DNA of 64,000 bases from Candidatus Altimarinota bacterium. GTDB lineage: Bacteria > Patescibacteriota > Gracilibacteria > 1-14-2-50-48-13. The position numbers were made by a program, and so were the translations under genes. Positions within the stretch are counted from its first letter, which is position 1, and every line of letters starts with the position of its first letter. This document shows, piece by piece, positions 1-64,000 of the stretch. The stretch spans positions 288,001-352,000 of the forward strand of contig JBKBWQ010000001.1 in NCBI GenBank assembly GCA_046314355.1, written 5' to 3'. The notes below the pieces were generated by a model. It ran no database searches, was not told where the DNA came from, and was given only the letters and a program-made list of their open reading frames with translations.

Positions 1-2082
1 AAGAAAAAGAAGGAGGCGAAAAAGCAGGCAGAGCTGGAAGCAATAAAAAGCCTTGCTCAAAAGGATATTACAAAATCCCCAGAAATTCTAAATTTGGATT
101 TCTCAGAGGATGAAGAACAAGAGGACGTAGAGGAGATCAATATTGAAGAGGGTGATTCAGTATTTTATGAGGAGGAGAGAATACAGAAGCAGCTTGAAAA
201 GGAACTACGAAATAATGTAAAGAAGACCAAGCATGGTGAAGAAGAGGAAAAGAAATTTGTACATGAAGAGGAGCTTATTGAAGAAAAGGCAGCTCAATCA
301 CATGTGCCAGTGCTCAAAGACCATGTAACACTTCCTCCGGTTATCTCAGTAAAAGAGTTTGCTGAGAAAGTTGGACTTAAGACCTCTGCAGTTATTGGAG
401 AGTTACTGAAGAATGGAGTGATTGTAACTATCAATCATAAGATCGATTTTGATACTGCGATGATTGTGGCAGACAGCTTTGGAGTAAAGGTTGAAAAGGA
501 AGACACTGAGTATTCCACAGCAGATCTTCTTCAGGGAAATCTTGCAAAGATGCTCGAGGGGGAAGATATCACTAAGCTTGAAAGCCGTCCTCCAATCGTA
601 AGTATCATGGGACATGTAGACCACGGAAAAACCTCACTTCTAGACTATATACGACAGTCCAAAATAACTGAGAGTGAAGCTGGAGGAATTACACAGCAGA
701 TTGGAGCATATCAGGTAGAGATCAATGAGAAAAAGATCACATTCCTTGATACACCAGGACATGAGGCATTTACTGCCATGCGTGCTCGAGGTGCAAAGGC
801 AACAGATATTGCGATACTAGTAGTAGCAGCAGATGAAGGAGTAAAACCTCAAACGGAGGAAGCTATTAATCATGCACGGGAAGCGCAGATCCCTATCATC
901 GTTGCACTGAATAAAATGGATAAGGAAGGTGCAAATATAGAAAGAGTGAAGGCAGCACTTGCTGAACATAACCTTGTACCTGAAGACTGGGGAGGAGATA
1001 CAATTATGGTGCCAATCTCCGCAAAGACAGGAGACGGTATTGATACTCTTCTTGAAATGATATTACTTGTATCAGAGATTAACCCGCTCAAGGCTAATCC
1101 AGCAAGAAATGCTATTGGTACAATCATTGAGACACATCTTGATACAAGTCTCGGTCCTATTGCAACTGTGCTTGTAAATACAGGTACTCTCCAGTTCATG
1201 GATAACTTTGTAGTTGGAGAAGCATACGGAAGAGTAAAAGTAATGAAAAATCCTTTAGGAAAACGCATAAAAGAAGCACTTCCTTCTGCTCCAGTGCAGA
1301 TTGTTGGATTTTCAGAATCTCCTCAAGTAGGTGACATCCTACAAGTAGAAAAATCAGAGAAACTTGCACGTGAAAAGGCTACTGAGATCAAAAATCTCCG
1401 TATGAACTCTCCGCTTCGTGGAGGAATTACTTTTAGTGATATCATTGCCAAGATCAATCATGGAGATATGAAGCAGCTCAAAGTTGTATTGAAGGCTGAT
1501 ACAAAAGGATCTCTTGAGGCTGTACGAAATTCACTATTGAATCTTAATACTGATGAGGTACAGGTACAGATCATCCACTCAGGTATTGGTAATATCACTG
1601 ATACGGATATCTTGATGGCATCTGCATCTATGGCTCTTATCCTTGGATTTAATGTACAGGTACCAGCACAGGTTGAGCGTACAGCGGAGAAAATGAATAT
1701 TACGATTAAGAGTTACCGAGTTATTTACCATTTGACTGATGAAATCAAGAAATTGCTCAGTGGTATGCTTGATCCTCAGATGAAGGAGATCTCTCTTGGA
1801 GACTTCCAAGTAATGCAGATATTCTTCGCAAATAAGAAGTTTATGATTATTGGAGGAAAGGTACAGCGAGGAAAATTGGAAAAGAAAGCCCAGATTCGTG
1901 TTGTACGTGGAGATAAACTTATTGGTGAAGGTTTCATTGAATCATTACAGAAGGGATTAGAAACTGTAAGCGAGATAGGAGAAGGATTCGAGTGCGGAAT
2001 TAAATTTGTTGGAAATTGTATTCCAGAGCCAAAGGATATCTTTGAAGTATATAAAATTGAAAGAATCGAGCGAAGTCTGTAA
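1..2082 (+). CDS. infB: Translation initiation factor IF-2 (5'-truncated; frame open from base 1)
   Basis: [20 protein letters not shown] and NKMD G-motifs; IF2_N segment [10 protein letters not shown]; no stop in frame from position 1. Confidence 0.98.
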
Positions 2083-2120
2083 GATACATTTTTCATACTT
2101 TCCCCATTTCATACTAGCTT

Positions 2121-3266
2121 ATGACTGCATTTGAAAATAAATCTCCAAAAGTAGCAATCGTCACTGACTGGATGACCAGTCACGGCGGTGAGACACGTGT
2201 ACTTTTTGCACTCCATGAACTGTTTCCGGAAGCTCCAATTTATACGACTGTCTACAATCCTGAAAATGTACCGCAGTTTAAGAATGCAAAGGTCATTACA
2301 TCATTTATTCATGATTTGCCTTTCGCGAAAAAAAAGCATCAATGGTTTCTTGGTCTTATGCCTCTCGCATTTGAATCCTTTGATCTCTCTGAGTACGATA
2401 TCGTTATCTCAAGCAGTCATGCCTGCAGCAAAGGTATCATTACGAAAGTGGATACTCTGCACATATGCTACTGTCATACTCCAATGAGATATGCATGGGA
2501 TGATTGTCATAGATACATCAACGAAAACGCTCCGTTTAAAAACCTTGGCGGAAAGTGGTTTGCCAGCAGACTTATGCATAAGATACGAATGTGGGACCGT
2601 CTTGCAGCTGACCGCGTGGATAGCTTCATCGCAAACTCGAAATACATTAGAAAAAGAATCCAGAAATATTATCAAAGAGATTCGAAGGTTATCTATCCTC
2701 CGATACAGACAAGTAATTTCCAGATAGCTGAGAAAAAAGAAGATTTTTATCTAGCCGGCGGAAGAATAGTCGAAAATAAACGCTATGATCTCATCGTAGA
2801 AGCATTCAATGATCTTGGATATCCTTTAAAGATATTTGGAAAAGGTCCTTATTTGGACACTTTAAAAGCTATGGCAAAGCCGAATATTGAGTTTCTTGGA
2901 TTTACTTCTGATGAAGAAAACGCACTCTTATATGCACAGGCAAAAGCATATATTGTTCCTCAGCTCGAAGACTTTGGCATAACAACTGTAGAAGCCATGA
3001 GTGCCGGTACACCAGTGATTGGTCTAAGAGATGGAGGAACTGAGGAGATCGTCATAGATGGTATCACAGGTGTACTCATGGATGAACAGTCTTCACTTTG
3101 TCTTATCCAGATGGTCAAAAAGATTGAAAGTATGAAATTTGATCCAAATGTTATTAGACAAAATGCACTTAAATTTGATGTAGCTCGTTTTAAAAGAGAA
3201 ATCAAAAACTTTGTTATGTCAGAGTTTGAAGATTGGAAAGGACGTATGAATGTTTCAAATACTTAA
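2121..3266 (+). CDS. Glycosyltransferase family 4
   Basis: N-terminal DWMTSHGGETRV, YCHTPMRYAW and EDFGITTVEAMSAGTPVI motifs. Confidence 0.93.
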   Translation: MTAFENKSPKVAIVTDWMTSHGGETRVLFALHELFPEAPIYTTVYNPENVPQFKNAKVITSFIHDLPFAKKKHQWFLGLMPLAFESFDLSEYDIVISSSHACSKGIITKVDTLHICYCHTPMRYAWDDCHRYINENAPFKNLGGKWFASRLMHKIRMWDRLAADRVDSFIANSKYIRKRIQKYYQRDSKVIYPPIQTSNFQIAEKKEDFYLAGGRIVENKRYDLIVEAFNDLGYPLKIFGKGPYLDTLKAMAKPNIEFLGFTSDEENALLYAQAKAYIVPQLEDFGITTVEAMSAGTPVIGLRDGGTEEIVIDGITGVLMDEQSSLCLIQMVKKIESMKFDPNVIRQNALKFDVARFKREIKNFVMSEFEDWKGRMNVSNT

Positions 3267-3278
3267 ATATTATTATCA

Positions 3279-4469
3279 ATGGAAATACTCTATTTTTTTC
3301 AGGCATGTAAAAGACATCTTAAAGTCATCTTACTTATAAGTCTCCTTGCTGCAGCAATTACAGGTATCTACTGGAGTAAGTTTGTAGCACCTGATTTCAA
3401 ATCAACAATCTTTTTCTCCACTGTTACAAAGGTAGATAATGCCCGAACAACAGAGAGATATGATCCATTTTCATACGCTCAGTCTGCTGATAGCTTTGCA
3501 GAAGGTATGCTTGGATGGTTTAGAAATCCGAACTTCTTTGTATATATGAAGGAACATGTACCTGCAGCAGCGAATCTGCGGCTTGATAGAATGTACCAGA
3601 TCCGAAAACAGGAAAAACAGAATCTGAATATTACTTTTCAGGTAGAAACAAGAGCGCTTGCGGAAGATCTCCAGGAAGCAACTATGAAGTATCTTCGTGA
3701 GCAAATTGCTAATATCAATACACAGTCAAACACTACTTACGATATTATTAATGAGACTTTTAATATCACCGAAGTAAAATACAATACTCTCCTTGTTACA
3801 AGCGTAGTCTTTTTCTCACTCTTTCTACTTCTCACTCTCTTCTTCCTTCTTTGGGAAATCTTTAGAGGTATAGCAAGCGTCAGAGAGCAGGTGGAGGAAA
3901 TTTTGGGCACTACAGCGCTTGATACGGTACACGGCACTAAAGCTGACCTGGGATTCATAGCAAACTATGTAGCAAAGCAGGGAAGTCATGTGGCAATAGG
4001 CGGCGTCGGAAAATCCTATCCGGTATATTTCAAAAAAATATCTGAATATATTGCAAACACTTTAGGTAAAGAAACTATCGTAGTAGATGTAGATCTCAAG
4101 AATAGAACACTTGCAAAATCTTTTGGTCTCTCAGAGCATATGAAAAAGATGAAAGGTATTACGGATTTTGATGAGAAAACTGCTGATATCAGCAAGGTAA
4201 GTCTACCGATAAAGAAAGAGAGTTCATTATTAAAATTTATTGGTGCTGGAACAGGGAATATACCTCACTATGCTTTTCTTGAAAAAAATCTTCCTGAGAA
4301 TGCAAAAATATTACTTCATATGGAACTGCCTAAGGATACTCACATCTTCCAGATGAAGGATCTCTCCCTTGTACTCTTTGTACAGCTCGGTGTGACAAAA
4401 CTTCTTGATCTGAAGAGAATTAAGAAACTGATAGGTGACACACCAGTAGGAGTAGTGATTGTTGAGTAA
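3279..4469 (+). CDS. Wzz/Wzc-like polysaccharide co-polymerase with degenerate BY-kinase-like C-terminal domain
   Basis: Two TM helices flanking a soluble loop; EQVEEILG and IVVDVDLKNRTL resemble CapA/Wzc; no intact Walker A. Confidence 0.6.
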   Translation: MEILYFFQACKRHLKVILLISLLAAAITGIYWSKFVAPDFKSTIFFSTVTKVDNARTTERYDPFSYAQSADSFAEGMLGWFRNPNFFVYMKEHVPAAANLRLDRMYQIRKQEKQNLNITFQVETRALAEDLQEATMKYLREQIANINTQSNTTYDIINETFNITEVKYNTLLVTSVVFFSLFLLLTLFFLLWEIFRGIASVREQVEEILGTTALDTVHGTKADLGFIANYVAKQGSHVAIGGVGKSYPVYFKKISEYIANTLGKETIVVDVDLKNRTLAKSFGLSEHMKKMKGITDFDEKTADISKVSLPIKKESSLLKFIGAGTGNIPHYAFLEKNLPENAKILLHMELPKDTHIFQMKDLSLVLFVQLGVTKLLDLKRIKKLIGDTPVGVVIVE

Positions 4470-4525
4470 GAAGAAAATAAAGTTTAATTAGCTAGAGTTC
4501 TGAATATAACATTCAGCGAATACAG

Positions 4526-4559
4526 AGAATACAGTAACAATATCCAGTTACTGTATTCT
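4526..4559. terminator. 13-bp inverted repeat, probable terminator of the upstream operon
   Basis: AGAATACAGTAAC-8nt-GTTACTGTATTCT followed by TT. Confidence 0.6.
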
Positions 4560-4570
4560 TTATAAAGAAT

Positions 4571-4598
4571 TTGACAAAAATATAAAAAGACGTAAAAT
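4571..4598 (+). promoter_or_regulatory. Sigma70-type promoter
   Basis: TTGACA-16bp-TAAAAT. Confidence 0.7.
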
Positions 4599-4606
4599 AC
4601 CCACAA

Positions 4607-4673
4607 GCTTAATCACAAAAAAGGGGTACGTGGATTCACGTATTCCAGATCCGTAGGGTCTAGTGATTGAAGT
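4607..4673 (+). ncRNA. Candidate structured 5' leader (three-helix junction)
   Basis: AATCAC/GTGATT closes two hairpins: GGGGTACGTG-GATT-CACGTATTCC and AGATCC-GTA-GGGTCT. Confidence 0.4.
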
Positions 4674-4708
4674 GAATATGTTATTTGAAAATTTGGAGGA
4701 TTAGGAAA

Positions 4709-6184
4709 ATGAAGAAAGAAATAATTTTGAGAAATCTCAAAAGAATTGTTCAGGTAAAAAATGAAATATTTTTTACACAAGATCTAAAAAAACTATCTGT
4801 AAAATTGGATGAAAAAGAGCTTAATGAAGCTCTTATCTCTGACCTAGACGTGACAGTCGAACTGTTTGATAGAATCGGTACACCAGAAATGAGAAGTAAA
4901 CTACTGTCTCATTTTATGTTACATGCACCTTCAGAGAAACTTTTTGATCTCATACTTTCACATCATGGCTTTGATTTGACTGAAAGAGTTTCAAACAATA
5001 TTTTTGATAAAAATGTTCCTTGGAATGATTTTTTCAATTATATTGCTGGAAATGTATCTATGTTGGAAAAAGTCTTTAAATTGATGATGGATAATTCCTG
5101 GCAAAGTACACTTCCATTCATCACTAAAAACTCTAATCTCTATGGAGCATTTGAGATATGTGATGACTGTATGATAGCTTTTTACTTTGATGTAAAAGAT
5201 GAGGCAGAGATTGATAATTATAATATTGAGCTGATCTCGTTGGTAAATTTAGTCAACATGCAACTAACTGGGAAGGAAGAATATCAAGCTTTTGTAAATA
5301 AATTATATGATAACTTGTATACTCTTATTAGACAAATTAGTCCTGAAGGAGACCGTAGCGATGACTTATTTACATATCATTTAAAAGACTACTTAAGACT
5401 TGTACCATTTGATAAACAAAGAGGAGATGCGTATCCAGTCGTCTGGTGTTCCGATTATCTTACTCTCATTTATCAGCTTTACAGTTTAGTGGTTTCCTTA
5501 GAAAGAGAAAATAAGAATGAACTCGCAACTCTTTTAGAAGGATCCTTACAAGGCTTTAATAGCATGAGCATTAAAGATTTCCCTTTATACGACTTTTGTC
5601 ATGTTCTACGCTACTGTGAAGAACATGACAAAGATACAGGAAAGAAAGTGATGTCTATAATCAAGCATATAACACTTCAGTGCATTCTGGCAGATATGTT
5701 GATACCGAGAAATAAAATTTTTTCTCAGTATCAATCTTATATAGGTTCCTATGATGAGAAAAAATTATACTTAGAGTCTCTTCTAAATGAATTTAGTTCA
5801 AAAATTCATTATTTTGACTCTAAAAGTGAGGAGTACATCCCATTTGTGGAGCAAGTGATTCTTGCTGCATATGATGATGCCAGGGTGGTACCTTATCTTT
5901 CAGGATGTGAGGATGAGTATGCGATCTTTTTAGCTTGTGTGCCTGAAACATTTTATTCTGAGGAAGATGAAACTGAGTATGAAGATGTAAAGCTCAATAA
6001 TTTCGGAGATAACCCTGTAGTAGAATGGACAGGTAGAATGAATACAAGCAAAATATCACTTTACTTTCTGGATAAAGTTTTTAAGGTTGAAGAACCGAGA
6101 ACCTTAACTAATACTACAGTAGATATTTTCATGCTACTAACTAGACGTGCTATAAAAAGACAAAAAGAAAAAGCCCCTTTCTAA
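4709..6184 (+). CDS. Hypothetical protein, AT-rich, probably alpha-helical
   Basis: Long ORF; GGAGG upstream of ATG 4709; own promoter and terminator. Confidence 0.8.
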   Translation: MKKEIILRNLKRIVQVKNEIFFTQDLKKLSVKLDEKELNEALISDLDVTVELFDRIGTPEMRSKLLSHFMLHAPSEKLFDLILSHHGFDLTERVSNNIFDKNVPWNDFFNYIAGNVSMLEKVFKLMMDNSWQSTLPFITKNSNLYGAFEICDDCMIAFYFDVKDEAEIDNYNIELISLVNLVNMQLTGKEEYQAFVNKLYDNLYTLIRQISPEGDRSDDLFTYHLKDYLRLVPFDKQRGDAYPVVWCSDYLTLIYQLYSLVVSLERENKNELATLLEGSLQGFNSMSIKDFPLYDFCHVLRYCEEHDKDTGKKVMSIIKHITLQCILADMLIPRNKIFSQYQSYIGSYDEKKLYLESLLNEFSSKIHYFDSKSEEYIPFVEQVILAAYDDARVVPYLSGCEDEYAIFLACVPETFYSEEDETEYEDVKLNNFGDNPVVEWTGRMNTSKISLYFLDKVFKVEEPRTLTNTTVDIFMLLTRRAIKRQKEKAPF

Positions 6185-6201
6185 ATCCTCCAAGTTTACA
6201 C

Positions 6202-6233
6202 AAAGAGCCTAATAAAATAGGCTCTTTTTTTTT
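6202..6233. terminator. Intrinsic terminator between convergent genes
   Basis: AAAGAGCCTA-ATAAAA-TAGGCTCTTT followed by a T-run. Confidence 0.8.
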
Positions 6234-6263
6234 CGTCAGAAATCAACTGAGATCAATTAAGGT

Positions 6264-7445
6264 TTATTTCACCAAATACAAATACTTCCTCTTTCCTACC
6301 TTCAGCAATTGCTTAGTATCTGAAAGCACAATCAAATGATCATATGCAGTGATTTTTTCTCCATCAAGGGTGATACCTCCCTGATCTATAAGTCTCTTTG
6401 CCTCTCCCTTCGAAGATAGAAGCTGATACTGCATAATAACATCCAGAAGAGCAATACTATCTTGTGCTACGTGTGCTTCTTCTACGTCTGTCGGGATCTC
6501 ACCCTTTGAGAATACATTCATAAACTCACCAGCCTCTCTCTCTCCATCCTCTGCAGAATGGTACATCGTGACGAGCTCCTTAGCGAGCATGATCTTTGCA
6601 TCTCTCGGGTTTAATCCTGCAAGTAGATCTGCCTCAATCTTTTTGATATCTTCCATACTTTTATCCGTACAAAGGATGAAGTAGCGGATAATAAGTTCAT
6701 CCTTCATACTCATTGTCTTACCGAACATGTCCTTTGGAGTATCAAGAAGGTTAATACCATTACCATATGATTTACTCATTTTTCTTCCGTCTGTACCTTC
6801 AAGTAATTCAAAGGTAAGTACATTTTGCGGTACCTGTTCAAAGGCTTCCTGAAGCACTCGACCTGCCAGTATATTAAATAGCTGATCATCTCCTCCAAGT
6901 TCTACGTCTGCTTTTATCGCAACAGAATCATACCCCTGCATGAGAGGATACATAAATTCATGTAAGCCAATAGGCTTGCTCGCTTCAAACCTTTTCCAGT
7001 AATTATCCCGTTCAAGCATCTGGGCAACGGTAAAATGCTTTGCAAGATTTGCTACATCCATAAAATTAAGTTTTCCAAGCCATTCACTATTATATCTGAT
7101 TGCAATCTTTGAGAGATCCAAAATCTTTCCAACCTGTTCTTTCCATGATCTCATATTTTCCTCAACTTGTTTCTGCTCTAACTGTACTCGCATAGAGTCT
7201 TTGTCAGAAGTATCTCCAATCATTCCTGTAGCATCACCGACAATAAAAATAATATCATGACCAAGATCCTGAAATCTTTTTAGTGCACGGATTGCAATTG
7301 CATGTCCAATGTGAAGATTTGCACCTGTTGGATCACATCCAAGCTTGATAGTTAATTTTTTACCTGAACGAAGCTTTTTCTCGAGATCTTCTTTTACAAT
7401 ACAATGTGCAACACCTCTCGTAAGTAGTTCTGATATGGGATCCAT
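6264..7445 (-). CDS. tyrS: Tyrosine--tRNA ligase
   Basis: HIGH and KMSKS motifs, YPLMQGYD, C-terminal S4-like domain. Confidence 0.97.
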   Translation of the reverse strand: MDPISELLTRGVAHCIVKEDLEKKLRSGKKLTIKLGCDPTGANLHIGHAIAIRALKRFQDLGHDIIFIVGDATGMIGDTSDKDSMRVQLEQKQVEENMRSWKEQVGKILDLSKIAIRYNSEWLGKLNFMDVANLAKHFTVAQMLERDNYWKRFEASKPIGLHEFMYPLMQGYDSVAIKADVELGGDDQLFNILAGRVLQEAFEQVPQNVLTFELLEGTDGRKMSKSYGNGINLLDTPKDMFGKTMSMKDELIIRYFILCTDKSMEDIKKIEADLLAGLNPRDAKIMLAKELVTMYHSAEDGEREAGEFMNVFSKGEIPTDVEEAHVAQDSIALLDVIMQYQLLSSKGEAKRLIDQGGITLDGEKITAYDHLIVLSDTKQLLKVGKRKYLYLVK

Positions 7446-7623
7446 GAAAGTTTAAGAATACTGAATATATACAAATATAAGTATATAGAAATATTACCTA
7501 TAAGAAAATAAAAAAATCCAATTGAGAGCATCATATAATAATGCGTGCAAGTCAATTTTGTAGTAAAACAGAAATTCTATGATAGTGTGTATCTGTTTTT
7601 TTACGATAAAATATCTTTTGAAT

Positions 7624-10600
7624 ATGAAACATTTCTTTAGAAATATATGCGCAGTAACACTTCTACTAAGCATATTCTCCCAATACCAAGTTCCCTTCGT
7701 TACTTTTGTCCCAAAGGTGGAAGCTGAGTTTATTTCACCATCTGCAAAGAGTTTTACACTGCCATACGTCTCTGAAGTTACAAAGACTGAGAATGAGTTT
7801 AATGCTATTGTCGCAGCTTGGGAGAATCCAAGTACAAATTTTGTAATGGAAATACGTACGCAGCAAAACAACCAATGGGGAGAGTGGAAGGAAGTCCTTT
7901 TAAATCATGATGGTGAGGATGAAGATATAGATACAAAGAGATTTTCAGAGATGCAGTCTGTATCTCCGACTAATACATTTCAGTATAAGATCACAGGTCT
8001 TGATGATGCGAAAAATATAGAGTTTGATAATTTTGACTTTCTCTCTTTTCATGAAAAGAGTCATGTTACTTTTACCTCCAATATACCTTCAGCTAGCGCA
8101 AAAATTGATGGTATCATCGTCACCCGCGAGGAATGGGGAGCTGATCCTGCTTGGATAGAAAAAGAAAGCTGGGATAAGGAAAGAGCAGCAGTTTGTAAAG
8201 CAAAACCTTGGTATTGCGGAAGCTCTGCAGCATCAGAGAAAGCTATTGAAGAAAAAGCAAAACAACTTGCCGCTGATTTTCCTGACGATGTAAAAACTGA
8301 TAGCCGTTCTACGACACTCAACGGTAAGGAGGTTATGTGGGCAATAAGCAAATCCGCAAAAATTAAGAAGATATTTGTACATCACACTGCAGAACTAAAT
8401 AAAGACCTCAATAAGGATGGGGTTATTGACACGCAGGATGAGAAAATGGTCATGAGAAATAATTATTACTTTCATTCACTTGTAAGAGGGTGGGGGGATA
8501 TCGGATATAACTATGTAGTTGGATCCACAGGTACCATCTATGAAGGTAGGGCAGGTGGTGATAAAGTTGTAGCAGCCCACGCAGTATGGAGAAACATCTC
8601 CTCCACTGGTATTTCTACCATGGGTAATTTTGAAGAGGAAAATATCCTTACTCCTCAATATACAGGACTTGCAAATGCCATCGGATATGTAGCAAAAAAA
8701 TATGATCTTGACCCACTTGGGCAATCACTCTTTTATGGACAAACAGCTTCTACAGTTCAGGGACACCGTGATTCTGAGGAAGCAGCAACAGCATGTCCGG
8801 GGAGAAATCTGTATGCAAAACTTCCGGAATTAAGAAAACTTGCAGCCTTAGCAAAAGATCAATTTTTAACAGTCCAATCAGTAGAAGCAGGAGGCTTTAT
8901 GCAGGCAGATGTGGCAAAGAATGGTGTCGGCGGAAGCTTTATACCTCAAGCTTCAATGACTAGCTTTGGACCGCAGGAGACTAAATCAATAGCTATACAA
9001 GTAAAAAATACTGGAACAGTTACATGGAATAAAGGTTCGTATCTAAGAATCACCTCACAATTAGATGGAGTATTTATAGTGCAAAGTGGAGAGAAGATCC
9101 CAGCAAAAGCTGCTTATCTTACTGAGACAAGTGTTGCACCTGGAGGCACTGGTACGTTTCTTTTGACGCTGACTTCACAGTATAAAAAATACACTGACGC
9201 CATCAGTTTTGATGCGGTTATCAACGGAAGCTATCTTCTTAAACCTTCATTTATCCAGGTATCTGCTCCAGATGCAATACTCGCTTATGAAGTGCAGAAT
9301 ATTGTTCAGCCTAAAAAAGAGCTTATCTATGGAGAAGAAACAAAGATTTTATTAATGCTTAAGAATACAAGCAATGTTGCTTGGAATAACTCTACAATTA
9401 AATTGCGAAACCAAAATAATGCAGCTCAAGAGTTTCTCCCAAATGGAGATGGGCTCATGCGTGAGGCTATTGTGAAGCCTGGTGAGACTGCTACCTTTGA
9501 AGTCTCACTAAGAGCGCCAATCAAGACTGTAAATTTTGATCTTAACTTCCTTCCCGTTATACAGAATGCACCTTCATTTACAGGTCCCCAGATACGAGTG
9601 ATCGGTGCAGTGGTTCATCCAGCCTTAGCCAAGAATTTTCTGTTAGAACAGGTAAGTACCACTGCCACTACTATCAGAATGGGTAACACAGGCATGGTGA
9701 CCATAACCTTAAAAAATAATTCTTCTGAGCCTTGGACTGGACTTAGTAAATATGATATTAAACCCATTTTTGTATCCGCTTCTCCATTTATTATCCCGGT
9801 AAGTACTGTCCGGTTTGATAGGGATTATATGAATCCAGGGGATACTATAAATGTACAGATCCCTGTACAGGCATCATATACTGCGTTATCTGTCCCTCCA
9901 CTACTACAGCTTAAATACCTGGATTTACCTCTTACAAAAAATCCTCTAAACTTTCCACTACTGATCCCTGAGGAGACTCTCAAAGCAAGCTATGCAGCTT
10001 CTGGAAACTCAATGTCTATGGAACTAAACAAACAGTCCACAGTACAGGTGCTTATACAAAATACAGGAACTCTTCCATGGAAAAAAGATCAAGTACAGTT
10101 AACTCTCTTTGGTGATTCAAGTAATATTAGAGATGCCTCATGGATTGGTTCAAATGTGATCGGAACATTTGATGGGACAAAAGATATTGAACCTCAGCAG
10201 TTTGCTCTGTTTAAATTCTCTGTTTATCCGAAACAGTTAAATGTATCTCCTGTATTCAAACTTCAGTTTACAAATGGTCCGATAGTCTCTATCGATGGCA
10301 CACTTACAATACCTCCAGTAAAGAATAGCAGTACACAAAGTATCAATGGCGGTGCTGTGGAATTCGGACGAAGTATCAACAGATTAGTCCCTACAGTGAA
10401 ACTCTTTGAATCTGGAAAACTTGCATCTGCATCATCTACAGTACAAGATACTACATTTCTCAAGCCAATACGTATAAAGCTCAGCTATGCAGAAACTGCT
10501 ACTACTATACAACTTAAGGATTCTGCTTACAGACTTCTAATGGAAGGAAATACTCAGAGCATAATTATTCCTGCAAACTCAGATGTTACTTTAAATGCGG

Positions 10601-11334
10601 GATCAACAATGTCTATCTCTACAGGCGGTAAGACATATCAAGCTACAGCCTTCAGCTTTTTGCCAGTAAAGTCTGACGGAAAGTTTTCAATACCTGCATG
10701 GACAAGAGGGACAGATAAAAGTACGATGTTTGATAATACATTCCGTTCACAACTGGATATAAGAAAAGAGGGAACTAATATCCTATATATTAATACCTTG
10801 AGCCTTGAAAACTATCTGAAGGGTGTTGCAGAGCTTCCAAGTAGTGATCCATTGGAAAAACAAAAGGCGCTTACTATTATTGCAAGAAGCTATGCTCTCT
10901 TTTATCAGAATCCAGCTAACAAGAGGACTAACCAAAGTACATATTATGATATGAGTGATGATCCAAATGAATACCAGAGATACCGAGGTTATGCATTTGA
11001 GATGCGAAATGCTACCTGGCTCTCTGCAATCAGCGCAACAACCAATAAAGTACTTACATATAACACAAAACTTATTAAACCACCTTTCTTTTCTGAGTCT
11101 GATGGACGTACCAGAAGTGCTCAGGAAATCTGGGGATGGACAAATACACCATACTTAGTATCTGTGAGTGATATCACATGTAAAGAAGGGAAAGGAGAAA
11201 TGAAAGGACATGGAGTAGGTTTGAGCGGATGCGGAGCATATGGGATGGCATCAGCAGGAAAAACATACCAGGAAATAATCTCATATTATTATAAGGGAAT
11301 TGCAGTATCAGATATAACTGCTACTAAACTGTAG
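7624..11334 (+). CDS. Secreted peptidoglycan hydrolase: Amidase_2 (PGRP-like) + several Ig-like (NBR1-type) domains + SpoIID/LytB domain
   Basis: Signal peptide; VHHTA, GWGDIGYN, GHRD and ATACPG amidase motifs; repeated KNTG..W..PGE Ig units; YLKGVAEL, ARSYA and GHGVGLSGCGA SpoIID motifs. Start placed at MKHFF. Confidence 0.85.
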   Translation: MKHFFRNICAVTLLLSIFSQYQVPFVTFVPKVEAEFISPSAKSFTLPYVSEVTKTENEFNAIVAAWENPSTNFVMEIRTQQNNQWGEWKEVLLNHDGEDEDIDTKRFSEMQSVSPTNTFQYKITGLDDAKNIEFDNFDFLSFHEKSHVTFTSNIPSASAKIDGIIVTREEWGADPAWIEKESWDKERAAVCKAKPWYCGSSAASEKAIEEKAKQLAADFPDDVKTDSRSTTLNGKEVMWAISKSAKIKKIFVHHTAELNKDLNKDGVIDTQDEKMVMRNNYYFHSLVRGWGDIGYNYVVGSTGTIYEGRAGGDKVVAAHAVWRNISSTGISTMGNFEEENILTPQYTGLANAIGYVAKKYDLDPLGQSLFYGQTASTVQGHRDSEEAATACPGRNLYAKLPELRKLAALAKDQFLTVQSVEAGGFMQADVAKNGVGGSFIPQASMTSFGPQETKSIAIQVKNTGTVTWNKGSYLRITSQLDGVFIVQSGEKIPAKAAYLTETSVAPGGTGTFLLTLTSQYKKYTDAISFDAVINGSYLLKPSFIQVSAPDAILAYEVQNIVQPKKELIYGEETKILLMLKNTSNVAWNNSTIKLRNQNNAAQEFLPNGDGLMREAIVKPGETATFEVSLRAPIKTVNFDLNFLPVIQNAPSFTGPQIRVIGAVVHPALAKNFLLEQVSTTATTIRMGNTGMVTITLKNNSSEPWTGLSKYDIKPIFVSASPFIIPVSTVRFDRDYMNPGDTINVQIPVQASYTALSVPPLLQLKYLDLPLTKNPLNFPLLIPEETLKASYAASGNSMSMELNKQSTVQVLIQNTGTLPWKKDQVQLTLFGDSSNIRDASWIGSNVIGTFDGTKDIEPQQFALFKFSVYPKQLNVSPVFKLQFTNGPIVSIDGTLTIPPVKNSSTQSINGGAVEFGRSINRLVPTVKLFESGKLASASSTVQDTTFLKPIRIKLSYAETATTIQLKDSAYRLLMEGNTQSIIIPANSDVTLNAGSTMSISTGGKTYQATAFSFLPVKSDGKFSIPAWTRGTDKSTMFDNTFRSQLDIRKEGTNILYINTLSLENYLKGVAELPSSDPLEKQKALTIIARSYALFYQNPANKRTNQSTYYDMSDDPNEYQRYRGYAFEMRNATWLSAISATTNKVLTYNTKLIKPPFFSESDGRTRSAQEIWGWTNTPYLVSVSDITCKEGKGEMKGHGVGLSGCGAYGMASAGKTYQEIISYYYKGIAVSDITATKL

Positions 11335-11336
11335 AA

Positions 11337-11933
11337 TTATTTTTTCCCTAATCCGACAAGATACACTTCACGGCTTGAATCCCTGCATGCGTCGGGTTTT
11401 ACAATACGGACTTCCCGGTAATTTTTCTTCATTCTCCAAACGAAGCTGTCAAATTCACTGCCTTGAAATATTTTTATAAGACATGCACCGCCTTTCACTA
11501 AAAAATCTTTTGCCCATAGGAGTACTTCTTCTGAAAGCTCAATACTTCTCCAATGATCTATATCTTTTATTCCTGAAGTCTTAGGAGCAAGATCACTTAC
11601 AATAATATCGAAAGGCAAAGGATGAAGTAGCTTTACATCTTCTTTTATCTTTTCAGACGTAATATCACCTACCATAGTCTCCACTGTTGCACTGCTTAAA
11701 TCTTTGATGGGTGTAAGATCAATTCCAAGAAGATAGCCATCATCACCAATCTTCTTCTTTGTATACTGCATAAAGCTCCCTGGTGCTGCGCCTAGGTCAA
11801 GCACATGCATATGAGGTTTTATGAGATGAAAACGCTCATCTATTTCATCAAGCTTAAAGTAGGATCTAGCTCTGAGTCCTTGCTCTTTTGCTTTCTTAAA
11901 GTATTTATCTTGGGTATTCCAGGTTTTAGGCAT
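11337..11933 (-). CDS. rlmE: 23S rRNA Um2552 methyltransferase (FtsJ)
   Basis: RARSYFKLDEI, DLGAAPGS, SDLAP, SREVY. Confidence 0.95.
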   Translation of the reverse strand: MPKTWNTQDKYFKKAKEQGLRARSYFKLDEIDERFHLIKPHMHVLDLGAAPGSFMQYTKKKIGDDGYLLGIDLTPIKDLSSATVETMVGDITSEKIKEDVKLLHPLPFDIIVSDLAPKTSGIKDIDHWRSIELSEEVLLWAKDFLVKGGACLIKIFQGSEFDSFVWRMKKNYREVRIVKPDACRDSSREVYLVGLGKK

Positions 11934-11939
11934 AGATTT

Positions 11940-12659
11940 TTAAGATAATGGTTGGTCTTTAGGTGTACCTATTTTTCTAGGATAGATACTAGGAGTAGAT
12001 GCAGTTTTCTTTACATGGGCAATATAGCGTTCACCATAAGCTTCTGGAAGTGCGTATGAATGGATAGATTCAAGTGTACCTCCAAGTATTTGTAATACAG
12101 AAGTGGAACTCTCTACATCTGCACGCTGCTGATCACTGATATATACAGACATTGTACCATCTTTTTTTACAAGTGGGAGGCAATATTCTGCAAGCGTATT
12201 CCAGTGTGCAAGAGCCTTTGCTGTAACAAGATCAAATTTTTCTCTAAAAAGTATGTGCTGTCCGGCTTCTTCTACACGAATATGAGCTGTTTTTACATTT
12301 GTGATTTTAAATTCTGTACAAATATCATCAATAAGCTGTAGTTTTTTATTTACACTATCTATAAGTACAAAATGAGATTCAGGATAAAGAATAGCAAGAG
12401 GAATGCCTGGAAATCCTCCTCCTGTACCAAGATCAGCGATATGTGCATCTTTATTTAAAATAATTTTATCCTCAAGCGCGGGCAGAATACAATCAAGTAT
12501 GTTGAGGTAGTAAAAAGTCTCTGGAGTTTTATGTCCTGTGAAATTAAACTTCTCTACTTGAAGAAAATAGTACTCGCAGACTTTTCTGAGAAGTATCAGT
12601 CTTTCTTCCTTTAGAAAAGGATAGTCTTTTGAAAGTGTTTTAAAAAATGTATCAAACAT
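11940..12659 (-). CDS. rsmG: 16S rRNA m7G527 methyltransferase
   Basis: DLGTGGGFPGIPLAI; C-terminal TPSIYPRKIGTP. Confidence 0.95.
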   Translation of the reverse strand: MFDTFFKTLSKDYPFLKEERLILLRKVCEYYFLQVEKFNFTGHKTPETFYYLNILDCILPALEDKIILNKDAHIADLGTGGGFPGIPLAILYPESHFVLIDSVNKKLQLIDDICTEFKITNVKTAHIRVEEAGQHILFREKFDLVTAKALAHWNTLAEYCLPLVKKDGTMSVYISDQQRADVESSTSVLQILGGTLESIHSYALPEAYGERYIAHVKKTASTPSIYPRKIGTPKDQPLS

Positions 12660-12747
12660 GTAGAAAATTTAAAATTCATAATTCGTATTTCTCTTGATAT
12701 TGGTCCATGGTATAGTACCTTGTACACACTATTTACAAAAGAGAATT

Positions 12748-14700
12748 ATGCAAAAATTTGAACTTGTATCAAAATATAAGCCCGCCGGAAGTCAGCCGGA
12801 CGCTATAGAATTGATTATTAAAAATATTAATAATAAAGTTGAAGCTCAAACCTTACTGGGTATTACAGGATCTGGTAAGACTTTCACTATGGCAAATGTT
12901 ATTGTTGATCAGCAAAGACCAACTTTGATTATTGCCCATAATAAGACCCTTGCAGCTCAGCTTGCCGCAGAATTCAAGGAGTTTTTTCCTAATAATGCGG
13001 TCCATTATTTCGTATCTTATTATGACTACTATCAGCCGGAAGCATATGTAGCTAAGACAGATACTTTTATCGAGAAGGATGCTGCCATCAATGAAGAAAT
13101 AGAAAAATTCAGACATGCTGCCACCGTAAGTCTTTTGACAAGAAGAGATGTAATCATTGTTGCATCAGTATCATGTATCTATGGTATTGGAGACATTAAA
13201 GATTATGAAGCACTATCCTTTGAACTAGAGGTAGGTGCCCACTATCAGAGAGATGAGCTGCTAAAGCAGTTTGTATCGCTGCAGTATAAAAGAAGTAAAA
13301 TCGAATTCAAACGGGGAATGTTTCACGTACTCGGAGATCTTGTGGAGCTTTTTCCGCCAAACTCAGATACCATCTACCGAATGGAGTTTTTTGATGATGA
13401 ATTAGAAAGAATGTATGAAACAGATCCTATTACGGGAGAAATATTTCAGGAATTTAAAACGCTCAGAATATTTCCTGCAAATCACTATGCCACTCCTCCA
13501 AGCCGTGTGGAAGAAATAATTCCTCTTATAAAAGAAGAGTTGGAAATGCAGGTCAAGAATTTTCAGGATCAGGGCAAGATCATGGAAGCGGCGAGAATCC
13601 GCCAAAGGACTGAATACGATATTGAGATGCTCAAGGAAATGGGATTTACACAGGGTATTGAAAATTATTCTAGATATCTTTCAGGTAGAGAGCCGGGATC
13701 AGCTGCCACTACACTGATCGATTATTTTCCAAAGGATTTCTTAACTTTTGTAGATGAGTCTCATATTACGATTCCTCAGATAGGAGGAATGTATAATGGT
13801 GACAGAGCAAGAAAAGAGAACCTCGTAAACTACGGATTCAGACTCCCAAGTGCCCTGGATAATAGACCTTTGAAATTTAATGAATTTGAAGAAAGAATCA
13901 GACAACATGTGTTTGTATCCGCAACACCGGGTAAGTATGAAAAACTTGTAGCTCCTGATTTTGTTATTGAGCAGATTATTCGTCCAACAGGGCTTTTGGA
14001 TCCAGAGATTGAAGTGAAGCCGACAAAAGGAATGGTTGATGATCTTTTGATTGAGATACGGAAAGTAATAGCAAAAAATGAAAAGGTTCTAGTTACTACT
14101 TTAACAAAGAGAAATGCTGAAGACCTCACAGATTACTTTCAGGAACAGGATTTTAAAGTAAAATATCTGCATTCCGACATTGATACCATTGAACGAATAG
14201 AAATATTAAGAGAACTTCGTACGGGAGTAATAGATATTATTGTAGGTATCAATCTGCTTCGAGAAGGTCTCGACCTGCCAGAGGTATCTTTAGTTACCAT
14301 CATTGATGCAGATAAAGAAGGTTTCCTCCGCTCGGAAAGTGCCCTTATGCAAACTATAGGACGTGCTGCCCGAAACTCCAATGGACGAGTAATCATGTAC
14401 GCTGATAAAATGACTGGAGCCATGAATGCAGCTATTGCAGAAACTAATAGACGACGTATTCTTCAAATAGAATACAACAAAGAGCACGGCATGACTCCAA
14501 AGACAGTTATTTCTTCCATCAAAGATATCGGACTAGAGGGCAAAAAGAAAAAGTTTGAGATCCCAAATAAGCTCTCGTCTAAAGAGAAGAAAAGACTCAT
14601 GGCAAAACTTGAACTTGAAATGGACTTTCATGCAGCAAATCTTGAATTTGAAAAAGCTGCTGAATTAAGAGATCAGATAGAGACGCTTAAGAGTTTGTAG
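12748..14700 (+). CDS. uvrB: Excinuclease ABC subunit B
   Basis: GITGSGKTFT, YYDYYQPEAY, DESH, INLLREGLDLPEV; start at MQKFEL. Confidence 0.98.
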   Translation: MQKFELVSKYKPAGSQPDAIELIIKNINNKVEAQTLLGITGSGKTFTMANVIVDQQRPTLIIAHNKTLAAQLAAEFKEFFPNNAVHYFVSYYDYYQPEAYVAKTDTFIEKDAAINEEIEKFRHAATVSLLTRRDVIIVASVSCIYGIGDIKDYEALSFELEVGAHYQRDELLKQFVSLQYKRSKIEFKRGMFHVLGDLVELFPPNSDTIYRMEFFDDELERMYETDPITGEIFQEFKTLRIFPANHYATPPSRVEEIIPLIKEELEMQVKNFQDQGKIMEAARIRQRTEYDIEMLKEMGFTQGIENYSRYLSGREPGSAATTLIDYFPKDFLTFVDESHITIPQIGGMYNGDRARKENLVNYGFRLPSALDNRPLKFNEFEERIRQHVFVSATPGKYEKLVAPDFVIEQIIRPTGLLDPEIEVKPTKGMVDDLLIEIRKVIAKNEKVLVTTLTKRNAEDLTDYFQEQDFKVKYLHSDIDTIERIEILRELRTGVIDIIVGINLLREGLDLPEVSLVTIIDADKEGFLRSESALMQTIGRAARNSNGRVIMYADKMTGAMNAAIAETNRRRILQIEYNKEHGMTPKTVISSIKDIGLEGKKKKFEIPNKLSSKEKKRLMAKLELEMDFHAANLEFEKAAELRDQIETLKSL

Positions 14701-14710
14701 GAAAGAATCA

Positions 14711-14785
14711 AATAATTAGGGCTGCAATAATTGGACTCAATAATTGAGCTCAATTATTTGAGTCATAATTATGAGTTATAATTAC
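14711..14785. repeat. Palindromic TAATT-based intergenic element, copy 1
   Basis: Units of ~13 nt; core palindrome TAATTGAGCTCAATTA at 14741-14756; 43/46 match to the reverse complement of 38528-38572. Confidence 0.8.
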
Positions 14786-14797
14786 TAAATTACTTTC

Positions 14798-15889
14798 TTA
14801 CTCTTTTACTTTCATAAAACTTCCTAAGGCCACAGCAGAGATCAATATCATAATCAGCATTCCTATTACTGGAATCTGAAGAATCAGAGTAGTTACTAGC
14901 GAGCCCGCTAGAGCTATCAGTAAGACATAGTGTCTGTCAGTCGTGTCTTTCGTCAGAAGCAGTGTGCCAAGATACATAGCTGCGAGGAGAGGGCTAATAC
15001 AGACAGCAGCTAGGTATAAGAAGAAAAGAGCTATAATCAATGGGAATCCTACTACTGTAAAAACTAGGATTAAAAAGAGAACAGGTATCAGTATTCCACC
15101 AAGAAATCCTTTCACAAAGGATGATAAGGTCTGAGTTTTCATAATCTCTACTTGTCTCAGTAATATTCCTGGAAAAAACCAGCTGCAAAGTGTAAGAGCA
15201 AGAAATAGCGATATAAATATTGAAAGGGCATTCATCACACGATCCCAAGTAGTAATCTCGGTACCTTGAACTTCATTCTTTTGGATTTTTCCTTCAACAG
15301 TGCCAGGTTTTACCTCCACTTGAGAATTTGCAGCATAAGAAAAATCTTTTTTGACTTTAAAAGTATCTCCAAGCTTTAGGATTGAAGATTCCACTACAAC
15401 ATTTCCATTCTGTACTCCGCCTAATGTAAGATCAGAGGTCTTTATTTCTAAGGATTTTTCACTACTGCCGTTAAAGATTGTATTAGCAGAAAATATCATA
15501 GTATGGCCTGAAGATGTTGCTCCATCGTCCACCACAATACTCCCTCCAGTAAGAAGCAGATCTTCACCCACATGTGAACTTTTTATATGTATCTCTCCTG
15601 CAGCAATCCGTACATCACCTAAGATAGGAGCATTTATTTCTACACTTCGAGCTGCTATCTGTAAATCTCCATTGATGAGCGCATTTATAATCACGTCTCC
15701 TGCAAATATCATCACATCTTTAGGAGCAGGAGAAGTAAGAGTGACTTGTTCCGCAAATAAATATAAATTTTCATTTTCTAATTTTTCGCCTGTCCCAGTC
15801 TGGGCATAGGTAAAACTGGGCATAAAAAGTCCCCCTGCTATAAGTAAAGCAAAGGTAAGTAACATGATCCGCTTGAAATACTTAGTCAC
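14798..15889 (-). CDS. Membrane protein with bactofilin-like beta-helix repeats and C-terminal TM helices
   Basis: Signal/TM segment, repeated (G)DVxIxAG..I units, about five C-terminal hydrophobic helices. Confidence 0.7.
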   Translation of the reverse strand: MTKYFKRIMLLTFALLIAGGLFMPSFTYAQTGTGEKLENENLYLFAEQVTLTSPAPKDVMIFAGDVIINALINGDLQIAARSVEINAPILGDVRIAAGEIHIKSSHVGEDLLLTGGSIVVDDGATSSGHTMIFSANTIFNGSSEKSLEIKTSDLTLGGVQNGNVVVESSILKLGDTFKVKKDFSYAANSQVEVKPGTVEGKIQKNEVQGTEITTWDRVMNALSIFISLFLALTLCSWFFPGILLRQVEIMKTQTLSSFVKGFLGGILIPVLFLILVFTVVGFPLIIALFFLYLAAVCISPLLAAMYLGTLLLTKDTTDRHYVLLIALAGSLVTTLILQIPVIGMLIMILISAVALGSFMKVKE

Positions 15890-15933
15890 AGAGCAGTGAA
15901 TTTAATAAATATATAACTTTTTATAAAAAAGTC

Positions 15934-15962
15934 TTGATGGTGATAATTAAATCACCTATAGT
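15934..15962 (+). promoter_or_regulatory. Promoter with a palindrome in the spacer
   Basis: TTGATG-17bp-TATAGT; GGTGAT-AATTAA-ATCACC lies across the spacer. Confidence 0.5.
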
Positions 15963-16013
15963 AATTTTGTACTTAAAGCAGAGAGTACTTTCACCTACTG
16001 ATTCAACACAATT

Positions 16014-16445
16014 ATGATTACTATCACAACACAGGCAAAATTTGACGCTTTATTTGCAGCCGTTCTCTTAAAAAGAATACTCGTTTCAAATGCTGCAAAA
16101 ATTGTACTGGAATCAGATGCAATTTCAAGCAAATTATCCCTTGATATAAATAGTTATTCTCTTGAGAATCTTGTTCATGAGTATGAGAGAAAATTTGAAA
16201 AAATTGATATTATGCATAGCGGTACAGGTGAATGGCATACCTTTCAAGAAAGCATCCAGCAGTACTGCGGCGAATCAAATGAAAACCAGGATCTGACTTT
16301 TCTTATTAATGCTCTAGAGCAGATAATTACTGAGAAGGGACAGAGACAAGTTACTCTAGCAAAAGATTTACAGAAAAAACTGCTTCACAAAAATAAACTA
16401 CAATATGGACTCTCACTTCTCCCATTACAATTCGCCGCAAGATAA
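16014..16445 (+). CDS. Hypothetical protein
   Basis: 143-aa ORF with its own promoter and terminator. Confidence 0.7.
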   Translation: MITITTQAKFDALFAAVLLKRILVSNAAKIVLESDAISSKLSLDINSYSLENLVHEYERKFEKIDIMHSGTGEWHTFQESIQQYCGESNENQDLTFLINALEQIITEKGQRQVTLAKDLQKKLLHKNKLQYGLSLLPLQFAAR

Positions 16446-16482
16446 ATAAAAAGTCGGATCATACTCCGGCTTTTTATTTATC
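16441..16482 (+). terminator. Intrinsic terminator
   Basis: TAAATAAAAAGTCGGA-TCATAC-TCCGGCTTTTTATTTA. Confidence 0.8.
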
Positions 16483-16536
16483 TGTTGATGTTTATCAAAA
16501 TTTTTCTACCATAGGATCATCTATTAAAACACTTTT

Positions 16537-17445
16537 ATGACTAGGGAGGAAATAGCACAAATAGTAAAATCTACTGCCGCGGAAGTGGGATTTGATCTTT
16601 GCGGTATTACAAAGGCTGAAGTAGTACCGGAAGCCCAAGCCCGTTTTGTCGACTGGATTAAAAAAGGTTATCACGCAGATATGAAGTATCTTGAAAATAT
16701 TGAAAGACGAACCAATCCTCTGGAAGTAATGAATAAGGCAAAATCACTCATTATGCTCGCTGTTAACTACTACTCTCAGGAGAAAGAGGAAGAAGAGAGT
16801 ATGAAAGTTGCAAGATATGCAAGAGGCAGAGACTACCATAAGTATATTGGTAATCTGCTAAAGCAGTTTACTAGAAAACTCAAAGAACAGTTCCCGGAAG
16901 AAGAGTTCAGATTTTATGTAGATTACGGTCCTTTTTTAGAAAGAACATATGCTGAACTCGCAGGCATAGGTTTTATAGGCAAGAACGGCAATATAATTAC
17001 TGACAAATTTGGAAGCTGGGTACTGCTGGCAGAAGTCATCACATCTCTTGAGATGGAGTATGATACTCCTAGTGTAAGAAAATGCGGCACCTGCACAAAG
17101 TGTCTTACATCATGTCCCACAGATGCCTTTGTGTCAGAAGGAGTTCTCGATGCGAAAAGATGTATTTCGTATTATACTATTGAAAGTAAAGCAGATACGA
17201 TTCCTGAAGATATAAAAGAAAAAATGAAAGGCTGGGCATTCGGTTGTGATATCTGCCAGGAAGTCTGTCCATTTAATAATAGACTGAGAAACAAGGAAAC
17301 AGAGCACTCTGATTTAAAACCTAGATACGCCTCTCTACATGAAAAAATGGATGCACTTGAATCTGATGAGAATTTTCTTGAAACCTTTCAGGGAACGCCT
17401 CTCATGAGAGCAAAAAGAAAAGGCATAAAAAGAAATATCACTTAA
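16537..17445 (+). CDS. queG: Epoxyqueuosine reductase
   Basis: YARGRDYH, CGTCTKCLTSCPT, GCDICQEVCPFN. Confidence 0.95.
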   Translation: MTREEIAQIVKSTAAEVGFDLCGITKAEVVPEAQARFVDWIKKGYHADMKYLENIERRTNPLEVMNKAKSLIMLAVNYYSQEKEEEESMKVARYARGRDYHKYIGNLLKQFTRKLKEQFPEEEFRFYVDYGPFLERTYAELAGIGFIGKNGNIITDKFGSWVLLAEVITSLEMEYDTPSVRKCGTCTKCLTSCPTDAFVSEGVLDAKRCISYYTIESKADTIPEDIKEKMKGWAFGCDICQEVCPFNNRLRNKETEHSDLKPRYASLHEKMDALESDENFLETFQGTPLMRAKRKGIKRNIT

Positions 17446-17536
17446 AGTAACTTTTATGGCAAATAAACATATCTATTTGCCTATATTTATTGGATGAATA
17501 TACTAAGATGGATTGAAAATTTACCGTCTATAGAGA

Positions 17537-18454
17537 ATGAACTCCAATTTAGAACTTCCAAACACCTCCATTGAAGATCAAGTGTCATTAACACATTCTT
17601 ATTTTTTGTTGGGAATGCTCTTTGAAAAAGTAAGAAATGAACCAATCTACACGCAGGTACATCCATTATTTCTTCTTCACACTGCTTATACTCTTCAAAA
17701 AGAATACAGTGAGGCACCAGAAATATTAAACATCTGGAAATACCTTGTAGGCATAAATATACCTCAACTAAAAGAACTGAAAAAAATTCAGGAGCTGTTT
17801 TGTATAATTGCTGCAATGCAGGATATAAGTCAAAGTGACGGACATATTACGGCGAAGTTCTTAGAAAAATACTTCGCCAATTATCTAGGGAAAAATATAA
17901 GTAAAATTCAGAATATCTCAGTATCCCTTAAAAAGGAAACCCATGAAGTGGTGCTGAGCAAAATTATTTTTGAGATAAATAACCTCGTTTCATCACAAAA
18001 AGTACTTCAAAAATATCCCTTGATAGTGCGTCTGATTTCAAACGCCGCAATCTCAGTCAATGGCTTACTCCCTTATCCTTATCTTAATATAGACTTTTCT
18101 GAAGATCAGGAGCTTGTTGGGATAAGTAATAAAAGTGTTACAAAAGCACTTGAAAAATGTATGAGAGAGTTTGACCAGTTAAAGAACATGCATTCAATGC
18201 ATTTAAAAAGGATTGCAACCTTAGGAAGAGTAAGCGGATCTGCAGAAAAACTCTACACTTATCTTTTGAAAAAACCTGTAGTGACGACTAAAGATGTACA
18301 GTCCATCTTAGGTATTGCAAAACCAAATGCCCTTCTGATGATAGACCGTTTTATTGAAATTGGTATTTTATGCCAGATGAGTACTGGAGAAAGAAACCGT
18401 ATCTATGGTCACTATGATCTACTAAAAATATTTGATCTGAATCAAATAAAATAA
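17537..18454 (+). CDS. Degenerate Fic-family-like protein with C-terminal winged HTH
   Basis: C-terminus KPVVTTKDVQSILG..GIL.QMSTGERNRIYG matches the Fic-HTH tail; the HPFxDGNGR motif is absent. Confidence 0.55.
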   Translation: MNSNLELPNTSIEDQVSLTHSYFLLGMLFEKVRNEPIYTQVHPLFLLHTAYTLQKEYSEAPEILNIWKYLVGINIPQLKELKKIQELFCIIAAMQDISQSDGHITAKFLEKYFANYLGKNISKIQNISVSLKKETHEVVLSKIIFEINNLVSSQKVLQKYPLIVRLISNAAISVNGLLPYPYLNIDFSEDQELVGISNKSVTKALEKCMREFDQLKNMHSMHLKRIATLGRVSGSAEKLYTYLLKKPVVTTKDVQSILGIAKPNALLMIDRFIEIGILCQMSTGERNRIYGHYDLLKIFDLNQIK

Positions 18455-18543
18455 AAATTGAGTCTCATTATGTAAGCATCCCGTTGCTATTTAGATATCT
18501 TTTCTATAGAATATCCAGCGTTATATTATAAAAAAAATGACAC

Positions 18544-20028
18544 GTGAATCCTACAATTTCTCTACAACTTGAAAAGGACTATAAGCCGCAGAAACAGCAA
18601 GGTATAGTCGTATTTCTTTTTTCAAATTTTGATATATCAGATGTTCCAGCATCCTTCCAGAAATACTTTGACGCATTAATTGATCAGAAATTTAAGGCGG
18701 AGAGTGACTCCAGCAGCGTTTTTAACGATGGCATGCAGCAAACAACATTCATAGGATGCGGAGATAAAAAAGATTTTCATATATCAGACATTCATGAACA
18801 GCTCGGAAATACACTTCGAGCAGCTGGTAAAAAATATGCAAAAGTTATGGTATATGCAGATGCTTTACTAAAAAATACCTCTGCAGAAGCTGCTCTCAAA
18901 GAGATAATTCTCACTGCAGAACTCTCACTTTATACATTTGATAAGTATAAATCAGAAGCTTCAAAGAAAGAAAATATTGAGCAAAAGGAAGTGGTCATAC
19001 TACTCACAAACATCGAAGAAAAATTCAGAAAAATTCAGGAAGAAACACTAATACTTTCTGAAGGAATTAAGTTTACAAGAGATATCTGTAACGAACCACC
19101 AAATGTGGCAACTCCAATGTATCTCGCTTACCATATGAAAGCCGACACTGCGGATACCCCTTATACAATAGAAATCTTCGACGATAAAAAAATACAAGAA
19201 ATGGGAATGAATCTTGTATATGCTGTAGGAAAGGGAAGTACGAAACCATCGTACTTTATCAAACTATCCTACTTCGGAGATGCAACAACAAAGGAGTTTA
19301 GAGCACTTGTAGGAAAAGGAGTAGCTTTTGATGCAGGGGGAAATCAGGTAAAACCGGATTTCTCTATGTGCACAATGAAAACAGATATGTCAGGTGCTGC
19401 AGCAGTAATGGGAACTATTCATACAATCGCAAATCTTAAGCTGAAGACAAATGTGATCGGTTATATCCCATTCGTGCAGAACATGCCTGATGGAAACGCC
19501 TTCTGTCCTGATGATGTATATACGGCATTCAATGGAAAAACAGTGGAAATCATACATACTGATGCGGAAGGAAGGCTTATCCTTGCGGATGCGCTTGCGT
19601 ATGCAAGTCTAGAGAATCCTATTGAGATTATTGATCTGGCGACACTTACTGGAGCAGCAATAGTTGCATTAGGCGATGAATTTGGAGCTATTATGGGTAC
19701 TGGAGAAGATCTTAAGAGAGAGCTAAAAGAGATTGGAGATACAATAAATGAAAAATTATGGCCTCTACCTTTTCATAAGGCATATAAAAAACACTTGAAG
19801 AGTAATATTGCAGATCTTGCAAATCTTCCTCAGACCCGTATGACACCAGGAACTATCATTGGAGGAATGTTCTTAAAAGAGTTTGTAGATGAAAAAATCC
19901 CATGGGTACATCTTGATATTGCAGGTACTACACATGTCTCAGCGGATTCTGGTCTAAAATCAGGCAGTTCCACTGGCTTCGGTGTACGACTATTGGTAGA
20001 ATACCTTACGAGCAAACAGAAGGCTTAA
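18544..20028 (+). CDS. pepA: Leucyl aminopeptidase (M17)
   Basis: VGKGVAFDAGG, MKTDMSGAA, HTDAEGRL, DLATLTGA, HLDIAG. Confidence 0.95.
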   Translation: MNPTISLQLEKDYKPQKQQGIVVFLFSNFDISDVPASFQKYFDALIDQKFKAESDSSSVFNDGMQQTTFIGCGDKKDFHISDIHEQLGNTLRAAGKKYAKVMVYADALLKNTSAEAALKEIILTAELSLYTFDKYKSEASKKENIEQKEVVILLTNIEEKFRKIQEETLILSEGIKFTRDICNEPPNVATPMYLAYHMKADTADTPYTIEIFDDKKIQEMGMNLVYAVGKGSTKPSYFIKLSYFGDATTKEFRALVGKGVAFDAGGNQVKPDFSMCTMKTDMSGAAAVMGTIHTIANLKLKTNVIGYIPFVQNMPDGNAFCPDDVYTAFNGKTVEIIHTDAEGRLILADALAYASLENPIEIIDLATLTGAAIVALGDEFGAIMGTGEDLKRELKEIGDTINEKLWPLPFHKAYKKHLKSNIADLANLPQTRMTPGTIIGGMFLKEFVDEKIPWVHLDIAGTTHVSADSGLKSGSSTGFGVRLLVEYLTSKQKA

Positions 20029-20077
20029 GTTTATTAGGCACCAGTCTTTAATTATTGCATTATATTGTTGAACAACG

Positions 20078-21418
20078 ATGGATAATCTCCGAATACCGCC
20101 GCATAGTCAGGAAGCAGAAAAAAGTGTACTTGGTGCCTGTCTTTTAGATAAGGAAGCAATTTTTAAAATTGCAGACCTTCTACAGCCCTCAGACTTTTAT
20201 GAAAGTATGCATTCCGATATATATGAAGGAATGGTAGCTCTTTTTCATACACACAGACCAATCGATGTGATTACTGTTTCAGATTGGCTGAAAGATCACA
20301 ATCTGCTTGATAAAGTCGGAGGTCCTGCCTATATCACACAGCTTTCCTTTGAATGTCCGAGTTCGGCAAATGTATTTCAGTATGCGAATATTGTAAAATC
20401 TAAATCAGTACTGAGAAACCTTTTAAGATGCGGACAGGAAATTACTGCTTATTCCTTTGAAACAGACAAAGAACTGACTGAGGTTCTTGAAAAAGCTGAA
20501 AAAAGCCTCTTCGGAGTTACACAGACCTTTGTTAAGAAAAACTTTGTACATATTAGAGATATCCTTAATAAAAGATATGAGGAGTTTTGTGAGCTTCATG
20601 ATTCAGATGATAAGACAAAGATGCGTGGAATATCATATGGATTTAGTAACCTTGATCATTATACCCAAGGTCTAAAACCTGGAGAGCTTATTATTATTGC
20701 GGCCAGACCATCTATGGGTAAATCTGCATTTGCACTTAATATTGTGCAGAACTTTGCAATTCAGCAGAAAAAGATTGTAGGGTTCTTTTCATTAGAGATG
20801 CCGAAAGAACAGCTAGTAGATCGACTTTTTTCTTCCCATCTGCAAGTAGATGCTTATAAACTGCAGAAAGGTCTTCTTGATGACAGGGACTTTGAAAGAA
20901 TGGGTGAAGCTATGCAGCAGCTCTCAGAAGCTCAGATATTTTTTGATGATACAGGAGGTCTAACCTCCGCAGAGCTAAAATCAAAAGCACGAAGACTACA
21001 AATGGAGCAAGGTATAGATTTGATAGTTATCGACTACCTCCAGCTTATGAGCGGAAATAATCCTCTCAACCGTGTACAGGAAATTTCAGAAATATCACGA
21101 TCCCTCAAGATGCTTGCCTCTGAGCTGCAAGTACCAGTAATTGCACTTTCTCAGTTATCACGAAGCGTAGAGCAGCGTCCAAATAAGCAGCCTCAGCTAT
21201 CTGACCTTCGAGAATCAGGATCAATCGAGCAGGACGCCGATGTAGTACTCATGCTTTACCGTGAATCCTACTATGAACCAGATACGGAACGTCAGGATAG
21301 AGCAGATATCTTCATCAAGAAAAACCGAAATGGTCCTGTAGGACAAATAGAACTTATCTTCAAACTGGAACAAGGGCGATTCATGGTTCCTGAAACACGC
21401 TTTGAGTTTACTGAATAA
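20078..21418 (+). CDS. dnaB: Replicative DNA helicase
   Basis: PPHSQEAE, AARPSMGKS, IDYLQL, LRESGSIEQDAD. Confidence 0.98.
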   Translation: MDNLRIPPHSQEAEKSVLGACLLDKEAIFKIADLLQPSDFYESMHSDIYEGMVALFHTHRPIDVITVSDWLKDHNLLDKVGGPAYITQLSFECPSSANVFQYANIVKSKSVLRNLLRCGQEITAYSFETDKELTEVLEKAEKSLFGVTQTFVKKNFVHIRDILNKRYEEFCELHDSDDKTKMRGISYGFSNLDHYTQGLKPGELIIIAARPSMGKSAFALNIVQNFAIQQKKIVGFFSLEMPKEQLVDRLFSSHLQVDAYKLQKGLLDDRDFERMGEAMQQLSEAQIFFDDTGGLTSAELKSKARRLQMEQGIDLIVIDYLQLMSGNNPLNRVQEISEISRSLKMLASELQVPVIALSQLSRSVEQRPNKQPQLSDLRESGSIEQDADVVLMLYRESYYEPDTERQDRADIFIKKNRNGPVGQIELIFKLEQGRFMVPETRFEFTE

Positions 21419-21426
21419 ATATTACT

Positions 21427-22968
21427 ATGAAATACGCACTCCTTCTCACAAGTTTCTTCCTAGCTTTTTCTCTTCAGGCAAGCCCCATATTGGCTCAAGA
21501 TATCGCTCCTACAGTATCTACCATTGATCTGCAAAACAGCATATCGCCAATTATTACCGGGAAGTCAGAAATCGAGATTGGTAAGCGTCTCTATCTGGAT
21601 GCTGGAAGCTCCTCAGTACCACAGAATACACCACTACAGTATATATGGACGATTAATGATCAAAGTACACAGGAAGGTAAAGAGACCTTTTATACTTTTG
21701 ATACGCCAGGAGAATATACAATAAGTCTGACAATCAAGAGTGATACGGCATCGAAGACAGTTATGCGAAAAATATTTGTCTATAGAGAGATGGTCTCATT
21801 TCTATACAATGGTCCTCTTGCATCTTTTACGAGCAACATACAATCTGCTCAAGAACTAGCAAAAAATAATGGTATTTTTCTAAATCTCATTCAAGGAGAT
21901 GATGGTAGTCCTATCTTAACAGAAGATGCAGTCTACAGAGCACTTTCAGGAAAGCTTGATTCTGTTAAGAACTCACAAACGCTTATTGCAGGACCGTATC
22001 CTACAGATGTATTGCCAGCACTGAATAAGCTTGGATATGATCAGGATAGTGAAGGCACTCATGTGATAATACTTACAACAAATGAACCAATTTGGTTATT
22101 TAATAATGTTATTGCAAGGTTATCGCGTCTAGTAGATGCAAAAGAATTGATCCTTATTCAGCAGGACCCGTTTGCTGTACTGAACTTCTTTTTACAGAGT
22201 ACTGACATAGAGCATTTTAAACAAAAGTTGCCAGAAAAAGATTATGCAATTATCTCAAAAAATACTTCACCGGGAATGAGATGGGCCTTATTATCTCAGG
22301 GACTGAATAAGGCTATTGAAAATGGGATACCAGCATCAGTACTTTCATTTTTACTGATAGTTCCATTAATTCTTACATGGATTGCTTTTTTCAAACAGGT
22401 AATCGGTATTGAAACATTCGGTCTATTAAAAACACTTATCCTTGTACTTTCCTTCTATATTCTAGGAATTAAGTATGGGAGTTTCATACTACTCTACGTC
22501 ATTCTTATGGGAGTACTTATACGAATAGTACTTTCAAAATTCACGCTTTTTTATATACCAAAAGTAACACTAACACTTTCTTTTGCTACACTAGCCGTAC
22601 TTGGATTAATTATTATCGGCTCATACTTCAATCTTACATTCGGTATAGATACATCTAGCGGACAAAGAGCACTGCTCTCATTAGTACCTATGCTTTTGAT
22701 TGCTTTTCAGGCAGATACACTTTCGTATCATATCTTTACAAAGAATTCCAATTACAAAGAACTGCTGATTCTACTTGCTACATACTTTGAGGTGGTTATT
22801 GCCTTTGGAATAGCCAGGATAGATTATCTTAGATATATACTTTTTGCATTACCTGAACTTATTATTATCGTATTTATACTACAATTCCTTATCTCTCGCT
22901 ACACTGGATTAAGAGCGATAGAAGTATTCCGTTTCAGAGAACTTCTTTTACAAGATCTTGAAGAATAA
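21427..22968 (+). CDS. PKD domain + 7TM (7TM_transglut-type) membrane protein
   Basis: Signal peptide; PKD-like YIWTI..YTFDTPGEYTISLTI; C-terminal KQVIGIETFG...RYTGLRAIEVFRFRELL, typical of the 7TM domain paired with ATP-grasp ligases. Confidence 0.8.
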   Translation: MKYALLLTSFFLAFSLQASPILAQDIAPTVSTIDLQNSISPIITGKSEIEIGKRLYLDAGSSSVPQNTPLQYIWTINDQSTQEGKETFYTFDTPGEYTISLTIKSDTASKTVMRKIFVYREMVSFLYNGPLASFTSNIQSAQELAKNNGIFLNLIQGDDGSPILTEDAVYRALSGKLDSVKNSQTLIAGPYPTDVLPALNKLGYDQDSEGTHVIILTTNEPIWLFNNVIARLSRLVDAKELILIQQDPFAVLNFFLQSTDIEHFKQKLPEKDYAIISKNTSPGMRWALLSQGLNKAIENGIPASVLSFLLIVPLILTWIAFFKQVIGIETFGLLKTLILVLSFYILGIKYGSFILLYVILMGVLIRIVLSKFTLFYIPKVTLTLSFATLAVLGLIIIGSYFNLTFGIDTSSGQRALLSLVPMLLIAFQADTLSYHIFTKNSNYKELLILLATYFEVVIAFGIARIDYLRYILFALPELIIIVFILQFLISRYTGLRAIEVFRFRELLLQDLEE

Positions 22969-22971
22969 TCT

Positions 22972-25410
22972 ATGGCAAATTTTTCTGACATATTGGGTAT
23001 TAACGCTAGACATCTTCTTTTTATAAAAAAATATAATCCGGATGATGCTATTATATTTGCCGATAATAAACTTAAGACAAAGAGGTTTCTTGAAGCAAGA
23101 GGTGTCCCGGTACCAAAACTTGCAGGCACAATAAGGAATTTTACTGAGCTTGATAATTTTCCATTACCAACATTACCAGGACAAATAGTAATCAAGCCTA
23201 ATGCAAGTTCAGGAGGTCAGGGGATTATTGTACTTGGCGAAAAAAATTCTACAGGCTGGAAAAAAAGTAGCGGTGAAGATATTTCGCTGCAGGAGGTAAG
23301 AAGACATATTCATGATATCCTTTCTGGTGCGTATTCAAAAAATGGACAGAGCGATATCTGTCTTATTGAAAAGAGAATCATCAGTCATGAAAAGTTAGCG
23401 GCTATTTCCTATAAGGGACTTCCTGATATACGAATCATCGTATTCAATATGGTTCCTGTAATGGCTATGCTCCGTCTCCCTACAATTCTTTCCGACGGAA
23501 AGGCAAACATGCATCAGGGAGGTATTGGAGCAGGGATAGATATTGCGAAAGGAGAAATTACATACCTTTCACAATTTAATAAAATCATCGATGACATCCC
23601 AGGAATTGGTGATGTACGCGGATATAAGATTCCTTATTGGGATAAAATTCTCCAGATGGCGGTAAAAAGCCAGATGATTACCGGAGTGGGATACTTGGGT
23701 GTGGATATCGCACTTGATAGAAATGGACCTATGGTTCTTGAAATGAATGCGCGGGCAGGTCTAGGCATCCAGTTAGCTAATATGGCACCGCTTCGGAAAA
23801 GATTAAATATGGTTGAGAAACTTAAAGTAAAATCCATAGAAAAGGGAATCAGAATTGCAAAAGATCTTTTCGGAAGACAAATAGATCGTGATATTGAGCA
23901 GGTTTCAGGAAAAACAGTTATCGGAACGAGAGAAATAGTTACTCTTTATTTTAAGGAAGGACCAAAAGAAATACTTGGTAAAATTAACCCCTCAATCCAG
24001 GAAAATTATATTGATCGCCAGCTTTTTGAAGAGCTTATTGCAAAAAAACCCTATCTACAACAAGGTGATGACTCAATTCGGCTAAAATATAAACTCACTG
24101 ATGAGAAAACGAAAAGTATTTTTAAACCTTTAGATTTAGGAGATAAAAAGTATCAATTAATTTTGGGAAGAAAAGAACTTAAGAGCCTTTTGATAGACCC
24201 GTATAAATATAAGTTCAATGAGATTCCATATAAACCCGCATTAAATTTATTATTACCTGAAAAAACAGAGGAAGCTGAGCGTAACGCACTTATCAAAAAA
24301 TGGTTTGAAGTAGATCAGTCGCTTGCACGTATTGAAAGAAATTTACAGGTAAAATTTTCTCTTTTTCCACTCAATTATCAAACTGAGATGGAAAAATTCA
24401 TCGAATGTGAGGGACAATATAATCCATTTTTCATCTATAAAAATGACCCCGAAAGCTACGAACATATAAAAAATGATCTTGATGCAGTACATATTAATAC
24501 TCAGGAGTTTCAGGGACATATCTTTGCAGCAAAGAAGAACGAACTATTTACAAAACTTGAAATGTTTCACTGTATGGCAAAGGATGCTCATGAATTTACC
24601 AGATTATCTGAGGAACTCTATATCACATGTGATCCTGTTCTTTTTGAAGCGGCAGAAGCAGAAATTGTACGGAAAAAAGAAACTTTAGGATTTTTGATCC
24701 CGAAAGAGGAAACTTATGGATTAGAAGAAATTAAAAATGAGATTACTGCACTTTTTAAAAAATATAAACTTACTAAATGGAATATAAAAGTTCGTAATCA
24801 CGCTAGTTCACGTATAAGCGTAAGCAAATCAAAAAAACGCATTCTCTATCTAGCATCTGATATAGAAATAGAAAAACACCTCCTCCCACAAGTACTTGCA
24901 CATGAAGTAGAAACGCATGTACTACGTCTGGAAAATGCTCTTCAACAGCCATATGAGATATTTAGAACAGGTTTTGCAAACTATCTTGAAACAGAAGAAG
25001 GACTTGCTATCTATAACCAAGCATGCAAAAGCGACGTGGTATCACTAAAGGATTTCACGGCAGCAATCAATTATGTAAAAACATATAATATTCTGAATAA
25101 AAGTTTTGAAGAAGCTGCACATGGATATCTGCAGTCAAGAAATAAGGCGGAACTACTCAATTATGAAATGTATCAGAGTATATTTAAAAGTATTTTAAGA
25201 GTGAAGAGAGGACTTGGAGATACATCGCATCATGGTGGATATGCAAAAGATCTTGTATACTTTGCTGGATATAGAAAAATTGTGGACTTCGTTGAGTCAG
25301 GAGGAAATATAAAAAATTTGTATTTTGGAAAAATATCTCTACAATCTCTAGATGATGTTACCTTCATGCAGGAGCTCAAAGAACCGAAAATATTACCTGA
25401 TTTCTATTAA
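22972..25410 (+). CDS. Fusion: ATPgrasp_ST (alpha-L-glutamate ligase-like) + inactive RimK-associated aspartyl protease + DUF1704 metallopeptidase
   Basis: LGINAR, DNKLKTK, IKPNASSGGQGI, GLPDIRII, GKANMHQGG, LEMNARAGLGIQLAN; VIGTREIV..GKINPS..ILGRKEL..IDP; HEVETH..TEEGLA..RVKRG..KDLVYFAG. Confidence 0.85.
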   Translation: MANFSDILGINARHLLFIKKYNPDDAIIFADNKLKTKRFLEARGVPVPKLAGTIRNFTELDNFPLPTLPGQIVIKPNASSGGQGIIVLGEKNSTGWKKSSGEDISLQEVRRHIHDILSGAYSKNGQSDICLIEKRIISHEKLAAISYKGLPDIRIIVFNMVPVMAMLRLPTILSDGKANMHQGGIGAGIDIAKGEITYLSQFNKIIDDIPGIGDVRGYKIPYWDKILQMAVKSQMITGVGYLGVDIALDRNGPMVLEMNARAGLGIQLANMAPLRKRLNMVEKLKVKSIEKGIRIAKDLFGRQIDRDIEQVSGKTVIGTREIVTLYFKEGPKEILGKINPSIQENYIDRQLFEELIAKKPYLQQGDDSIRLKYKLTDEKTKSIFKPLDLGDKKYQLILGRKELKSLLIDPYKYKFNEIPYKPALNLLLPEKTEEAERNALIKKWFEVDQSLARIERNLQVKFSLFPLNYQTEMEKFIECEGQYNPFFIYKNDPESYEHIKNDLDAVHINTQEFQGHIFAAKKNELFTKLEMFHCMAKDAHEFTRLSEELYITCDPVLFEAAEAEIVRKKETLGFLIPKEETYGLEEIKNEITALFKKYKLTKWNIKVRNHASSRISVSKSKKRILYLASDIEIEKHLLPQVLAHEVETHVLRLENALQQPYEIFRTGFANYLETEEGLAIYNQACKSDVVSLKDFTAAINYVKTYNILNKSFEEAAHGYLQSRNKAELLNYEMYQSIFKSILRVKRGLGDTSHHGGYAKDLVYFAGYRKIVDFVESGGNIKNLYFGKISLQSLDDVTFMQELKEPKILPDFY

Positions 25411-25418
25411 CTATTCCT

Positions 25419-26081
25419 ATGATCATTTTCGATAATGTTACAAAAAAATTTGGGAGTAGAGCAATACTAGATTCTTTCAGTCTTCAGATCCAGGCCGCAG
25501 AGTTTGTTGCTATAATGGGACACTCTGGAGCAGGTAAATCTACAATGATCAATCTGCTGATAGGTCATCAGCGTCCCACAAGTGGTCAAATAATGATTGA
25601 CGGGGTACATATTGAAAACATGGATTTTAATATGCGACAGCTTTACCGCCGAAAGATTGGTATTGTCTTTCAGGATTATAAACTCTTACCAAAAAAGACA
25701 GTGTATGAGAATGTATCCTTTGCTATGGAAGTATGCGGAAATACTGATGAGGAAATACAAAAGAGAGTACCTGAAATACTCCACCAGGTTGGTCTTCTAG
25801 CAAGACAAGAACAGTATCCTGATGAACTCTCAGGTGGTGAACAGCAAAGATGTGCTATAGCTCGTGCATTAGTACATAATCCAAATCTTTTAATTGCAGA
25901 TGAGCCGACAGGAAATCTTGATCAGGAAACAGCAAAAGATATTATTAAGCTTTTGAGTGATATTAACAAAAACGGCACAACTATCATTATGACTACACAT
26001 AATCCAAAGCTTCTAGAGAACCTTACGTATAGACTTGTAGAACTGCATGAGGGGAAGCTGAAAGAATCAACGCATCATTAA
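25419..26081 (+). CDS. ftsE: Cell-division ABC ATPase
   Basis: GHSGAGKST, RRKIGIVFQDYKLLP, LSGGEQQR, ADEPTGNLD. Confidence 0.88.
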   Translation: MIIFDNVTKKFGSRAILDSFSLQIQAAEFVAIMGHSGAGKSTMINLLIGHQRPTSGQIMIDGVHIENMDFNMRQLYRRKIGIVFQDYKLLPKKTVYENVSFAMEVCGNTDEEIQKRVPEILHQVGLLARQEQYPDELSGGEQQRCAIARALVHNPNLLIADEPTGNLDQETAKDIIKLLSDINKNGTTIIMTTHNPKLLENLTYRLVELHEGKLKESTHH

Positions 26082-27412
26082 TACTCCGAAATACTATTTA
26101 TAAACTGTAGTACTTTCGTGTGATTTGGATTAGTATAATCGTATTTCCCAATAGTTAAGTCAGGGAAGGGAAAATGGTTATGATAGTATTCTTCGTAATA
26201 ACTCCATGTAGAGATATTGCCCAGAGTATAAATCATATCTTTAGTAAAACAAAACCCTTCGGAAAGCCCTGAAGTACCTCTAAAGGTTCTTGTGGTTCTT
26301 GTCCAGGCAAGATCTACTGCTGTTTGCTTTGCAGTTTCAAGAGCAACACCATGAAGTAGTTCAAAATAGAAATAGAAATCATAGGAAAAATTAAAAATCT
26401 CTCGAAAATTTCTTTTTTTTCCAACCATTCCTTTTGTAAAAGCGATTGAAAGGTATCTATCAATTCCAAATAATAGAGCACAGTCTTCATTAAAAACCTG
26501 TTCCCATACTGTAGTAGGTCCTTCAGATACTTTTTCAAAATTGGCGAATCCTTTACCTAAAAGCATTATTCTCGAATTCAGTCCTTTAATTGCCTGCTGA
26601 ACATGGTATCCAAGTTCATGAATAAGCAATTCCGAAAGCCGGTGAAAATCTACAGTTTTCGTAGTAGGAATCACTACCTCTTTAAGGTTATGGTCTACTG
26701 CAATACTATCAAGACTTTTCTCACGCAGTACGATTGAGTAGAGATTTTTTGTATCTATAAGAGATCTATACTCTTCAAATACGGCAGCAATCTCTTCTGC
26801 AGTGAATATATCTTTCTCCTTATATTTTTGAAGAATATTTAATGCATCCTGAAATTGTGTGTAACAATTATTTTTTGTCCAAAGCATACACTCTTGGGAC
26901 GGAAGGAAAGGATTTTGTTCTTTTCCGCTTTTTTCTAAATATTGTAATAATTTTTCAGAACCATGATTTGCCTCTTTCTTAGATATGAATTCATTTAAAT
27001 TGTCCATCAGGTGCATGGTAGTTTCTCTTTCAGGAGCTCCATAGAGCTTTTCCGACAAGATCTGTACTTTTTCTTCATTGCCTTCGGAGACGGCATTTAA
27101 AAAACTTATTATGATCTGTTGTTCTTCTATTTTATTACAATATATTTCTTTTATTATTGAATGATATGACGATTCTTCAATGGATTTGCTAAAATCTGTA
27201 AGTTTTAATGCTGTTTTTGATAAATGCTCTTTATCAATAAATGGGTAAAGAAAAGTAGGATTTTCAATCTTTCCAGCCAGAAACAGTTGTTTCTGATTTT
27301 TCCAGTAGTCTGCATCACTTTCTAAAAGTGACAGAATACGAATATCTGCAACTTCTTTTTGAAATCGCAGAAATAGTTCATGATCAAGAGCAGTGACATT
27401 TTTACTAGGCAT
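26078..27412 (-). CDS. DUF1704 (MATCAP-like) metallopeptidase, paralog B
   Basis: HELGYH, SEG, RTFRGT, FTKDMIY, GKYD. Confidence 0.8.
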   Translation of the reverse strand: MPSKNVTALDHELFLRFQKEVADIRILSLLESDADYWKNQKQLFLAGKIENPTFLYPFIDKEHLSKTALKLTDFSKSIEESSYHSIIKEIYCNKIEEQQIIISFLNAVSEGNEEKVQILSEKLYGAPERETTMHLMDNLNEFISKKEANHGSEKLLQYLEKSGKEQNPFLPSQECMLWTKNNCYTQFQDALNILQKYKEKDIFTAEEIAAVFEEYRSLIDTKNLYSIVLREKSLDSIAVDHNLKEVVIPTTKTVDFHRLSELLIHELGYHVQQAIKGLNSRIMLLGKGFANFEKVSEGPTTVWEQVFNEDCALLFGIDRYLSIAFTKGMVGKKRNFREIFNFSYDFYFYFELLHGVALETAKQTAVDLAWTRTTRTFRGTSGLSEGFCFTKDMIYTLGNISTWSYYEEYYHNHFPFPDLTIGKYDYTNPNHTKVLQFINSISEY

Positions 27413-27480
27413 TCATCTATGGTTATACTTACTATGATTTAAGATAGCCTGATATGTGTAACAGTCAAGAATACGAAAAA

Positions 27481-27507
27481 AAAGGAGATATTTGAAATAT
27501 CTCCTTT
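27481..27507 (-). terminator. Intrinsic terminator
   Basis: AAAGGAGATATT-TGA-AATATCTCCTTT with a flanking A-run. Confidence 0.75.
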
Positions 27508-27521
27508 AATACTTTTTTTAT

Positions 27522-28895
27522 TTATTCTTCTTCTTCACCGTCACAGTCTGCAAAAAAATCATATTTTGCTTTTGGTACAATATTTGTAATCTCATTTATT
27601 ACTTTCATATGATCCATGTTTGTTGGGTCATATTTACCTATAAATAGATTAGGTAAATCCTGACCTAATTCATACATTTTGGTCATATATTGCCATATAC
27701 GGATGTTTCCATCCCTATAGCAAATATCCTTTGTAAATGCATTACCTGCGGAACAGTCAGTTCCACGAAACGTACGTATACATCTGTTCCACGCATCATT
27801 ATTAGCTTTCTCTTCTGATTCAGAAAGTGATTTACCTTTCTTAGTTGCTTCATACTGATATAAAGTTTTCAGAATGTTAAACACCTGTCTAAAATCTCTT
27901 TCAACGCCATCTAATCCTAAAGCAGCGCCGATGGAAAGATAAGCTTCGGGACGACCGAAGTCTTTCACTTTTCCATCATAACTCTGTTCCCAGACAGTGG
28001 TGAGGCCTTCTTCACCTTGAAGATAACCACTTAATCCTAAACCAAGTAATTTAAGGTTAGAACCTTCACCATTTTCACGACGTTGGACATGAGTACCAAT
28101 CTCATGACCAATGAGTTTTTCTAATTTTTCCCCAGTTACCTCACGGCTAGCAGGAATATTAACTGTCTTTTTTTCCTGTGATACTGATATTGCAGTTTTA
28201 CTGCTTTCAGTAATCTCAATTTTAAACTCACCGCTAGCACCAACATTGTTAAGAGCTTTTTCAAAAAATTCCTTTATCTCAGGAGCGTTATACTTAGATT
28301 TAGAATCAATTATAATGCCATGAAACAAACTTTTAAACTGTTTCATGAATTGCTCTTTCGTCCAAGCCACAACTTCTTTAGATGGAAGGGAAATATTAAA
28401 TGCATGATTCCCTGCCTGTGGTAAAATCTCAAGCAGTTTTTTAGCTGCAATTCCGATATCTCCATCTACGGAGATATTTGCTTCTGCATCCTTTCTTATT
28501 TCAGATAAAGTGTAGAAGTAAATATCAGTATCCGGTATACCGTTTACATCTGCATTAAATGCTTCAAATAAATTCATATCTCCATCTAGTACGGCATCCA
28601 GCAAAGAAAGTTCATTGAGTTTTTCGATAATCTTTACTGTGTAAGCTTCTCTGTATACTTCAGGTAAATCTGAAGTATCAATTGCTTTCAGTGCATTAGC
28701 TTTAGATTCAATATTCTCTCGTGTAATTAATGGATAATCCAATCTAGGATTTTCAATTTTATAAGAGAGAAATAAAGCTTTCTGTTCATCTCTATAGGCC
28801 TTATCACCATCTAAAGATTCGTAAGCTTCAAATGAACCTGCCGAAGCAAAACTTGCATAAATAGCTAAATCAACAGCTGAATTATTTTGTACCAT
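27522..28895 (-). CDS. DUF1704 (MATCAP-like) metallopeptidase, paralog A
   Basis: HEIGTH, GEEGL, RTFRGT, FTKDICY, GKYDP; strong AGGAGGT SD. Confidence 0.85.
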   Translation of the reverse strand: MVQNNSAVDLAIYASFASAGSFEAYESLDGDKAYRDEQKALFLSYKIENPRLDYPLITRENIESKANALKAIDTSDLPEVYREAYTVKIIEKLNELSLLDAVLDGDMNLFEAFNADVNGIPDTDIYFYTLSEIRKDAEANISVDGDIGIAAKKLLEILPQAGNHAFNISLPSKEVVAWTKEQFMKQFKSLFHGIIIDSKSKYNAPEIKEFFEKALNNVGASGEFKIEITESSKTAISVSQEKKTVNIPASREVTGEKLEKLIGHEIGTHVQRRENGEGSNLKLLGLGLSGYLQGEEGLTTVWEQSYDGKVKDFGRPEAYLSIGAALGLDGVERDFRQVFNILKTLYQYEATKKGKSLSESEEKANNDAWNRCIRTFRGTDCSAGNAFTKDICYRDGNIRIWQYMTKMYELGQDLPNLFIGKYDPTNMDHMKVINEITNIVPKAKYDFFADCDGEEEE

Positions 28896-28980
28896 TGTGG
28901 TACCTCCTAGTTTTTAAATATCAATAACAACAAGCAATTTATACAATATATTTTAATAAAGTCAATATTACTATTACAAT

Positions 28981-29014
28981 AAAAAAGAGTACCTCCTAAG
29001 AAGTACTCTTTTTT
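28981..29014. terminator. Bidirectional terminator
   Basis: AAAAAAGAGTAC...GTACTCTTTTTT. Confidence 0.75.
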
Positions 29015-29021
29015 ATATCTA

Positions 29022-29288
29022 TTATTCAGCTTTTGCCTTAGTAGCTTTCTCAGCCTTTACTTCTTTAGTAATCTTAAACTCTTCCTTCATTTTTGCAGTA
29101 TTGAAACCATACTTCTGCATTCGAAGCTCAATCTTTGCTACTGCATTGCTAAGCCATTTAGTATGACCTTCTTTCTGGATTCTTTCTCCAAGTTTCTTAA
29201 GAATTTTTACACTAGCATCCATTTTAGAAGTATTGCTAGGACCTTTCTTATTTACCTTATAAATTTGGCGGGCTTTACCTGATTGCAC
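29022..29288 (-). CDS. Small basic protein with a K/E/A-rich tail (88 aa)
   Basis: Promoter TTGCGC-17bp-TATAGT (29366-29338) overlaps the tracked start, which favours GTG at 29288; terminator follows the stop. Confidence 0.65.
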   Translation of the reverse strand: MQSGKARQIYKVNKKGPSNTSKMDASVKILKKLGERIQKEGHTKWLSNAVAKIELRMQKYGFNTAKMKEEFKITKEVKAEKATKAKAE

Positions 29289-29426
29289 GGTGTCGTTCAG
29301 TGAAAATATAAAAATTCGTCGGAACAAATGTGAGGAAACTATACTAAAAGAAACAGCTAAGCGCAAGAGAATTTGAGTAGAATACTTATAATTATCTAAA
29401 GAAATGATAAGTATTAGTAAGGGAAT

Positions 29427-30455
29427 CTAGAAGTTGAATTTATTTTTAAGAATTACGTCAACGGTACTATCGTTTACGCTTTCAATAGGAGTCTGGATCC
29501 CTGGAGTGGCGTTTAATTCAATAATCTTAATTTCATTTATAGATTTACAGTTCTTTAAATCAGCATGAAGTACATCAATTCCGACAATCTCCAATCCCAT
29601 ACGTATTGCCAGATCTTCAAATACTTTAGCGATCTTAGGATCAATTTTATCTGTAATTATTTTTTCCGTTCCGCCTACAGAATTATTACATTTATAAGAA
29701 AGAAATATTTTTTTTCCTTTAGGCAAAATACTCTCGCGAGTAACTCCTTGCTCTGAGAGAAGAATATCTAACTCTTCGGTCAGAAGAACTTTATTATAAA
29801 ATTCAGTATACAAAACAGCCCCTCTATTTGGGTCATCATTGAGCGTTTCTATTAATTCATTGATGGTTTTCTTCCCATCACCTATAACATAAGGCTTAAT
29901 TCTATGGGTGACCCAGTGACATTTCCCAAACAGAATAAAGAATCTGTAGTCTTCTCCTTCAATAAATTCCTGAATAAGAAAATTTTTTTTATTTCTTGTA
30001 AAACTCACGGCATCTGCGATAAATAATCTTAATACCTCTAAGGTCTGTGTATTATTCCATACATGGACTCCGTTCCCGTGGGCACTATCTACGGGTTTGA
30101 TAACTATCGTCGTTGGTGATGCTGCAATAATCTGTTCGACTTCATCGAGTGAATCGATACTATAGATATTACTCTGAATTGTAGGGTATTTCCAATGATT
30201 AAGTACCTGATAGGTAAGTAACTTATCATTGCATATTTTACTCATTGAGGACGAATTATCCAAACTACATCCTTTAAATATAACTTCTTTTCCATCCTTA
30301 GAGAGAATATAAGTACTTTTTTTCTCGTCAATCATCTGAAGAGTATATCCTGTCGCCTGCGCTCTTTTAATAATAGTGGCTGGGCTGATCGTCAAATAGT
30401 TCATATTCATCTTGTATTCAAAATAATTAATTGAGTGAATCAAATCAAGATTCAT
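29427..30455 (-). CDS. Stand-alone ATP-grasp ligase, cyanophycin synthetase/GshAB-like
   Basis: CNDKLLT, VIKPVDSAHGNGV, QEFIEGEDYR, YVIGDGKKTINELI, NNSVGG, GIDVL, IIELNATPG; true start may be MNMNYL. Confidence 0.85.
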   Translation of the reverse strand: MNLDLIHSINYFEYKMNMNYLTISPATIIKRAQATGYTLQMIDEKKSTYILSKDGKEVIFKGCSLDNSSSMSKICNDKLLTYQVLNHWKYPTIQSNIYSIDSLDEVEQIIAASPTTIVIKPVDSAHGNGVHVWNNTQTLEVLRLFIADAVSFTRNKKNFLIQEFIEGEDYRFFILFGKCHWVTHRIKPYVIGDGKKTINELIETLNDDPNRGAVLYTEFYNKVLLTEELDILLSEQGVTRESILPKGKKIFLSYKCNNSVGGTEKIITDKIDPKIAKVFEDLAIRMGLEIVGIDVLHADLKNCKSINEIKIIELNATPGIQTPIESVNDSTVDVILKNKFNF

Positions 30456-30634
30456 ATTCTCAAATATAAATTTAGCGTTAGCTACTACCTGATTTCAAAT
30501 CAGAGGCAATACTATATAATAAAGCTCGCGATTAAATTTTTTATGCAGCGTTGTATCAAGAATAATTCCACAAATTATTATCACAATAATACATTATCAT
30601 CCTAGATATCGTATACAAATAATCTTGAAATTGA

Positions 30635-30711
30635 TGGTACCCACGACAGGATTCGAACCTGTGACCTTTGCCTTAGAAGGGCACTGCTCTATCCAGCTGA
30701 GCTACGTGGGC
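30635..30711 (-). tRNA. tRNA-Arg(UCU)
   Basis: GCCCACGTAGCTCAGCTGGATAGAGCA...CTTCTAA loop...GGTTCGAATCC...ACCA; 77 nt with encoded CCA. Confidence 0.96.
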
Positions 30712-30731
30712 AGGTCTTACACACGTGCTCC

Positions 30732-30759
30732 ATTCTACCAAACATTTCGGAGTTCGCAA
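30732..30759 (-). promoter_or_regulatory. tRNA promoter
   Basis: TTGCGA-16bp-TAGAAT. Confidence 0.6.
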
Positions 30760-30804
30760 GCAAAACTCATAGATTATGCACAAGTCTTTGAAAGTACCGC
30801 CTTT

Positions 30805-32457
30805 TTACACTTTTGGATCAAGTATTTCAATATCAATATTCTCCTTGATAGTAGGGAGAGTTTTCTGCCATGCGGGAGATAAAGAGACATTTACTTTTTC
30901 CACCTCAGGAAGATTTTGTATAAATTTTTCTGCATCTTCACGTTTGATACCTGTTACATTTGATTGGATGGTCTTTATAAGAGTTTCATTATCTCTATCG
31001 AAACTGAAGGTTACAAGCCCATTCATTCGAGCAGTAATCTTAATATCAGAATTCTGCGAAGGGAAGATATTTACAAACTGAAGAGACTGAGGGTCCATGC
31101 TCAGAAGTTTCTCTCTAGCAGTGAGTTTGTGATTTACAAAATAGTCCTGCATGATCTTTTTGAGATCATCCTGATTGACATAGTAGGCTTTAGCTCTCAT
31201 TTTTCCTTGTACTTCAAAGCTATCAATACGCTGATTGAGAATATCTTTTGGTACACCAACTGATACTAGCTCTGATTGTACAAAACGGTCATCATGAATC
31301 TGGAAGATCTTATATGTTTCATCCTCGCCATGTACTTTTTTTAGTTCACTTTGAAGGTATTCTGGAGCCATATTTTTCAACTCCTGAATAATGTTTTTAT
31401 TTGCCTCTTCCACATCTTCTTTTACAACAAAACGCTCTACGTTTGTAACACCGCCAGTCATTGGAGATGTACTCTCAGCATAGATAAGCTTCTGATTTGT
31501 GGAAGAAAGTCCCGGGAAAGTAAATTTCATTGGTCCAATATTACCTCTTTCACCCATAAACTGATTATTTGCATCTCTTTCTCTTGCCTCAACTTCTACT
31601 TCGAGTGTGCCAGGAGTATCGCCTTTTGCTTCAGGAACTGATACAAACTTCTTCGTAAGATACACAAGTCCTTCATTTGTCTGAATACGGCTGTTTGTAA
31701 CTAGCGGCCAAGGCTTTGTAGATCTGTTAAATATTTTTATCTTACCTTTTGCATTTTCTCCTTTAAATACCCCTCCTGTTGCCGGCTGCTTAAAGGTTTT
31801 TTCATAGATAACCTCTATCTGCTGCATATGGACTTGTTTATCAGCAAGTGACGTAGGAGCTCCTGTAAGCGTTACATTCGTCTCTACACTCGTAGCATTG
31901 AGCTTAGGTATGATCGTAATCTTAGCATCAGGAAGACCAAAGAATGCAATGGTGAAGAGAATAAGCACACTAAAAAACAATATAGTCATATATGCTTTCT
32001 TGGATGGTTTTGTAAATACCATTCGATATTTTGCCGTTTCTTTATCGTACTTATAAAAACCAAATAGATACGCAAGTTTTTCACCTACTCCTTCAGGTAC
32101 TTTCTTTACTTTTTCCTGATTATTTTTCTCATCTTTCTTTTGCTGATAATGCTTAATGGAAGGTTCTTGAGGCTCTTGGGTAAACTCTTCAATTTCCTTA
32201 TAGTCTTTAAGGGCTGTAAGCCCGGCTTGTGAGGCTAATGTGCGGCCTATTTTATCCTGAGTTACTATGATTACAGTTTTCTTTTCCTCCTCCGCTTTTT
32301 TTCTAATCAGTTTCAGATTTACAATACTAGTAAGAAGCATAGATCTTCCAGGTATCACCAAATATACTGTCTTATCTTTCTGTGATGAAATCTTTGAAAA
32401 AACATCTGTAATTTCATCATCAATTTCTATAAAGGTGAGGCGCTGGTCTGAAAGCAT
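30805..32457 (-). CDS. Membrane-anchored baseplate-J-like protein of the type conserved in CPR genomes
   Basis: N-terminal IDDEITDV..LVIPGRS..NLKLI; single TM; AKGKIKIFN..V.VEA..G..GNIGP; V.VSLSPAWQKTLP. Confidence 0.65.
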   Translation of the reverse strand: MLSDQRLTFIEIDDEITDVFSKISSQKDKTVYLVIPGRSMLLTSIVNLKLIRKKAEEEKKTVIIVTQDKIGRTLASQAGLTALKDYKEIEEFTQEPQEPSIKHYQQKKDEKNNQEKVKKVPEGVGEKLAYLFGFYKYDKETAKYRMVFTKPSKKAYMTILFFSVLILFTIAFFGLPDAKITIIPKLNATSVETNVTLTGAPTSLADKQVHMQQIEVIYEKTFKQPATGGVFKGENAKGKIKIFNRSTKPWPLVTNSRIQTNEGLVYLTKKFVSVPEAKGDTPGTLEVEVEARERDANNQFMGERGNIGPMKFTFPGLSSTNQKLIYAESTSPMTGGVTNVERFVVKEDVEEANKNIIQELKNMAPEYLQSELKKVHGEDETYKIFQIHDDRFVQSELVSVGVPKDILNQRIDSFEVQGKMRAKAYYVNQDDLKKIMQDYFVNHKLTAREKLLSMDPQSLQFVNIFPSQNSDIKITARMNGLVTFSFDRDNETLIKTIQSNVTGIKREDAEKFIQNLPEVEKVNVSLSPAWQKTLPTIKENIDIEILDPKV

Positions 32458-32617
32458 GAAAAATCACTAATAAATACATGGAACTTCGAGTGATCCTAGT
32501 ATAAAAAATCTTGGTCAAAGGGGCAAGCATAAGTTCCAGAATCATCTGTTGTTATTTTGTAATTACACTACACGCTTGCACTGGAGTGACTTTTGCTCTA
32601 AAAAAGCACTATAGATT

Positions 32618-33514
32618 ATGTTTTCTAATATGAAAAAATACTTTCTCCTGCCTGCGATCTGCATATGTTTTCTATTTATTCTCTCCTACCTGCAGACTTA
32701 TAGAATCAAAGCTCAAGAGACGTCATCTCCAGCATTAACTGTATATTTTTTCTCTATTGGACAGGGGGATAGTTCTCTTATTCATACTCCAGAGAATAAA
32801 TGGATACTTGTGGATGGCGGACCAGATTCTGAAAGTGCAGTATCTGCAATGCATCCAATACTTCCATTCTTTGCAGGAAAAATAGACTTAATGGTACTAT
32901 CTCATCCTCATAAGGATCATATTGCAGGACTTATAAAAGTGCTTGATACCTATGCGGTGGGAAGTATCCTTATGTACGGTGTCTCAGAAAATGATCTGCA
33001 AGAGCAATTTATTGCAAAGAGTATGGAAAAAGGAATCCCAATAATCAGTGCGGATCCTTTGATTGATTTACAAATTGATGCTGTAACGTATGTTGATGTA
33101 TTAAGTCCATTAGAAAATGCTGATTCAGAAGAAAAAAATATTAATAATTTGTCAGTGATGTTTATGCTCAAGAGCGGTGCACATACTTTCCTCTATACTG
33201 GTGATGCTGAAGAAGAACAGGAACGTCAGCTCTTACTATCACAGTCATACCTTGATGCAGATATTCTTAAGGGAGGTCATCATGGAAGTAAGACAAGCAG
33301 TAGTATTCCTTTTTTAGATGCAGTCTCCCCCGACTTAGTAGTATATATGAATGGTCTTGATAACTCCTTTGGTCATCCTGATACTCAAACGCTTGAACAT
33401 TTAGATGAAAAACATATACCTTACTTTAATACTTCGCTTAATGGCACTATAGTAGTAACTTGTCCTTTGAAGGAGCAAAAGTGTACTAGTACATCTGAAC
33501 GCTCACTTCATTGA
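32618..33514 (+). CDS. ComEC/Rec2-type metallo-beta-lactamase-fold protein
   Basis: IGQGDS, LVDGG, SHPHKDHIAG, TGDAE, GHHGSKTSS, FGHP. Confidence 0.9.
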   Translation: MFSNMKKYFLLPAICICFLFILSYLQTYRIKAQETSSPALTVYFFSIGQGDSSLIHTPENKWILVDGGPDSESAVSAMHPILPFFAGKIDLMVLSHPHKDHIAGLIKVLDTYAVGSILMYGVSENDLQEQFIAKSMEKGIPIISADPLIDLQIDAVTYVDVLSPLENADSEEKNINNLSVMFMLKSGAHTFLYTGDAEEEQERQLLLSQSYLDADILKGGHHGSKTSSSIPFLDAVSPDLVVYMNGLDNSFGHPDTQTLEHLDEKHIPYFNTSLNGTIVVTCPLKEQKCTSTSERSLH

Positions 33515-33562
33515 GTAAAATTCTATCCATCCAATATATCTGTATACTCTACGGAGATGTAG

Positions 33563-33645
<83 letters not shown>

Positions 33646-33661
33646 GTTAAGCCACTTGCAC

Positions 33662-33689
33662 TTGCTATCACTCCTTGCATAGATAGAAT
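33662..33689 (+). promoter_or_regulatory. Putative xer promoter
   Basis: TTGCTA-16bp-TAGAAT. Confidence 0.55.
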
Positions 33690-33715
33690 GAAACCAACAG
33701 CATTTCATACATTTG

Positions 33716-34708
33716 ATGATCTCTCTTGCAGAACACATTCAGGATTTTCTCGTTGATATCATTATAGAGAAGAATCAGTCAAAAAAAACAAAGCTTAATT
33801 ATGAGCATTATCTTAAACGTTTCTTGAATTTTATAGGGCAAGATGCAACACCAGACAAGATCACCTTACCTAGAGTAAAAGCATACAGACTATTTCTGAC
33901 AGAAGTCACTGATAAAAATGGAGTACTGCTTTCTCCAAAAACGCAGAGTTATCACATAATTGCTCTGCGAGCGATACTTAAATACTTAAGAAAAAATGAT
34001 GTCGAAACACTTGCTCCTGAAAAAATAGAAGTAGCAAAATCTGAAAGCAGACATGTGGAATATCTGACAAGAGAAGAGCTCGACAGATTATTTCAAGCGG
34101 TAGAGGATATATTTGTAAAAAATGAAAATGTCATTCTGTTAAATCCTAAAATAAAGAACAAGGAAGAGCGTATTGCTGAACTAACATTAAGAAAATTAAG
34201 AGATAGAGCTATCCTTGAAACATTATATTCTACAGGACTTCGAGTCAGTGAACTTGTAAGTCTTAACCGCCTAGAAGTAGACCTCGTAAGAAAAGAGTTT
34301 GCAGTAACTGGTAAAGGTAGAAAACGCCGCATTGTCTTTCTGTCTCAAACTGCGGCAGAGAAAATACAAGACTATCTTCAGAAAAGAGGAGATAATCTCA
34401 AACCTCTTTTTCTCAATTATGCCAGGAGTATGAAAAAGCAAGGAGATATATTAGCAGATGAAGAGCGAAGACTAACGACAGTATCCATAGAAAATATTGT
34501 ACGCACCTATAGTGCACATGCAGGTATTATTAAAAGAGTAACACCGCATGTACTTCGTCATTCCTTTGCTACAGAACTGCTCTATAATGGCGCTGATATA
34601 CGATCAGTGCAGGAAATGCTGGGACATGCGAGCATTACGACTACTCAGATTTATACAAATATTACAAATAAACATTTGCGTGAAGTACATGAAAAATTTC
34701 ATAAATAA
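33716..34708 (+). CDS. XerC/XerD-family tyrosine recombinase
   Basis: RDRAILETLYSTGLRVSEL, GKGRKRR, TPHVLRHSFAT, LGHASITTTQIY. Confidence 0.93.
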   Translation: MISLAEHIQDFLVDIIIEKNQSKKTKLNYEHYLKRFLNFIGQDATPDKITLPRVKAYRLFLTEVTDKNGVLLSPKTQSYHIIALRAILKYLRKNDVETLAPEKIEVAKSESRHVEYLTREELDRLFQAVEDIFVKNENVILLNPKIKNKEERIAELTLRKLRDRAILETLYSTGLRVSELVSLNRLEVDLVRKEFAVTGKGRKRRIVFLSQTAAEKIQDYLQKRGDNLKPLFLNYARSMKKQGDILADEERRLTTVSIENIVRTYSAHAGIIKRVTPHVLRHSFATELLYNGADIRSVQEMLGHASITTTQIYTNITNKHLREVHEKFHK

Positions 34709-34712
34709 GCAT

Positions 34713-35339
34713 ATGGAAATTATACAAATTCGTGAGCCATTTGGACATTCGTACCATCGGATCTTAGAAGAAGTACGTCCTGAACTTCTCAAAGGAGGAG
34801 TACTGATGTATGGGACAGACACCTGCTGGGGACTATCAACTATGATTAGCTCAAAAAAAGGTATTGAAAAAATCTATAATATTAAGAATAGACCTGAGAC
34901 AAAAGCAGTAAGTATTGCTGTATCAGATCTACAGATGGCACATCAATATGTCCATATTTCTCAGGAAGTAGAGAGCTTTATGAAGAAGTATCTGCCAGGT
35001 AGAATTTCGCTTATTCTTCCTGCAAAAATGGAAGCTTTTCCTACTGATTTTCTTATTCCAGATAGGAAAGTCAGTATACGTATTCCTTCGGATCTTTTTA
35101 CAAGAAGGCTTGTTGCTTCGCTAAAGGAGCCACTAACTACAACATCCGCAAATATTTCAGGACAAAAGGAACTCTATACATGGAAAGAGGTAGAACACTT
35201 CCTTGAAAATATTTCAGAAAAACCTGATCTCGTACTCTATAAGAAAAGAATCCCAAAATGTCTTCCAAGTACTATTATTAATACCACTACTACTCCTTGG
35301 ACTGTAGTACGGCAAGGCGGATTTGTATTGGAAAAATAG
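34713..35339 (+). CDS. tsaC: Threonylcarbamoyl-AMP synthase (Sua5/YrdC)
   Basis: TDTCWGL, IKNRP, PLTTTSANISG, PSTII. Confidence 0.9.
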   Translation: MEIIQIREPFGHSYHRILEEVRPELLKGGVLMYGTDTCWGLSTMISSKKGIEKIYNIKNRPETKAVSIAVSDLQMAHQYVHISQEVESFMKKYLPGRISLILPAKMEAFPTDFLIPDRKVSIRIPSDLFTRRLVASLKEPLTTTSANISGQKELYTWKEVEHFLENISEKPDLVLYKKRIPKCLPSTIINTTTTPWTVVRQGGFVLEK

Positions 35340-35382
35340 TATATGATATAATATATACAATTCATTTTACAGCACTTACTTT

Positions 35383-36225
35383 ATGCCGGATAAACCAGAG
35401 TTAGATATGCATTTTCTTTCCACTTTGGAGAAAATACTTCTAGATCTCAAAGCTAATTATAGTGCAGAGGATATTCCTTCTCTTGAGAAACGCGTCTTGG
35501 AAGAGGCAAAAAAGAATTCTGCAAATCTTGATATAAATAAGCAGATTGAGCTCTTAGCTGTTGTACATGAGCTTTGGCATGCCTTTAAATTCGCTGCAGA
35601 AAAACATAAGAATCAAGCAAGAGAGTCTGGTGAGCCATATATTATGCATCCTATTCTTGTAGCACTTAACGAAATATATCACCAAAAGCATGAAAGGGGA
35701 CACTATGCTGAATCTCCCATTATTGCAGCACTGCTGCATGATACGATAGAAGATACTGATGCGCAGTACGAGGATCTTGATGCTCACTTTGGAAATAGAG
35801 TGAAGCAGCTTGTAGCGAACCTGACAAATAAGCCTGAGTGGGATGAATGGAAGAAAAAAGGACAGCTGTCTCATACTGAAAAGTCCGCTTTACAGTTTAT
35901 TAATGCAATAAAAGATCCTGCATCCCTTTCTGTGAAATTTGATGACCGCACACATAATCTGGATACGATCAGATATATGCCTGCGGAAAAGCAGATAAAA
36001 AAGATACTAGACACTCTCTCAGTGGGATTTATAGAAAAAGCAGAATCACTAGGAAGATTTGATTTTCTCATACAGCTCTACATTACGATCCAGCAGTACC
36101 TTACAGATGTAAATATAGAACAGTTTGCTGAGAACTCCGAAGATGCTAAGCAGCTTAAACAGCAATCACTCACTCAGATCAGCGATATTCTCTCAAGACA
36201 TCATCAGGAGATTTTCCATAGATAA
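35383..36225 (+). CDS. Stand-alone RelA/SpoT-type HD hydrolase (small alarmone hydrolase-like)
   Basis: HKNQARESGEPYIMHP, AALLHDTIEDT, KFDDRTHNL. Confidence 0.85.
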   Translation: MPDKPELDMHFLSTLEKILLDLKANYSAEDIPSLEKRVLEEAKKNSANLDINKQIELLAVVHELWHAFKFAAEKHKNQARESGEPYIMHPILVALNEIYHQKHERGHYAESPIIAALLHDTIEDTDAQYEDLDAHFGNRVKQLVANLTNKPEWDEWKKKGQLSHTEKSALQFINAIKDPASLSVKFDDRTHNLDTIRYMPAEKQIKKILDTLSVGFIEKAESLGRFDFLIQLYITIQQYLTDVNIEQFAENSEDAKQLKQQSLTQISDILSRHHQEIFHR

Positions 36226-36288
36226 TTTGAGATTATTTTGAAATAGAACAAAAGATACGTAGTATTAAAGTATCTGATAATATTTATT

Positions 36289-37056
36289 ATGGCAGTAAAT
36301 TTAAGTTATTCAGCACTCTCCATGTATGAGCAGTGCCCAAAGATGTATGAATTCCGCTACATCGAAAAGCTCCCTTCAAGACAAAATGGTGCAATGAGTT
36401 ACGGAACGAGTATTCATAATACTCTCTATAAATTCCTTATACCATTACTGCCAAAAGATACTTCTCAGACCAGTCTTTTTGATGAACAAATCATACCTGA
36501 TATGTCTCTTTCAAGACTTCTGGAGCTGTTAGATGAGAATTGGTCTGAGTTTGGATATAATGATAGAAAATTCATGTTTACGAAAAAGAGGGAAGCAATG
36601 GAGCTCCTCACAAAATGGCATGAAAAATATAATGGAAACTTTGGAAATCCAATACTGCTTGAAACAAAATTTACTGTATCATGTGGGGAGTACACTATTA
36701 CTGGACGCTTTGATCGTATTGATTTACTTCCAGATGGCTCAGTGCATATTATTGATTATAAAACAGGTAAGCTGCGTACCCAAAAAGATGTAGATGAGGA
36801 TTCTCAGCTTTCTATGTATGCGCTTGCAGTAAAACAGACCCTTGGGCTTCCCGTAGGAAGACTCTCACTGTATTTTGTCACTCAAGATCAGGAAATCATC
36901 ACTATGCGTTCCGAGGATTCATTGACAGATTTTGCAAGAGGTGTAGAAAAAATAGGTACCTCAATTGATCAGAAATATTTCCCAGCTACACCTTCAAAAG
37001 TTCAATGTACTTATTGTGACTTTGCATCTGTATGCAGCGATCGCTGGATTGAATAA
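36289..37056 (+). CDS. PD-(D/E)XK nuclease, AddB/RecB/Cas4-like, with four Cys
   Basis: LSYSALSMYEQCP, GTSIH, GRFDRID, IIDYKTG, QLSMY, CTYCDFASVC. Confidence 0.88.
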   Translation: MAVNLSYSALSMYEQCPKMYEFRYIEKLPSRQNGAMSYGTSIHNTLYKFLIPLLPKDTSQTSLFDEQIIPDMSLSRLLELLDENWSEFGYNDRKFMFTKKREAMELLTKWHEKYNGNFGNPILLETKFTVSCGEYTITGRFDRIDLLPDGSVHIIDYKTGKLRTQKDVDEDSQLSMYALAVKQTLGLPVGRLSLYFVTQDQEIITMRSEDSLTDFARGVEKIGTSIDQKYFPATPSKVQCTYCDFASVCSDRWIE

Positions 37057-37065
37057 ATTATATAT

Positions 37066-37524
37066 ATGCGTGTTGTTATCCAAAAAGTAAGTAAGGCACA
37101 TGTAGAAGTCAATCATACTGTCGTGGGCAGTATTGGGGCAGGTCTGCTAGTGCTTTTAGGTGTTCATAAAGATGATAATGAATCTGATATAGATACCATT
37201 ATCAAAAAAATCCTTGAGACAAGAATGTTTCCTAATGAAAGTGGAGAGAAATATTTTGATATTTCACTTAAGGATACTGCTATGGATATCCTGGTGGTAT
37301 CGCAATTTACCCTCTATGCAAATCTTAAAAAAGGCAGAAGACCTAGCTTTGACAATGCAGCTAGTCCCATAGCTGCTAAAAATATGTACAAAAAGTTTTT
37401 GGATAAACTACGTAACAGTTATACTGGAAATATAAGTACGGGTATCTTCCAGGCACATATGGAAGTATCTCTTACAAATACTGGTCCCGTAACATTTATT
37501 TATGACTCACGACTCGATATATGA
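37066..37524 (+). CDS. dtd: D-aminoacyl-tRNA deacylase
   Basis: MRVVIQKV, SQFTL, KGRRPSF, GPVT. Confidence 0.96.
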   Translation: MRVVIQKVSKAHVEVNHTVVGSIGAGLLVLLGVHKDDNESDIDTIIKKILETRMFPNESGEKYFDISLKDTAMDILVVSQFTLYANLKKGRRPSFDNAASPIAAKNMYKKFLDKLRNSYTGNISTGIFQAHMEVSLTNTGPVTFIYDSRLDI

Positions 37525-37955
37525 AAGTAAAGATTAAACGGATTGATTCTACCCTACCTTTACCTGAGTACCATACTAGTGGGGCAGTGGGCTTTGACCT
37601 CATCGCCCGCGAGACTGTGACCATCCCTGCCAAAGGACTGGAGTTTGTGCCTAACAATGTCATCATCAAAATACCTGAAGGCTACATGCTTCTTTTAGCA
37701 AATAGAAGCTCCACAGCAAAAAAACGGGGTCTCACAATAGCAAATGGAATTGGTATCATTGATCAGGATTACTGTGGTAATGAAGATGAGCTAAAGACTC
37801 TGTTCTACAATATGACAGATGAACCGGTCACTGTCCAAAGGGGAGAAAGGCTCTCTCAGTGCGTGTTCGTAAGAGTAGATCAGGGAGAATGGGAAGAAGT
37901 GGAAGAGATGTCTGATCCCACACGAGGAGGCTTCGGAACTACTGACAAAGTATAA
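37521..37955 (+). CDS. dut: dUTP diphosphatase
   Basis: GAVGFDL, RSS, GIIDQDY, RGGFGTT. Confidence 0.95.
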   Translation: MKVKIKRIDSTLPLPEYHTSGAVGFDLIARETVTIPAKGLEFVPNNVIIKIPEGYMLLLANRSSTAKKRGLTIANGIGIIDQDYCGNEDELKTLFYNMTDEPVTVQRGERLSQCVFVRVDQGEWEEVEEMSDPTRGGFGTTDKV

Positions 37956-38032
37956 AAATATTGTTTAGTTTGCTTTTATTAAGTAAGTTGCTATAATTTA
38001 AATATATTATTTAAAAGCAATTCCTGTTTTCT

Positions 38033-38476
38033 ATGTTAAAATTTCCAACTGCTAAGCGAGAGCAGCTTCATACAGATCTTACAGAAAAAATCATTGGAGC
38101 AGCAATTCGGGTACACACAACTCTCGGCCCGGGATTCGACGAAGATATTTACACAAATGCTCTTATCGTCGAATTTAATAAGAACAATATTAACTTTGAA
38201 AATAACTGGCAGGTAAAAGTCTATTACGATGCAGTGAATGTAGGAGCCTACACTTTAGATTTTCTTGTCCAGGATAAGGTCATCGTAAAAGTACTGGCCA
38301 CAGATATACTAGATGCAAAATATCTCTACCAAGTGAAATCCCACCTAGCAGCTGCCGAATTGAAAGTCGGGCTTGTCCTAAACTTCGGAGGCGCAACACT
38401 TGAGATCAAAAGAGTAGAGCCGCGTGTATTAAAAGAGAGAGCAAAGAAAGAGAGAGTGGTAGATGATTATTTGTAG
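38033..38476 (+). CDS. GxxExxY protein (PD-(D/E)XK-like)
   Basis: IIGAAIRVHTTLGPGFDEDIY, DFLV, GLVLNFG; the usual E-x-K appears as K-V-L. Confidence 0.88.
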   Translation: MLKFPTAKREQLHTDLTEKIIGAAIRVHTTLGPGFDEDIYTNALIVEFNKNNINFENNWQVKVYYDAVNVGAYTLDFLVQDKVIVKVLATDILDAKYLYQVKSHLAAAELKVGLVLNFGGATLEIKRVEPRVLKERAKKERVVDDYL

Positions 38477-38480
38477 ACAA

Positions 38481-38580
38481 AAATTGGTAATTGGGCTCAA
38501 TAATTGGGCACACATAATTAGGGCGCTAATAATTGAGCTCAATTAGTGAGTCCAATTATCGCGCCCTAATTACTGAGTTC
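38481..38580. repeat. Palindromic TAATT-based intergenic element, copy 2
   Basis: TAATTAGGGCGC...GCGCCCTAATTA inverted repeat enclosing TAATTGAGCTCAATTA. Confidence 0.8.
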
Positions 38581-38585
38581 CTTCT

Positions 38586-39206
38586 TTACGCCGCCCCCAA
38601 CGTCTTATCTCCTTTTTTCCAGCCGATTGGACAAAGGTCTCCAGTCTGGAAAGCTTCGATAACTCTCTTTAATTCTTCAGTATTTCTTCCTACTGTAAGA
38701 TTGTGTACTGTCATTGCCTGTAGAATATTATCAGGATCGATAATAAACATTCCTCGAAGACTCATGCCATCGTCATGAAGTACATTAAAGAGCTCTGATA
38801 GATTCTTATTTAGATCTGAAAGCATTGGGAAGTTGAGATCTCCAATTTCTTTGCTCCATGCCTTGTGAGCATGTACAGAGTCAATACTTACTGCGAGAAT
38901 CTGAGTATTAAGAGCTTCAAATTCACTATTCTTTGCAGAAAGATCTAGAATCTCAGTTGGACATACAAAAGTGAAATCAAGAGGATAGAAGAATACTACT
39001 TTCCATTTCCCCTCATAGTCATCGAGTGATACCTCTTTAAATTCTCCTTTGAAGTATGCATCAAGCGTAAAATTTGGTACCTCATGTCCGATTCTAATAT
39101 CATAGGCCCCAGCATCCATACAACCGCATCCACAATCTGAAGAATCGCATCCGCAGTTTTCACCACAGCCGCAAGCTCCTTCTCCGCATCCGCATTCCGT
39201 ATTCAT
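38586..39206 (-). CDS. ahpC: 2-Cys peroxiredoxin with a Cys-rich N-terminal extension
   Basis: FYPLDFTFVCPTE, GRNTEE, LCPIGW; nine Cys in the first 29 aa. Confidence 0.9.
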   Translation of the reverse strand: MNTECGCGEGACGCGENCGCDSSDCGCGCMDAGAYDIRIGHEVPNFTLDAYFKGEFKEVSLDDYEGKWKVVFFYPLDFTFVCPTEILDLSAKNSEFEALNTQILAVSIDSVHAHKAWSKEIGDLNFPMLSDLNKNLSELFNVLHDDGMSLRGMFIIDPDNILQAMTVHNLTVGRNTEELKRVIEAFQTGDLCPIGWKKGDKTLGAA

Positions 39207-39289
39207 AAATTTTTTATATATAACAATTAAAAACGCCCTTAATTTTAAAGTAAGGACGTCTTTACCGCAAGCCTAAGTACCTTGGTCTT

Positions 39290-39520
39290 CTAAGATTTTT
39301 TATGAATAGGCATCCCTTTTTCTTTGTAGCGCTTATGCAGCACTATTTTAAGGGTAATAAATAGTGCTGCAATGAAAACAAGAATAACCATAAAAGTCTC
39401 ATAAGGTATATGAGAAAAACCAAATAAACGTAGTTCACCTGCGGAAGTATAGCTCTGATTCGTGTTTACAGGTGCATCTTCCTTTACGGTAGTTGCAAAC
39501 GCGTCGCTGAGGGTAGTCAT
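39290..39520 (-). CDS. Small single-TM hypothetical protein
   Basis: Hydrophobic helix followed by a basic tail. Confidence 0.6.
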   Translation of the reverse strand: MTTLSDAFATTVKEDAPVNTNQSYTSAGELRLFGFSHIPYETFMVILVFIAALFITLKIVLHKRYKEKGMPIHKKS

Positions 39521-39644
39521 AGTGAGAATAGAAAGCCTTTTACCTGTAGTATACTAAAGAACATAGAAATGAAAAATAAAAATATAAATTTAGTTTACAT
39601 ACATTCCCTAGAACATAGTATGTAGAAAACCTATTTTAAGTATT

Positions 39645-40871
39645 ATGACTGAATTATTTAGAGATTTTCTGCAGACAGAGCAGGCAGCTGAACTTACAAA
39701 AATTATTGATTCTCTCAAAGGTGACACCTTAAAGATACATAGTTCTCTTTCAAAACGGAGTGATAAAGAACAAATACTACCGTATCTTCCGGATATGCTT
39801 CTTTTGCGGGATCTCAGAGAAAAAGCTGAGAAAAAATTCAGTCAAGCACCGAACATGTTTTTTACAAGAAGGGGACTGGAACAATCCACAGGTGAGAATA
39901 TCGCTGAGCATAAAGCCTCATGGATCTCTACGGATGCAAAAGTACTGGTACTGTGCAGCGGCATAGGGGGAGAGATGATATCTTTGGCAAAAAAAGCTCA
40001 GCACGTGACGGCAGTAGATAATGATGCTGAGATATGCGAAGTTGCAGCATTAAATGCAGACGCCTACAGCGTGAAGAATAAAATTACTTTTATCAATGAT
40101 ACAGTCGAACATTTTCTTGAGAAGTACAATGGAGAAGGATTTGATGCGGTATATATTGATCCAGATAGAAGACCGGGAGATTCAAGAAAAGTAGAATTAT
40201 CCCAATATTTACCAAACATATATGAGATACTGCCTCAGCTACTGAAAATATCGAAAGATATCTACTGTAAAGTATCACCGCGGATTTTTAGAGATGAGCT
40301 CACGAAAATACAAAATTTATCTTCCTACGAATTTATACAGGAAGATCAGGATCTAAAAGAATGTGTACTTCACTTTACTCCACTTGCAGACGATATTACA
40401 AAGATAGCTACAAAAATCAGCAATAATACTGCTATTCACCTCTACTCAAAAGAGAGTCAGTCTCACAAACAGATACTTTTGGATGAGAAAGCCGTAAAAT
40501 TATATTTGTTTGAACCATATGCATGTGTCATGCGGGCAGAACTTGTAGAGCAGTGTGCAGAGAATATAGATGGGATTTTTCTCGCAGAGAAGGGCGCACT
40601 ACTGACAAGTGATATACTTAGTGAAACAGGAAAAGACTGGGGAACATACTTTGAAATATGTACTGTGCTTCCTTTTCATCCAGCAACTATCAAGACCTAC
40701 TGCAAAGATAATGCCCTTGATAAGATTATTATCAAAAAAAGATATTTTCCTCTAGAACCACATGAAATCAGAAAATTCCTAAAAATAAAGGAAGGCGGAA
40801 ATGATATTTTCTACTGCACTACTCTTGCAGATAAAAAAGTCATAATCCACTGTAGAAGAGTATTGCCTTAA
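39645..40871 (+). CDS. Class I SAM-dependent methyltransferase with THUMP-like C-terminal domain
   Basis: LEQST, LCSGIGG, IDPDRR, KVSP, YLFEP. Confidence 0.8.
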   Translation: MTELFRDFLQTEQAAELTKIIDSLKGDTLKIHSSLSKRSDKEQILPYLPDMLLLRDLREKAEKKFSQAPNMFFTRRGLEQSTGENIAEHKASWISTDAKVLVLCSGIGGEMISLAKKAQHVTAVDNDAEICEVAALNADAYSVKNKITFINDTVEHFLEKYNGEGFDAVYIDPDRRPGDSRKVELSQYLPNIYEILPQLLKISKDIYCKVSPRIFRDELTKIQNLSSYEFIQEDQDLKECVLHFTPLADDITKIATKISNNTAIHLYSKESQSHKQILLDEKAVKLYLFEPYACVMRAELVEQCAENIDGIFLAEKGALLTSDILSETGKDWGTYFEICTVLPFHPATIKTYCKDNALDKIIIKKRYFPLEPHEIRKFLKIKEGGNDIFYCTTLADKKVIIHCRRVLP

Positions 40872-40930
40872 CGTATGTGAATCTGTACAATCTAAATACT
40901 ATATAATTTTCGTATTTTCACAAAAATCCT

Positions 40931-41908
40931 TTGAAAACATTTACCATTACTGAAGCCGAACACGATCTAAGAATAGATAAGTTTCTTCGCAGATATTTTG
41001 CAAGTTTGCCTCTTTCCACAGTCTATAAACTGCTGCGTAAAAAGACTATAAAAGTAAATAATAAGAAAGCAGATGAAAAATACCTTTTGCAAAAAGGTGA
41101 CACCGTAGAAGTATTCCTGTCTGAGGAATCTTTAGGAAAGATAGAAACAGAGTCAAAGGAGCGAAGAGAAAGAAATCTCGCTATCGTTAAGCCTACTTTT
41201 GAAGTTCTATTCGAGGATGAATCAATATTAGTAGTGAATAAACCTGGAGATATAGCTGTACACTCAGGGACAAGTGTTGGCATAAATACGCTTATCAATC
41301 AAATACTCACCTATCTTCACTATAAAGGTGAAGGCTTTAAACCAGCACTCGCACACAGGCTTGATATGCAGACATCAGGCATTATTTTAGTAGGAAAGAC
41401 CCGTGAGGCACTTCTTTCTCTGAATGCCCAAATCAAAGACCGCGAGGTACAGAAATACTATCTTGCTCTTGCCCAGGGTATGTTAGAAAAAAAGGAGGGA
41501 ACCATAAAAGTTGCTCTTAAAAGAAATTATCATTCTGAAAAAAAGTTTAAAGTGACAAAAGCTGAAGAAGGGGAAGACTCACAGGAAGCAGTCACTAAGT
41601 ATAAGATAGAGAAGGAATGGAAAAATAAGTTTACGCTCCTGCGTCTCCAGCTCATCACAGGTAGAACTCATCAGATCCGTGCTCATTTAGCAACCATAGG
41701 GCACCCTATAATCGGAGATTCTTCTTATGGAAACTTTAACAGCAACCATGAAATACAGAGAGAGACTGGATTAAAAAGACAATTCCTGCACTCAACGGAG
41801 ATGATCTTTACGCATCCGATCACTAAGAAAAAAATGGATATTGTGTGCCCACTTCCAAAAGACTTAGAAAAAGTGCTCGCGTGGCTAAACGAGAAATTTG
41901 CAGATTAA
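40931..41908 (+). CDS. RluA/RluC-family pseudouridine synthase
   Basis: S4 N-terminus, NKPG, HRLDMQTSG, TGRTHQIRAH, RQFLH. Confidence 0.95.
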   Translation: MKTFTITEAEHDLRIDKFLRRYFASLPLSTVYKLLRKKTIKVNNKKADEKYLLQKGDTVEVFLSEESLGKIETESKERRERNLAIVKPTFEVLFEDESILVVNKPGDIAVHSGTSVGINTLINQILTYLHYKGEGFKPALAHRLDMQTSGIILVGKTREALLSLNAQIKDREVQKYYLALAQGMLEKKEGTIKVALKRNYHSEKKFKVTKAEEGEDSQEAVTKYKIEKEWKNKFTLLRLQLITGRTHQIRAHLATIGHPIIGDSSYGNFNSNHEIQRETGLKRQFLHSTEMIFTHPITKKKMDIVCPLPKDLEKVLAWLNEKFAD

Positions 41909-41987
41909 AAATCTCCCATATTTACAAGTTTTTTACAGGTAGTATAGTACTTCTGTAAATAAAATTAATTGTAAAATAACAAAGGAG

Positions 41988-42428
41988 GTGCGTATGAGGG
42001 AATTTTCATTTCCATTCAATCGGTTATCAATTGCACAAAAGGATGTAATTATCCAGATTGTAAAAGAAATAGAATCCTTACAAAAAATTTCTCATAATCC
42101 AGATGAAGTCGACAGGTTAGAAATGACTAGTGTGCAGCGTTTAGAGGATGCGCTACTCAGTATTCAAAACATAAAAGAAGAATTTATGAAGGAGAAAGAT
42201 TTCATAGATCTGCCTCTGACCAATCTTTTTTTAGAAAATGACAAGGATCAGCAGAAAATGGTGAGAACCATTCAGACTTATCTCTTTAAGCTCGGGATGA
42301 GAACAACTCGGGATTTGCTTCAAAAAAGCTATAACGAGTTAGTCGGTATGAATGGTTTAAGTAAGCAAATGGCAGATATCATCGTTGAGTATTTAAACAA
42401 ATACAATTTAAAATTACAAAGTTTTTAA
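41988..42428 (+). CDS. Small protein with an RNA polymerase alpha-CTD-like domain
   Basis: PLTNL..VRT..YL.KLGMRTTRDLLQKSYNELVGMNGLSKQMADIIVEYL..YNLKL follows the alphaCTD pattern; strong AAGGAGG SD. Confidence 0.6.
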   Translation: MRMREFSFPFNRLSIAQKDVIIQIVKEIESLQKISHNPDEVDRLEMTSVQRLEDALLSIQNIKEEFMKEKDFIDLPLTNLFLENDKDQQKMVRTIQTYLFKLGMRTTRDLLQKSYNELVGMNGLSKQMADIIVEYLNKYNLKLQSF

Positions 42429-42442
42429 AAATTGAAAATTAT

Positions 42443-42473
42443 AAAAGGGATGACATTCGTTCATCTCTTTTTT
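42443..42473 (+). terminator. Intrinsic terminator
   Basis: AAAAGGGATGA..TCATCTCTTTTTT. Confidence 0.65.
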
Positions 42474-42501
42474 ATAATAAAGAATATTTGCCCATATATT
42501 T

Positions 42502-43140
42502 ATGAATTTAAAAGATATCGAGTTCATCCTAGATGAACTCTGCAAGCTCTATCCGTCTCCAAAAACAGAGCTAGAGCATAGAAACCCCTACGAGCTTCTC
42601 GTGGCAACAATGCTCTCAGCTCAATGTACTGATAAGAGAGTAAACTTAGTTACTCCAGAGTTATTTAGAGTATGTCCAAGTACAGCAGAGCTCGCTGAGA
42701 TTGATATAGATGATTTAAAGTATCTCATTAAATCTATTAATTTTTTCAATAATAAGGCAGTCAATCTCAAGAGAATGGCTCAGATTCTTCAGCAGGAGCA
42801 TAATGGCGAAGTTCCTAAATCACGAGAAGCGCTTGAGGCGCTGCCGGGAGTGGGTCGAAAAACAGCAAATGTCGTACTTGCAAACGCTTTTGGAATACCT
42901 GCATTAGCCGTCGATACTCATGTATATCGCGTGACAAACCGGCTAGGGATAGTACATGAAAAAGAGCCGCTTAAAACAGAACAGGCACTTCTAAAAGTAA
43001 TTCCGAAAAAATGGTGGATAGATGGACACCATCTGTTTATTCTACATGGACGAAGAATTTGCATAGCTAGAAAACCAAAGTGCGAAGAATGTCCTGTAAG
43101 AGGGAAGTGCGAATATTACAAAAAACTAACACAGGAGTAA
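42502..43140 (+). CDS. nth: Endonuclease III
   Basis: LSAQCTDKRVN, LPGVGRKTANVV, VDTHV, CIARKPKCEEC..C. Confidence 0.97.
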   Translation: MNLKDIEFILDELCKLYPSPKTELEHRNPYELLVATMLSAQCTDKRVNLVTPELFRVCPSTAELAEIDIDDLKYLIKSINFFNNKAVNLKRMAQILQQEHNGEVPKSREALEALPGVGRKTANVVLANAFGIPALAVDTHVYRVTNRLGIVHEKEPLKTEQALLKVIPKKWWIDGHHLFILHGRRICIARKPKCEECPVRGKCEYYKKLTQE

Positions 43141-43144
43141 ATCT

Positions 43145-43194
43145 AGAGATAAAAAAAGAGCAGCGGTTTAATCCGCTGCTCTTTTTTTATCTCT
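43145..43194. terminator. Strong bidirectional terminator
   Basis: AGAGATAAAAAAAGAGCAGCGG-TTTAAT-CCGCTGCTCTTTTTTTATCTCT. Confidence 0.9.
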
Positions 43195-43230
43195 TCATCT
43201 TGTTTCTACTCTACTAATCTTTAATCAATA

Positions 43231-46200
43231 TTACTTATTTGGGAACTCATACATCATAAGCGCAATCTTTGAAAGCTCTGCTCGTGTTGCAAAATGCTCT
43301 CCGTGGAAAAGTCCGTCGTTCTTACCGCTGACAATTCCTCGTTTGAAAGAATATGCTACATATCGTGAGAACCAATCTGTTTCTCGTACATCCTGGAAGA
43401 ATGTATAATCATCAGAATCTGAAGACTGTATTACCTGCTCCTGATCAATCTTTGCCTGAAGTACACCGCTTGTTCCTCTAAGGATAATTTTGAGTGCTTC
43501 AGCTCTATTGACTGGCTGATTTGGTCTAAAGAATCCATCATCATAACCATTGATAATTCCAAGTGCCTTTGCCTGTGCAATGTAACCAGCATACCACTCA
43601 TTTCCACGGATATCAGGGAAAGCTTTACTTGCATCGATTCCAGCTACAGCTTTTCCATTAAGTCTCATTACAAGCTTCACAAGCTCGGCTCGAGTCATAT
43701 TCACATCTGGTCTGAATAATGATCCTGTAACTCCTGACACTACACCTCTCGATGCAAGTGTACAGATTACATCCTTTGCCCAATGGAACTGAATGTCTGT
43801 AAAGGCAGAACATGTTCCTTGAGGCTGCTGCGGAATACTTGTTCCTGGAGTATTATGTGTGTCAAAGAATCCGATTACTCCTGATTTCTTAATATAAGTA
43901 TCAAATCTCTTTCCCTTGAAATCGCTGTATCCTCCAATCTTTGTCCAAGTCTTTGTAGCAGGATCATAGAACATGATCGCAAGATTCTCTGGCTGTGAAA
44001 CATCTCTAGTAATATCTCTTGAAAGATCTCCGTATACCCGAAGCATTGGTGAGAATGTTTGAGTAAGGTCACCGTACTGGATAAAACAATCATAGAGCTG
44101 AGTATACCCGTTTGGAATACTTGTCTTTGCTGTTTCAGGAAGTCTGCTCGCTGTGTAGCAAGACGGAGTATAGATAGTTCCTGTAAATCGTGATCCGTCC
44201 GGATTCGTCACAATAGTTCCTTTATCATACTGAATGCTGATTCCATTTCCTGCATCCATATGCTTGATCGGTACAGTTGCAACACCGTTTGAAAGATCAA
44301 ATTTGAGTGGTCCGTAAACTGTAAGGAAAGATCCATTATCAGTCGCTGGGATGGTAGTCGGAGTAGTTGTATCTACCTGACTTCCTCCTCCACCACCACC
44401 TCCGCTGCTTCCACCACCGCCTCCTCCGCCACCACCTGTGGATGAGTTAGAAGTATTTATTGTAAACGCCTTAGCAGGGATAGTAATTGTAGCATTATTA
44501 GATGTTACAACTGCTTCTGCTGTATAGTTTCCAGATGGAACGAGTTGTCCATTATTATCAGTTCTGTTCCATGTAATACTTGCAAGCTGTACGCTACCAT
44601 TTCCTGGAACTACGATTGATGTCTGTCCCTGAGTAAAGTTCTGTCCTCTACTAGACTGCCATACAATCTGACCTGCACTGTTTTTGATGATCACATCAAA
44701 CATCTGGCTAGTAGGGAATGTAAGAGTCTGATTTGTACTTGTAGGGTTGAACACTACGACCTGTACATTTACATTTTCAGTTCGTGCAAAGTTTACACTA
44801 TCAGCACCTGTAACTGTACTCTTGAGAAGCAAATTACCTGTAAGTCCAAGAGTAGTCGTTGTACCTCCTGTATTTATAAAGAATGAGAAAGGTCCGTTTG
44901 CAGCAAAAGTTGGAAGTGATCCATCAGTTGCCCGTACTGTCCAATAATATCTCGTGTTATTTGTTCCAGTGAATGAATATGAATTCGTAGTAAGATTAGT
45001 AGCTACCGGAGTAGTACCAGTCAAGTTTGCAGCAGATGTTGCTACGTATACGTTGTAATTCAAAGTATTTCCATTTGGATCCTGTCCAGCCCATGTGAGG
45101 GTAGTAGTAGTTGTACTTACATTTGAGTTATCAGATGGAGATACAAGGTTTACTGTAGGAGCAAGATTTGGATTATTATTGCTAGCGACAATGCTGAATG
45201 CAGTTGTTGCAGCAGTAGGGAAGATGTTTGATCCAGTAGGATTAATATCTCCGCTGAGAATATAGTTACCAAGTGCTACCTGACTTCCATTTGTTCCAGC
45301 TTGATTCCATGTATAATTGTAAGTCTTTACTTCACCTGGATTGAAAGTCACTGACTGATTTCCAGATGTAGATGGAGAGATAAACACCTGCTGATTATTT
45401 GCATCCATTACTCTAAAGAGAGCTCGTGAAGCATCGTTGATAGTTGCTGTCTGAGTATTCTGCGTAAGATTTCGTACCTGAAGCTCAAATACCATGTTCT
45501 GTCCCTGTATAAATACAGTTCGAGGATTATTTGTAGCTCCGTCTCTTGTGATAAGAGTATATTCAAAGTTTGCATTTGCACTAGGATTCTGAGTCGCAGT
45601 CTGAGTCGTAAATGTAAATGTACCATTTAGTGACTGACCTGTAAGTCCCTGAGGATCTCTAGCTACTACTCTCCAATAGTACCGTGTACCATTTGCAAGA
45701 CCAGTTGCCTGATAGTTCGTTGCAGATGTTCCCTGAGTTACAAGAGTTGTAGGGTTTGAATTAGTATCAAAATATACATCGTATAAGAGTGCATCTCCAT
45801 TTGGATCAAATCCAAACCAAGTAAGAGTCACATTTCCACCATTTACAACAGTATTATTCGATGGAGTAAGAAGAGTAACTACAGGTGCATAATTTACCTG
45901 AGACTGAGTAGTTGATACAAGGAACTGCATCTGAGGTGCTGTAGGAAGATTGCTGTTTGTTGCGCGAATCTGTGCAGTCGCAGTATAAAGTCCGTCTACA
46001 AGTGTAGGAGTACCAGATGGTGTATCAGCTGTAAATGTTCTGACCTCTCCTGGTGCGAGTACAATACTAGTATTAGTAGTACTATCTGCATGAGCTACAA
46101 AGCTCTGCGTTCCAGTTGAAGTATTTACATTGAATCGAACCTCATCTCCATTATCCGGGAATGTTAGTGTCTGAGGCTGTGTGCTGATATTTGCTACCTG

Positions 46201-48798
46201 CATCACAAACCGTATACTTTCATTAGCTGCAAAGACTGTCTTTGCTCGTCCATTAGTAGTAGATGCTGTATAAGCTGTAAATCTGAATGTGTCATTCTGA
46301 GTAACTACTGGAGTTACAGGAGGATTTGTAGTTCCATTCGTGATATTTACACTAAATGAGTTTGGTCCGTTCGTTGCAGTTGCAGTCTGTCCGTTGGAGT
46401 TTCGTGCAATGACATTCCAGTAGTAAGTACCGTTTGTAAGTGTAGGAGAAGTAACCTGAGTACCTGTAACACCTGACATATAAAGTACAGGTGAACTAGT
46501 AGTTCCAAAGTATACATCGTAGCTTACTGCATTTGTACCATTCCAGCTAAGATTTACAGTATTTGTAGTTACTGGAGAAGTTACTGGGTTAAGAGTCACA
46601 GATGGAAGCGTAGTGCTTGTCCCTGTTACAAATGTGAAAGGTCCATTGATTGAAGATGTAAATCCATGAGATGCATCTCTTACCTGTACATTCCAGAAGT
46701 AAGGTACATTTGTACTAAGACCTGTAAGGTTGAAAGTAAGTGTTGTTGGATTTGCAGGATTTGAACTTGCTCCGTTTGGAGTAGTGTAGTTTACACAGTT
46801 CGTATTGATCGCTGCAAGTGATGTAGAATAACATACCTGGTATGTGAGCGCATCACTCTCATTGTCAGTACCTATCCATCGTACAGTTGCTGATGTTGCA
46901 GTTACATTTGTAGCATCCACAAGACGTGCGATTGGTGCCTGATTAGTTACTGTTCCTGTTGTTGTAAAGCTTGCGATCTGATCTGTAGAATACACCATGT
47001 ATGTACCGTCAGATACTCGCGCAGTCCAGTAATAAGTAGTACCAGGTGCGAGATTTGTAATTGTGTATGAACCTGTATTTGTAGTTGTGTATACACAGTT
47101 TGAAGCTGCATTATTTCGGTCTGTACTTATACAGATATCTACCGTAAGTGCATTTCCATCAGGATCAGTAGCACTGTAGTTTACAGTAGCTCCGTTCTGA
47201 GTTGGATTTGTAGCAGATCCGAGAGTGATACTTGGCATTCTATTTGTAGAATTATTTGCCATTGTAGTAAAGGAAAGAGGACCATTATCCGTGATTCCCT
47301 GTACTACCTGATCAGCAACTCGTACTGTCCAGTAATATGTCGTACCTGCAATAAGATTTGTAAGAGTTGTACTCTCATTAGATGTTGTTACAGAACAGTT
47401 ATTTGTGATATTTCCAGCAGTTGTTCCAAAACATACAGTGTATGTGAGAGGAGCATTTACATCTGCATCATATCCATTCCAGATAAGAGTAGCAGTTGTT
47501 GCCTGAATATTTCGTGACTCAAGAAGAGTTACATGTGGAGTATTGTTACCGTTGCTTGTACCAGTAGTTGTGAACGCAGCTGTATTAGAGTCTCGAGTTC
47601 CAACATTATTTGTAGCTTTTACAAACCATGTATACTGAGTATTTGCAAGAAGACCTGAAAGTGTAAAAGTTGTAGCATTTCCTGCATTTGTACAAGTGTA
47701 TGCTCCAGCAGTATTTGTTACCTTATAACATATCTGATATGAGATTGTAGTATTCTGAGTATCAGTTGCGCTGTAAGTTAATATAACACTTCCATCATTA
47801 TTTACAGAAGAGTTAAGTGCTCCAAAGTTTGGAAGAGAGTTACCTCCATTATTTGCATTATTAGTAGTGAAATACTGCACTGAGCTTGATGCGCTTCCAG
47901 TCGTATTTGTTCCACGTACCCACCACTGATATGTAGTAGCAGGAGTAAGACCGCTGATTCTATATGAAGCAGCATTTCCTACATTGATACATGTAGCAAT
48001 AGATGCATACTGTACCTGATAACATACTCTAAAGTCAGATGAGTTTGAGCTAGTCCAAGATACATCCGCAGCTGTAGAGTTTACTACAGTGGAAGAAAGA
48101 TTAGAGAAAAATGGAAGATCTCCGTTATTCACAGTACATCCATTTGAATTTCCGTTTGTTCCATAGATTGAGCAAGTACCATTCGTATTTCCGTTCGTTC
48201 CGTAGATTGATCCATTTACATTGTTGTTTGTACCATAGATGGAACCATTAGAGTTTCCATTAGTACCGTAAATAGATCCGTTTACGTTATTATTTGTACC
48301 ATATATTGATCCAGTATAGTTTTCATTTGTTCCATAGATATTTCCGGAAGTATTTGAGTTAGTCCCGTAAATAGATCCATTGCTAGAAGAAGTAGTGTTC
48401 GTTCCATAAATAGAACCATTAGAAGTACTACTTCCATTAGTACCATAAATAGAACTAGTACTAGACGTAGTATTTGTTCCATAGATTGATCCATTGCTGG
48501 AAGAACCTGTATTAGTTCCATAGATAGAACCATTAGAAGTACTACTTCCGTTGGTACCATAGATAGAGCTCGTACTTGAAGTACTATTAGTTCCGTAAAT
48601 AGAACCATTAGAAGAGCTGCCTGAGTTAGTTCCGTAAATACTAGAACTAGAGTTTGTACCATAGATAGAACTGCTGGAAGTTGAAGAACCAGAATTTGTA
48701 CCATAGATACTTTGCGCCGCAACTATTTCAACCTGAGCTACCTGCGTAAACGCAAATGCTGCAAGGATGAAAGCTGTAAAGATTTTTTTCATAATCAT
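43231..48798 (-). CDS. Large surface protein: IYGTN repeats, multiple FN3 domains, BsuPI-like Ig domains, Gly linker, C-terminal SLH domains
   Basis: Signal peptide MIMKKIF; LxPxTTYxWxV FN3 units; TLTFPTSQMFD..VWQSSRGQNFTQ BsuPI-like; FTDIQFHWA and FRPNQPVNRAE SLH motifs; promoter at 48974-48947 excludes the tracked 48951 start. Confidence 0.88.
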   Translation of the reverse strand: MIMKKIFTAFILAAFAFTQVAQVEIVAAQSIYGTNSGSSTSSSSIYGTNSSSSIYGTNSGSSSNGSIYGTNSTSSTSSIYGTNGSSTSNGSIYGTNTGSSSNGSIYGTNTTSSTSSIYGTNGSSTSNGSIYGTNTTSSSNGSIYGTNSNTSGNIYGTNENYTGSIYGTNNNVNGSIYGTNGNSNGSIYGTNNNVNGSIYGTNGNTNGTCSIYGTNGNSNGCTVNNGDLPFFSNLSSTVVNSTAADVSWTSSNSSDFRVCYQVQYASIATCINVGNAASYRISGLTPATTYQWWVRGTNTTGSASSSVQYFTTNNANNGGNSLPNFGALNSSVNNDGSVILTYSATDTQNTTISYQICYKVTNTAGAYTCTNAGNATTFTLSGLLANTQYTWFVKATNNVGTRDSNTAAFTTTGTSNGNNTPHVTLLESRNIQATTATLIWNGYDADVNAPLTYTVCFGTTAGNITNNCSVTTSNESTTLTNLIAGTTYYWTVRVADQVVQGITDNGPLSFTTMANNSTNRMPSITLGSATNPTQNGATVNYSATDPDGNALTVDICISTDRNNAASNCVYTTTNTGSYTITNLAPGTTYYWTARVSDGTYMVYSTDQIASFTTTGTVTNQAPIARLVDATNVTATSATVRWIGTDNESDALTYQVCYSTSLAAINTNCVNYTTPNGASSNPANPTTLTFNLTGLSTNVPYFWNVQVRDASHGFTSSINGPFTFVTGTSTTLPSVTLNPVTSPVTTNTVNLSWNGTNAVSYDVYFGTTSSPVLYMSGVTGTQVTSPTLTNGTYYWNVIARNSNGQTATATNGPNSFSVNITNGTTNPPVTPVVTQNDTFRFTAYTASTTNGRAKTVFAANESIRFVMQVANISTQPQTLTFPDNGDEVRFNVNTSTGTQSFVAHADSTTNTSIVLAPGEVRTFTADTPSGTPTLVDGLYTATAQIRATNSNLPTAPQMQFLVSTTQSQVNYAPVVTLLTPSNNTVVNGGNVTLTWFGFDPNGDALLYDVYFDTNSNPTTLVTQGTSATNYQATGLANGTRYYWRVVARDPQGLTGQSLNGTFTFTTQTATQNPSANANFEYTLITRDGATNNPRTVFIQGQNMVFELQVRNLTQNTQTATINDASRALFRVMDANNQQVFISPSTSGNQSVTFNPGEVKTYNYTWNQAGTNGSQVALGNYILSGDINPTGSNIFPTAATTAFSIVASNNNPNLAPTVNLVSPSDNSNVSTTTTTLTWAGQDPNGNTLNYNVYVATSAANLTGTTPVATNLTTNSYSFTGTNNTRYYWTVRATDGSLPTFAANGPFSFFINTGGTTTTLGLTGNLLLKSTVTGADSVNFARTENVNVQVVVFNPTSTNQTLTFPTSQMFDVIIKNSAGQIVWQSSRGQNFTQGQTSIVVPGNGSVQLASITWNRTDNNGQLVPSGNYTAEAVVTSNNATITIPAKAFTINTSNSSTGGGGGGGGGSSGGGGGGGSQVDTTTPTTIPATDNGSFLTVYGPLKFDLSNGVATVPIKHMDAGNGISIQYDKGTIVTNPDGSRFTGTIYTPSCYTASRLPETAKTSIPNGYTQLYDCFIQYGDLTQTFSPMLRVYGDLSRDITRDVSQPENLAIMFYDPATKTWTKIGGYSDFKGKRFDTYIKKSGVIGFFDTHNTPGTSIPQQPQGTCSAFTDIQFHWAKDVICTLASRGVVSGVTGSLFRPDVNMTRAELVKLVMRLNGKAVAGIDASKAFPDIRGNEWYAGYIAQAKALGIINGYDDGFFRPNQPVNRAEALKIILRGTSGVLQAKIDQEQVIQSSDSDDYTFFQDVRETDWFSRYVAYSFKRGIVSGKNDGLFHGEHFATRAELSKIALMMYEFPNK
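48145..48712 (-). repeat. 16 tandem (S/N)IYGTN peptide repeats
   Basis: Counted in the translation; S/T/N/G-rich spacers. Confidence 0.95.
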
Positions 48799-49107
48799 TT
48801 GATAATTTAAATGATAGTAAACTGGAAATATATGTATAAGTATCGAAACAGAAAGGGAATACAACAAAAAGAAAATACCGTTTCGTATTCTCTTTTGTTT
48901 TTGTTTGATATTTTGCTCAGTCCCTTTTGAAAGGTTCTGATACACTATCATATGTAAACTTTACTAAATGTCAAGTTATTTTATATATACTATTTATTCT
49001 AACTCACAATTTAGTAACTAAGTATGTATCTCTATAATAGAAGACGACTCAACTAAGGAAAAAGTTACATAAAATTTATTCCCAGAAAAGAGAAACTTTT
49101 TTAACAA

Positions 49108-49141
49108 TAGAAGAAGCGCTGATAAGGGTGCTTCTTCTATT
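49108..49141 (-). terminator. Intrinsic terminator
   Basis: AAGAAGCGCT-GATAAG-GGTGCTTCTT. Confidence 0.7.
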
Positions 49142-49174
49142 TAAATAGATCTAATATTTTACTGTATTTTGAAA

Positions 49175-49828
49175 TTACTCTCTTCCTACAAAGAGTTTTG
49201 CAATCACATTACCGTCAATACTAGCTTCAAATGTATCTCTATTACCCGTAGACACAAATGTAGCAATTTGCGGAACTCTTATTTTCCCAGAACCGTTATT
49301 TATTACTCCTGAAAAAAACGGACGAGCAGCATTAGAAGTCATGATGAGATTTACAGTTTTGCCATTAAACTCACTGAGATCACTAAATGTCAGATCCACA
49401 TTCTCACCAATGTTTATTCCATTTCCTGAGAGAAAGAGTCGAGCATCCTTTCGAGAATTATTCCCTGATTCTTGTTTCACTACAAAATTTGATCCATTGC
49501 TTTGAGCGATCACTAATCTTGGCTGATCCTTATTTAAAGAAATAGGAGCGAGCTGATTTTTATCTACACTACTTGTAGAAGCTTGCGCACTTGGAATAGG
49601 AGTCTCTTCCACTTCTACCAGTTTGTACTTTTTTACTTCCTTTACTTCTGCACACGCTGTATTTACTCCGCAAGGATATAATTGCCCATTCGTAGAACAT
49701 CCTGCAGTCATAGTCAAGATAGCAGAAGCTGTCATACGTACTAGCTTGTTTGCCATAGACGAAGGCAACATTGATACTTGATTTACTTTGTCTTCTTTGT
49801 TTGTAGTTCCTTCATTGATGAAATTCAT
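49175..49828 (-). CDS. Putative lipoprotein sharing its C-terminal domain with 50104-51186
   Basis: TMTAGC lipobox-like; NGSNFVVKQESGNNSRKD..LIMTSN..VGRE. Confidence 0.75.
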   Translation of the reverse strand: MNFINEGTTNKEDKVNQVSMLPSSMANKLVRMTASAILTMTAGCSTNGQLYPCGVNTACAEVKEVKKYKLVEVEETPIPSAQASTSSVDKNQLAPISLNKDQPRLVIAQSNGSNFVVKQESGNNSRKDARLFLSGNGINIGENVDLTFSDLSEFNGKTVNLIMTSNAARPFFSGVINNGSGKIRVPQIATFVSTGNRDTFEASIDGNVIAKLFVGRE

Positions 49829-50020
49829 AATAGCAAAATATAATATATAAAAATTTCATCAAGTTATTACTCCTCTCTTCACTTCAAAACAAGACATATA
49901 TATTTTACTTATCCACAAGAATTGTTGGCACCCCACATCAAATAACATTAAAAACAGATCTTGATATTCTGTATGCTCAAAATACTGAGAGCTCTTATAT
50001 TAAGCGAAAAAATTTTACAC

Positions 50021-50052
50021 AAAAAAAAGAAGCACTTTTTAAAGTGCTTCTT
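50021..50052 (-). terminator. Intrinsic terminator, related to the one at 49108
   Basis: AAGAAGCACTTT-TT-AAAGTGCTTCTT with an A-run. Confidence 0.75.
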
Positions 50053-50103
50053 ATAGGTAACTAGATTCCCTCCTTTCTTTTTATTTATAATAATTTTTTG
50101 TTT

Positions 50104-51186
50104 TTATTCGCGACCAACGTAAAGGCGCACACCAACGTTGCCGTCAATATTTCCTTCATAAGTATCACGCACACTAGTACTTACAGATCCAGGGATCTGT
50201 GGTACTGAAATTGTGACACTTCCTCCACTCACTGTGCCGGTGAACGTAGGTCTTGACGAATTTGAAGTCATGATCAAGGTAAAAGTCTTACCATTGAAAT
50301 CATTCAGACCGCCAAATACTAAGTTAACATTATCTCCACTACGGCTGGCATCTAGACCAATTCTAGAATCCTTTCTAGAATTATTCCCAGATTCCTGCTT
50401 TACAACAAAATTAGAGCCGTTTGTTTGGCTTACAACCAATCTGGATTGATCAGCGTTAAGTTGTAGAGAAGTAACGTTATTGCTTGTTGCTGTACGCACT
50501 GTATAGGTAAATGTGAAAGTTGAACCGTTTGAATTAAATCCTTTTAACTCAACACTGTAGTTAGTATCAGCAGATAAACCGCTGTAAGTAACACTTCTTT
50601 CATTATAGAGAGTTTTTACGTCTCCATTATTTAGCCTAGACTCGATTCTTTGGAGGTTTTCACCTCCGAAATTTACAGTGAATCCACTACTGGTGATACC
50701 AGTGGCAGAAACATTGTTGATTACCGGAGAACCTACATTGGCAGATGATGATGGGCTTGGTGTTGGTGTTGAGATAAGTGTAAAAATCACATTACCATTT
50801 TCGATGGTAACTTTGTCAATTTTACGAACTCCTCCTTCTTCAAATGTTACTTCGTAATATGTTGAAGAAATCCTGGTTGCCTTGATCACTGGATAATTAA
50901 GAGCAGAATAATGAGTTAACATTACTCCTTTCTCTTCATTATTATCTAATGAAGTATATTTACCAGGGGCAGTTGATGCAGATGCGCTTGGAGTAGGTGT
51001 CGCATTACCACTAAGGCGGTACTGTTTGCCAGCTCTAATCTCAAATAATCCTTCGCTATCACGGTAAATCCCATCGGGCATTGCTGCCACATTGATAGAA
51101 CTTACTGGAGCACAACCAGTTACGATTGAACCAAAACCACCGAAAGTTAAAATTCCAACTAATATTAAAGTCTTTACGTTTTTCAT
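50104..51186 (-). CDS. Putative lipoprotein with PT/S linkers, an FN3 domain and the shared C-terminal domain
   Basis: MKN..IVTGC lipobox; TPTPSASAS; YSGLSADTNYSVEL; AAGGAG SD. Confidence 0.8.
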   Translation of the reverse strand: MKNVKTLILVGILTFGGFGSIVTGCAPVSSINVAAMPDGIYRDSEGLFEIRAGKQYRLSGNATPTPSASASTAPGKYTSLDNNEEKGVMLTHYSALNYPVIKATRISSTYYEVTFEEGGVRKIDKVTIENGNVIFTLISTPTPSPSSSANVGSPVINNVSATGITSSGFTVNFGGENLQRIESRLNNGDVKTLYNERSVTYSGLSADTNYSVELKGFNSNGSTFTFTYTVRTATSNNVTSLQLNADQSRLVVSQTNGSNFVVKQESGNNSRKDSRIGLDASRSGDNVNLVFGGLNDFNGKTFTLIMTSNSSRPTFTGTVSGGSVTISVPQIPGSVSTSVRDTYEGNIDGNVGVRLYVGRE

Positions 51187-51235
51187 AATAAATCTCCTTG
51201 CCTCTCGGCATTCTCTATATCATTTTAATATATTT

Positions 51236-51430
51236 GGCTTTTGAGATGACTACATCCCTTCAAGGTCAAGTGAGAGATATCCTCTCATAAATCCTCTATT
51301 ACTAATGTAATCACCCTCGCATTTTTATGTATATGCTTTCTTGGGGGAACCTAGTTGTTAAAGAACTTATGACAGGATAAGATATCCTGGTCACTTGACT
51401 TCAAGAAGAAATGTTTGTTTCTCTTAAGTC
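51236..51430 (-). ncRNA. Candidate ~195-nt rod-like structured RNA or leader
   Basis: Nested helices of 10, 9, 6 and 14 bp with minus-strand G-U pairs; begins at the predicted TSS. Confidence 0.6.
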
Positions 51431-51436
51431 GAGGGT

Positions 51437-51464
51437 ATTATACATAAACTACTTATCTTGTCAA
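51437..51464 (-). promoter_or_regulatory. Consensus sigma70 promoter
   Basis: TTGACA-16bp-TATAAT. Confidence 0.85.
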
Positions 51465-51607
51465 CATATTTCACAACAATTATTACATTTTGTATATGAT
51501 GCTATATTTTAGCTTCTACCAACGCATTTTATACTTACATTTTTAAAATATTTATAACCTAGATCGAATATTTTAAACTTTTTATATCTTATAGTACAAA
51601 TTTTATT

Positions 51608-51640
51608 ATAAAAAAGCTGCCATAGTATGGCAGCTTTTAT
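51608..51640. terminator. Bidirectional terminator
   Basis: AAAAGCTGCCATA-G-TATGGCAGCTTTT. Confidence 0.8.
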
Positions 51641-51663
51641 TTTACTCAACAGAAAAAGATTAA

Positions 51664-53016
51664 TTAATACTTAATTTCTCCCCATATGATTCCGGAGAAC
51701 TGTCCAAAACTTGTAAGACCCGAAGGCACTAATACAGCTTTTAGATTGAAATTCAGTAATCCAACCTTGTAATCAAACTCAGGTCCAACACCTACCATCC
51801 AAGATTCTGGGTTTTTCAGTCCATACACACCTATTCTTAATGGAACAGGCGCATAAGGTCTTATGCTCGCACCAGCAAATCCTTCACTGCTCCATCCTAG
51901 AAAGGCAGGGTAGAATTCACCACGACCGGTAAACTTCAGCATTCCTTCAAGAGGTGTGACCTCTATCTCAGCAATACCCGCCGGCACAAGACCATAACTT
52001 CCATAATTATACCGTCCTCCGCCCAATAGACGAAGCGTCACAATATCTGAAAACATTGCCTTGCCGCCGATACCAAAGAATGTGGAGGAAAAGTTAGATC
52101 CAAACGCATTTGGAATCTGCGCTGTTCCTCTTATGTCCGCAGCAGGTGCCACAGAAAAATCTTTAGCAACTTCTACTCCTTCCCACCAAGGTAGTGTCAC
52201 CACAGGCGTTTGAGATGGAATAGGTATTGCAGTTGGTGATGCAGAAGGAACAGGGGATTGGGATTTTTGTCTCTCCAATTCTTTTACCTTCTCTTCAAGA
52301 GCTTTTTGTTCCTGCTGCTGCTGTTTCAACTTCCTTTTTATGTCTTCTAACTCCGGATCTTTTGTAGGTACCGGAGTGGGGGTAGCGAGAACTGTAGGTG
52401 TAGGTGTCGCGACAGGTTTAATACAGTTTCTTCCAAGTTCCTTTAGAGCATCATCTTGTAGCCCTTGGATATATTTATGCCCATCAGTTTTATCCACTAA
52501 CTGGGCAGCAAATATTTCCAGAGTACCAGGAGTAAAAAAATAGGTTTTAGCACTTAAACGTGCCTGACCTAAGTCATCGACTACTTGTTGTGTTTCTCCA
52601 AGTAGTTTATAAGTAACGATTAGTTCATATGGTCTTCCCCGATTCTGGGTTCTTACACCTAATACTAATTTTCCATTTACACAGGAAGAAGTAATAGGGT
52701 TTAATTCCATAGGAGTAACCGCAACTTTTTTGATCGGAACCACCGGTGTCTTTTTTACCGCCGGTTTCACAGGAACTTGTTTTTTTACAACAGGTACCTG
52801 CTTGATCACTTTTTTAGGCTGAATCTTTTTGACTCCTGTATTCTTTTTTGAAGAAGCAGGAGCAATTTTTTTAAGAGTATTCTGCTTCGGTTTCACACTA
52901 GGTGTCACCTTTTTCTTAATTACTTCAGCTTTTTTAGCATATGAGATACTAGCAAAAGTAGGAGTAATAAATCCTGCAGCAATCATACATGCCACAACTG
53001 CGTTTCTAAAAGCCAT
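51664..53016 (-). CDS. Secreted protein: K/P-rich N-terminus, PT linker, coiled coil, C-terminal beta-strand-rich (barrel-like) domain
   Basis: Signal peptide; ATPTPT; QQQQEQ coil; Gly/aromatic alternating strands ending GEIKY; AAGGAGG SD. Confidence 0.7.
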   Translation of the reverse strand: MAFRNAVVACMIAAGFITPTFASISYAKKAEVIKKKVTPSVKPKQNTLKKIAPASSKKNTGVKKIQPKKVIKQVPVVKKQVPVKPAVKKTPVVPIKKVAVTPMELNPITSSCVNGKLVLGVRTQNRGRPYELIVTYKLLGETQQVVDDLGQARLSAKTYFFTPGTLEIFAAQLVDKTDGHKYIQGLQDDALKELGRNCIKPVATPTPTVLATPTPVPTKDPELEDIKRKLKQQQQEQKALEEKVKELERQKSQSPVPSASPTAIPIPSQTPVVTLPWWEGVEVAKDFSVAPAADIRGTAQIPNAFGSNFSSTFFGIGGKAMFSDIVTLRLLGGGRYNYGSYGLVPAGIAEIEVTPLEGMLKFTGRGEFYPAFLGWSSEGFAGASIRPYAPVPLRIGVYGLKNPESWMVGVGPEFDYKVGLLNFNLKAVLVPSGLTSFGQFSGIIWGEIKY

Positions 53017-53312
53017 ATACGGCCTCCTTTTTATCTATAATACTTTATTAACGTTTTTATATTCATGTACTTTCAAAAAAATTAATCTTTCCTGTTTGTA
53101 AATGAACATTTGCAATCTGCACGACTTTTAATATCGCCAACTTGCGATATATGTATAATGTACCCTTATATATAAGTCAATAAAAGCAGAGCTATTAGAA
53201 TGTTTTATTGAAACTAAAATACTCTATATGTATAGTTTAACAAAGTTCTGTCGTTCAGCATAGCAGAGAATGACTACTCGAATAGGGAATATAAACCATA
53301 TATCTAATTATC

Positions 53313-53355
53313 TTTATAGTTTATAGTTGACTATAAACTATAAACTATATACAAT
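53313..53355 (+). promoter_or_regulatory. Promoter overlapped by a 15-bp inverted-repeat operator
   Basis: TTTATAGTTTATAGT-TG-ACTATAAACTATAAA; TTGACT-17bp-TACAAT; ATG 7 nt after the -10. Confidence 0.75.
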
Positions 53356-53361
53356 AAGATC

Positions 53362-54345
53362 ATGAAAACACTTACAGGACAAAAAATAGTAGAATATATA
53401 GAAGAGCATTCTCAAGCAACAGCAAAAGAGTTGTCAGAGTTTTTGAATATAAGTCCACAGGCGCTTTTTCGACAGCTTGCAAAGCTGCAGGAACGCGGGC
53501 AGATTACAAAGATAGGAACACCGCCTAAGGTGTTTTATCTACCTGTAACAAAAGGGAAGGAGGCTATCCTGGAAAGCACAGATCTCACCGCTGAAGAAAG
53601 ACAAGTTATTGATACTCAATATATCCACATCACTCCGCTTGGGGAGAAAAAAGAAGGAATAGAAGGCTTTATATACTGGACTGAAAAAACACATCAGCCT
53701 TTTCATAAGACTGCTCATGAATACATTCAGGCTATAAAGAAGTATGACAAATTTAAAGATCATGGACTTATTGATGCGACTTCAAAGCTGCAGAATACTT
53801 TTGAGGAATTTTTTCTAGATAAGCTCTATTATCTAGACTTCTATAGCATTGAACGCTTCGGAAAGACGAAGCTTGGCCAGCTTCTCCTCTACGCAAAACA
53901 AAGTCAGAATATGAGACTAATGAAAGAGCTCATTGCAGTTATTGAACCAAATCTAAAGGAACTTATAGTGAGATGTAATATTGACGCAATAGGGTTTATC
54001 CCTCCGACAGTAAAGCGTGAAACGCAATTTATGAAGGTACTCGAGAGCGCACTCCAGCTCAATATTCACAAGCTGCCTATCATAAAAATAAAATCAGAGA
54101 TTATGGTTCCTCAGAAGACTTTAACAAAACTTGCCGATAGAATAGAGAATGCTCAAAAAACCATGTTCGTTGATACGAAAACAGTATACAATAATGTTCT
54201 CCTTATCGATGATGCGGTAGGGTCGGGAGCAACTCTCAATGAAACAGCTGGTCAGATCCGGAGAAGAGGTCTCTGTACCGGAAAGATTATCGGAGTGGCA
54301 ATCACAGGAAGCCTCAATGGATTTGATGTTATAAGCGAAGTATAA
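53362..54345 (+). CDS. Winged-HTH + phosphoribosyltransferase (ComF-like) protein
   Basis: ATAKELSEFLNISPQALFRQLAKL HTH; VLLIDDAVGSGATLNE PRPP loop. Confidence 0.85.
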   Translation: MKTLTGQKIVEYIEEHSQATAKELSEFLNISPQALFRQLAKLQERGQITKIGTPPKVFYLPVTKGKEAILESTDLTAEERQVIDTQYIHITPLGEKKEGIEGFIYWTEKTHQPFHKTAHEYIQAIKKYDKFKDHGLIDATSKLQNTFEEFFLDKLYYLDFYSIERFGKTKLGQLLLYAKQSQNMRLMKELIAVIEPNLKELIVRCNIDAIGFIPPTVKRETQFMKVLESALQLNIHKLPIIKIKSEIMVPQKTLTKLADRIENAQKTMFVDTKTVYNNVLLIDDAVGSGATLNETAGQIRRRGLCTGKIIGVAITGSLNGFDVISEV

Positions 54346-54368
54346 ATTTTCTTTTTTCTTTTTTTATC

Positions 54369-54677
54369 ATGCAGAAATTACTCCTCATTACCGTTACTGG
54401 TGAGATGAATCCCATAGAGTTTAAAAATCATATCGTCTATAAGGTACAACATTATAATACTCACCTGCTATCTCCCAAACATCCTGAGATCACTGGAAAC
54501 GTAGAGTCGCTCAGCGATGATACTATCCGCATCCGTGCAGAGGGAGAAGAGTCAGACTTGCAGTTTGTGCTTGAACAAGCAAAGATAGGTCCCATCCTCT
54601 CCCATATTCAGAACGTTCATTATGAATGGAAGCCTGCGGGGAACAAGTACAAGCTATTTGGTATTAAAAGAGCTTAA
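54369..54677 (+). CDS. Acylphosphatase-like protein (divergent)
   Basis: ITGNVESLSDDTIRIRAEGEE..KIGP..I.NV fits the fold; the GxVQGVGFR motif is degenerate. Confidence 0.65.
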   Translation: MQKLLLITVTGEMNPIEFKNHIVYKVQHYNTHLLSPKHPEITGNVESLSDDTIRIRAEGEESDLQFVLEQAKIGPILSHIQNVHYEWKPAGNKYKLFGIKRA

Positions 54678-54678
54678 T

Positions 54679-55410
54679 ATGACACTGCATTCTTTTTTTC
54701 TTCCGGGATTTCAAACTAATACTGATGAGACTTCGGTCCTTTCTGAAAAGGCGTATCCTGAATGTTTCCATCAAATCTCTACCGTACTTCGCGCAAAGAA
54801 GGGAACAGAGTTTTACCTGCTGAACAATCTTGGTCAGCGCTATCTTATGCGTATTACGCAGATAGAAAAAAAATCTATGACTGTTCTCTGTATAAAAATA
54901 GAATCAAAGGAAGCTGAGAATACTTTAAGCCTATGGATACCACTCATAAAACTACCAAAACTTGAAGCTGCACTTCAAATGTATACACAATTAGGAGTAA
55001 CTCATTTCAAAATTTTCAGGAGTGATTTTACTGACGAGAAAATAGAAATCCTGTCAGAAGCCAAAAAAGAGAGACTGCTTCGTATAATTACAGAGGCAAG
55101 TGAACAGTCAGAGCGTTTTTTCATTCCTACAATAGAATATCTTCTGACGGATTTTAAAAATGCTGAATACACTGAGAATATCTATGTGGCAGTTGAAAGA
55201 AATCAGCTTCAAAAGCAAGATCACTCAAAGGAATCAATCCGAAGTGTCATGATTGGTCCAGAAGGAGGATGGAGCAGCACGGAAATTACATTTTTCAAAA
55301 AAGACCCAAGGTTTTATCCATTGGATCTTCATTGTACAAATATACTGAGAGCAGAGACTGCTGCGGTGGTGGCAGTAGCATTGAGTCATTCTGAGCGAAA
55401 CGTAGTGTAG
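54679..55410 (+). CDS. rsmE: 16S rRNA m3U1498 methyltransferase
   Basis: TQLGV, EASEQSER, IGPEGGWS, ILRAETAA. Confidence 0.93.
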   Translation: MTLHSFFLPGFQTNTDETSVLSEKAYPECFHQISTVLRAKKGTEFYLLNNLGQRYLMRITQIEKKSMTVLCIKIESKEAENTLSLWIPLIKLPKLEAALQMYTQLGVTHFKIFRSDFTDEKIEILSEAKKERLLRIITEASEQSERFFIPTIEYLLTDFKNAEYTENIYVAVERNQLQKQDHSKESIRSVMIGPEGGWSSTEITFFKKDPRFYPLDLHCTNILRAETAAVVAVALSHSERNVV

Positions 55411-55421
55411 TCGAAGGATCT
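55385..55421. repeat. Fragment resembling the GTCATTCTGAGCG...GTCGAAGGATCT REP-like hairpin family
   Basis: GTCATTCTGAGCGAAACGTAGTGTAGTCGAAGGATCT overlaps the rsmE 3' end; recognised from memory only. Confidence 0.4.
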
Positions 55422-55477
55422 GTATTTGGTAATTACTTAGAGTAATCCCGAAGGCAAATGACCGTGCTGGATGACGA

Positions 55478-56599
55478 TTAAAAGCTCTGCTTCTTGTACC
55501 AGTCCCAATCATAGGAAAGTACAGTAGTATCCCATGGGCGGTAAGATGAGTATACCTTTTTTGCCGTCTGATGAGTAAACTCCTTTCCATCAAATACCTT
55601 ATTTTTCATAAACTCATATTTCTTGGCAAGTTGAACGTTTCCTTTTGCAAGTACTTTAAACTCGTCTGCGTGAAGAGTATAGTAGTTGAAGGTCTCTGCG
55701 AAATCCTCAAAAGGATCAGAGCTTGCATATCCGCTTACAAAACCTTCATTATTTGTAGAAATTTTCTCATTTGAATTCTTCCAAGAGATTGCGTAGAACT
55801 CACTGCTCACATCATCTGTAGCGATAGAAGTATCTCCATCCATAAATCCTGAAGCATTCCCTCGTCCGCTGCCAGTAAAATGTCCAAGATCCACCACATG
55901 TCCAAGCTCATGTATTGCCACTCCTACCAATTCACTATCTTTCATATCGCTTACTCGTAAGATCATTGTATTAGATCCAGCAAGTCCTCTAGGTCCTTCT
56001 GAAGATGTCTTGAGTGTTAGATTTACAAGAGGATTTGTAAACTTTGCAGGAAATTTCTGAAACATTGCAGCAAGAGTCTGTTCTATATGTGCCGTCTCTG
56101 CAGAAGAAAGCTCGTTAGTAGCATCCTGGATAGTAAAATTACGTATCAACTCAGAAAGAGACTTCTGCTTAGTATTATTTACTGTTGCTACCGTTTCCTT
56201 TACTGGTGCTGGAGCATCGACTACTACAGGTGAAGAAGAAAGAATAGTGTTAACAACAGAGACACTTTCTTCCTCTACTATTTCAATTTCATTTTTAGGA
56301 CTCCACTGCGTATCTGGGATTATCTCAATAGGCTGAGGATTGAAACTTATCACTGAAGTATTCTTCTCATCAACTCTCGGCATATTATCAAATATACCTT
56401 CTAGGAGCATATGCACATCAAAGGATGCAATACGCTCACCAAATGTAGGAGCCATACCAAACACACCTCCTAAAGAAGAGCTGTCTGCAACTATCACATT
56501 CTCATTTGCCACTGTATGGAAAGCAACCGGTTCAGTTACACTTGCAATAAGCGTAAAAGAAACTACTGCCGTAAAAATGGTTGTAAGTGTTTTTTTCAC
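55478..56599 (-). CDS. Secreted zinc metallopeptidase (HExxH; lethal-factor/Mx1-like)
   Basis: Signal peptide from GTG 56599; HELGH; YASSDPFEDFAETF; promoter TTGACA-16bp-TATATT at 56731-56704. Confidence 0.8.
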   Translation of the reverse strand: MKKTLTTIFTAVVSFTLIASVTEPVAFHTVANENVIVADSSSLGGVFGMAPTFGERIASFDVHMLLEGIFDNMPRVDEKNTSVISFNPQPIEIIPDTQWSPKNEIEIVEEESVSVVNTILSSSPVVVDAPAPVKETVATVNNTKQKSLSELIRNFTIQDATNELSSAETAHIEQTLAAMFQKFPAKFTNPLVNLTLKTSSEGPRGLAGSNTMILRVSDMKDSELVGVAIHELGHVVDLGHFTGSGRGNASGFMDGDTSIATDDVSSEFYAISWKNSNEKISTNNEGFVSGYASSDPFEDFAETFNYYTLHADEFKVLAKGNVQLAKKYEFMKNKVFDGKEFTHQTAKKVYSSYRPWDTTVLSYDWDWYKKQSF

Positions 56600-56800
56600 A
56601 AAATAAAGGAGAAACAAAATAAAATTCTCTCTCTTTATATGTTTATGTGTGATAGTAAAAGGGAAGCATTGACGAATAGCTTTGACCCCCTGAACGTGAA
56701 AGCAATATATACTTGTTTTACAAAATGTCAATATATTATAGAAAGATATTTATATTATCTTTGAGACAAATATCTCTACACATTTTATATGCTAATTTTT

Positions 56801-56834
56801 CTAAAAAAAGCCTTTGTGTAAAAGGCTTTTTTAG
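56801..56834. terminator. Bidirectional terminator
   Basis: CTAAAAAAAGCCTTT-GTGTA-AAAGGCTTTTTTAG. Confidence 0.8.
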
Positions 56835-56852
56835 ATAAATGATATGAGATCT

Positions 56853-57344
56853 TTATTTTAACAAGTCTCCCAATGCATCAAAAGGACTTGAGGGTCTTTC
56901 TTCTTTTAAATCGCTGAGTCCTTTGCAGTCTTCCTTACAAAGAGGAGCGAGAGGTACCATCAGGAGTATCTCCTGGCGAAGCATTTCATCGATTTCCAGA
57001 GCTCTAAAGGTCATATCTACACGGAATATATCCTCTGCAGCTTCTCCTTTAAATTCTTCAGGAATATGCACATAGTATTCGCGGATTGATGTCTTTCCAT
57101 CCTTTATTTCATAAGGAAACTTTTTTAGGCATCTGCTGCATGTAAGTTCAAGCTTACATTTTATTTCCTTGATTTCCAAAAGAAAGGCATGACTTGCTTT
57201 CAGTACAATGGCATTTCCCGAGATAGGTGAGAGCAGGCGGCTATCCTCATCCTCAAGGTAGTTTTCTGAATATTCAGAAGTAAATTCTTCTTCATATCTG
57301 CTCCCTACATCCTTTCCTAAAATAGTTTTAATTGAAATTCTCAT
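56853..57344 (-). CDS. YceD/DUF177 family protein
   Basis: CSRCL, LRQEILL..P..PLCKEDCKGL, PFDAL. Confidence 0.9.
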   Translation of the reverse strand: MRISIKTILGKDVGSRYEEEFTSEYSENYLEDEDSRLLSPISGNAIVLKASHAFLLEIKEIKCKLELTCSRCLKKFPYEIKDGKTSIREYYVHIPEEFKGEAAEDIFRVDMTFRALEIDEMLRQEILLMVPLAPLCKEDCKGLSDLKEERPSSPFDALGDLLK

Positions 57345-57350
57345 ATTGTA

Positions 57351-58022
57351 TTAGTCTCTACCTGCAAGAAAGAACCGCAGTATAGAGGTAAAAAGATTAA
57401 TAAAATCAAGGTATAGTCCCATAGCCGCACTCAGAAACATTTCATCAGGATACCTTTCCTTTATATTCTGAATATCATACGCAGTATACACGGTGAATAC
57501 AATAATACCCATGATGGAAGCAATCATTTCAAGAATATTTGTCTGTAGAAACATATTCAATACTGAGATCAGAATGATACCGATTACAGATACAAATAAT
57601 ATTCCTCCAAGTGAACTTAGATCTTTCTTAGTGATCCATCCCCAAAGCCCTGCTGCAGCAAAGGTAAATGTAGTTGCAAGCAATGCCTTTAAAATAAGAG
57701 GTATACCTCCTACCGCTCCAGCACTTGCAAGGATCGGGGTAAGTGTAAATCCTGAAATGATGGCAAAAAGAGCAAACAGTATATATCCAAGCGGACGGAT
57801 ACCTTGTACTTTATGTACAGCAATTACTAAACCTAAAGAGACGATAAATGCTCCTATGGTAAAGAATGAATTGAAGAATAATTCCGGAAAACTTAACATA
57901 GTAAAAATACCGAGCCATACACCTCCTGCTGAGAGCAGAATAGCCATAGCAAAGAAAAAGAATACTTTATTTACAAATGCAGCTCTATTTTGAGCTCCTT
58001 GGAATGTTGGAGTTGAATACAT
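57351..58022 (-). CDS. Bax inhibitor-1/YccA family membrane protein
   Basis: Seven TM helices; YDIQNI; LYLDFINLF. Confidence 0.93.
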   Translation of the reverse strand: MYSTPTFQGAQNRAAFVNKVFFFFAMAILLSAGGVWLGIFTMLSFPELFFNSFFTIGAFIVSLGLVIAVHKVQGIRPLGYILFALFAIISGFTLTPILASAGAVGGIPLILKALLATTFTFAAAGLWGWITKKDLSSLGGILFVSVIGIILISVLNMFLQTNILEMIASIMGIIVFTVYTAYDIQNIKERYPDEMFLSAAMGLYLDFINLFTSILRFFLAGRD

Positions 58023-58097
58023 ATCTAATTGAATGAATAATACAACATCTGTAGTCTACAGAGGATTGTGTAAAAAGTCAAAAATGAAGATGAGTAC

Positions 58098-58544
58098 TTA
58101 AGATTGGAAGAAACGCTCAAGTATAATCTGCGCAGCAACAGCGTCTTTTCTTACCTTCCTAAGTTCACGAGGATCTTCCACAAGCATCGCCATTCGATTT
58201 TCAGCCTCTTGGGTGGATACATGTTCATCTATAAAGGTAATGGGGACTTCCGTAAGCCGTGCTAATACGTTTTCAGTATCTTTGATAGCCTTATTTGCAC
58301 GTTCGTTTTGCTGATCCGGCACATAACCTATAACAATTCCTATAATACTCTCTGTATTAAAAATATTATTTAAGAAGGAAAGAAGAAGCTCTTCTTTCCC
58401 ATCCCATTTACATACATCATATGGGTAAGCCATCTTCGATTTCTCTGAGGCAAGCGCAGCACCAATATATTTACTACCTACATCAAGAGCTAAGATTTTA
58501 TCAATCTTAAGAGCTGCGTAGATGTGCTTAGGCCTCTTTGACAT
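58098..58544 (-). CDS. ruvX: YqgF/RuvX pre-16S rRNA nuclease
   Basis: LALDVGSKYIGAA, IDEHVST, DAVAAQIILERF; start uncertain. Confidence 0.9.
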   Translation of the reverse strand: MSKRPKHIYAALKIDKILALDVGSKYIGAALASEKSKMAYPYDVCKWDGKEELLLSFLNNIFNTESIIGIVIGYVPDQQNERANKAIKDTENVLARLTEVPITFIDEHVSTQEAENRMAMLVEDPRELRKVRKDAVAAQIILERFFQS

Positions 58545-58980
58545 TGACTGCGAGTGAAGCATGGATACCTAGACCAAGGTTTACCTTGACGTCGTGTGAT
58601 CCGAGAGATTTAATATGCGTCATGCGTATTTGCTTAGCCTCAACCTCAATTTTATGCTGTTTAAATAATTCCTCTGCAATGTCTTTCTCAGCAATCGACC
58701 CATAAAGAGTCTTTGCATCAGTGGATTTTACCTTAAGCATCAATGGAGAGATACTCTCAATCTTACGCTTCATTTCATCACCATGAGCCTTCATCTCGTC
58801 ACTTTTCTGTGACTGTTTCTTTCTCATCTCCTCAGCTCTCTTTACATCCTGCTGAGTAGGGATCTTACCCAACCCCTGGGGCACAAGATAGTTAAGAGCA
58901 TACCCATTAGATACTTCTACGATATCATGCATATTTCCAATATTTGGGATCTTTTTGAGAAGCAATACTTTAATTTTCAT
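58528..58980 (-). CDS. rplI: 50S ribosomal protein L9
   Basis: KVLLLK..GYALNYLVPQG, LYGSI, IKSLG. Confidence 0.96.
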   Translation of the reverse strand: MKIKVLLLKKIPNIGNMHDIVEVSNGYALNYLVPQGLGKIPTQQDVKRAEEMRKKQSQKSDEMKAHGDEMKRKIESISPLMLKVKSTDAKTLYGSIAEKDIAEELFKQHKIEVEAKQIRMTHIKSLGSHDVKVNLGLGIHASLAVNVKEA

Positions 58981-58997
58981 AGTGCAGATAATTTAAT

Positions 58998-60863
58998 TTA
59001 TAAATTCTTCTTCAGCCATCCGAAGAAATTTCCCATGTTGAATGGTATCTTCAGCATATCAGAGCTCGCAAGATGCCACAATGAAATAGTTTCAAACCGG
59101 TCCTGCGGGAATACAAGATTCTGCCAAAATACATCCTGATATTTCTTGTCTATGGCGTCATAGGTACTTGGCTGGAAGAGAAAAATAGCCGGGATTTCAT
59201 CAGTAAAGATCTTCGTAAGATCGGTAATGTGTTTGGAAATGTACTCCTCCGCTGCATCATCTAACAGCCCACTTGGCGGATTTCTCATTTCTTCGATGAG
59301 AATATCAGCATTCGAGTTCTTAAAATTCGAAAGGTTATATCCTCTTTTGTTAGCCTGACTTGAATGCCAGTATGAAAATATATCTTGGTCATATCCAAGT
59401 TCTTGTCCTAACAGGATGATATCGTAATCTCTATTCGTAATAATTGTAGGTATATCCTTTGTCTCTTTTACCTGAACATCGATATCAGCTCCGATGATTT
59501 CCCAATCCTTTTTAATAGTCTCAGCAATATCTCCTAAGTATTCAGGACTTCTTGCCACCACAAGCTTCAGCTTTAATGGAGCTCCTTTATCATTATAGCG
59601 AACGGATTTGAAGTTATTCACAAGATCCACAAGACGGGTACCTGAGAGGGTCAGATTCTCAAGTAATGCGCCCGTAGATGTATCCCTAACACCTACTAGG
59701 GCACCTGTACCAACTCTTTTTATAAGTACATCCTCACGCTCTCTCACACTCTCTTCACTAGGGAATTTCCAGCCTGCATCAAAGAGAGATCCTCTCGCTC
59801 TATCAAGACTATATTCATTCGTCCATGATGCTTCCTGCTGCTGTAGAAAAGGTGTGTTTACAGGATTGAGAAACTCATACTTCTGCATGATTTCATTTCG
59901 AGATACACTTACCTGAAGGGCAAGTCTGGTACGCCAGTTCTTTAGGGCATCTTTGTCCATATTGAGAAAGGCAGCAAAGTATCTTGGAGAATTAATTTCC
60001 ACTGTGTTAAAGCGGTCTGCTTTACGGATTTCCGATACTTCATCCTGAGGAATATCCTTGATACCTTCTAAAGCATCTTTTTGAGTCAAAAGTCTCTCAA
60101 AGTCAGGAAATACTTCTAGAGTTACTTTCTCAAGATAAGGTTTCACTCCATAATATTCTGCATTTCTTTCTAAACTAATAATTTGCGCATCTAAGCCATT
60201 TTGTACATGCAGCATACCATCTGAGGCAGCTTTATAAGGACCGCTTCCCACAGGACTGAAATTTACAGAGCTCTGAGCTATATTTTCAAGACTAACACTT
60301 GACCATATATGCTCCGGAAGGATACCTACAGTGGTCGCGGTAGGGAAGAAATAATATGCCTTTGGTAAAGTAAACTTTACAGTCATATCATCCACCTTAT
60401 CTACCTTTACATCAGCAAAACGCTTTTTGAGCGTCGCATTTGGAAATGCCGGATCAAGGATAAGTTTATACGTAAAGAGAACGTCATCTGCATTGATCTG
60501 CTCTCCGTCATGCCATTTGGCATTGGGATTAATAAAGAAGGTATATTCCTTTTTATTTTCAGATACTTGATATGTAGCCAAGTCTGGAACCATCTTCTGC
60601 TGCTTTGGGTCATATTTTGTAAGACCACTATAGAGCAATCTTACAATATCCTGATCTGCAGATCCATTTACAGCAAAAAGAGGATTAGGAGTACGTACGC
60701 TTCCCACTAAACCTTCCTTGTAGCTCCCTCCGACAGTAGGACTGTGAATACTATTATCCTTATGAAAAAGATAAATAAGATGTCCAGTAGTGAGAAGAAA
60801 GAGAGCAACGCAAAGCACGAGTATCCTCGTGCTTGTAAAAAAATCTCGATAAGAAGAACTCAT
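58998..60863 (-). CDS. Peptide ABC transporter substrate-binding protein (SBP family 5)
   Basis: GGSYKEGLVG, NPLFA, PDLA, KWHDG..ADDVLFTY, PVGSGPY, YWHSSQ. Confidence 0.9.
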   Translation of the reverse strand: MSSSYRDFFTSTRILVLCVALFLLTTGHLIYLFHKDNSIHSPTVGGSYKEGLVGSVRTPNPLFAVNGSADQDIVRLLYSGLTKYDPKQQKMVPDLATYQVSENKKEYTFFINPNAKWHDGEQINADDVLFTYKLILDPAFPNATLKKRFADVKVDKVDDMTVKFTLPKAYYFFPTATTVGILPEHIWSSVSLENIAQSSVNFSPVGSGPYKAASDGMLHVQNGLDAQIISLERNAEYYGVKPYLEKVTLEVFPDFERLLTQKDALEGIKDIPQDEVSEIRKADRFNTVEINSPRYFAAFLNMDKDALKNWRTRLALQVSVSRNEIMQKYEFLNPVNTPFLQQQEASWTNEYSLDRARGSLFDAGWKFPSEESVREREDVLIKRVGTGALVGVRDTSTGALLENLTLSGTRLVDLVNNFKSVRYNDKGAPLKLKLVVARSPEYLGDIAETIKKDWEIIGADIDVQVKETKDIPTIITNRDYDIILLGQELGYDQDIFSYWHSSQANKRGYNLSNFKNSNADILIEEMRNPPSGLLDDAAEEYISKHITDLTKIFTDEIPAIFLFQPSTYDAIDKKYQDVFWQNLVFPQDRFETISLWHLASSDMLKIPFNMGNFFGWLKKNL

Positions 60864-61085
60864 TTATTGTGTGATAAATGCAAAGAGAAGAGAATTGACA
60901 ACAAGAAGTACTGCAAGAATAACCGTTGCAATAAAAAGAAATTTTTCAGCACCTCTTTTTGTGCTATATACATTTCCGTCACCTCCAAAGGTTTCAGAAA
61001 GACCTACACCTTTACTCTGCATAAGGATGGATACACAAAGCAGGAGTGAAATAACAATCTGCGCAACAACGAGTACAGTTTTCAT
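60864..61085 (-). CDS. secG: Preprotein translocase subunit SecG
   Basis: ILMQSKGVGLSETFGG, RGAEKFL; two TM helices. Confidence 0.95.
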   Translation of the reverse strand: MKTVLVVAQIVISLLLCVSILMQSKGVGLSETFGGDGNVYSTKRGAEKFLFIATVILAVLLVVNSLLFAFITQ

Positions 61086-61168
61086 GACTTTATGGAAATG
61101 ATAATGCTTAAAACACTTATTAGTTTAGAAATTTTTTGATGAAGTGCAAGGCTTTCGTCTTTTTGAGC

Positions 61169-63163
61169 CTATTTTTTTTGATCTATAGGAATCTGAACAT
61201 CGAAGATTTGATCTTTATGATCTTTCTCAAGAGAGAGAAGAAAGTGGCAATCTTTTCTATGCAGACGAATCTGATGTCTTTGATTTATATATGCCACTAG
61301 TTCCTGATTATTCGCGTGGGCATTTTTAGCATTACAGCATCCCGCATACCAGAAATGAATCCCACTGTGACCTCCTATCTCTACAGTATCATTTTGAGCA
61401 TTATGGTACACAGCGGTATCGTCTTCATTTATTTCATGTACAAAAGCATCAGGAAACATTTTTCTTATGACATTTAGTGTCTTGAGCTCTCCGCAGCCTA
61501 TTTTAAATAGAATATCCTCTTTTTCATGAAGCGTGTGTTCCTTGAGGTCTTTAAAGTATTTACTTAGTAGTTCAAGATTATCTTCTAGTCTAGGAAGATG
61601 GAGTTCTATAAGCTGCTGCTGCAGACGTTTTTTACCATCACGCACATATACATCCCGGTGAAGTGCATAAAGATAGTTCTTTATTTTTTTCCTGGCAAAT
61701 AATGTGTGTGCATAGAGAAGTGAAGTATTCGTAGGAAGATGATCTGCACGGGTAATGATCTCAACCACATCGCCTGTTTTAAGTGAATATGAAAGAGGTA
61801 CGATAGAGCCGTTCACCTTTGCACTTGCACAGTGTGCCCCTATCTCAGGATCAAGAGCATATGCAAAGTCCAAAGGAGTAGCCCCCTTAGGCAGACCTTT
61901 TATCTCTCCATTGGTAGCCACCACAAATACTCTTTCTATTAGCTGTCCTACCTCTTTAGATTCGTTTTCTAAAAATCTTCCCTTTGTTGCAAAGTCTTTA
62001 TTTAACTCCGCTAGTCTCTTTTGCCATTCTTCATAAGACTCATTCTTTCCATTGCCTCGCTCCTTGTATACTGAATGAGAGGCAATACCATATTCAGCAA
62101 TATCATCCATCCATTGAGTACGAATCTGTATTTCCACAGGTCGTAATGGATTTTTTGGATATAGACCAGTCACAGTAGTATGCAGACTTTGATACTGATT
62201 AGTCTTTGGAAGAGAAATATAATCTTTAATACGCTTTGCAATCGGGAAACAATGCTCATGTATGTATCCAAATATCCGGTAACAATCCTCCTTCGTTGGT
62301 ACAATAACTCTGAGAGCAAAAATATCATAGAGTTCACTTACATGCTCGAGATGCTTATCCTTCATCTTAAACGCAATGGAATAGATACTTTTTACTCTTC
62401 CATGCACAGTACCCTTCATACGGTGCTGCTTCAGAACATGCTGTATCTGCTGTTTACATACTTCTATGATATCTGCATTTTCTTTCAGCTCTGTTTCAAG
62501 TGTACTTTTTATTTTCTGATACATCTCTGGTTCGAGGATTTCAAAGGCAGCATCCTCGAGTCTAGTTTTTAATGCATAGACTCCAAGTCTTGCAGATATG
62601 GGACCATAAATTTCCAGGATTTCATTTGCAATTCTACGCTGTTTTTCAGGAGCAAGTTCAGATACTGTAGCCATTCCCTCAAGCCTTGTAGAGAGTTTCA
62701 CTAGGATAACTCGAATATCGTCAGCAAGAACCAATAGCATCTGCCTTAGATTTTCTACCTGATCTGGATGAGAGCTATTGAGGCGAACCTTAGATAGTTC
62801 AGTAAAATGACATACTAGTTTACAGACTACTTCGCCAAAACGCTCTTTAATTTCGTCCTGGGTAGCCAGGTCTCGTTCAAAGACTTCATGAAGAAGACAT
62901 AACTGTATCGTAGATATATCCGGATGCACGAGCATAAGGTTCTCAAGACTTCTTATGACATGCTGAAAAACAGGCTCGCCATTTTTTCTTTTATAAGGAA
63001 GATAAATCTCATAGGCAAATTCAAATGTCTTTTTAAGCTCTTCCCAAGCCTCTCTTTTCGTAAAATGAGAGAGATTTAAATACTTGACTACTTTATTAAA
63101 AGTAATTTCACATGTTTTTTCCCAAGGATGGTTCGTTTTCCTGCAGAATATGGAAAGATCCAA
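61169..63163 (-). CDS. Long RelA/SpoT homolog, synthetase intact and hydrolase degenerate
   Basis: GRVKSIYSI, DIFALRV, YQSLHT, EIQIRT; TGS LPKGATPLDFAY; HD motif reads LHEVFE. Confidence 0.92.
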   Translation of the reverse strand: MDLSIFCRKTNHPWEKTCEITFNKVVKYLNLSHFTKREAWEELKKTFEFAYEIYLPYKRKNGEPVFQHVIRSLENLMLVHPDISTIQLCLLHEVFERDLATQDEIKERFGEVVCKLVCHFTELSKVRLNSSHPDQVENLRQMLLVLADDIRVILVKLSTRLEGMATVSELAPEKQRRIANEILEIYGPISARLGVYALKTRLEDAAFEILEPEMYQKIKSTLETELKENADIIEVCKQQIQHVLKQHRMKGTVHGRVKSIYSIAFKMKDKHLEHVSELYDIFALRVIVPTKEDCYRIFGYIHEHCFPIAKRIKDYISLPKTNQYQSLHTTVTGLYPKNPLRPVEIQIRTQWMDDIAEYGIASHSVYKERGNGKNESYEEWQKRLAELNKDFATKGRFLENESKEVGQLIERVFVVATNGEIKGLPKGATPLDFAYALDPEIGAHCASAKVNGSIVPLSYSLKTGDVVEIITRADHLPTNTSLLYAHTLFARKKIKNYLYALHRDVYVRDGKKRLQQQLIELHLPRLEDNLELLSKYFKDLKEHTLHEKEDILFKIGCGELKTLNVIRKMFPDAFVHEINEDDTAVYHNAQNDTVEIGGHSGIHFWYAGCCNAKNAHANNQELVAYINQRHQIRLHRKDCHFLLSLEKDHKDQIFDVQIPIDQKK

Positions 63164-63313
63164 AGAGGTGGCGAAATGATATAAAACAAATTACGCTTCG
63201 GAAATTCTACTCTTCTTTCTGAATGATTACAACTTTTTTCGCTTAAGCTTCACTTTTTCTGTAAAATTCATATAATTTGGCTATTATAAACTTTTTATAG
63301 AGAAGTCCGGCAT

Positions 63314-64000
63314 ATGAGAGTTGCGTTATTTCATGACTTTTTAGTACGAATGGGTGGAGCTGAAAAAGTGCTTCATACTTTCAGCGAGCTTTTTCCAGAT
63401 AGCCCTATCTATACTTTTTTTTACGATAAAGAAAAAGTAGAAAGAGAGTATCCAGGCTTATCAGCACGTATTATACCGCATCCAGGAGCACAGCGAATGT
63501 ACAATATAATAAAGCACATCCCCATAGTAAAAAAATACAGTACAAAGATTTTTATACGCTCCTTTCCAAAATACATCGAAGAGATAAATGTAAATGCCTA
63601 TGAGCTCGTAATAGCGAGCTCTACTGCATGGGCACATGGACTCATCACCGGTTCCAATACATCTTTTGTATGCTATATGCATTCTCCGATGAGATTTGTA
63701 TGGGACTGGTTCAACGAATACAAAAAATCATTAGGTGCAGTAAAGAATAAATCTTTTAGAAATATTATCCTTACACATGTACTCTCTTCAGTCCGTATGT
63801 GGGATCAAGTAGCGCTCAAAAAAGAATCGTTGATACTTACCAATGCAAAAACTGTTCAAAAGCGTGTCGAGAAGTATTATCACCGTTTTGATTCTCATGT
63901 ACTGTACCCTCCTGTAGAAGTGGAGCTCATCCAAGCACCAAAAAGCAGTGATATTGATCATGAGGATTACTTTCTGATCGTTTCAAATCTCGTAGAATTC
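63314..64000 (+). CDS. Glycosyltransferase family 4 (3'-truncated; absent from the ORF track), paralog of 2121-3266
   Basis: My translation: MRVALFHDFLVRMGGAEKVL..YMHSPMRFVWD..VLYPPV; open to the window end. Confidence 0.9.
   Translation, partial: MRVALFHDFLVRMGGAEKVLHTFSELFPDSPIYTFFYDKEKVEREYPGLSARIIPHPGAQRMYNIIKHIPIVKKYSTKIFIRSFPKYIEEINVNAYELVIASSTAWAHGLITGSNTSFVCYMHSPMRFVWDWFNEYKKSLGAVKNKSFRNIILTHVLSSVRMWDQVALKKESLILTNAKTVQKRVEKYYHRFDSHVLYPPVEVELIQAPKSSDIDHEDYFLIVSNLVEF

Follow-up and report, generated by a model that had tools for sequence, protein, structure and literature searches.

Glutamate can be added to the ends of bacterial proteins and taken off again by the RimK-RimB(-RimA) enzymes. 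RimK glutamylates RpsF, with the Glu on the protein end alpha-linked, and also makes poly-alpha-L-glutamate; RimB, a retropepsin, both removes Glu and stimulates RimK, and a RimB-RimK hybrid exists (PMC11957791). The RloABC system of P. aeruginosa matters for stress tolerance and biofilm: rlo mutants fail in hypo-osmotic stress and are also defective in cell shape, in tolerance of ampicillin, and in biofilm, RloA is secreted and has a positively charged substrate channel, and deletions of rloB or rloC suppress an rloA1-3 mutant (PMC12239564). The MATCAP/TMCP enzymes, which carry HExxxH plus EEG, remove C-terminal Tyr, Glu, and polyglutamate (PMC10499314). For the bacterial DUF1704 proteins, our full-text searches found no tested function or biochemistry; the papers that name QEGLA only list the gene. 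The locus analyzed here, part of a 64,000-nucleotide stretch of DNA (the window), is a Patescibacteria variant of the RimK-RimB or RloABC kind of system, in which a MATCAP-like zinc carboxypeptidase replaces the retropepsin. Its novelty is claimed only as far as our literature search reached; Iyer et al. (2009, Mol Biosyst 5:1636) may already have described this gene neighborhood.

Gene content and layout of the locus

All of the genes that the earlier note had placed within 21427-30455 were found there by ORF, Pfam, and NCBIfam analysis (Table 1), and the HELGYH..SEG and HEIGTH..EEG motifs lie where it had put them, but its list omitted an FtsE-like ABC ATPase and a retropepsin-like domain hidden inside the fusion.

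Table 1. Coordinates of the genes and domains of the locus in the window.
Feature	Position	Strand	Evidence
7TM membrane partner, 513 aa	21427..22968	+	Pfam PKD_4, 7TM_transglut
Three-domain ATP-grasp/retropepsin-like/MATCAP enzyme, 812 aa	22972..25410	+	Pfam, NCBIfam
Fusion domain 1, ATPgrasp_ST, RloC/RimK-related	22972..23841	+	Pfam 227.4 bits; motifs
Fusion domain 2, degenerate retropepsin-like (RimB/RloA, PF05618 type)	23908..24198	+	Homologue scores; alignment A5
Fusion domain 3, short-form DUF1704/MATCAP-like	24313..25410	+	Pfam, NCBIfam, clade S of tree
FtsE-like ABC ATPase	25419..26081	+	TIGR02673
DUF1704 p1, long form, 444 aa	26078..27412	-	MATCAP 59.7 bits; HELGYH..SEG
DUF1704 p2, long form, 457 aa	27522..28895	-	MATCAP 86.3 bits; HEIGTH..EEG
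Small basic protein, 88 aa from GTG	29022..29288 (ORF 29022-29366)	-	Homologue alignment
Stand-alone CphA-like ATP-grasp ligase, 342 aa	29427..30455	-	NCBIfam; PDB 7lg5

Terminator-like hairpins lie between the minus-strand genes, one after the small gene, where a hairpin plus T-run can be read 3' of the stop codon, and one after p2 at 27507-27481, so these genes are probably carried on three transcripts rather than in one operon. An Rfam scan of the window gave one tRNA and nothing else, and a promoter scan did not rise above the level of shuffled sequence (56 sites against a mean of 48.3). In the window ORF scan, housekeeping genes surround the locus and no S6 gene is encoded near it. The closest relatives, P0001-P0005, are 58-84% identical.

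The FtsE-like ATPase scores 265.8 bits on TIGR02673 against a cutoff of 264.85 and starts 9 nt after the fusion gene. FtsE is not adjacent to the fusion in two related loci (L017 and L019), nor to six three-gene operons, and a scan of window ORFs at E<=1e-10 brought up no FtsX; membership of this ATPase in the system is doubtful. The small gene is real, with 14 homologue clusters at E<=1e-3 that align from the GTG at 29288, and it ends in -KAKAE and belongs to no Pfam family. The earlier note had listed this K/E-rich gene with the locus; its family occurs in 0 of 65 related loci, it lends the tagging reading no support, and we rejected it, whether as substrate or as precursor, as a conserved part of the system.

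The fusion enzyme and the second ligase

The ATP-grasp superfamily is defined by an ATP-binding Lys with a Gly-rich loop plus a Mg-binding E-x-N. Both are kept in the first domain of the fusion (ATPgrasp_ST, 2.6e-67) as VIKP..SSGGQG and E-x-N, with VIKPNASSGGQG at residue 73 and LEMNARAG at residue 256, and in alignment A3 K75 and E257 are invariant and N259 nearly so. The stand-alone ligase likewise keeps VIKP..HGNG and E-L-N (VIKPVDSAHGNG and IELNATPG); with the Lys/Gly-rich loop and E-x-N in place, both window ligases are predicted to be active ATP-grasp enzymes. Judged by profile scores, specificity cannot be transferred to either from the TIGR02291 or CphA families, because the fusion's ligase domain lies below the TIGR02291 cutoff (3.9e-82, 275.8 bits against 314.2) and the 342-aa ligase far below those for CphA. 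The fusion ligase domain also gives weak LysX and RimK-family matches, and a phmmer search with it against the PDB returned no match at E<=1e-3.

The stand-alone ligase had been labeled CphA/GshAB-like, a label that fits its NCBIfam matches: it aligns with residues 141-449 of the 862-position cyanophycin synthetase model (1.5e-51, 175.4 bits against 850) and with the C-terminal half of the GshAB model (5.9e-43), and it resembles the N-acetylglutaminylglutamine synthetase model too. The CphA N-terminus that the earlier note had put up for checking is absent, since neither an N domain nor an M domain was found against TIGR02068; without these domains, and at 175 bits against 850, the enzyme is predicted to be incapable of making cyanophycin. 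Its relatives adjoin DUF1704 genes in ten related loci (L022, L024, L043, L047-L050, L056, L058, and L062).

Between the ligase and peptidase domains of the fusion, residues about 313-410 form a degenerate retropepsin-like domain (alignment A5), in which N-P-S (N339) replaces the catalytic D-T/S-G and the "ILGRxxL" motif is kept. The fusion's own region gives no match on PF05618, on which the homologous regions of L021, L022, L025, and L032 reach 33-42 bits, above the cutoff of 27. As its catalytic Asp has been lost, the domain is predicted to be non-catalytic; D-[TS]-G is kept in the middle domain of just 24 of 121 fusions. The peptidase motifs stand in contrast: every one of the 121 carries both H-E-x-x-x-H and [QE]EG[LM]A, which in the window fusion read HEVETH at residue 644 and EEGLA at residue 675.

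The DUF1704 peptidases

By tree, the 3 DUF1704 copies comprise one short form, fused to the ligase, and 2 tandem long-form duplicates, p1 and p2, which are sisters (SH-aLRT 94), p1 being fast-evolving. All exceed the PF08014 gathering score of 27 (fusion 86.8 bits, 1.9e-24; p1 59.7; p2 86.3), and all miss the NCBIfam TIGR02421 (QEGLA) equivalog cutoff of 338.65 (fusion 100.7 bits, 1e-28; p1 54.1; p2 81.4). All retain HExxxH plus the Glu of the EEG motif, with HELGYH at residue 265 and SEGPT at residue 296 in p1 and HEIGTH at residue 264 and EEGLT at residue 295 in p2, which ends in -GEEEE; H264, E265, H269, E296, and G297 are invariant in alignment A1. Searched against the PDB, a long-form profile picks out human MATCAP (7z5g) at E=7.2e-10, with the HExxxH, EEG, and RxxRG stretch aligned; the single-sequence match reaches E=1.5e-5, at low identity. 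In the Atlas, the model of p2 (pTM 0.86) has only PF08014 clusters as structural neighbors, at TM 0.82, 0.64, and 0.60. None of the 3 copies has a signal peptide, which, together with fusion to an ATP-dependent enzyme, indicates that DUF1704 trimming would be cytoplasmic.

The 7TM membrane partner

The protein encoded upstream of the fusion has a signal-like N-terminus, a PKD_4 domain (7.1e-12), an alpha/beta juxtamembrane domain (residues 113-300), and a 7TM_transglut module spanning residues 304-489 (Pfam 2.8e-16 and 60.2 bits, over a cutoff of 25). Seven hydrophobic segments can be counted in the protein. The juxtamembrane domain resembles that of Transglut_core+7TM proteins (TM 0.72, Atlas structure match), but Pfam finds no Transglut_core on this protein and PKD is there instead. 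The RloB model matches weakly and over its C-terminal part only (residues 308-507 of the 7TM protein, 38.2 bits against 900). Wherever upstream DNA was present, the gene immediately preceding that of the ligase encodes a 7TM_transglut protein (13 of 13 cases), and the short cytoplasmic tail carries an invariant G-L-R-x-x-E-x-x-R-F motif (alignment A4).

The C-terminus of the window protein is -QDLEE. Seven of the 13 tails end in E, EE, or EEE, and these are the same 7 whose ligase carries a dead retropepsin domain, a pairing without statistical weight, since it reflects just 2 changes on the ligase tree. As background, an EE end is found on 11 of 631 ORFs, four of which are these same 7TM proteins; of the 51 ORFs of the window, just 2 have it, namely, the 7TM protein and p2. 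Against an acidic-tail reading, D-T-G is intact in the fusions of L017 and L019, and the 7TM tails there end in KHDKSA.

Linkage of ligases and peptidases across genomes

DUF1704 and ATP-grasp genes, whose co-occurrence the earlier note had proposed as a check, are recurrently fused or neighbors in other loci. Among 1297 matches at E<=1e-3 there are at least 120 full-length ATPgrasp_ST-MATCAP fusions (counted as protein clusters), and an ATP-grasp gene lies within 2.6 kb at 27 of 65 DUF1704 loci, the other 38 having no such neighbor. The near zone holds 47 ATP-grasp ORFs, or 1.65 per 10 kb, and from 2.6 to 10.5 kb the figure drops to 0.06-0.18 per 10 kb, which makes the near zone 9 to 27 times as dense, although the ATP-grasp HMMs of this control were built from near-zone genes, so that the near zone is favored. 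The clustering is above chance. The convergent layout of the window, with a 7TM-fusion operon facing a long-form DUF1704 gene, is also seen in L017 and L019. Given the fusion and the recurrent neighborhood, functional coupling of ATP-grasp ligases and DUF1704 peptidases is supported at the level of gene sequence and arrangement.

A proposed acidic-tail cycle and its rivals

Our preferred reading, held tentatively and at a little short of an even chance, is that the locus encodes a cytoplasmic system, coupled to the membrane, by which an acidic peptide tail is extended and cut back. The domains, catalytic motifs, fusions, gene linkage, and loss of the retropepsin Asp are observed; the chemistry, amino acid, acceptor, and regulation are what we infer. 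A ligase would convert a free C-terminal alpha-carboxyl into an acyl phosphate and then attach Glu (or Asp) residues singly, and the DUF1704 enzymes would take residues off the same C-terminal end. The dead retropepsin domain may grip the acidic chain or stimulate the ligase, and the balance of ligase and peptidase, possibly set by the 7TM partner, would determine tail length. The acceptor would be a peptide or protein end, most plausibly the 7TM partner's own cytoplasmic tail. From the minus strand, the CphA-like ligase and two long-form carboxypeptidases might contribute to the same cycle. The reversible tagging suggested in the earlier note is thus retained in part, with coupling of ligase and peptidase by fusion and neighborhood on its side, but without the small gene. 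Among the points against the tail cycle, a ligase and a peptidase fused together and acting on the same bond would run a futile cycle unless regulated oppositely. In P. aeruginosa, moreover, RloA is secreted (PMC12239564), which speaks for export of the product and against a tail kept in the cytoplasm. A more specific version, which we judge distinctly improbable, is that one polypeptide is writer (Glu ligase), reader (a dead retropepsin domain gripping acidic chains), and eraser (MATCAP-like), and controls how long an acidic tail grows on the cytoplasmic C-terminus of its own 7TM partner, whose PKD and alpha/beta domains sense the envelope or host surface. If true, this would constitute a bacterial "tail code" and foreshadow, in prokaryotes, the TTL(L)/MATCAP tubulin cycle; the CphA-like ligase and the long-form DUF1704 enzymes would then edit the same or a second tail.

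The same enzymes could instead handle a free polymer: the ligases would polymerize free Glu or Asp, giving a peptide like poly-alpha-Glu or the cyanophycin backbone that is osmotically inert or serves as a store, and the DUF1704 enzymes would release monomers, buffering cytoplasmic glutamate, for example, after a fall in osmolarity. Polymer synthesis by RimK under RimB stimulation (PMC11957791) and the hypo-osmotic failure of rlo mutants (PMC12239564) agree with this, as do the likeness of the stand-alone ligase to the backbone-building CphA domain and to N-acetylglutaminylglutamine synthetase, the clusters with up to four ATP-grasp genes (L056 and L058), and a 74-member Atlas cluster that joins MATCAP to an N-formylglutamate-amidohydrolase-family domain. 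In Photobacterium damselae, low salt induces a QEGLA gene 27.5-fold, the ATP-grasp gene at the next locus tag 38-fold, and RimK 52-fold. Still, joining a ligase to the enzyme that hydrolyzes what it makes would waste ATP, the strict 7TM pairing and the conserved cytoplasmic motif are left unexplained, and the cellular substrates of MATCAP and RimK are protein tails (PMC10499314, PMC11957791), so that we regard a free polymer as rather unlikely, if worth keeping in view. A further reading is an envelope peptide, as proposed for Rlo, built by cytoplasmic ligases and exported or displayed by the 7TM protein, with the peptidases processing it or destroying what was not exported. Here the Rlo phenotypes speak in favor (shape, ampicillin tolerance, biofilm, the secreted RloA, and rescue of the protease-less mutant by loss of rloB or rloC; PMC12239564), and membrane vesicles are made in excess when an inactive-transglutaminase-7TM gene is mutated (PMC12096838). 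Some DUF1704 loci contain PBP1-type genes (L016, L022, L023, and L025), a Mur ligase (L031 and L040), glycosyltransferases, or PIG-L and YdjC deacetylases, and in the window an FtsE-like ATPase follows the fusion gene. These neighboring envelope genes vary between lineages, however, the FtsE adjacency is not conserved, and trimming by DUF1704 copies that lack signal peptides, one of them fused to an ATP-dependent enzyme, would be cytoplasmic; an envelope peptide is in our view unlikely.

In the LysW and PEARL pathways, an amino acid is put on the acidic C-terminus of a carrier, modified there, and released as a small molecule. Scaffold biosynthesis in the style of LysW-LysX or PEARL, with the small K/E-rich protein (-KAE) or the 7TM tail as the carrier and a carboxypeptidase freeing the product, could draw on the weak LysX and RimK-family matches of the ligase domain and on the KAE end that alignment A2 shows for 4 of the 15 small-protein homologues. 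Modifying enzymes are absent from the locus in Pfam and NCBIfam searches, the small-protein family is missing from all 65 related loci, and a terminator-like hairpin parts the small gene from the peptidase genes, which together make the scheme very improbable. It is scarcely credible, too, that these are housekeeping peptidases and ligases that merely happen to be neighbors. The housekeeping surroundings, the apparently separate minus-strand transcripts, and the DUF1704 loci that lack an ATP-grasp neighbor would all be accounted for by chance proximity, but the fusion in at least 120 protein clusters, the 9- to 27-fold higher ATP-grasp density, and the invariable adjacency of 7TM and ligase genes would not, and for the plus-strand pair this explanation is already contradicted.

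Comparison with known systems

The earlier note had compared the locus with the tubulin cycle, and the MATCAP kinship stood (7z5g), but it missed the closest known relatives, RimK-RimB and RloABC. With RloABC (PMC12239564) the locus shares the adjacency of a 7TM_transglut gene to an ATPgrasp_ST/TIGR02291 ligase and a peptidase domain of the retropepsin kind. It differs in the extracellular part of the 7TM protein, PKD plus alpha/beta in place of an inactive transglutaminase domain, and in its retropepsin, which is fused to the ligase, cytoplasmic, and devoid of the catalytic Asp, whereas RloA is a secreted, active enzyme. Moreover, the window adds a fused MATCAP-like metallopeptidase, two further peptidases, and a second ligase. 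With RimK-RimB it has in common the combination of an ATP-grasp ligase, Glu-adding in RimK and perhaps here, and a peptidase that would undo the addition, and ligase-retropepsin hybrids are known there too (PMC11957791); yet the window has a 7TM partner, the active peptidase is predicted to be a zinc carboxypeptidase and not an aspartic endopeptidase, and on the RimK model TIGR00768 the fusion and the 342-aa ligase score 43.6 and 40.1 bits, below the cutoff of 143.4. The ATP-grasp (G) domain of CphA1 (7lg5 residues 239-459, E=4.4e-30) aligns with the stand-alone ligase, which lacks the N domain and the Mur-ligase-like M domain and has no cyanophycinase beside it.

The likeness to MATCAP/TMCP1-2 and TTL/TTLL (PMC10499314; PDB 7z5g, 7z5h, and 7z6s) lies in the pairing of a PF08014 peptidase, with HExxxH and EEG, with an ATP-grasp ligase. 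Unlike the tubulin cycle, there is no tubulin here, and writer and eraser share one polypeptide; TTL (PF03133) has no match at E<=0.01 in either window ligase and matches weakly in just two related-locus ligases (L025 and L056). Fusion and linkage with RimK-like ligases offer a concrete assay target for the bacterial DUF1704 proteins, namely, acidic C-terminal tails, and for RloABC the 7TM tail and polyglutamate-like chains emerge from the Patescibacteria variants as candidate substrates. The locus also suggests that the eraser of the tubulin code derives from a bacterial family already paired with ATP-grasp writers.

Gene organization of the locus

Eight genes occupy the span from 21427 to 30455 under translation table 11, and the locus genes are uninterrupted in the standard code. 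The earlier note had taken this span for a candidate peptide-tail writer/eraser locus of two ATP-grasp ligases and three DUF1704 (MATCAP-like) peptidases; the genes behind that observation are present and the observation is confirmed, while the interpretation is supported in part only. Its gene list holds for the genes it named but left off an FtsE-like ABC ATPase. The minus-strand genes converge on the plus-strand genes, and the small basic protein gene comes after that of the second ligase. A hairpin with a T-run, read from the sequence, lies 3' of the small gene and a 12-bp hairpin with a T-run 3' of p2 (27507-27481), and thus the minus-strand genes probably form three transcripts.

Genes of the locus and the neighbouring tRNA gene
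Feature	Position	Strand	Description
7TM partner, 513 aa	21427-22968	+	signal-like N-terminus, PKD domain, C-terminal 7TM_transglut module
Fusion, 812 aa	22972-25410	+	ATPgrasp_ST 2.6e-67; MATCAP/PF08014 1.9e-24
FtsE-like ABC ATPase	25419-26081	+	TIGR02673, just at its cutoff
p1, stand-alone DUF1704 paralogue, 444 aa	26078-27412	-	PF08014
p2, stand-alone DUF1704 paralogue, 457 aa	27522-28895	-	PF08014
Small basic protein	29022-29288	-	unnamed family, 14 homologue clusters; probable GTG start
Second ligase, 342 aa	29427-30455	-	ATP-grasp part of cyanophycin synthetase, model 1.5e-51
tRNA	30638-30711	-	Rfam 68.6 bits; between 550-aa ORF and second ligase gene

The halves of the fusion correspond in NCBIfam to TIGR02291 ("alpha-L-glutamate ligase-like") and TIGR02421 ("QEGLA motif protein"), and the second ligase matches residues 239-459 of PDB entry 7lg5 (E=4.4e-30). 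The small basic protein has no Pfam match; the tails of some members of its family are Lys/Ala/Pro-rich, and 4 of the 15 have KAE at the C-terminus. The FtsE-like gene starts 9 nt past the fusion gene, and it and the convergent p1 overlap by 4 nt at the p1 stop. The window ORFs scanned gave no FtsX match, and in related loci the FtsE-like gene does not adjoin the system.

Upstream, the flank is housekeeping (QueG, M17 aminopeptidase, DnaB); the downstream flank, also called housekeeping, holds the tRNA, a 550-aa family-less protein, a metallo-beta-lactamase-fold protein and a XerC-like recombinase. Elsewhere in the 64-kb window are two RelA/SpoT-family genes, at 35383-36225 (short, 280 aa) and 61169-63163 (664 aa), and a 1906-aa ORF (43231-48951) with no NCBIfam match.

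Linkage of ligases and DUF1704 peptidases

Neighbourhoods of these ATP-grasp enzymes were reportedly treated by Iyer et al. in 2009. The fusion is a common one: of the candidates scored in a search with it, 1297 matched at E<=1e-3; at least 120 homologues, all 120 of the matches listed, have both domains at 779-820 aa, and the closest named relatives among the matches listed are labelled Gracilibacteria (47% identity) and Peregrinibacteria (~40%). Judged by these labels, by the Atlas cluster of the 7TM partner and by the reading in the standard code, the organism probably belongs to the Patescibacteria, close to the Peregrinibacteria.

Neighbour genes were mapped by phmmer, by Pfam on 265 adjacent ORFs and by purpose-built ATP-grasp HMMs in 65 related loci, obtained by a scan with a long-form DUF1704 profile with one genome per species. 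In 27 of the 62 loci read under table 11, one or more ATP-grasp ORFs lie no further than 2.6 kb from the DUF1704 gene; none of the three table-25 loci has such a neighbour, giving 27 of 65 overall. This near zone holds 47 ATP-grasp ORFs, or 1.65 per 10 kb, as against 2, 4 and 1 (0.09, 0.18 and 0.06 per 10 kb) in the zones at 2.6-5, 5-7.5 and 7.5-10.5 kb, a comparison to be read with the caveat that the HMMs were built from near-zone genes, though weak Ddl-like matches far out were still picked up. The clustering of ligase and peptidase genes exceeds what chance would give.

Ligase partners of DUF1704 genes in the related loci
Partner kind	Loci
1, ATPgrasp_ST ligase with 7TM gene	L017, L019, L021, L022, L025, L032, L051, L053, L054, L056, L058, L059, L062
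2, CphA-like ligases	L022, L024, L043, L047-L050, L056, L058, L062
3, retropepsin gene with RimK-type ligase	L002, L009, L031, L040
3, variant with ATP-grasp_4-type ligase	L015

The 7TM gene stands immediately 5' of the ST ligase gene in 13 of 13 cases having that DNA, and L017 and L019 share the convergent layout of the window, in which a 7TM-fusion operon and a long-form DUF1704 gene point towards each other. RimK without a retropepsin occurs in L037 and L042.

The loci with a long-form DUF1704 gene beside a retropepsin and a ligase (L002 7486-9790, L009 8519-9875, L015 11398-13165, L031 7946-10650, L040 9346-12055) are titled Saccharibacteria, except for L015, which is titled Kaiserbacteria; L031 and L040 have a Mur-ligase-family gene in addition, and L002 has a retropepsin-RimK hybrid gene. 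In L056 (511-6581) and L058 (7477-13641), three or four different ATP-grasp genes stand in a row after the 7TM/ligase/DUF1704 trio, an arrangement that suggests the stepwise building of a short peptide.

A predicted inactive retropepsin-like domain within the fusion

By first appearance residues ~313-410 of the fusion are a linker, but comparison with unfused relatives reveals a retropepsin-like third domain. The equivalent region of the unfused ATPgrasp_ST proteins of L021, L022, L025 and L032 scores 33.3-42.5 bits with PF05618 (cutoff 27), and that of L051 matches Asp_protease_2. In an alignment of this domain (A5), L017, L021, L022, L025, L032, L051 and four free retropepsins retain the catalytic D-T-G; it is replaced by N-T-x in L053, L054, L056, L058, L059 and L062 and by N-P-S in the window fusion (N339); the second retropepsin motif, hhGRxxL, is kept throughout.

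When residues were counted in the window fusion and 120 fused homologues (n=121), the catalytic position was Asp in 62, Asn in 53 and another residue in 6, with the full D-[TS]-G in only 24. The H-E-x-x-x-H and [QE]EG[LM]A motifs of the MATCAP domain were found in all 121. These counts make the metallopeptidase the catalytic peptidase that is conserved across the fusions; judging from its motifs, the retropepsin domain has mostly turned non-catalytic.

The membrane partner and its tail

By hydropathy, the 7TM partner has a signal-like segment and, at residues 304-489, seven hydrophobic ones; with the PKD part outside, this inferred topology would place the last 18 residues in the cytoplasm. 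Residues 113-300 resemble the juxtamembrane domain of Transglut_core+7TM proteins (Atlas, TM 0.72), Pfam finds no transglutaminase core in the protein, and Peregrinibacteriota make up most of the PKD-7TM cluster in the Atlas.

In an alignment of the 7TM proteins (A4), the tail motif G-L-R-x-x-E-x-x-R-F is invariant and the ends beyond it vary, being E, EE or EEE in the window, L053, L054, L056, L058, L059 and L062, and K/R-rich or neutral in L017, L019, L021, L022, L025 and L032. The ligase lacks the retropepsin Asp in exactly the same seven loci as have the acidic tails. Across these loci 11 of 631 ORFs end in EE, four of them these 7TM proteins, and in the window only 2 of 51 do so, namely the 7TM partner (-QDLEE, 22951-22965) and p2 (-GEEEE, 27525-27539). 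Since no more than two changes on the ligase tree are enough to give the pairing of acidic tail and lost Asp, the pairing is without statistical weight and is a lead rather than a result.

Three DUF1704 copies and the MATCAP family

In a tree of 72 DUF1704 domains, 18 rows make up a short-form clade and 54 a long-form clade, with SH-aLRT 97 on each side of the split. The window's fused domain belongs to the short-form clade, as do the other fused copies and those from the three-gene operons. Of these 18, 10 are fused with an ST ligase or encoded right after one, 1 lies at 2.25 kb, and 7 are without one. p1 and p2 are sisters within the long-form clade (SH-aLRT 94), with p1 on a long branch (1.72 vs 0.59) and having SEG instead of EEG. 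From the tree placement and the divergence of p1, we infer two enzyme kinds plus a recent divergent duplicate; it is possible that the three copies differ in specificity.

Human MATCAP (7z5g) is found by p2 alone (E=1.5e-5) and by a 19-sequence profile (E=7.2e-10), which aligns HEIGTH, EEG and the RxxRG stretch. The Atlas model of p2 (pTM 0.86) has structural neighbours that all belong to PF08014 clusters; among them are the ATPgrasp_ST fusions (TM 0.64 across 345 residues) and a cluster of 74 members, mostly Pseudomonadota, that joins MATCAP/PF08014 to an N-formylglutamate-amidohydrolase-family domain (PF05013). Eukaryotic MATCAP/TMCP enzymes, which have HExxxH and EEG, act on tubulin by taking off C-terminal Tyr and Glu, and they also trim polyglutamate chains; the paper that describes them (PMC10499314) makes no mention of prokaryotic homologues.

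Several related loci have peculiarities of their own. Nine (L001, L006, L021, L023, L027, L043, L056, L058, L062) are titled Gammaproteobacteria, Pseudomonadales, Bdellovibrionales or Verrucomicrobiales; since their DUF1704 genes fall inside Patescibacteria tree groups, these bin labels are probably wrong. In L012 (8607-11038) the pieces of a split long-form DUF1704 gene flank a gene for a Mutator-family transposase. In L034, L038 and L046 the gene is fragmented under table 11 and intact under table 25 (UGA = Gly), a reading that agrees with the Absconditabacterales title of L038 and disagrees with the Peribacteria titles of L034 and L046.

Proposed activity and relation to known systems

The most likely activity would be an ATP-driven, stepwise extension of a free C-terminal carboxyl with acidic residues, the added residues most likely being taken off again from the same end. 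As the acceptor we rank a protein tail first, a free chain second and an exported peptide third, because protein tails are what both enzyme families are known to act on in cells, because the pairing of the system with a membrane protein having a conserved cytoplasmic tail is strict, and because a fused ligase and hydrolase fits a two-way regulator of a modification better than a maker of bulk polymer. Points against a protein tail are that RloA is secreted, that some clusters have several ligases, and that 38 loci have a long-form peptidase and no ligase.

In Photobacterium damselae, according to PMC10308900, the genes most induced at low salt include RimK, a QEGLA gene and the ATP-grasp gene that bears the locus tag after it. 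PMC11957791 describes RimB as a retropepsin that takes off glutamates and stimulates RimK, with a RimB-RimK hybrid on record. For the rlo operon of P. aeruginosa, PMC12239564 gives RloA as a secreted retropepsin with a positively charged channel, RloB as an inactive-transglutaminase-7TM protein and RloC as an ATP-grasp enzyme; a triple protease mutant is rescued by losing rloB or rloC. The window locus is a variant of this RimK-RimB and RloABC kind of system, from which it differs in that its retropepsin is fused to the ligase and predicted to be inactive, and in that it adds a MATCAP-like zinc carboxypeptidase as the predicted working peptidase.

Follow-up and report, generated by a model that had tools for sequence, protein, structure and literature searches.

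A bacterial ATP-grasp ligase fused to a degenerate retropepsin and a MATCAP-type peptidase: a probable role in glutamate addition and removal at a membrane partner

Several described systems bear on the locus presented here. In the rloABC system of Pseudomonas, composed of a retropepsin (RloA), a seven-transmembrane protein (RloB) and an ATP-grasp protein (RloC), RloA is reported to cleave polyglutamate, and D48, R114 and R137 are required (PMC12239564). RimB is likewise reported to cleave polyglutamate and to lose its activity through an Asp-to-Glu substitution alone (PMC11957791), and it is described as modulating the ATPase of RimK by direct interaction, a role separate from cutting (PMC11957791, PMC10092738). 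On the eukaryotic side, human TMCP1 and TMCP2 and the TMCP of Tetrahymena are said to shorten glutamate chains, TMCP1 being mainly a detyrosinase, and HExxxH is given as the motif type of this MATCAP/TMCP family (PMC10499314). Bacterial MATCAP (DUF1704) proteins are widespread, as is the RloB/RloC pair, and in the literature searched neither a biochemical function for them nor any assay of RloC or of a bacterial MATCAP was found; therefore, any glutamate specificity assigned to them is borrowed from relatives.

In the window (the whole stretch of 64,000 nucleotides that was analysed), representatives of these families are combined in a single polypeptide, encoded directly downstream of a membrane protein gene. 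The probable role of this protein of 812 amino acids is to add glutamates to, or beside, its partner membrane protein and to take them off again, and we hold with moderate confidence that the two form a 'write and erase' module for glutamate that is docked at the membrane, in a variation on the Rlo/Rim system. The on/off glutamate chemistry and the Glu-Glu (-EE) tail of the partner go beyond the original prediction. The features are as follows:

21427..22968, + strand: partner membrane protein, 513 aa (PF14402 60.2 bits, PKD_4 45.6 bits)
22897..22965, + strand: conserved C-terminal tail of the partner, residues 491-513, ending Glu-Glu; predicted docking site
22972..25410, + strand: three-domain protein (ATP-grasp ligase, degenerate retropepsin, MATCAP)
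23014..23820, + strand: RloC-type ATP-grasp ligase domain, residues 15-283 (PF14397, E 2.6e-67)
23905..24210, + strand: degenerate RimB/RloA-like retropepsin domain, residues 312-413 (fold match 9g59)
24289..25407, + strand: MATCAP/TMCP (DUF1704) metallocarboxypeptidase domain, residues ~440-812 (PF08014, E 1.9e-24)
26078..27412, - strand: free-standing MATCAP gene 1, 444 aa (PF08014 59.7 bits), accessory neighbour
27522..28895, - strand: free-standing MATCAP gene 2, 457 aa (PF08014 86.3 bits), accessory neighbour
29427..30455, - strand: second ATP-grasp ligase, 342 aa (TIGR02068 175 bits, cut-off 850), accessory neighbour

The three-domain protein is read in a single frame with no internal stops, and its AlphaFold model, which was used whole for the domain fold comparisons, has a mean pLDDT of 89.2. 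Both PF14397 and PF08014 are present in all 120 of the 120 best full-length homologues, which rules out a chance origin of the fusion as well as an assembly chimera or readthrough. The family occurs mostly in Peregrinibacteria, Peribacteria and Gracilibacteria, and its retention across genome-reduced Patescibacteria suggests that the protein matters to its hosts. The architecture was not found in any paper in the literature searched.

The partner (model pLDDT 89.6) comprises an N-terminal hydrophobic helix, a PKD domain (residues 43-111), an alpha/beta domain (about 121-280) and a 7TM_transglut domain (305-506), and its PKD-bearing part probably faces outward. It is RloB-like, scoring 38.2 bits against the family of RloB proper (NF052267, cut-off 900); no transglutaminase domain was detected in it, and fold searches returned PKD/Ig matches only. 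As had been predicted, the 7TM gene lies 3 nt upstream, with its stop at 22968 and the ATG of the ligase gene 3 nt on. A 7TM gene was found in 70 of 80 related loci and stands upstream in 11/11 loci of two-domain relatives (ligase and retropepsin without MATCAP), while in six three-domain loci none is present within 10 kb upstream.

The last two codons of the partner (22960-22965) encode Glu-Glu, and the tail may be a glutamylation primer. An -EE ending is found in 49 of the 56 partners from three-domain loci, against 0/11 from two-domain loci and 8/661 background ORFs, and the distance of the ending from a conserved Phe is nearly fixed, at 9-11 residues in 52/56 of the former (no clean ORF was called for the partners in L050, L052 and L080). 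Seven of the 56 do not end in -EE, and four partners have no terminal glutamate at all (L022, L042, L049 and L063), although the peptidase motif is intact at these loci. Unlabelled 7TM representatives end in Glu in 56/56 cases on the three-domain side of the tree and in 16/83 on the other side, where 11/83 end in -EE; the 7TM set excludes 11 of 228 sequences without the tail motif, one of which ends in -EE. The ending has also been considered as a Shine-Dalgarno artefact (GAA/GAG before a coupled start), a possibility rejected because -EE is retained, with mixed codons, in 13/13 loci with at least 25 nt to the next start, two of them with an inserted gene, and is missing from tightly coupled two-domain loci.

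In a complex model, the partner tail docks on the ligase with a score of 0.61, compared with 0.00 for the best of three controls; the mark applied to such scores is reached by 116 of 157 solved pairs and by 2 of 215 mismatched pairs. Contact agreement between runs is at least 78% and partner pLDDT at least 77. The modelled interface includes partner residues within 491-509, and residues 510-513, including the two glutamates, are not among the confident contacts. The original prediction that the enzyme is switched by its 7TM partner thus gains a modelled binding to the ligase, and the support stops at that model.

The same chemistry could act on a different substrate. Specifically, the ligase and the 7TM protein, the latter acting like CapC of the poly-gamma-glutamate synthase, would make free poly-alpha-glutamate (as osmotic buffer, store or export product), MATCAP would recycle it, and the -EE tail would be a docking feature only and never be modified. 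RimK and RimB are indeed reported to yield free poly-alpha-glutamate (PMC11957791), secreted RloA cleaves polyglutamate with no encoded substrate found for it, protease mutants under hypo-osmotic stress are rescued once rloB or rloC is lost (PMC12239564), and in Photobacterium low salinity is reported to induce a QEGLA/MATCAP gene, the gshB next to it and rimK by 27- to 52-fold (PMC10308900). Two-domain systems work without -EE, and a similarity links the 7TM domain to models of the CapC family (TM 0.52 by query and 0.59 by target, over 165 aligned residues). However, this likeness is borderline and holds between two predicted models, Pfam gives no CapC match on the partner, a cytoplasmic eraser is a poor fit with export, and the retention of -EE at a nearly fixed distance in the MATCAP-fused lineage would be unexplained. 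A free polymer as the product is consequently regarded as rather unlikely, and modification on or beside the partner remains the preferred reading.

The ligase domain is recognised by Pfam as ATPgrasp_ST (residues 15-283, 227 bits, cut-off 31.4). K33, K75, E133, D152, R154, N179, D245, E257 and N259, whose correspondence to RimK is taken from alignments, are all intact, and are invariant or present in 120/121 of the aligned three-domain proteins. The N-terminal domain that precedes the ATP-grasp in RimK is absent (RimK residue 87 is the counterpart of profile position 24 in the alignment). At the far end of the protein, PF08014 matches residues 474-807 with 86.8 bits (cut-off 27), and the domain superposes on human MATCAP (7z5g; Z 22.9, rmsd 3.1, 282 aligned); against TIGR02421 (QEGLA protein) the score is 100.7 bits, under the cut-off of 338.65. 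HEVETH (residues 644-649, 24901-24918) and TEEGLA (residues 674-679, 24991-25008), with E676 as third metal ligand, are in place, and H644, E645, H649 and E676 are invariant across 121 sequences. The intact HEVETH..TEEGLA domain of the original prediction was therefore confirmed, and its metallopeptidase would be active judging by its motifs, with the correction that the motif is HExxxH and not HExxH.

Whether glutamate is the amino acid handled may be asked, since ancestry from Rim/Rlo might no longer be predictive and the enzymes could act on a different amino acid, on a peptide of the cell wall or on some small metabolite. The ligase stays under the cut-offs of both TIGR02291 (alpha-L-glutamate ligase-like; 275.8 bits, cut-off 314.2) and TIGR00768 (RimK; 43.6 bits, cut-off 143.4), and its structural matches to ArgX, LysX and RimK are close together (Z 18.4, 16.9 and 16.7). 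Tyrosine/phenylalanine carboxypeptidase is among the database names of the peptidase. Moreover, ftsE adjoins the three-domain gene on its 3′ side here and in L001, and in L066 a gene read from sequence as ftsX-like lies on the 5′ side. Against such a substrate, the ligase catalytic residues are identical in the two- and three-domain forms, the two-domain protease carries the polyglutamate-binding arginines, and the partner tail ends in glutamate; a substrate other than glutamate is accordingly judged improbable, and glutamate is retained as the preferred assignment.

Other genes of these families lie nearby. The two free-standing MATCAPs, the second of which has a C-terminus of four glutamates, might be taken for duplicates of the fused domain, which is rejected as they cluster with a free MATCAP from L068; gene 1 groups with other free MATCAPs with support 97/95, in a tree built with a rough bootstrap and carrying a long-branch warning. 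The second ATP-grasp ligase resembles one ATP-grasp module of cyanophycin synthetase/GshAB and shares 29% identity with the ATP-grasp adjoining the two-domain gene in L068, a locus in which a MATCAP gene adjoins RimK-like ligases. Extra ATP-grasp genes occur near 8/11 two-domain loci versus 4/69 three-domain-type loci. Elsewhere in bacteria, MATCAP genes also keep company with enzymes related to glutamate, in favour of the preferred reading: an N-formylglutamate amidohydrolase lies upstream of MATCAP in two of three annotated loci viewed, one of which has an annotated glutathione synthase downstream, and one Atlas cluster has a fusion of MATCAP with PF05013. Within the window, there was no phage match, the GC profile revealed no island, and a promoter scan gave 60 sites versus 50.3 +/- 7.3 expected.

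The middle domain is recognisable only through structure and through the two-domain relatives. Pfam gives no retropepsin match on this segment, PDB sequence searches that started from the three-domain protein did not detect it, and Foldseek with the whole model has no retropepsin among the matches listed. In the AlphaFold model, residues 312-413 nevertheless superpose on RloA2 (9g59; Z 12.1, rmsd 2.4, 98 aligned) and residues 313-421 on 2pma (Z 11.6, rmsd 2.6, 101 aligned), and with these matches the predicted retropepsin fold is upheld. Equally well founded was the remark that KINPSI (residues 337-342, 23980-23997) replaces the catalytic KIDTGA, since it aligns column for column with the KIDTGA of two-domain relatives; the window protein thus reads NPSI where the catalytic D[TS]G plus Ala is expected. 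Two-domain proteins have two invariant arginines, 23 residues apart like R114 and R137 of RloA, and in alignments these fall on the RP and DR arginines of the RloA structures that have been solved. At these polyglutamate-binding positions, mapped by alignment and spacing, three-domain proteins keep arginine in 1/121 and 0/121 cases (both are gone in the window protein), and the flap is deleted (motif-to-IG span 52-62 versus 69-109 in two-domain proteins). Other residues are kept instead: E321 in 121/121, K/R370 in 119/121, K/R372 in 121/121, R/K379 in 121/121 and R401 in 117/121.

Loss of the motif tracks the gain of DUF1704, as proposed: D[TS]GA is present in 100/100 two-domain relatives without MATCAP and in 0/121 MATCAP-fused proteins, and among genome loci in 11/11 and 0/63, respectively. 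(From the two-domain set, 20 of 120 matches had been removed as three-domain-type fragments, 12 by a MATCAP remnant and 8 by tree position; HExxxH was unreadable in 6/69 three-domain-type loci, five cut by contig ends and L050 apparently frameshifted.) For the further proposal of an inactivated protease replaced by DUF1704, this correlation stands, but D[TS]G without the Ala criterion is kept in 24/121 three-domain proteins (the flap or second arginine in none), and the correlation depends on kinship. The three-domain proteins lie on one side of a single branch, while in a larger tree (built without L053 and L065) one of them, L063, falls on the two-domain side; therefore, motif loss and MATCAP gain are probably one event, at most two, and unreplicated as evidence. 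P0139, with a degenerate middle domain and no MATCAP match, may be a counter-example or a truncation. That the middle domain is a decaying relic serving only as a spacer, or still weakly active in some members, with MATCAP added and not substituted, has little probability: its mean consensus is below that of the ligase (0.54 vs 0.74), Asp holds the catalytic position in 62/121 and L063 retains DTG and a DR motif beside MATCAP, yet its conservation is on par with that of the MATCAP domain (0.56), it is present in 121/121 aligned proteins with lineage-specific invariant residues, and the window protein has Asn at a position where, in RimB, even Asp-to-Glu is reported to abolish activity (PMC11957791).

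In the preferred 'write and erase' reading, the ligase would bind the C-terminal tail of its 7TM partner, as modelled, and, given its kinship to RimK/RloC and its catalytic residues, would spend ATP on joining glutamates, in alpha linkage, to a C-terminal carboxylate. In the two-domain form, the fused RimB/RloA-type aspartic endopeptidase, with its motif and arginines, would cut the polyglutamate. In the three-domain lineage, the sequences show that the catalytic motif, flap and substrate arginines of that domain have been lost, and because the fold is kept together with new conserved basic residues, the domain may have a non-catalytic part to play in oligomerisation, in binding or in modulating the ligase. 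The fused MATCAP would then trim C-terminal glutamates singly in place of the old eraser; on the best reading, an exopeptidase that acts at the C-terminus, and that eukaryotes are known to use as a tubulin deglutamylase, has taken over from an endopeptidase of polyglutamate. The encoded -EE would most likely prime or accept glutamylation, or would otherwise mimic the product and tune the enzyme, which is the weakest step and only tentatively proposed. That one polypeptide extends and trims a glutamate chain on this -EE, as a transmembrane signalling switch read as tail length, is possible but doubtful.

The fusion ties bacterial MATCAP to the RloB/RloC pair and names the -EE tail as a candidate substrate. 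It also represents a swap, within one polypeptide, of an aspartic endopeptidase for an unrelated, predicted metallo-exopeptidase, in which the former protease persists as a pseudoenzyme. Should MATCAP act here as a deglutamylase, the trimming of glutamates could plausibly be an older job of a family that eukaryotes use on tubulin. If writing and erasing on -EE holds true, the locus would (i) be a bacterial counterpart of the glutamylation cycle of tubulin tails, with the same eraser family (MATCAP/TMCP), and (ii) give bacterial MATCAP and RloC-type ligases their first identified substrate.

Among known systems, rloABC (PMC12239564) shares its three families with this locus: a PF14402 membrane protein encoded immediately before a PF14397 ligase, together with a RloA-fold domain. 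In contrast to rloABC, ligase and protease domain are here joined in one chain, and the latter has no signal peptide, has degenerated and precedes MATCAP; the window has no separate, secreted and active RloA, its protease domain being internal and degenerate. The partner, unlike RloB, carries PKD where a transglutaminase domain would be and has -EE at its end, whereas the RloB-type protein of an intact three-gene rlo version (L084) ends in -KARS. With RimK/RimB and the RimBK hybrid (PMC7343187, PMC11957791), the locus shares an ATP-grasp glutamate ligase opposed by a peptidase, RimBK being a known ligase-protease fusion and RimB a modulator of its ligase as well; the RimBK protease is N-terminal and active, while the one here is C-terminal to the ligase and degenerate, the ligase is of RloC type without the N-terminal domain of RimK, and the predicted eraser is a metallo-exopeptidase. 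The two-domain ATPgrasp_ST plus PF05618 proteins of other Patescibacteria have the same ligase, retropepsin position and upstream 7TM gene, and differ in keeping D[TS]GA, the flap and both arginines, in having no MATCAP and in a partner without -EE (0/11). CapBC/PgsBC may share the fold of its membrane subunit with the partner (TM 0.52/0.59, predicted models only), but CapB is a Mur/FolC-type ligase and the ligase here is an ATP-grasp. Finally, the fused MATCAP has the fold, the HExxxH and EG metal site and the KRG motif of MATCAP1/TMCP1 and TMCP2 (PMC10499314; 7z5g), from which it differs in being bacterial, joined to a ligase and about 20-22% identical in sequence.

The protein at the centre of this analysis, hereafter the triple (a ligase, a degenerate retropepsin domain and MATCAP), is encoded as follows.

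22972-25410, + strand: stop-free reading frame of 812 aa

Pfam places ATPgrasp_ST (PF14397) at residues 15-283 (E 2.6e-67) and MATCAP (PF08014, the DUF1704 of the original prediction) at residues 474-807 (E 1.9e-24), with no Pfam match between them. An AlphaFold model built with 121 homologues (mean pLDDT 89.2, pTM 0.54) matches human MATCAP (Z 22.9, rmsd 3.1, 282 aligned), ArgX/LysX/RimK (Z 18.4-16.7) and, over the segment 312-413, RloA2 with its retropepsin-like fold (Z 12.1, rmsd 2.4, 98 aligned); the retropepsin-like segment also matches 2pma (Z 11.6). The three-part anatomy is real, and the Pfam ends together with the structural matches of the middle part bear out the prediction of a ligase, a retropepsin fold and DUF1704 in one polypeptide. 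The metallopeptidase motif, predicted to be intact, is indeed so at the sequence level: HExxxH (644-649) plus E676, of the type described for TMCP1 (PMC10499314), is invariant in 121/121 triples. The predicted 7TM partner is found as well, the triple starting 3 nt past the stop of a 513-aa gene whose product carries PKD and 7TM_transglut domains (Pfam).

Both PF14397 and PF08014 occur in 120/120 best full-length homologues, whose named taxa are Gracilibacteria, Peregrinibacteria or Patescibacteria. A genome scan confirmed 559 loci, the best 80 of which were used: 69 are triple-type (labelled mostly Peregrinibacteria/Peribacteria/Gracilibacteria, or unclassified); the other 11 are of the two-domain form, with ligase and intact retropepsin and without MATCAP. 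The closest of these 80 (L001, 47%, Ca. Gracilibacteria) shares with the window the order M17 peptidase-like, dnaB-like, 7TM, triple, ftsE-like, its genes being named by our own reading against those of the window.

Residues 1-415 of the triple, used as query, gave 120 matches: 100 complete ligase-plus-protease proteins, and 20 that were excluded as triple-type fragments. The motif D[TS]GA is present in 100/100 of the complete proteins versus 0/121 triples, and in the best 80 of the 559 loci in 11/11 two-domain versus 0/63 triple cases. Among the 121 triples the catalytic position holds D in 62 and N in 53, and D[TS]G is kept in 24. The flap region spans 52-62 residues in triples as against 69-109 in the two-domain form, and two arginines invariant in the latter are present in 1/121 and 0/121 triples. 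In alignments these arginines coincide with those of the RP and DR motifs in solved RloA structures, and their spacing of 23 residues is like that of R114/R137, both required for polyglutamate cleavage by RloA (PMC12239564). Within triples the middle domain is conserved as much as MATCAP (0.54 and 0.56) and has near-invariant residues of its own (E321, K/R370, K/R372, R/K379, R401), so that it looks repurposed rather than lost.

The predicted coupling of DTG loss to DUF1704 gain therefore holds, but as one event or two and not a hundred: a FastTree of ligase domains splits 141 triple-type from 100 two-domain sequences on one branch, and an IQ-TREE including the loci needs two label changes, with which a single origin of the triple label would still be compatible. 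One triple (L063, 6954-10770) falls on the two-domain side; it keeps the DTG and DR motifs, has a short flap and a partner without a Glu-Glu C-terminus (-EE), and may represent an intermediate or a second fusion. Its ligase and partner are of two-domain type, with a yebC-ruvC-like upstream context (own reading), as in several two-domain loci. One relative (P0139) placed among triples has the degenerate domain without MATCAP, and may be truncated.

Among the best 80 of 559 loci the 7TM gene is present in 70; of the other ten, six show no such gene in 10 kb of upstream sequence, one offers 1.2 kb and three none at all. Three triples with no 7TM gene close by are directly followed by a RimK-like gene (L015 12606-13532 and L051 12413-13324, by Pfam RimK and RimK_N; L026 12171-13364, via clustering). 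In the same 80 loci the partner ends in -EE in 49/56 triple versus 0/11 two-domain cases and 8/661 other ORFs, with a terminal E in 52/56 triple-locus partners; that of the window ends in -QDLEE. A ribosome-binding-site effect is out, since the 13/13 loci with at least 25 nt to the next start keep -EE, with varied codons. A tree was also built from 217 7TM domains, leaving out the tail; in it, unlabelled representatives on the triple side have a terminal E in 56/56 (EE in 46) and those on the two-domain side in 16/83 (EE in 11); -EE is thus not exclusive to the triple lineage. A clade of triples with partners of 255-276 aa (L022 5176-5943, L042 9150-9980, L049 9210-9980) has also lost -EE and is a natural control pair; no PKD was found by Pfam in L022, the one scanned. 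Between PKD and the membrane part, partner residues about 121-280 (window 21787-22266) form a confidently modelled alpha/beta domain with no Pfam match and no clear structural match.

Modelling ligase residues 1-415 together with residues 283-513 of the partner supports binding, at the level of prediction and not of demonstration. The modelled complex scores 0.61 (best control 0.00), the complex-model mark being attained by 116/157 solved versus 2/215 mismatched pairs; at least 78% of contacts recur between runs, and partner pLDDT is at least 77. The modelled contacts involve the conserved N-terminus (3-16), 181, 203-205 and 264-273 of the ligase, and 491-509, 324 and 444 of the partner, whose last four residues lie outside the confident contacts. 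A fold search with the partner turned up no solved structure related to its 7TM domain, and the prediction is therefore unlikely to copy a known complex of this kind. By alignment the ligase is without about the first 85 residues of RimK, the stretch holding several of its polyglutamate contacts (S7, R8, S14, R64 and S68; PMC10092738), while the ligase residues R154 and N259 correspond to RimK R189 and N262; the acceptor-side surface that is lacking may come from the partner. Among the Atlas clusters retrieved for window 22273-22965, one has 7TM_transglut fused to ATPgrasp_ST (63%) and another has it fused to an aspartic protease domain (82%), which supports the idea that the three families are physically linked.

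Directly after the triple lies ftsE (25419-26081, above the TIGR02673 cut-off), as in L001 (12450-13118), with no adjoining ftsX; in L066 an ftsX-like gene (own reading, 9063-9956) directly precedes the triple. Further genes follow downstream, the MATCAP and ATP-grasp genes within 5 kb.

26078-27412, - strand: free MATCAP gene
27522-28895, - strand: second free MATCAP gene
29022-29366, - strand: small basic protein belonging to no family, sharing 42% identity over 71 aa with the product of L001 13545-13934
29427-30455, - strand: cyanophycin-synthetase-like ATP-grasp gene

The L001 counterpart of the small basic protein sits at the matching place in opposite orientation; neither the free MATCAP genes nor the ATP-grasp gene were seen in the corresponding part of L001. 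A similar set occurs in L068, downstream of a two-domain gene: one free MATCAP, one RimK-like gene and two cyanophycin-synthetase-like ligases. Four glutamates form the C-terminus of the second free MATCAP (27522-27536, - strand), which could itself be a substrate or self-inhibited. Between ComEC-like and Xer-like genes, the ORF at 33511-33756 shows in translation a recurring four-residue unit, which points to a short tandem DNA repeat.

In known systems, glutamates are added to the RpsF C-terminus by RimK and cut back by RimB (PMC7343187, PMC11957791), which alters the RimK ATPase rate through direct interaction (PMC11957791, PMC10092738). RloA cleaves stretches of 8-10 Glu, and protease mutants are rescued by loss of rloB or rloC (PMC12239564). 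Both TMCP1/2 and the TMCP of Tetrahymena trim glutamate chains (PMC10499314), and TTLL11 extends the primary C-terminus of tubulin (PMC12366701). As for bacterial MATCAP genes, N-formylglutamate amidohydrolase lies upstream in 2/3 annotated loci viewed, one of the two having an annotated glutathione synthase downstream, and one bacterial MATCAP gene is induced 27-fold at low salinity, alongside its gshB neighbour and rimK (PMC10308900). From the observed architecture, motifs, gene linkage and tail pattern we infer, with slight preference, the simplest account: the ligase would be docked at the membrane and the endopeptidase eraser would have been replaced by an exopeptidase. That the partner's -EE end, the candidate preferred here, serves as primer is a tentative addition, and the main rival, a free-polymer version, seems rather improbable.

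The ligase-plus-MATCAP architecture already appears in automatic annotation (JGI names; a 205-member Atlas cluster), where the degenerate middle domain carries no annotation. The literature searched (main texts, few subscription journals) yielded nothing on the fusion, on the -EE tail or on the biochemistry of bacterial MATCAP; a 2009 comparative-genomics paper reportedly deals with these operons and could mention the architecture. Compared with the known families, the triple departs from RimB/RloA in its catalytic motif and stays below the curated cut-offs for RimK and RloB/RloC; in its working it is probably like the Rim and Rlo systems.
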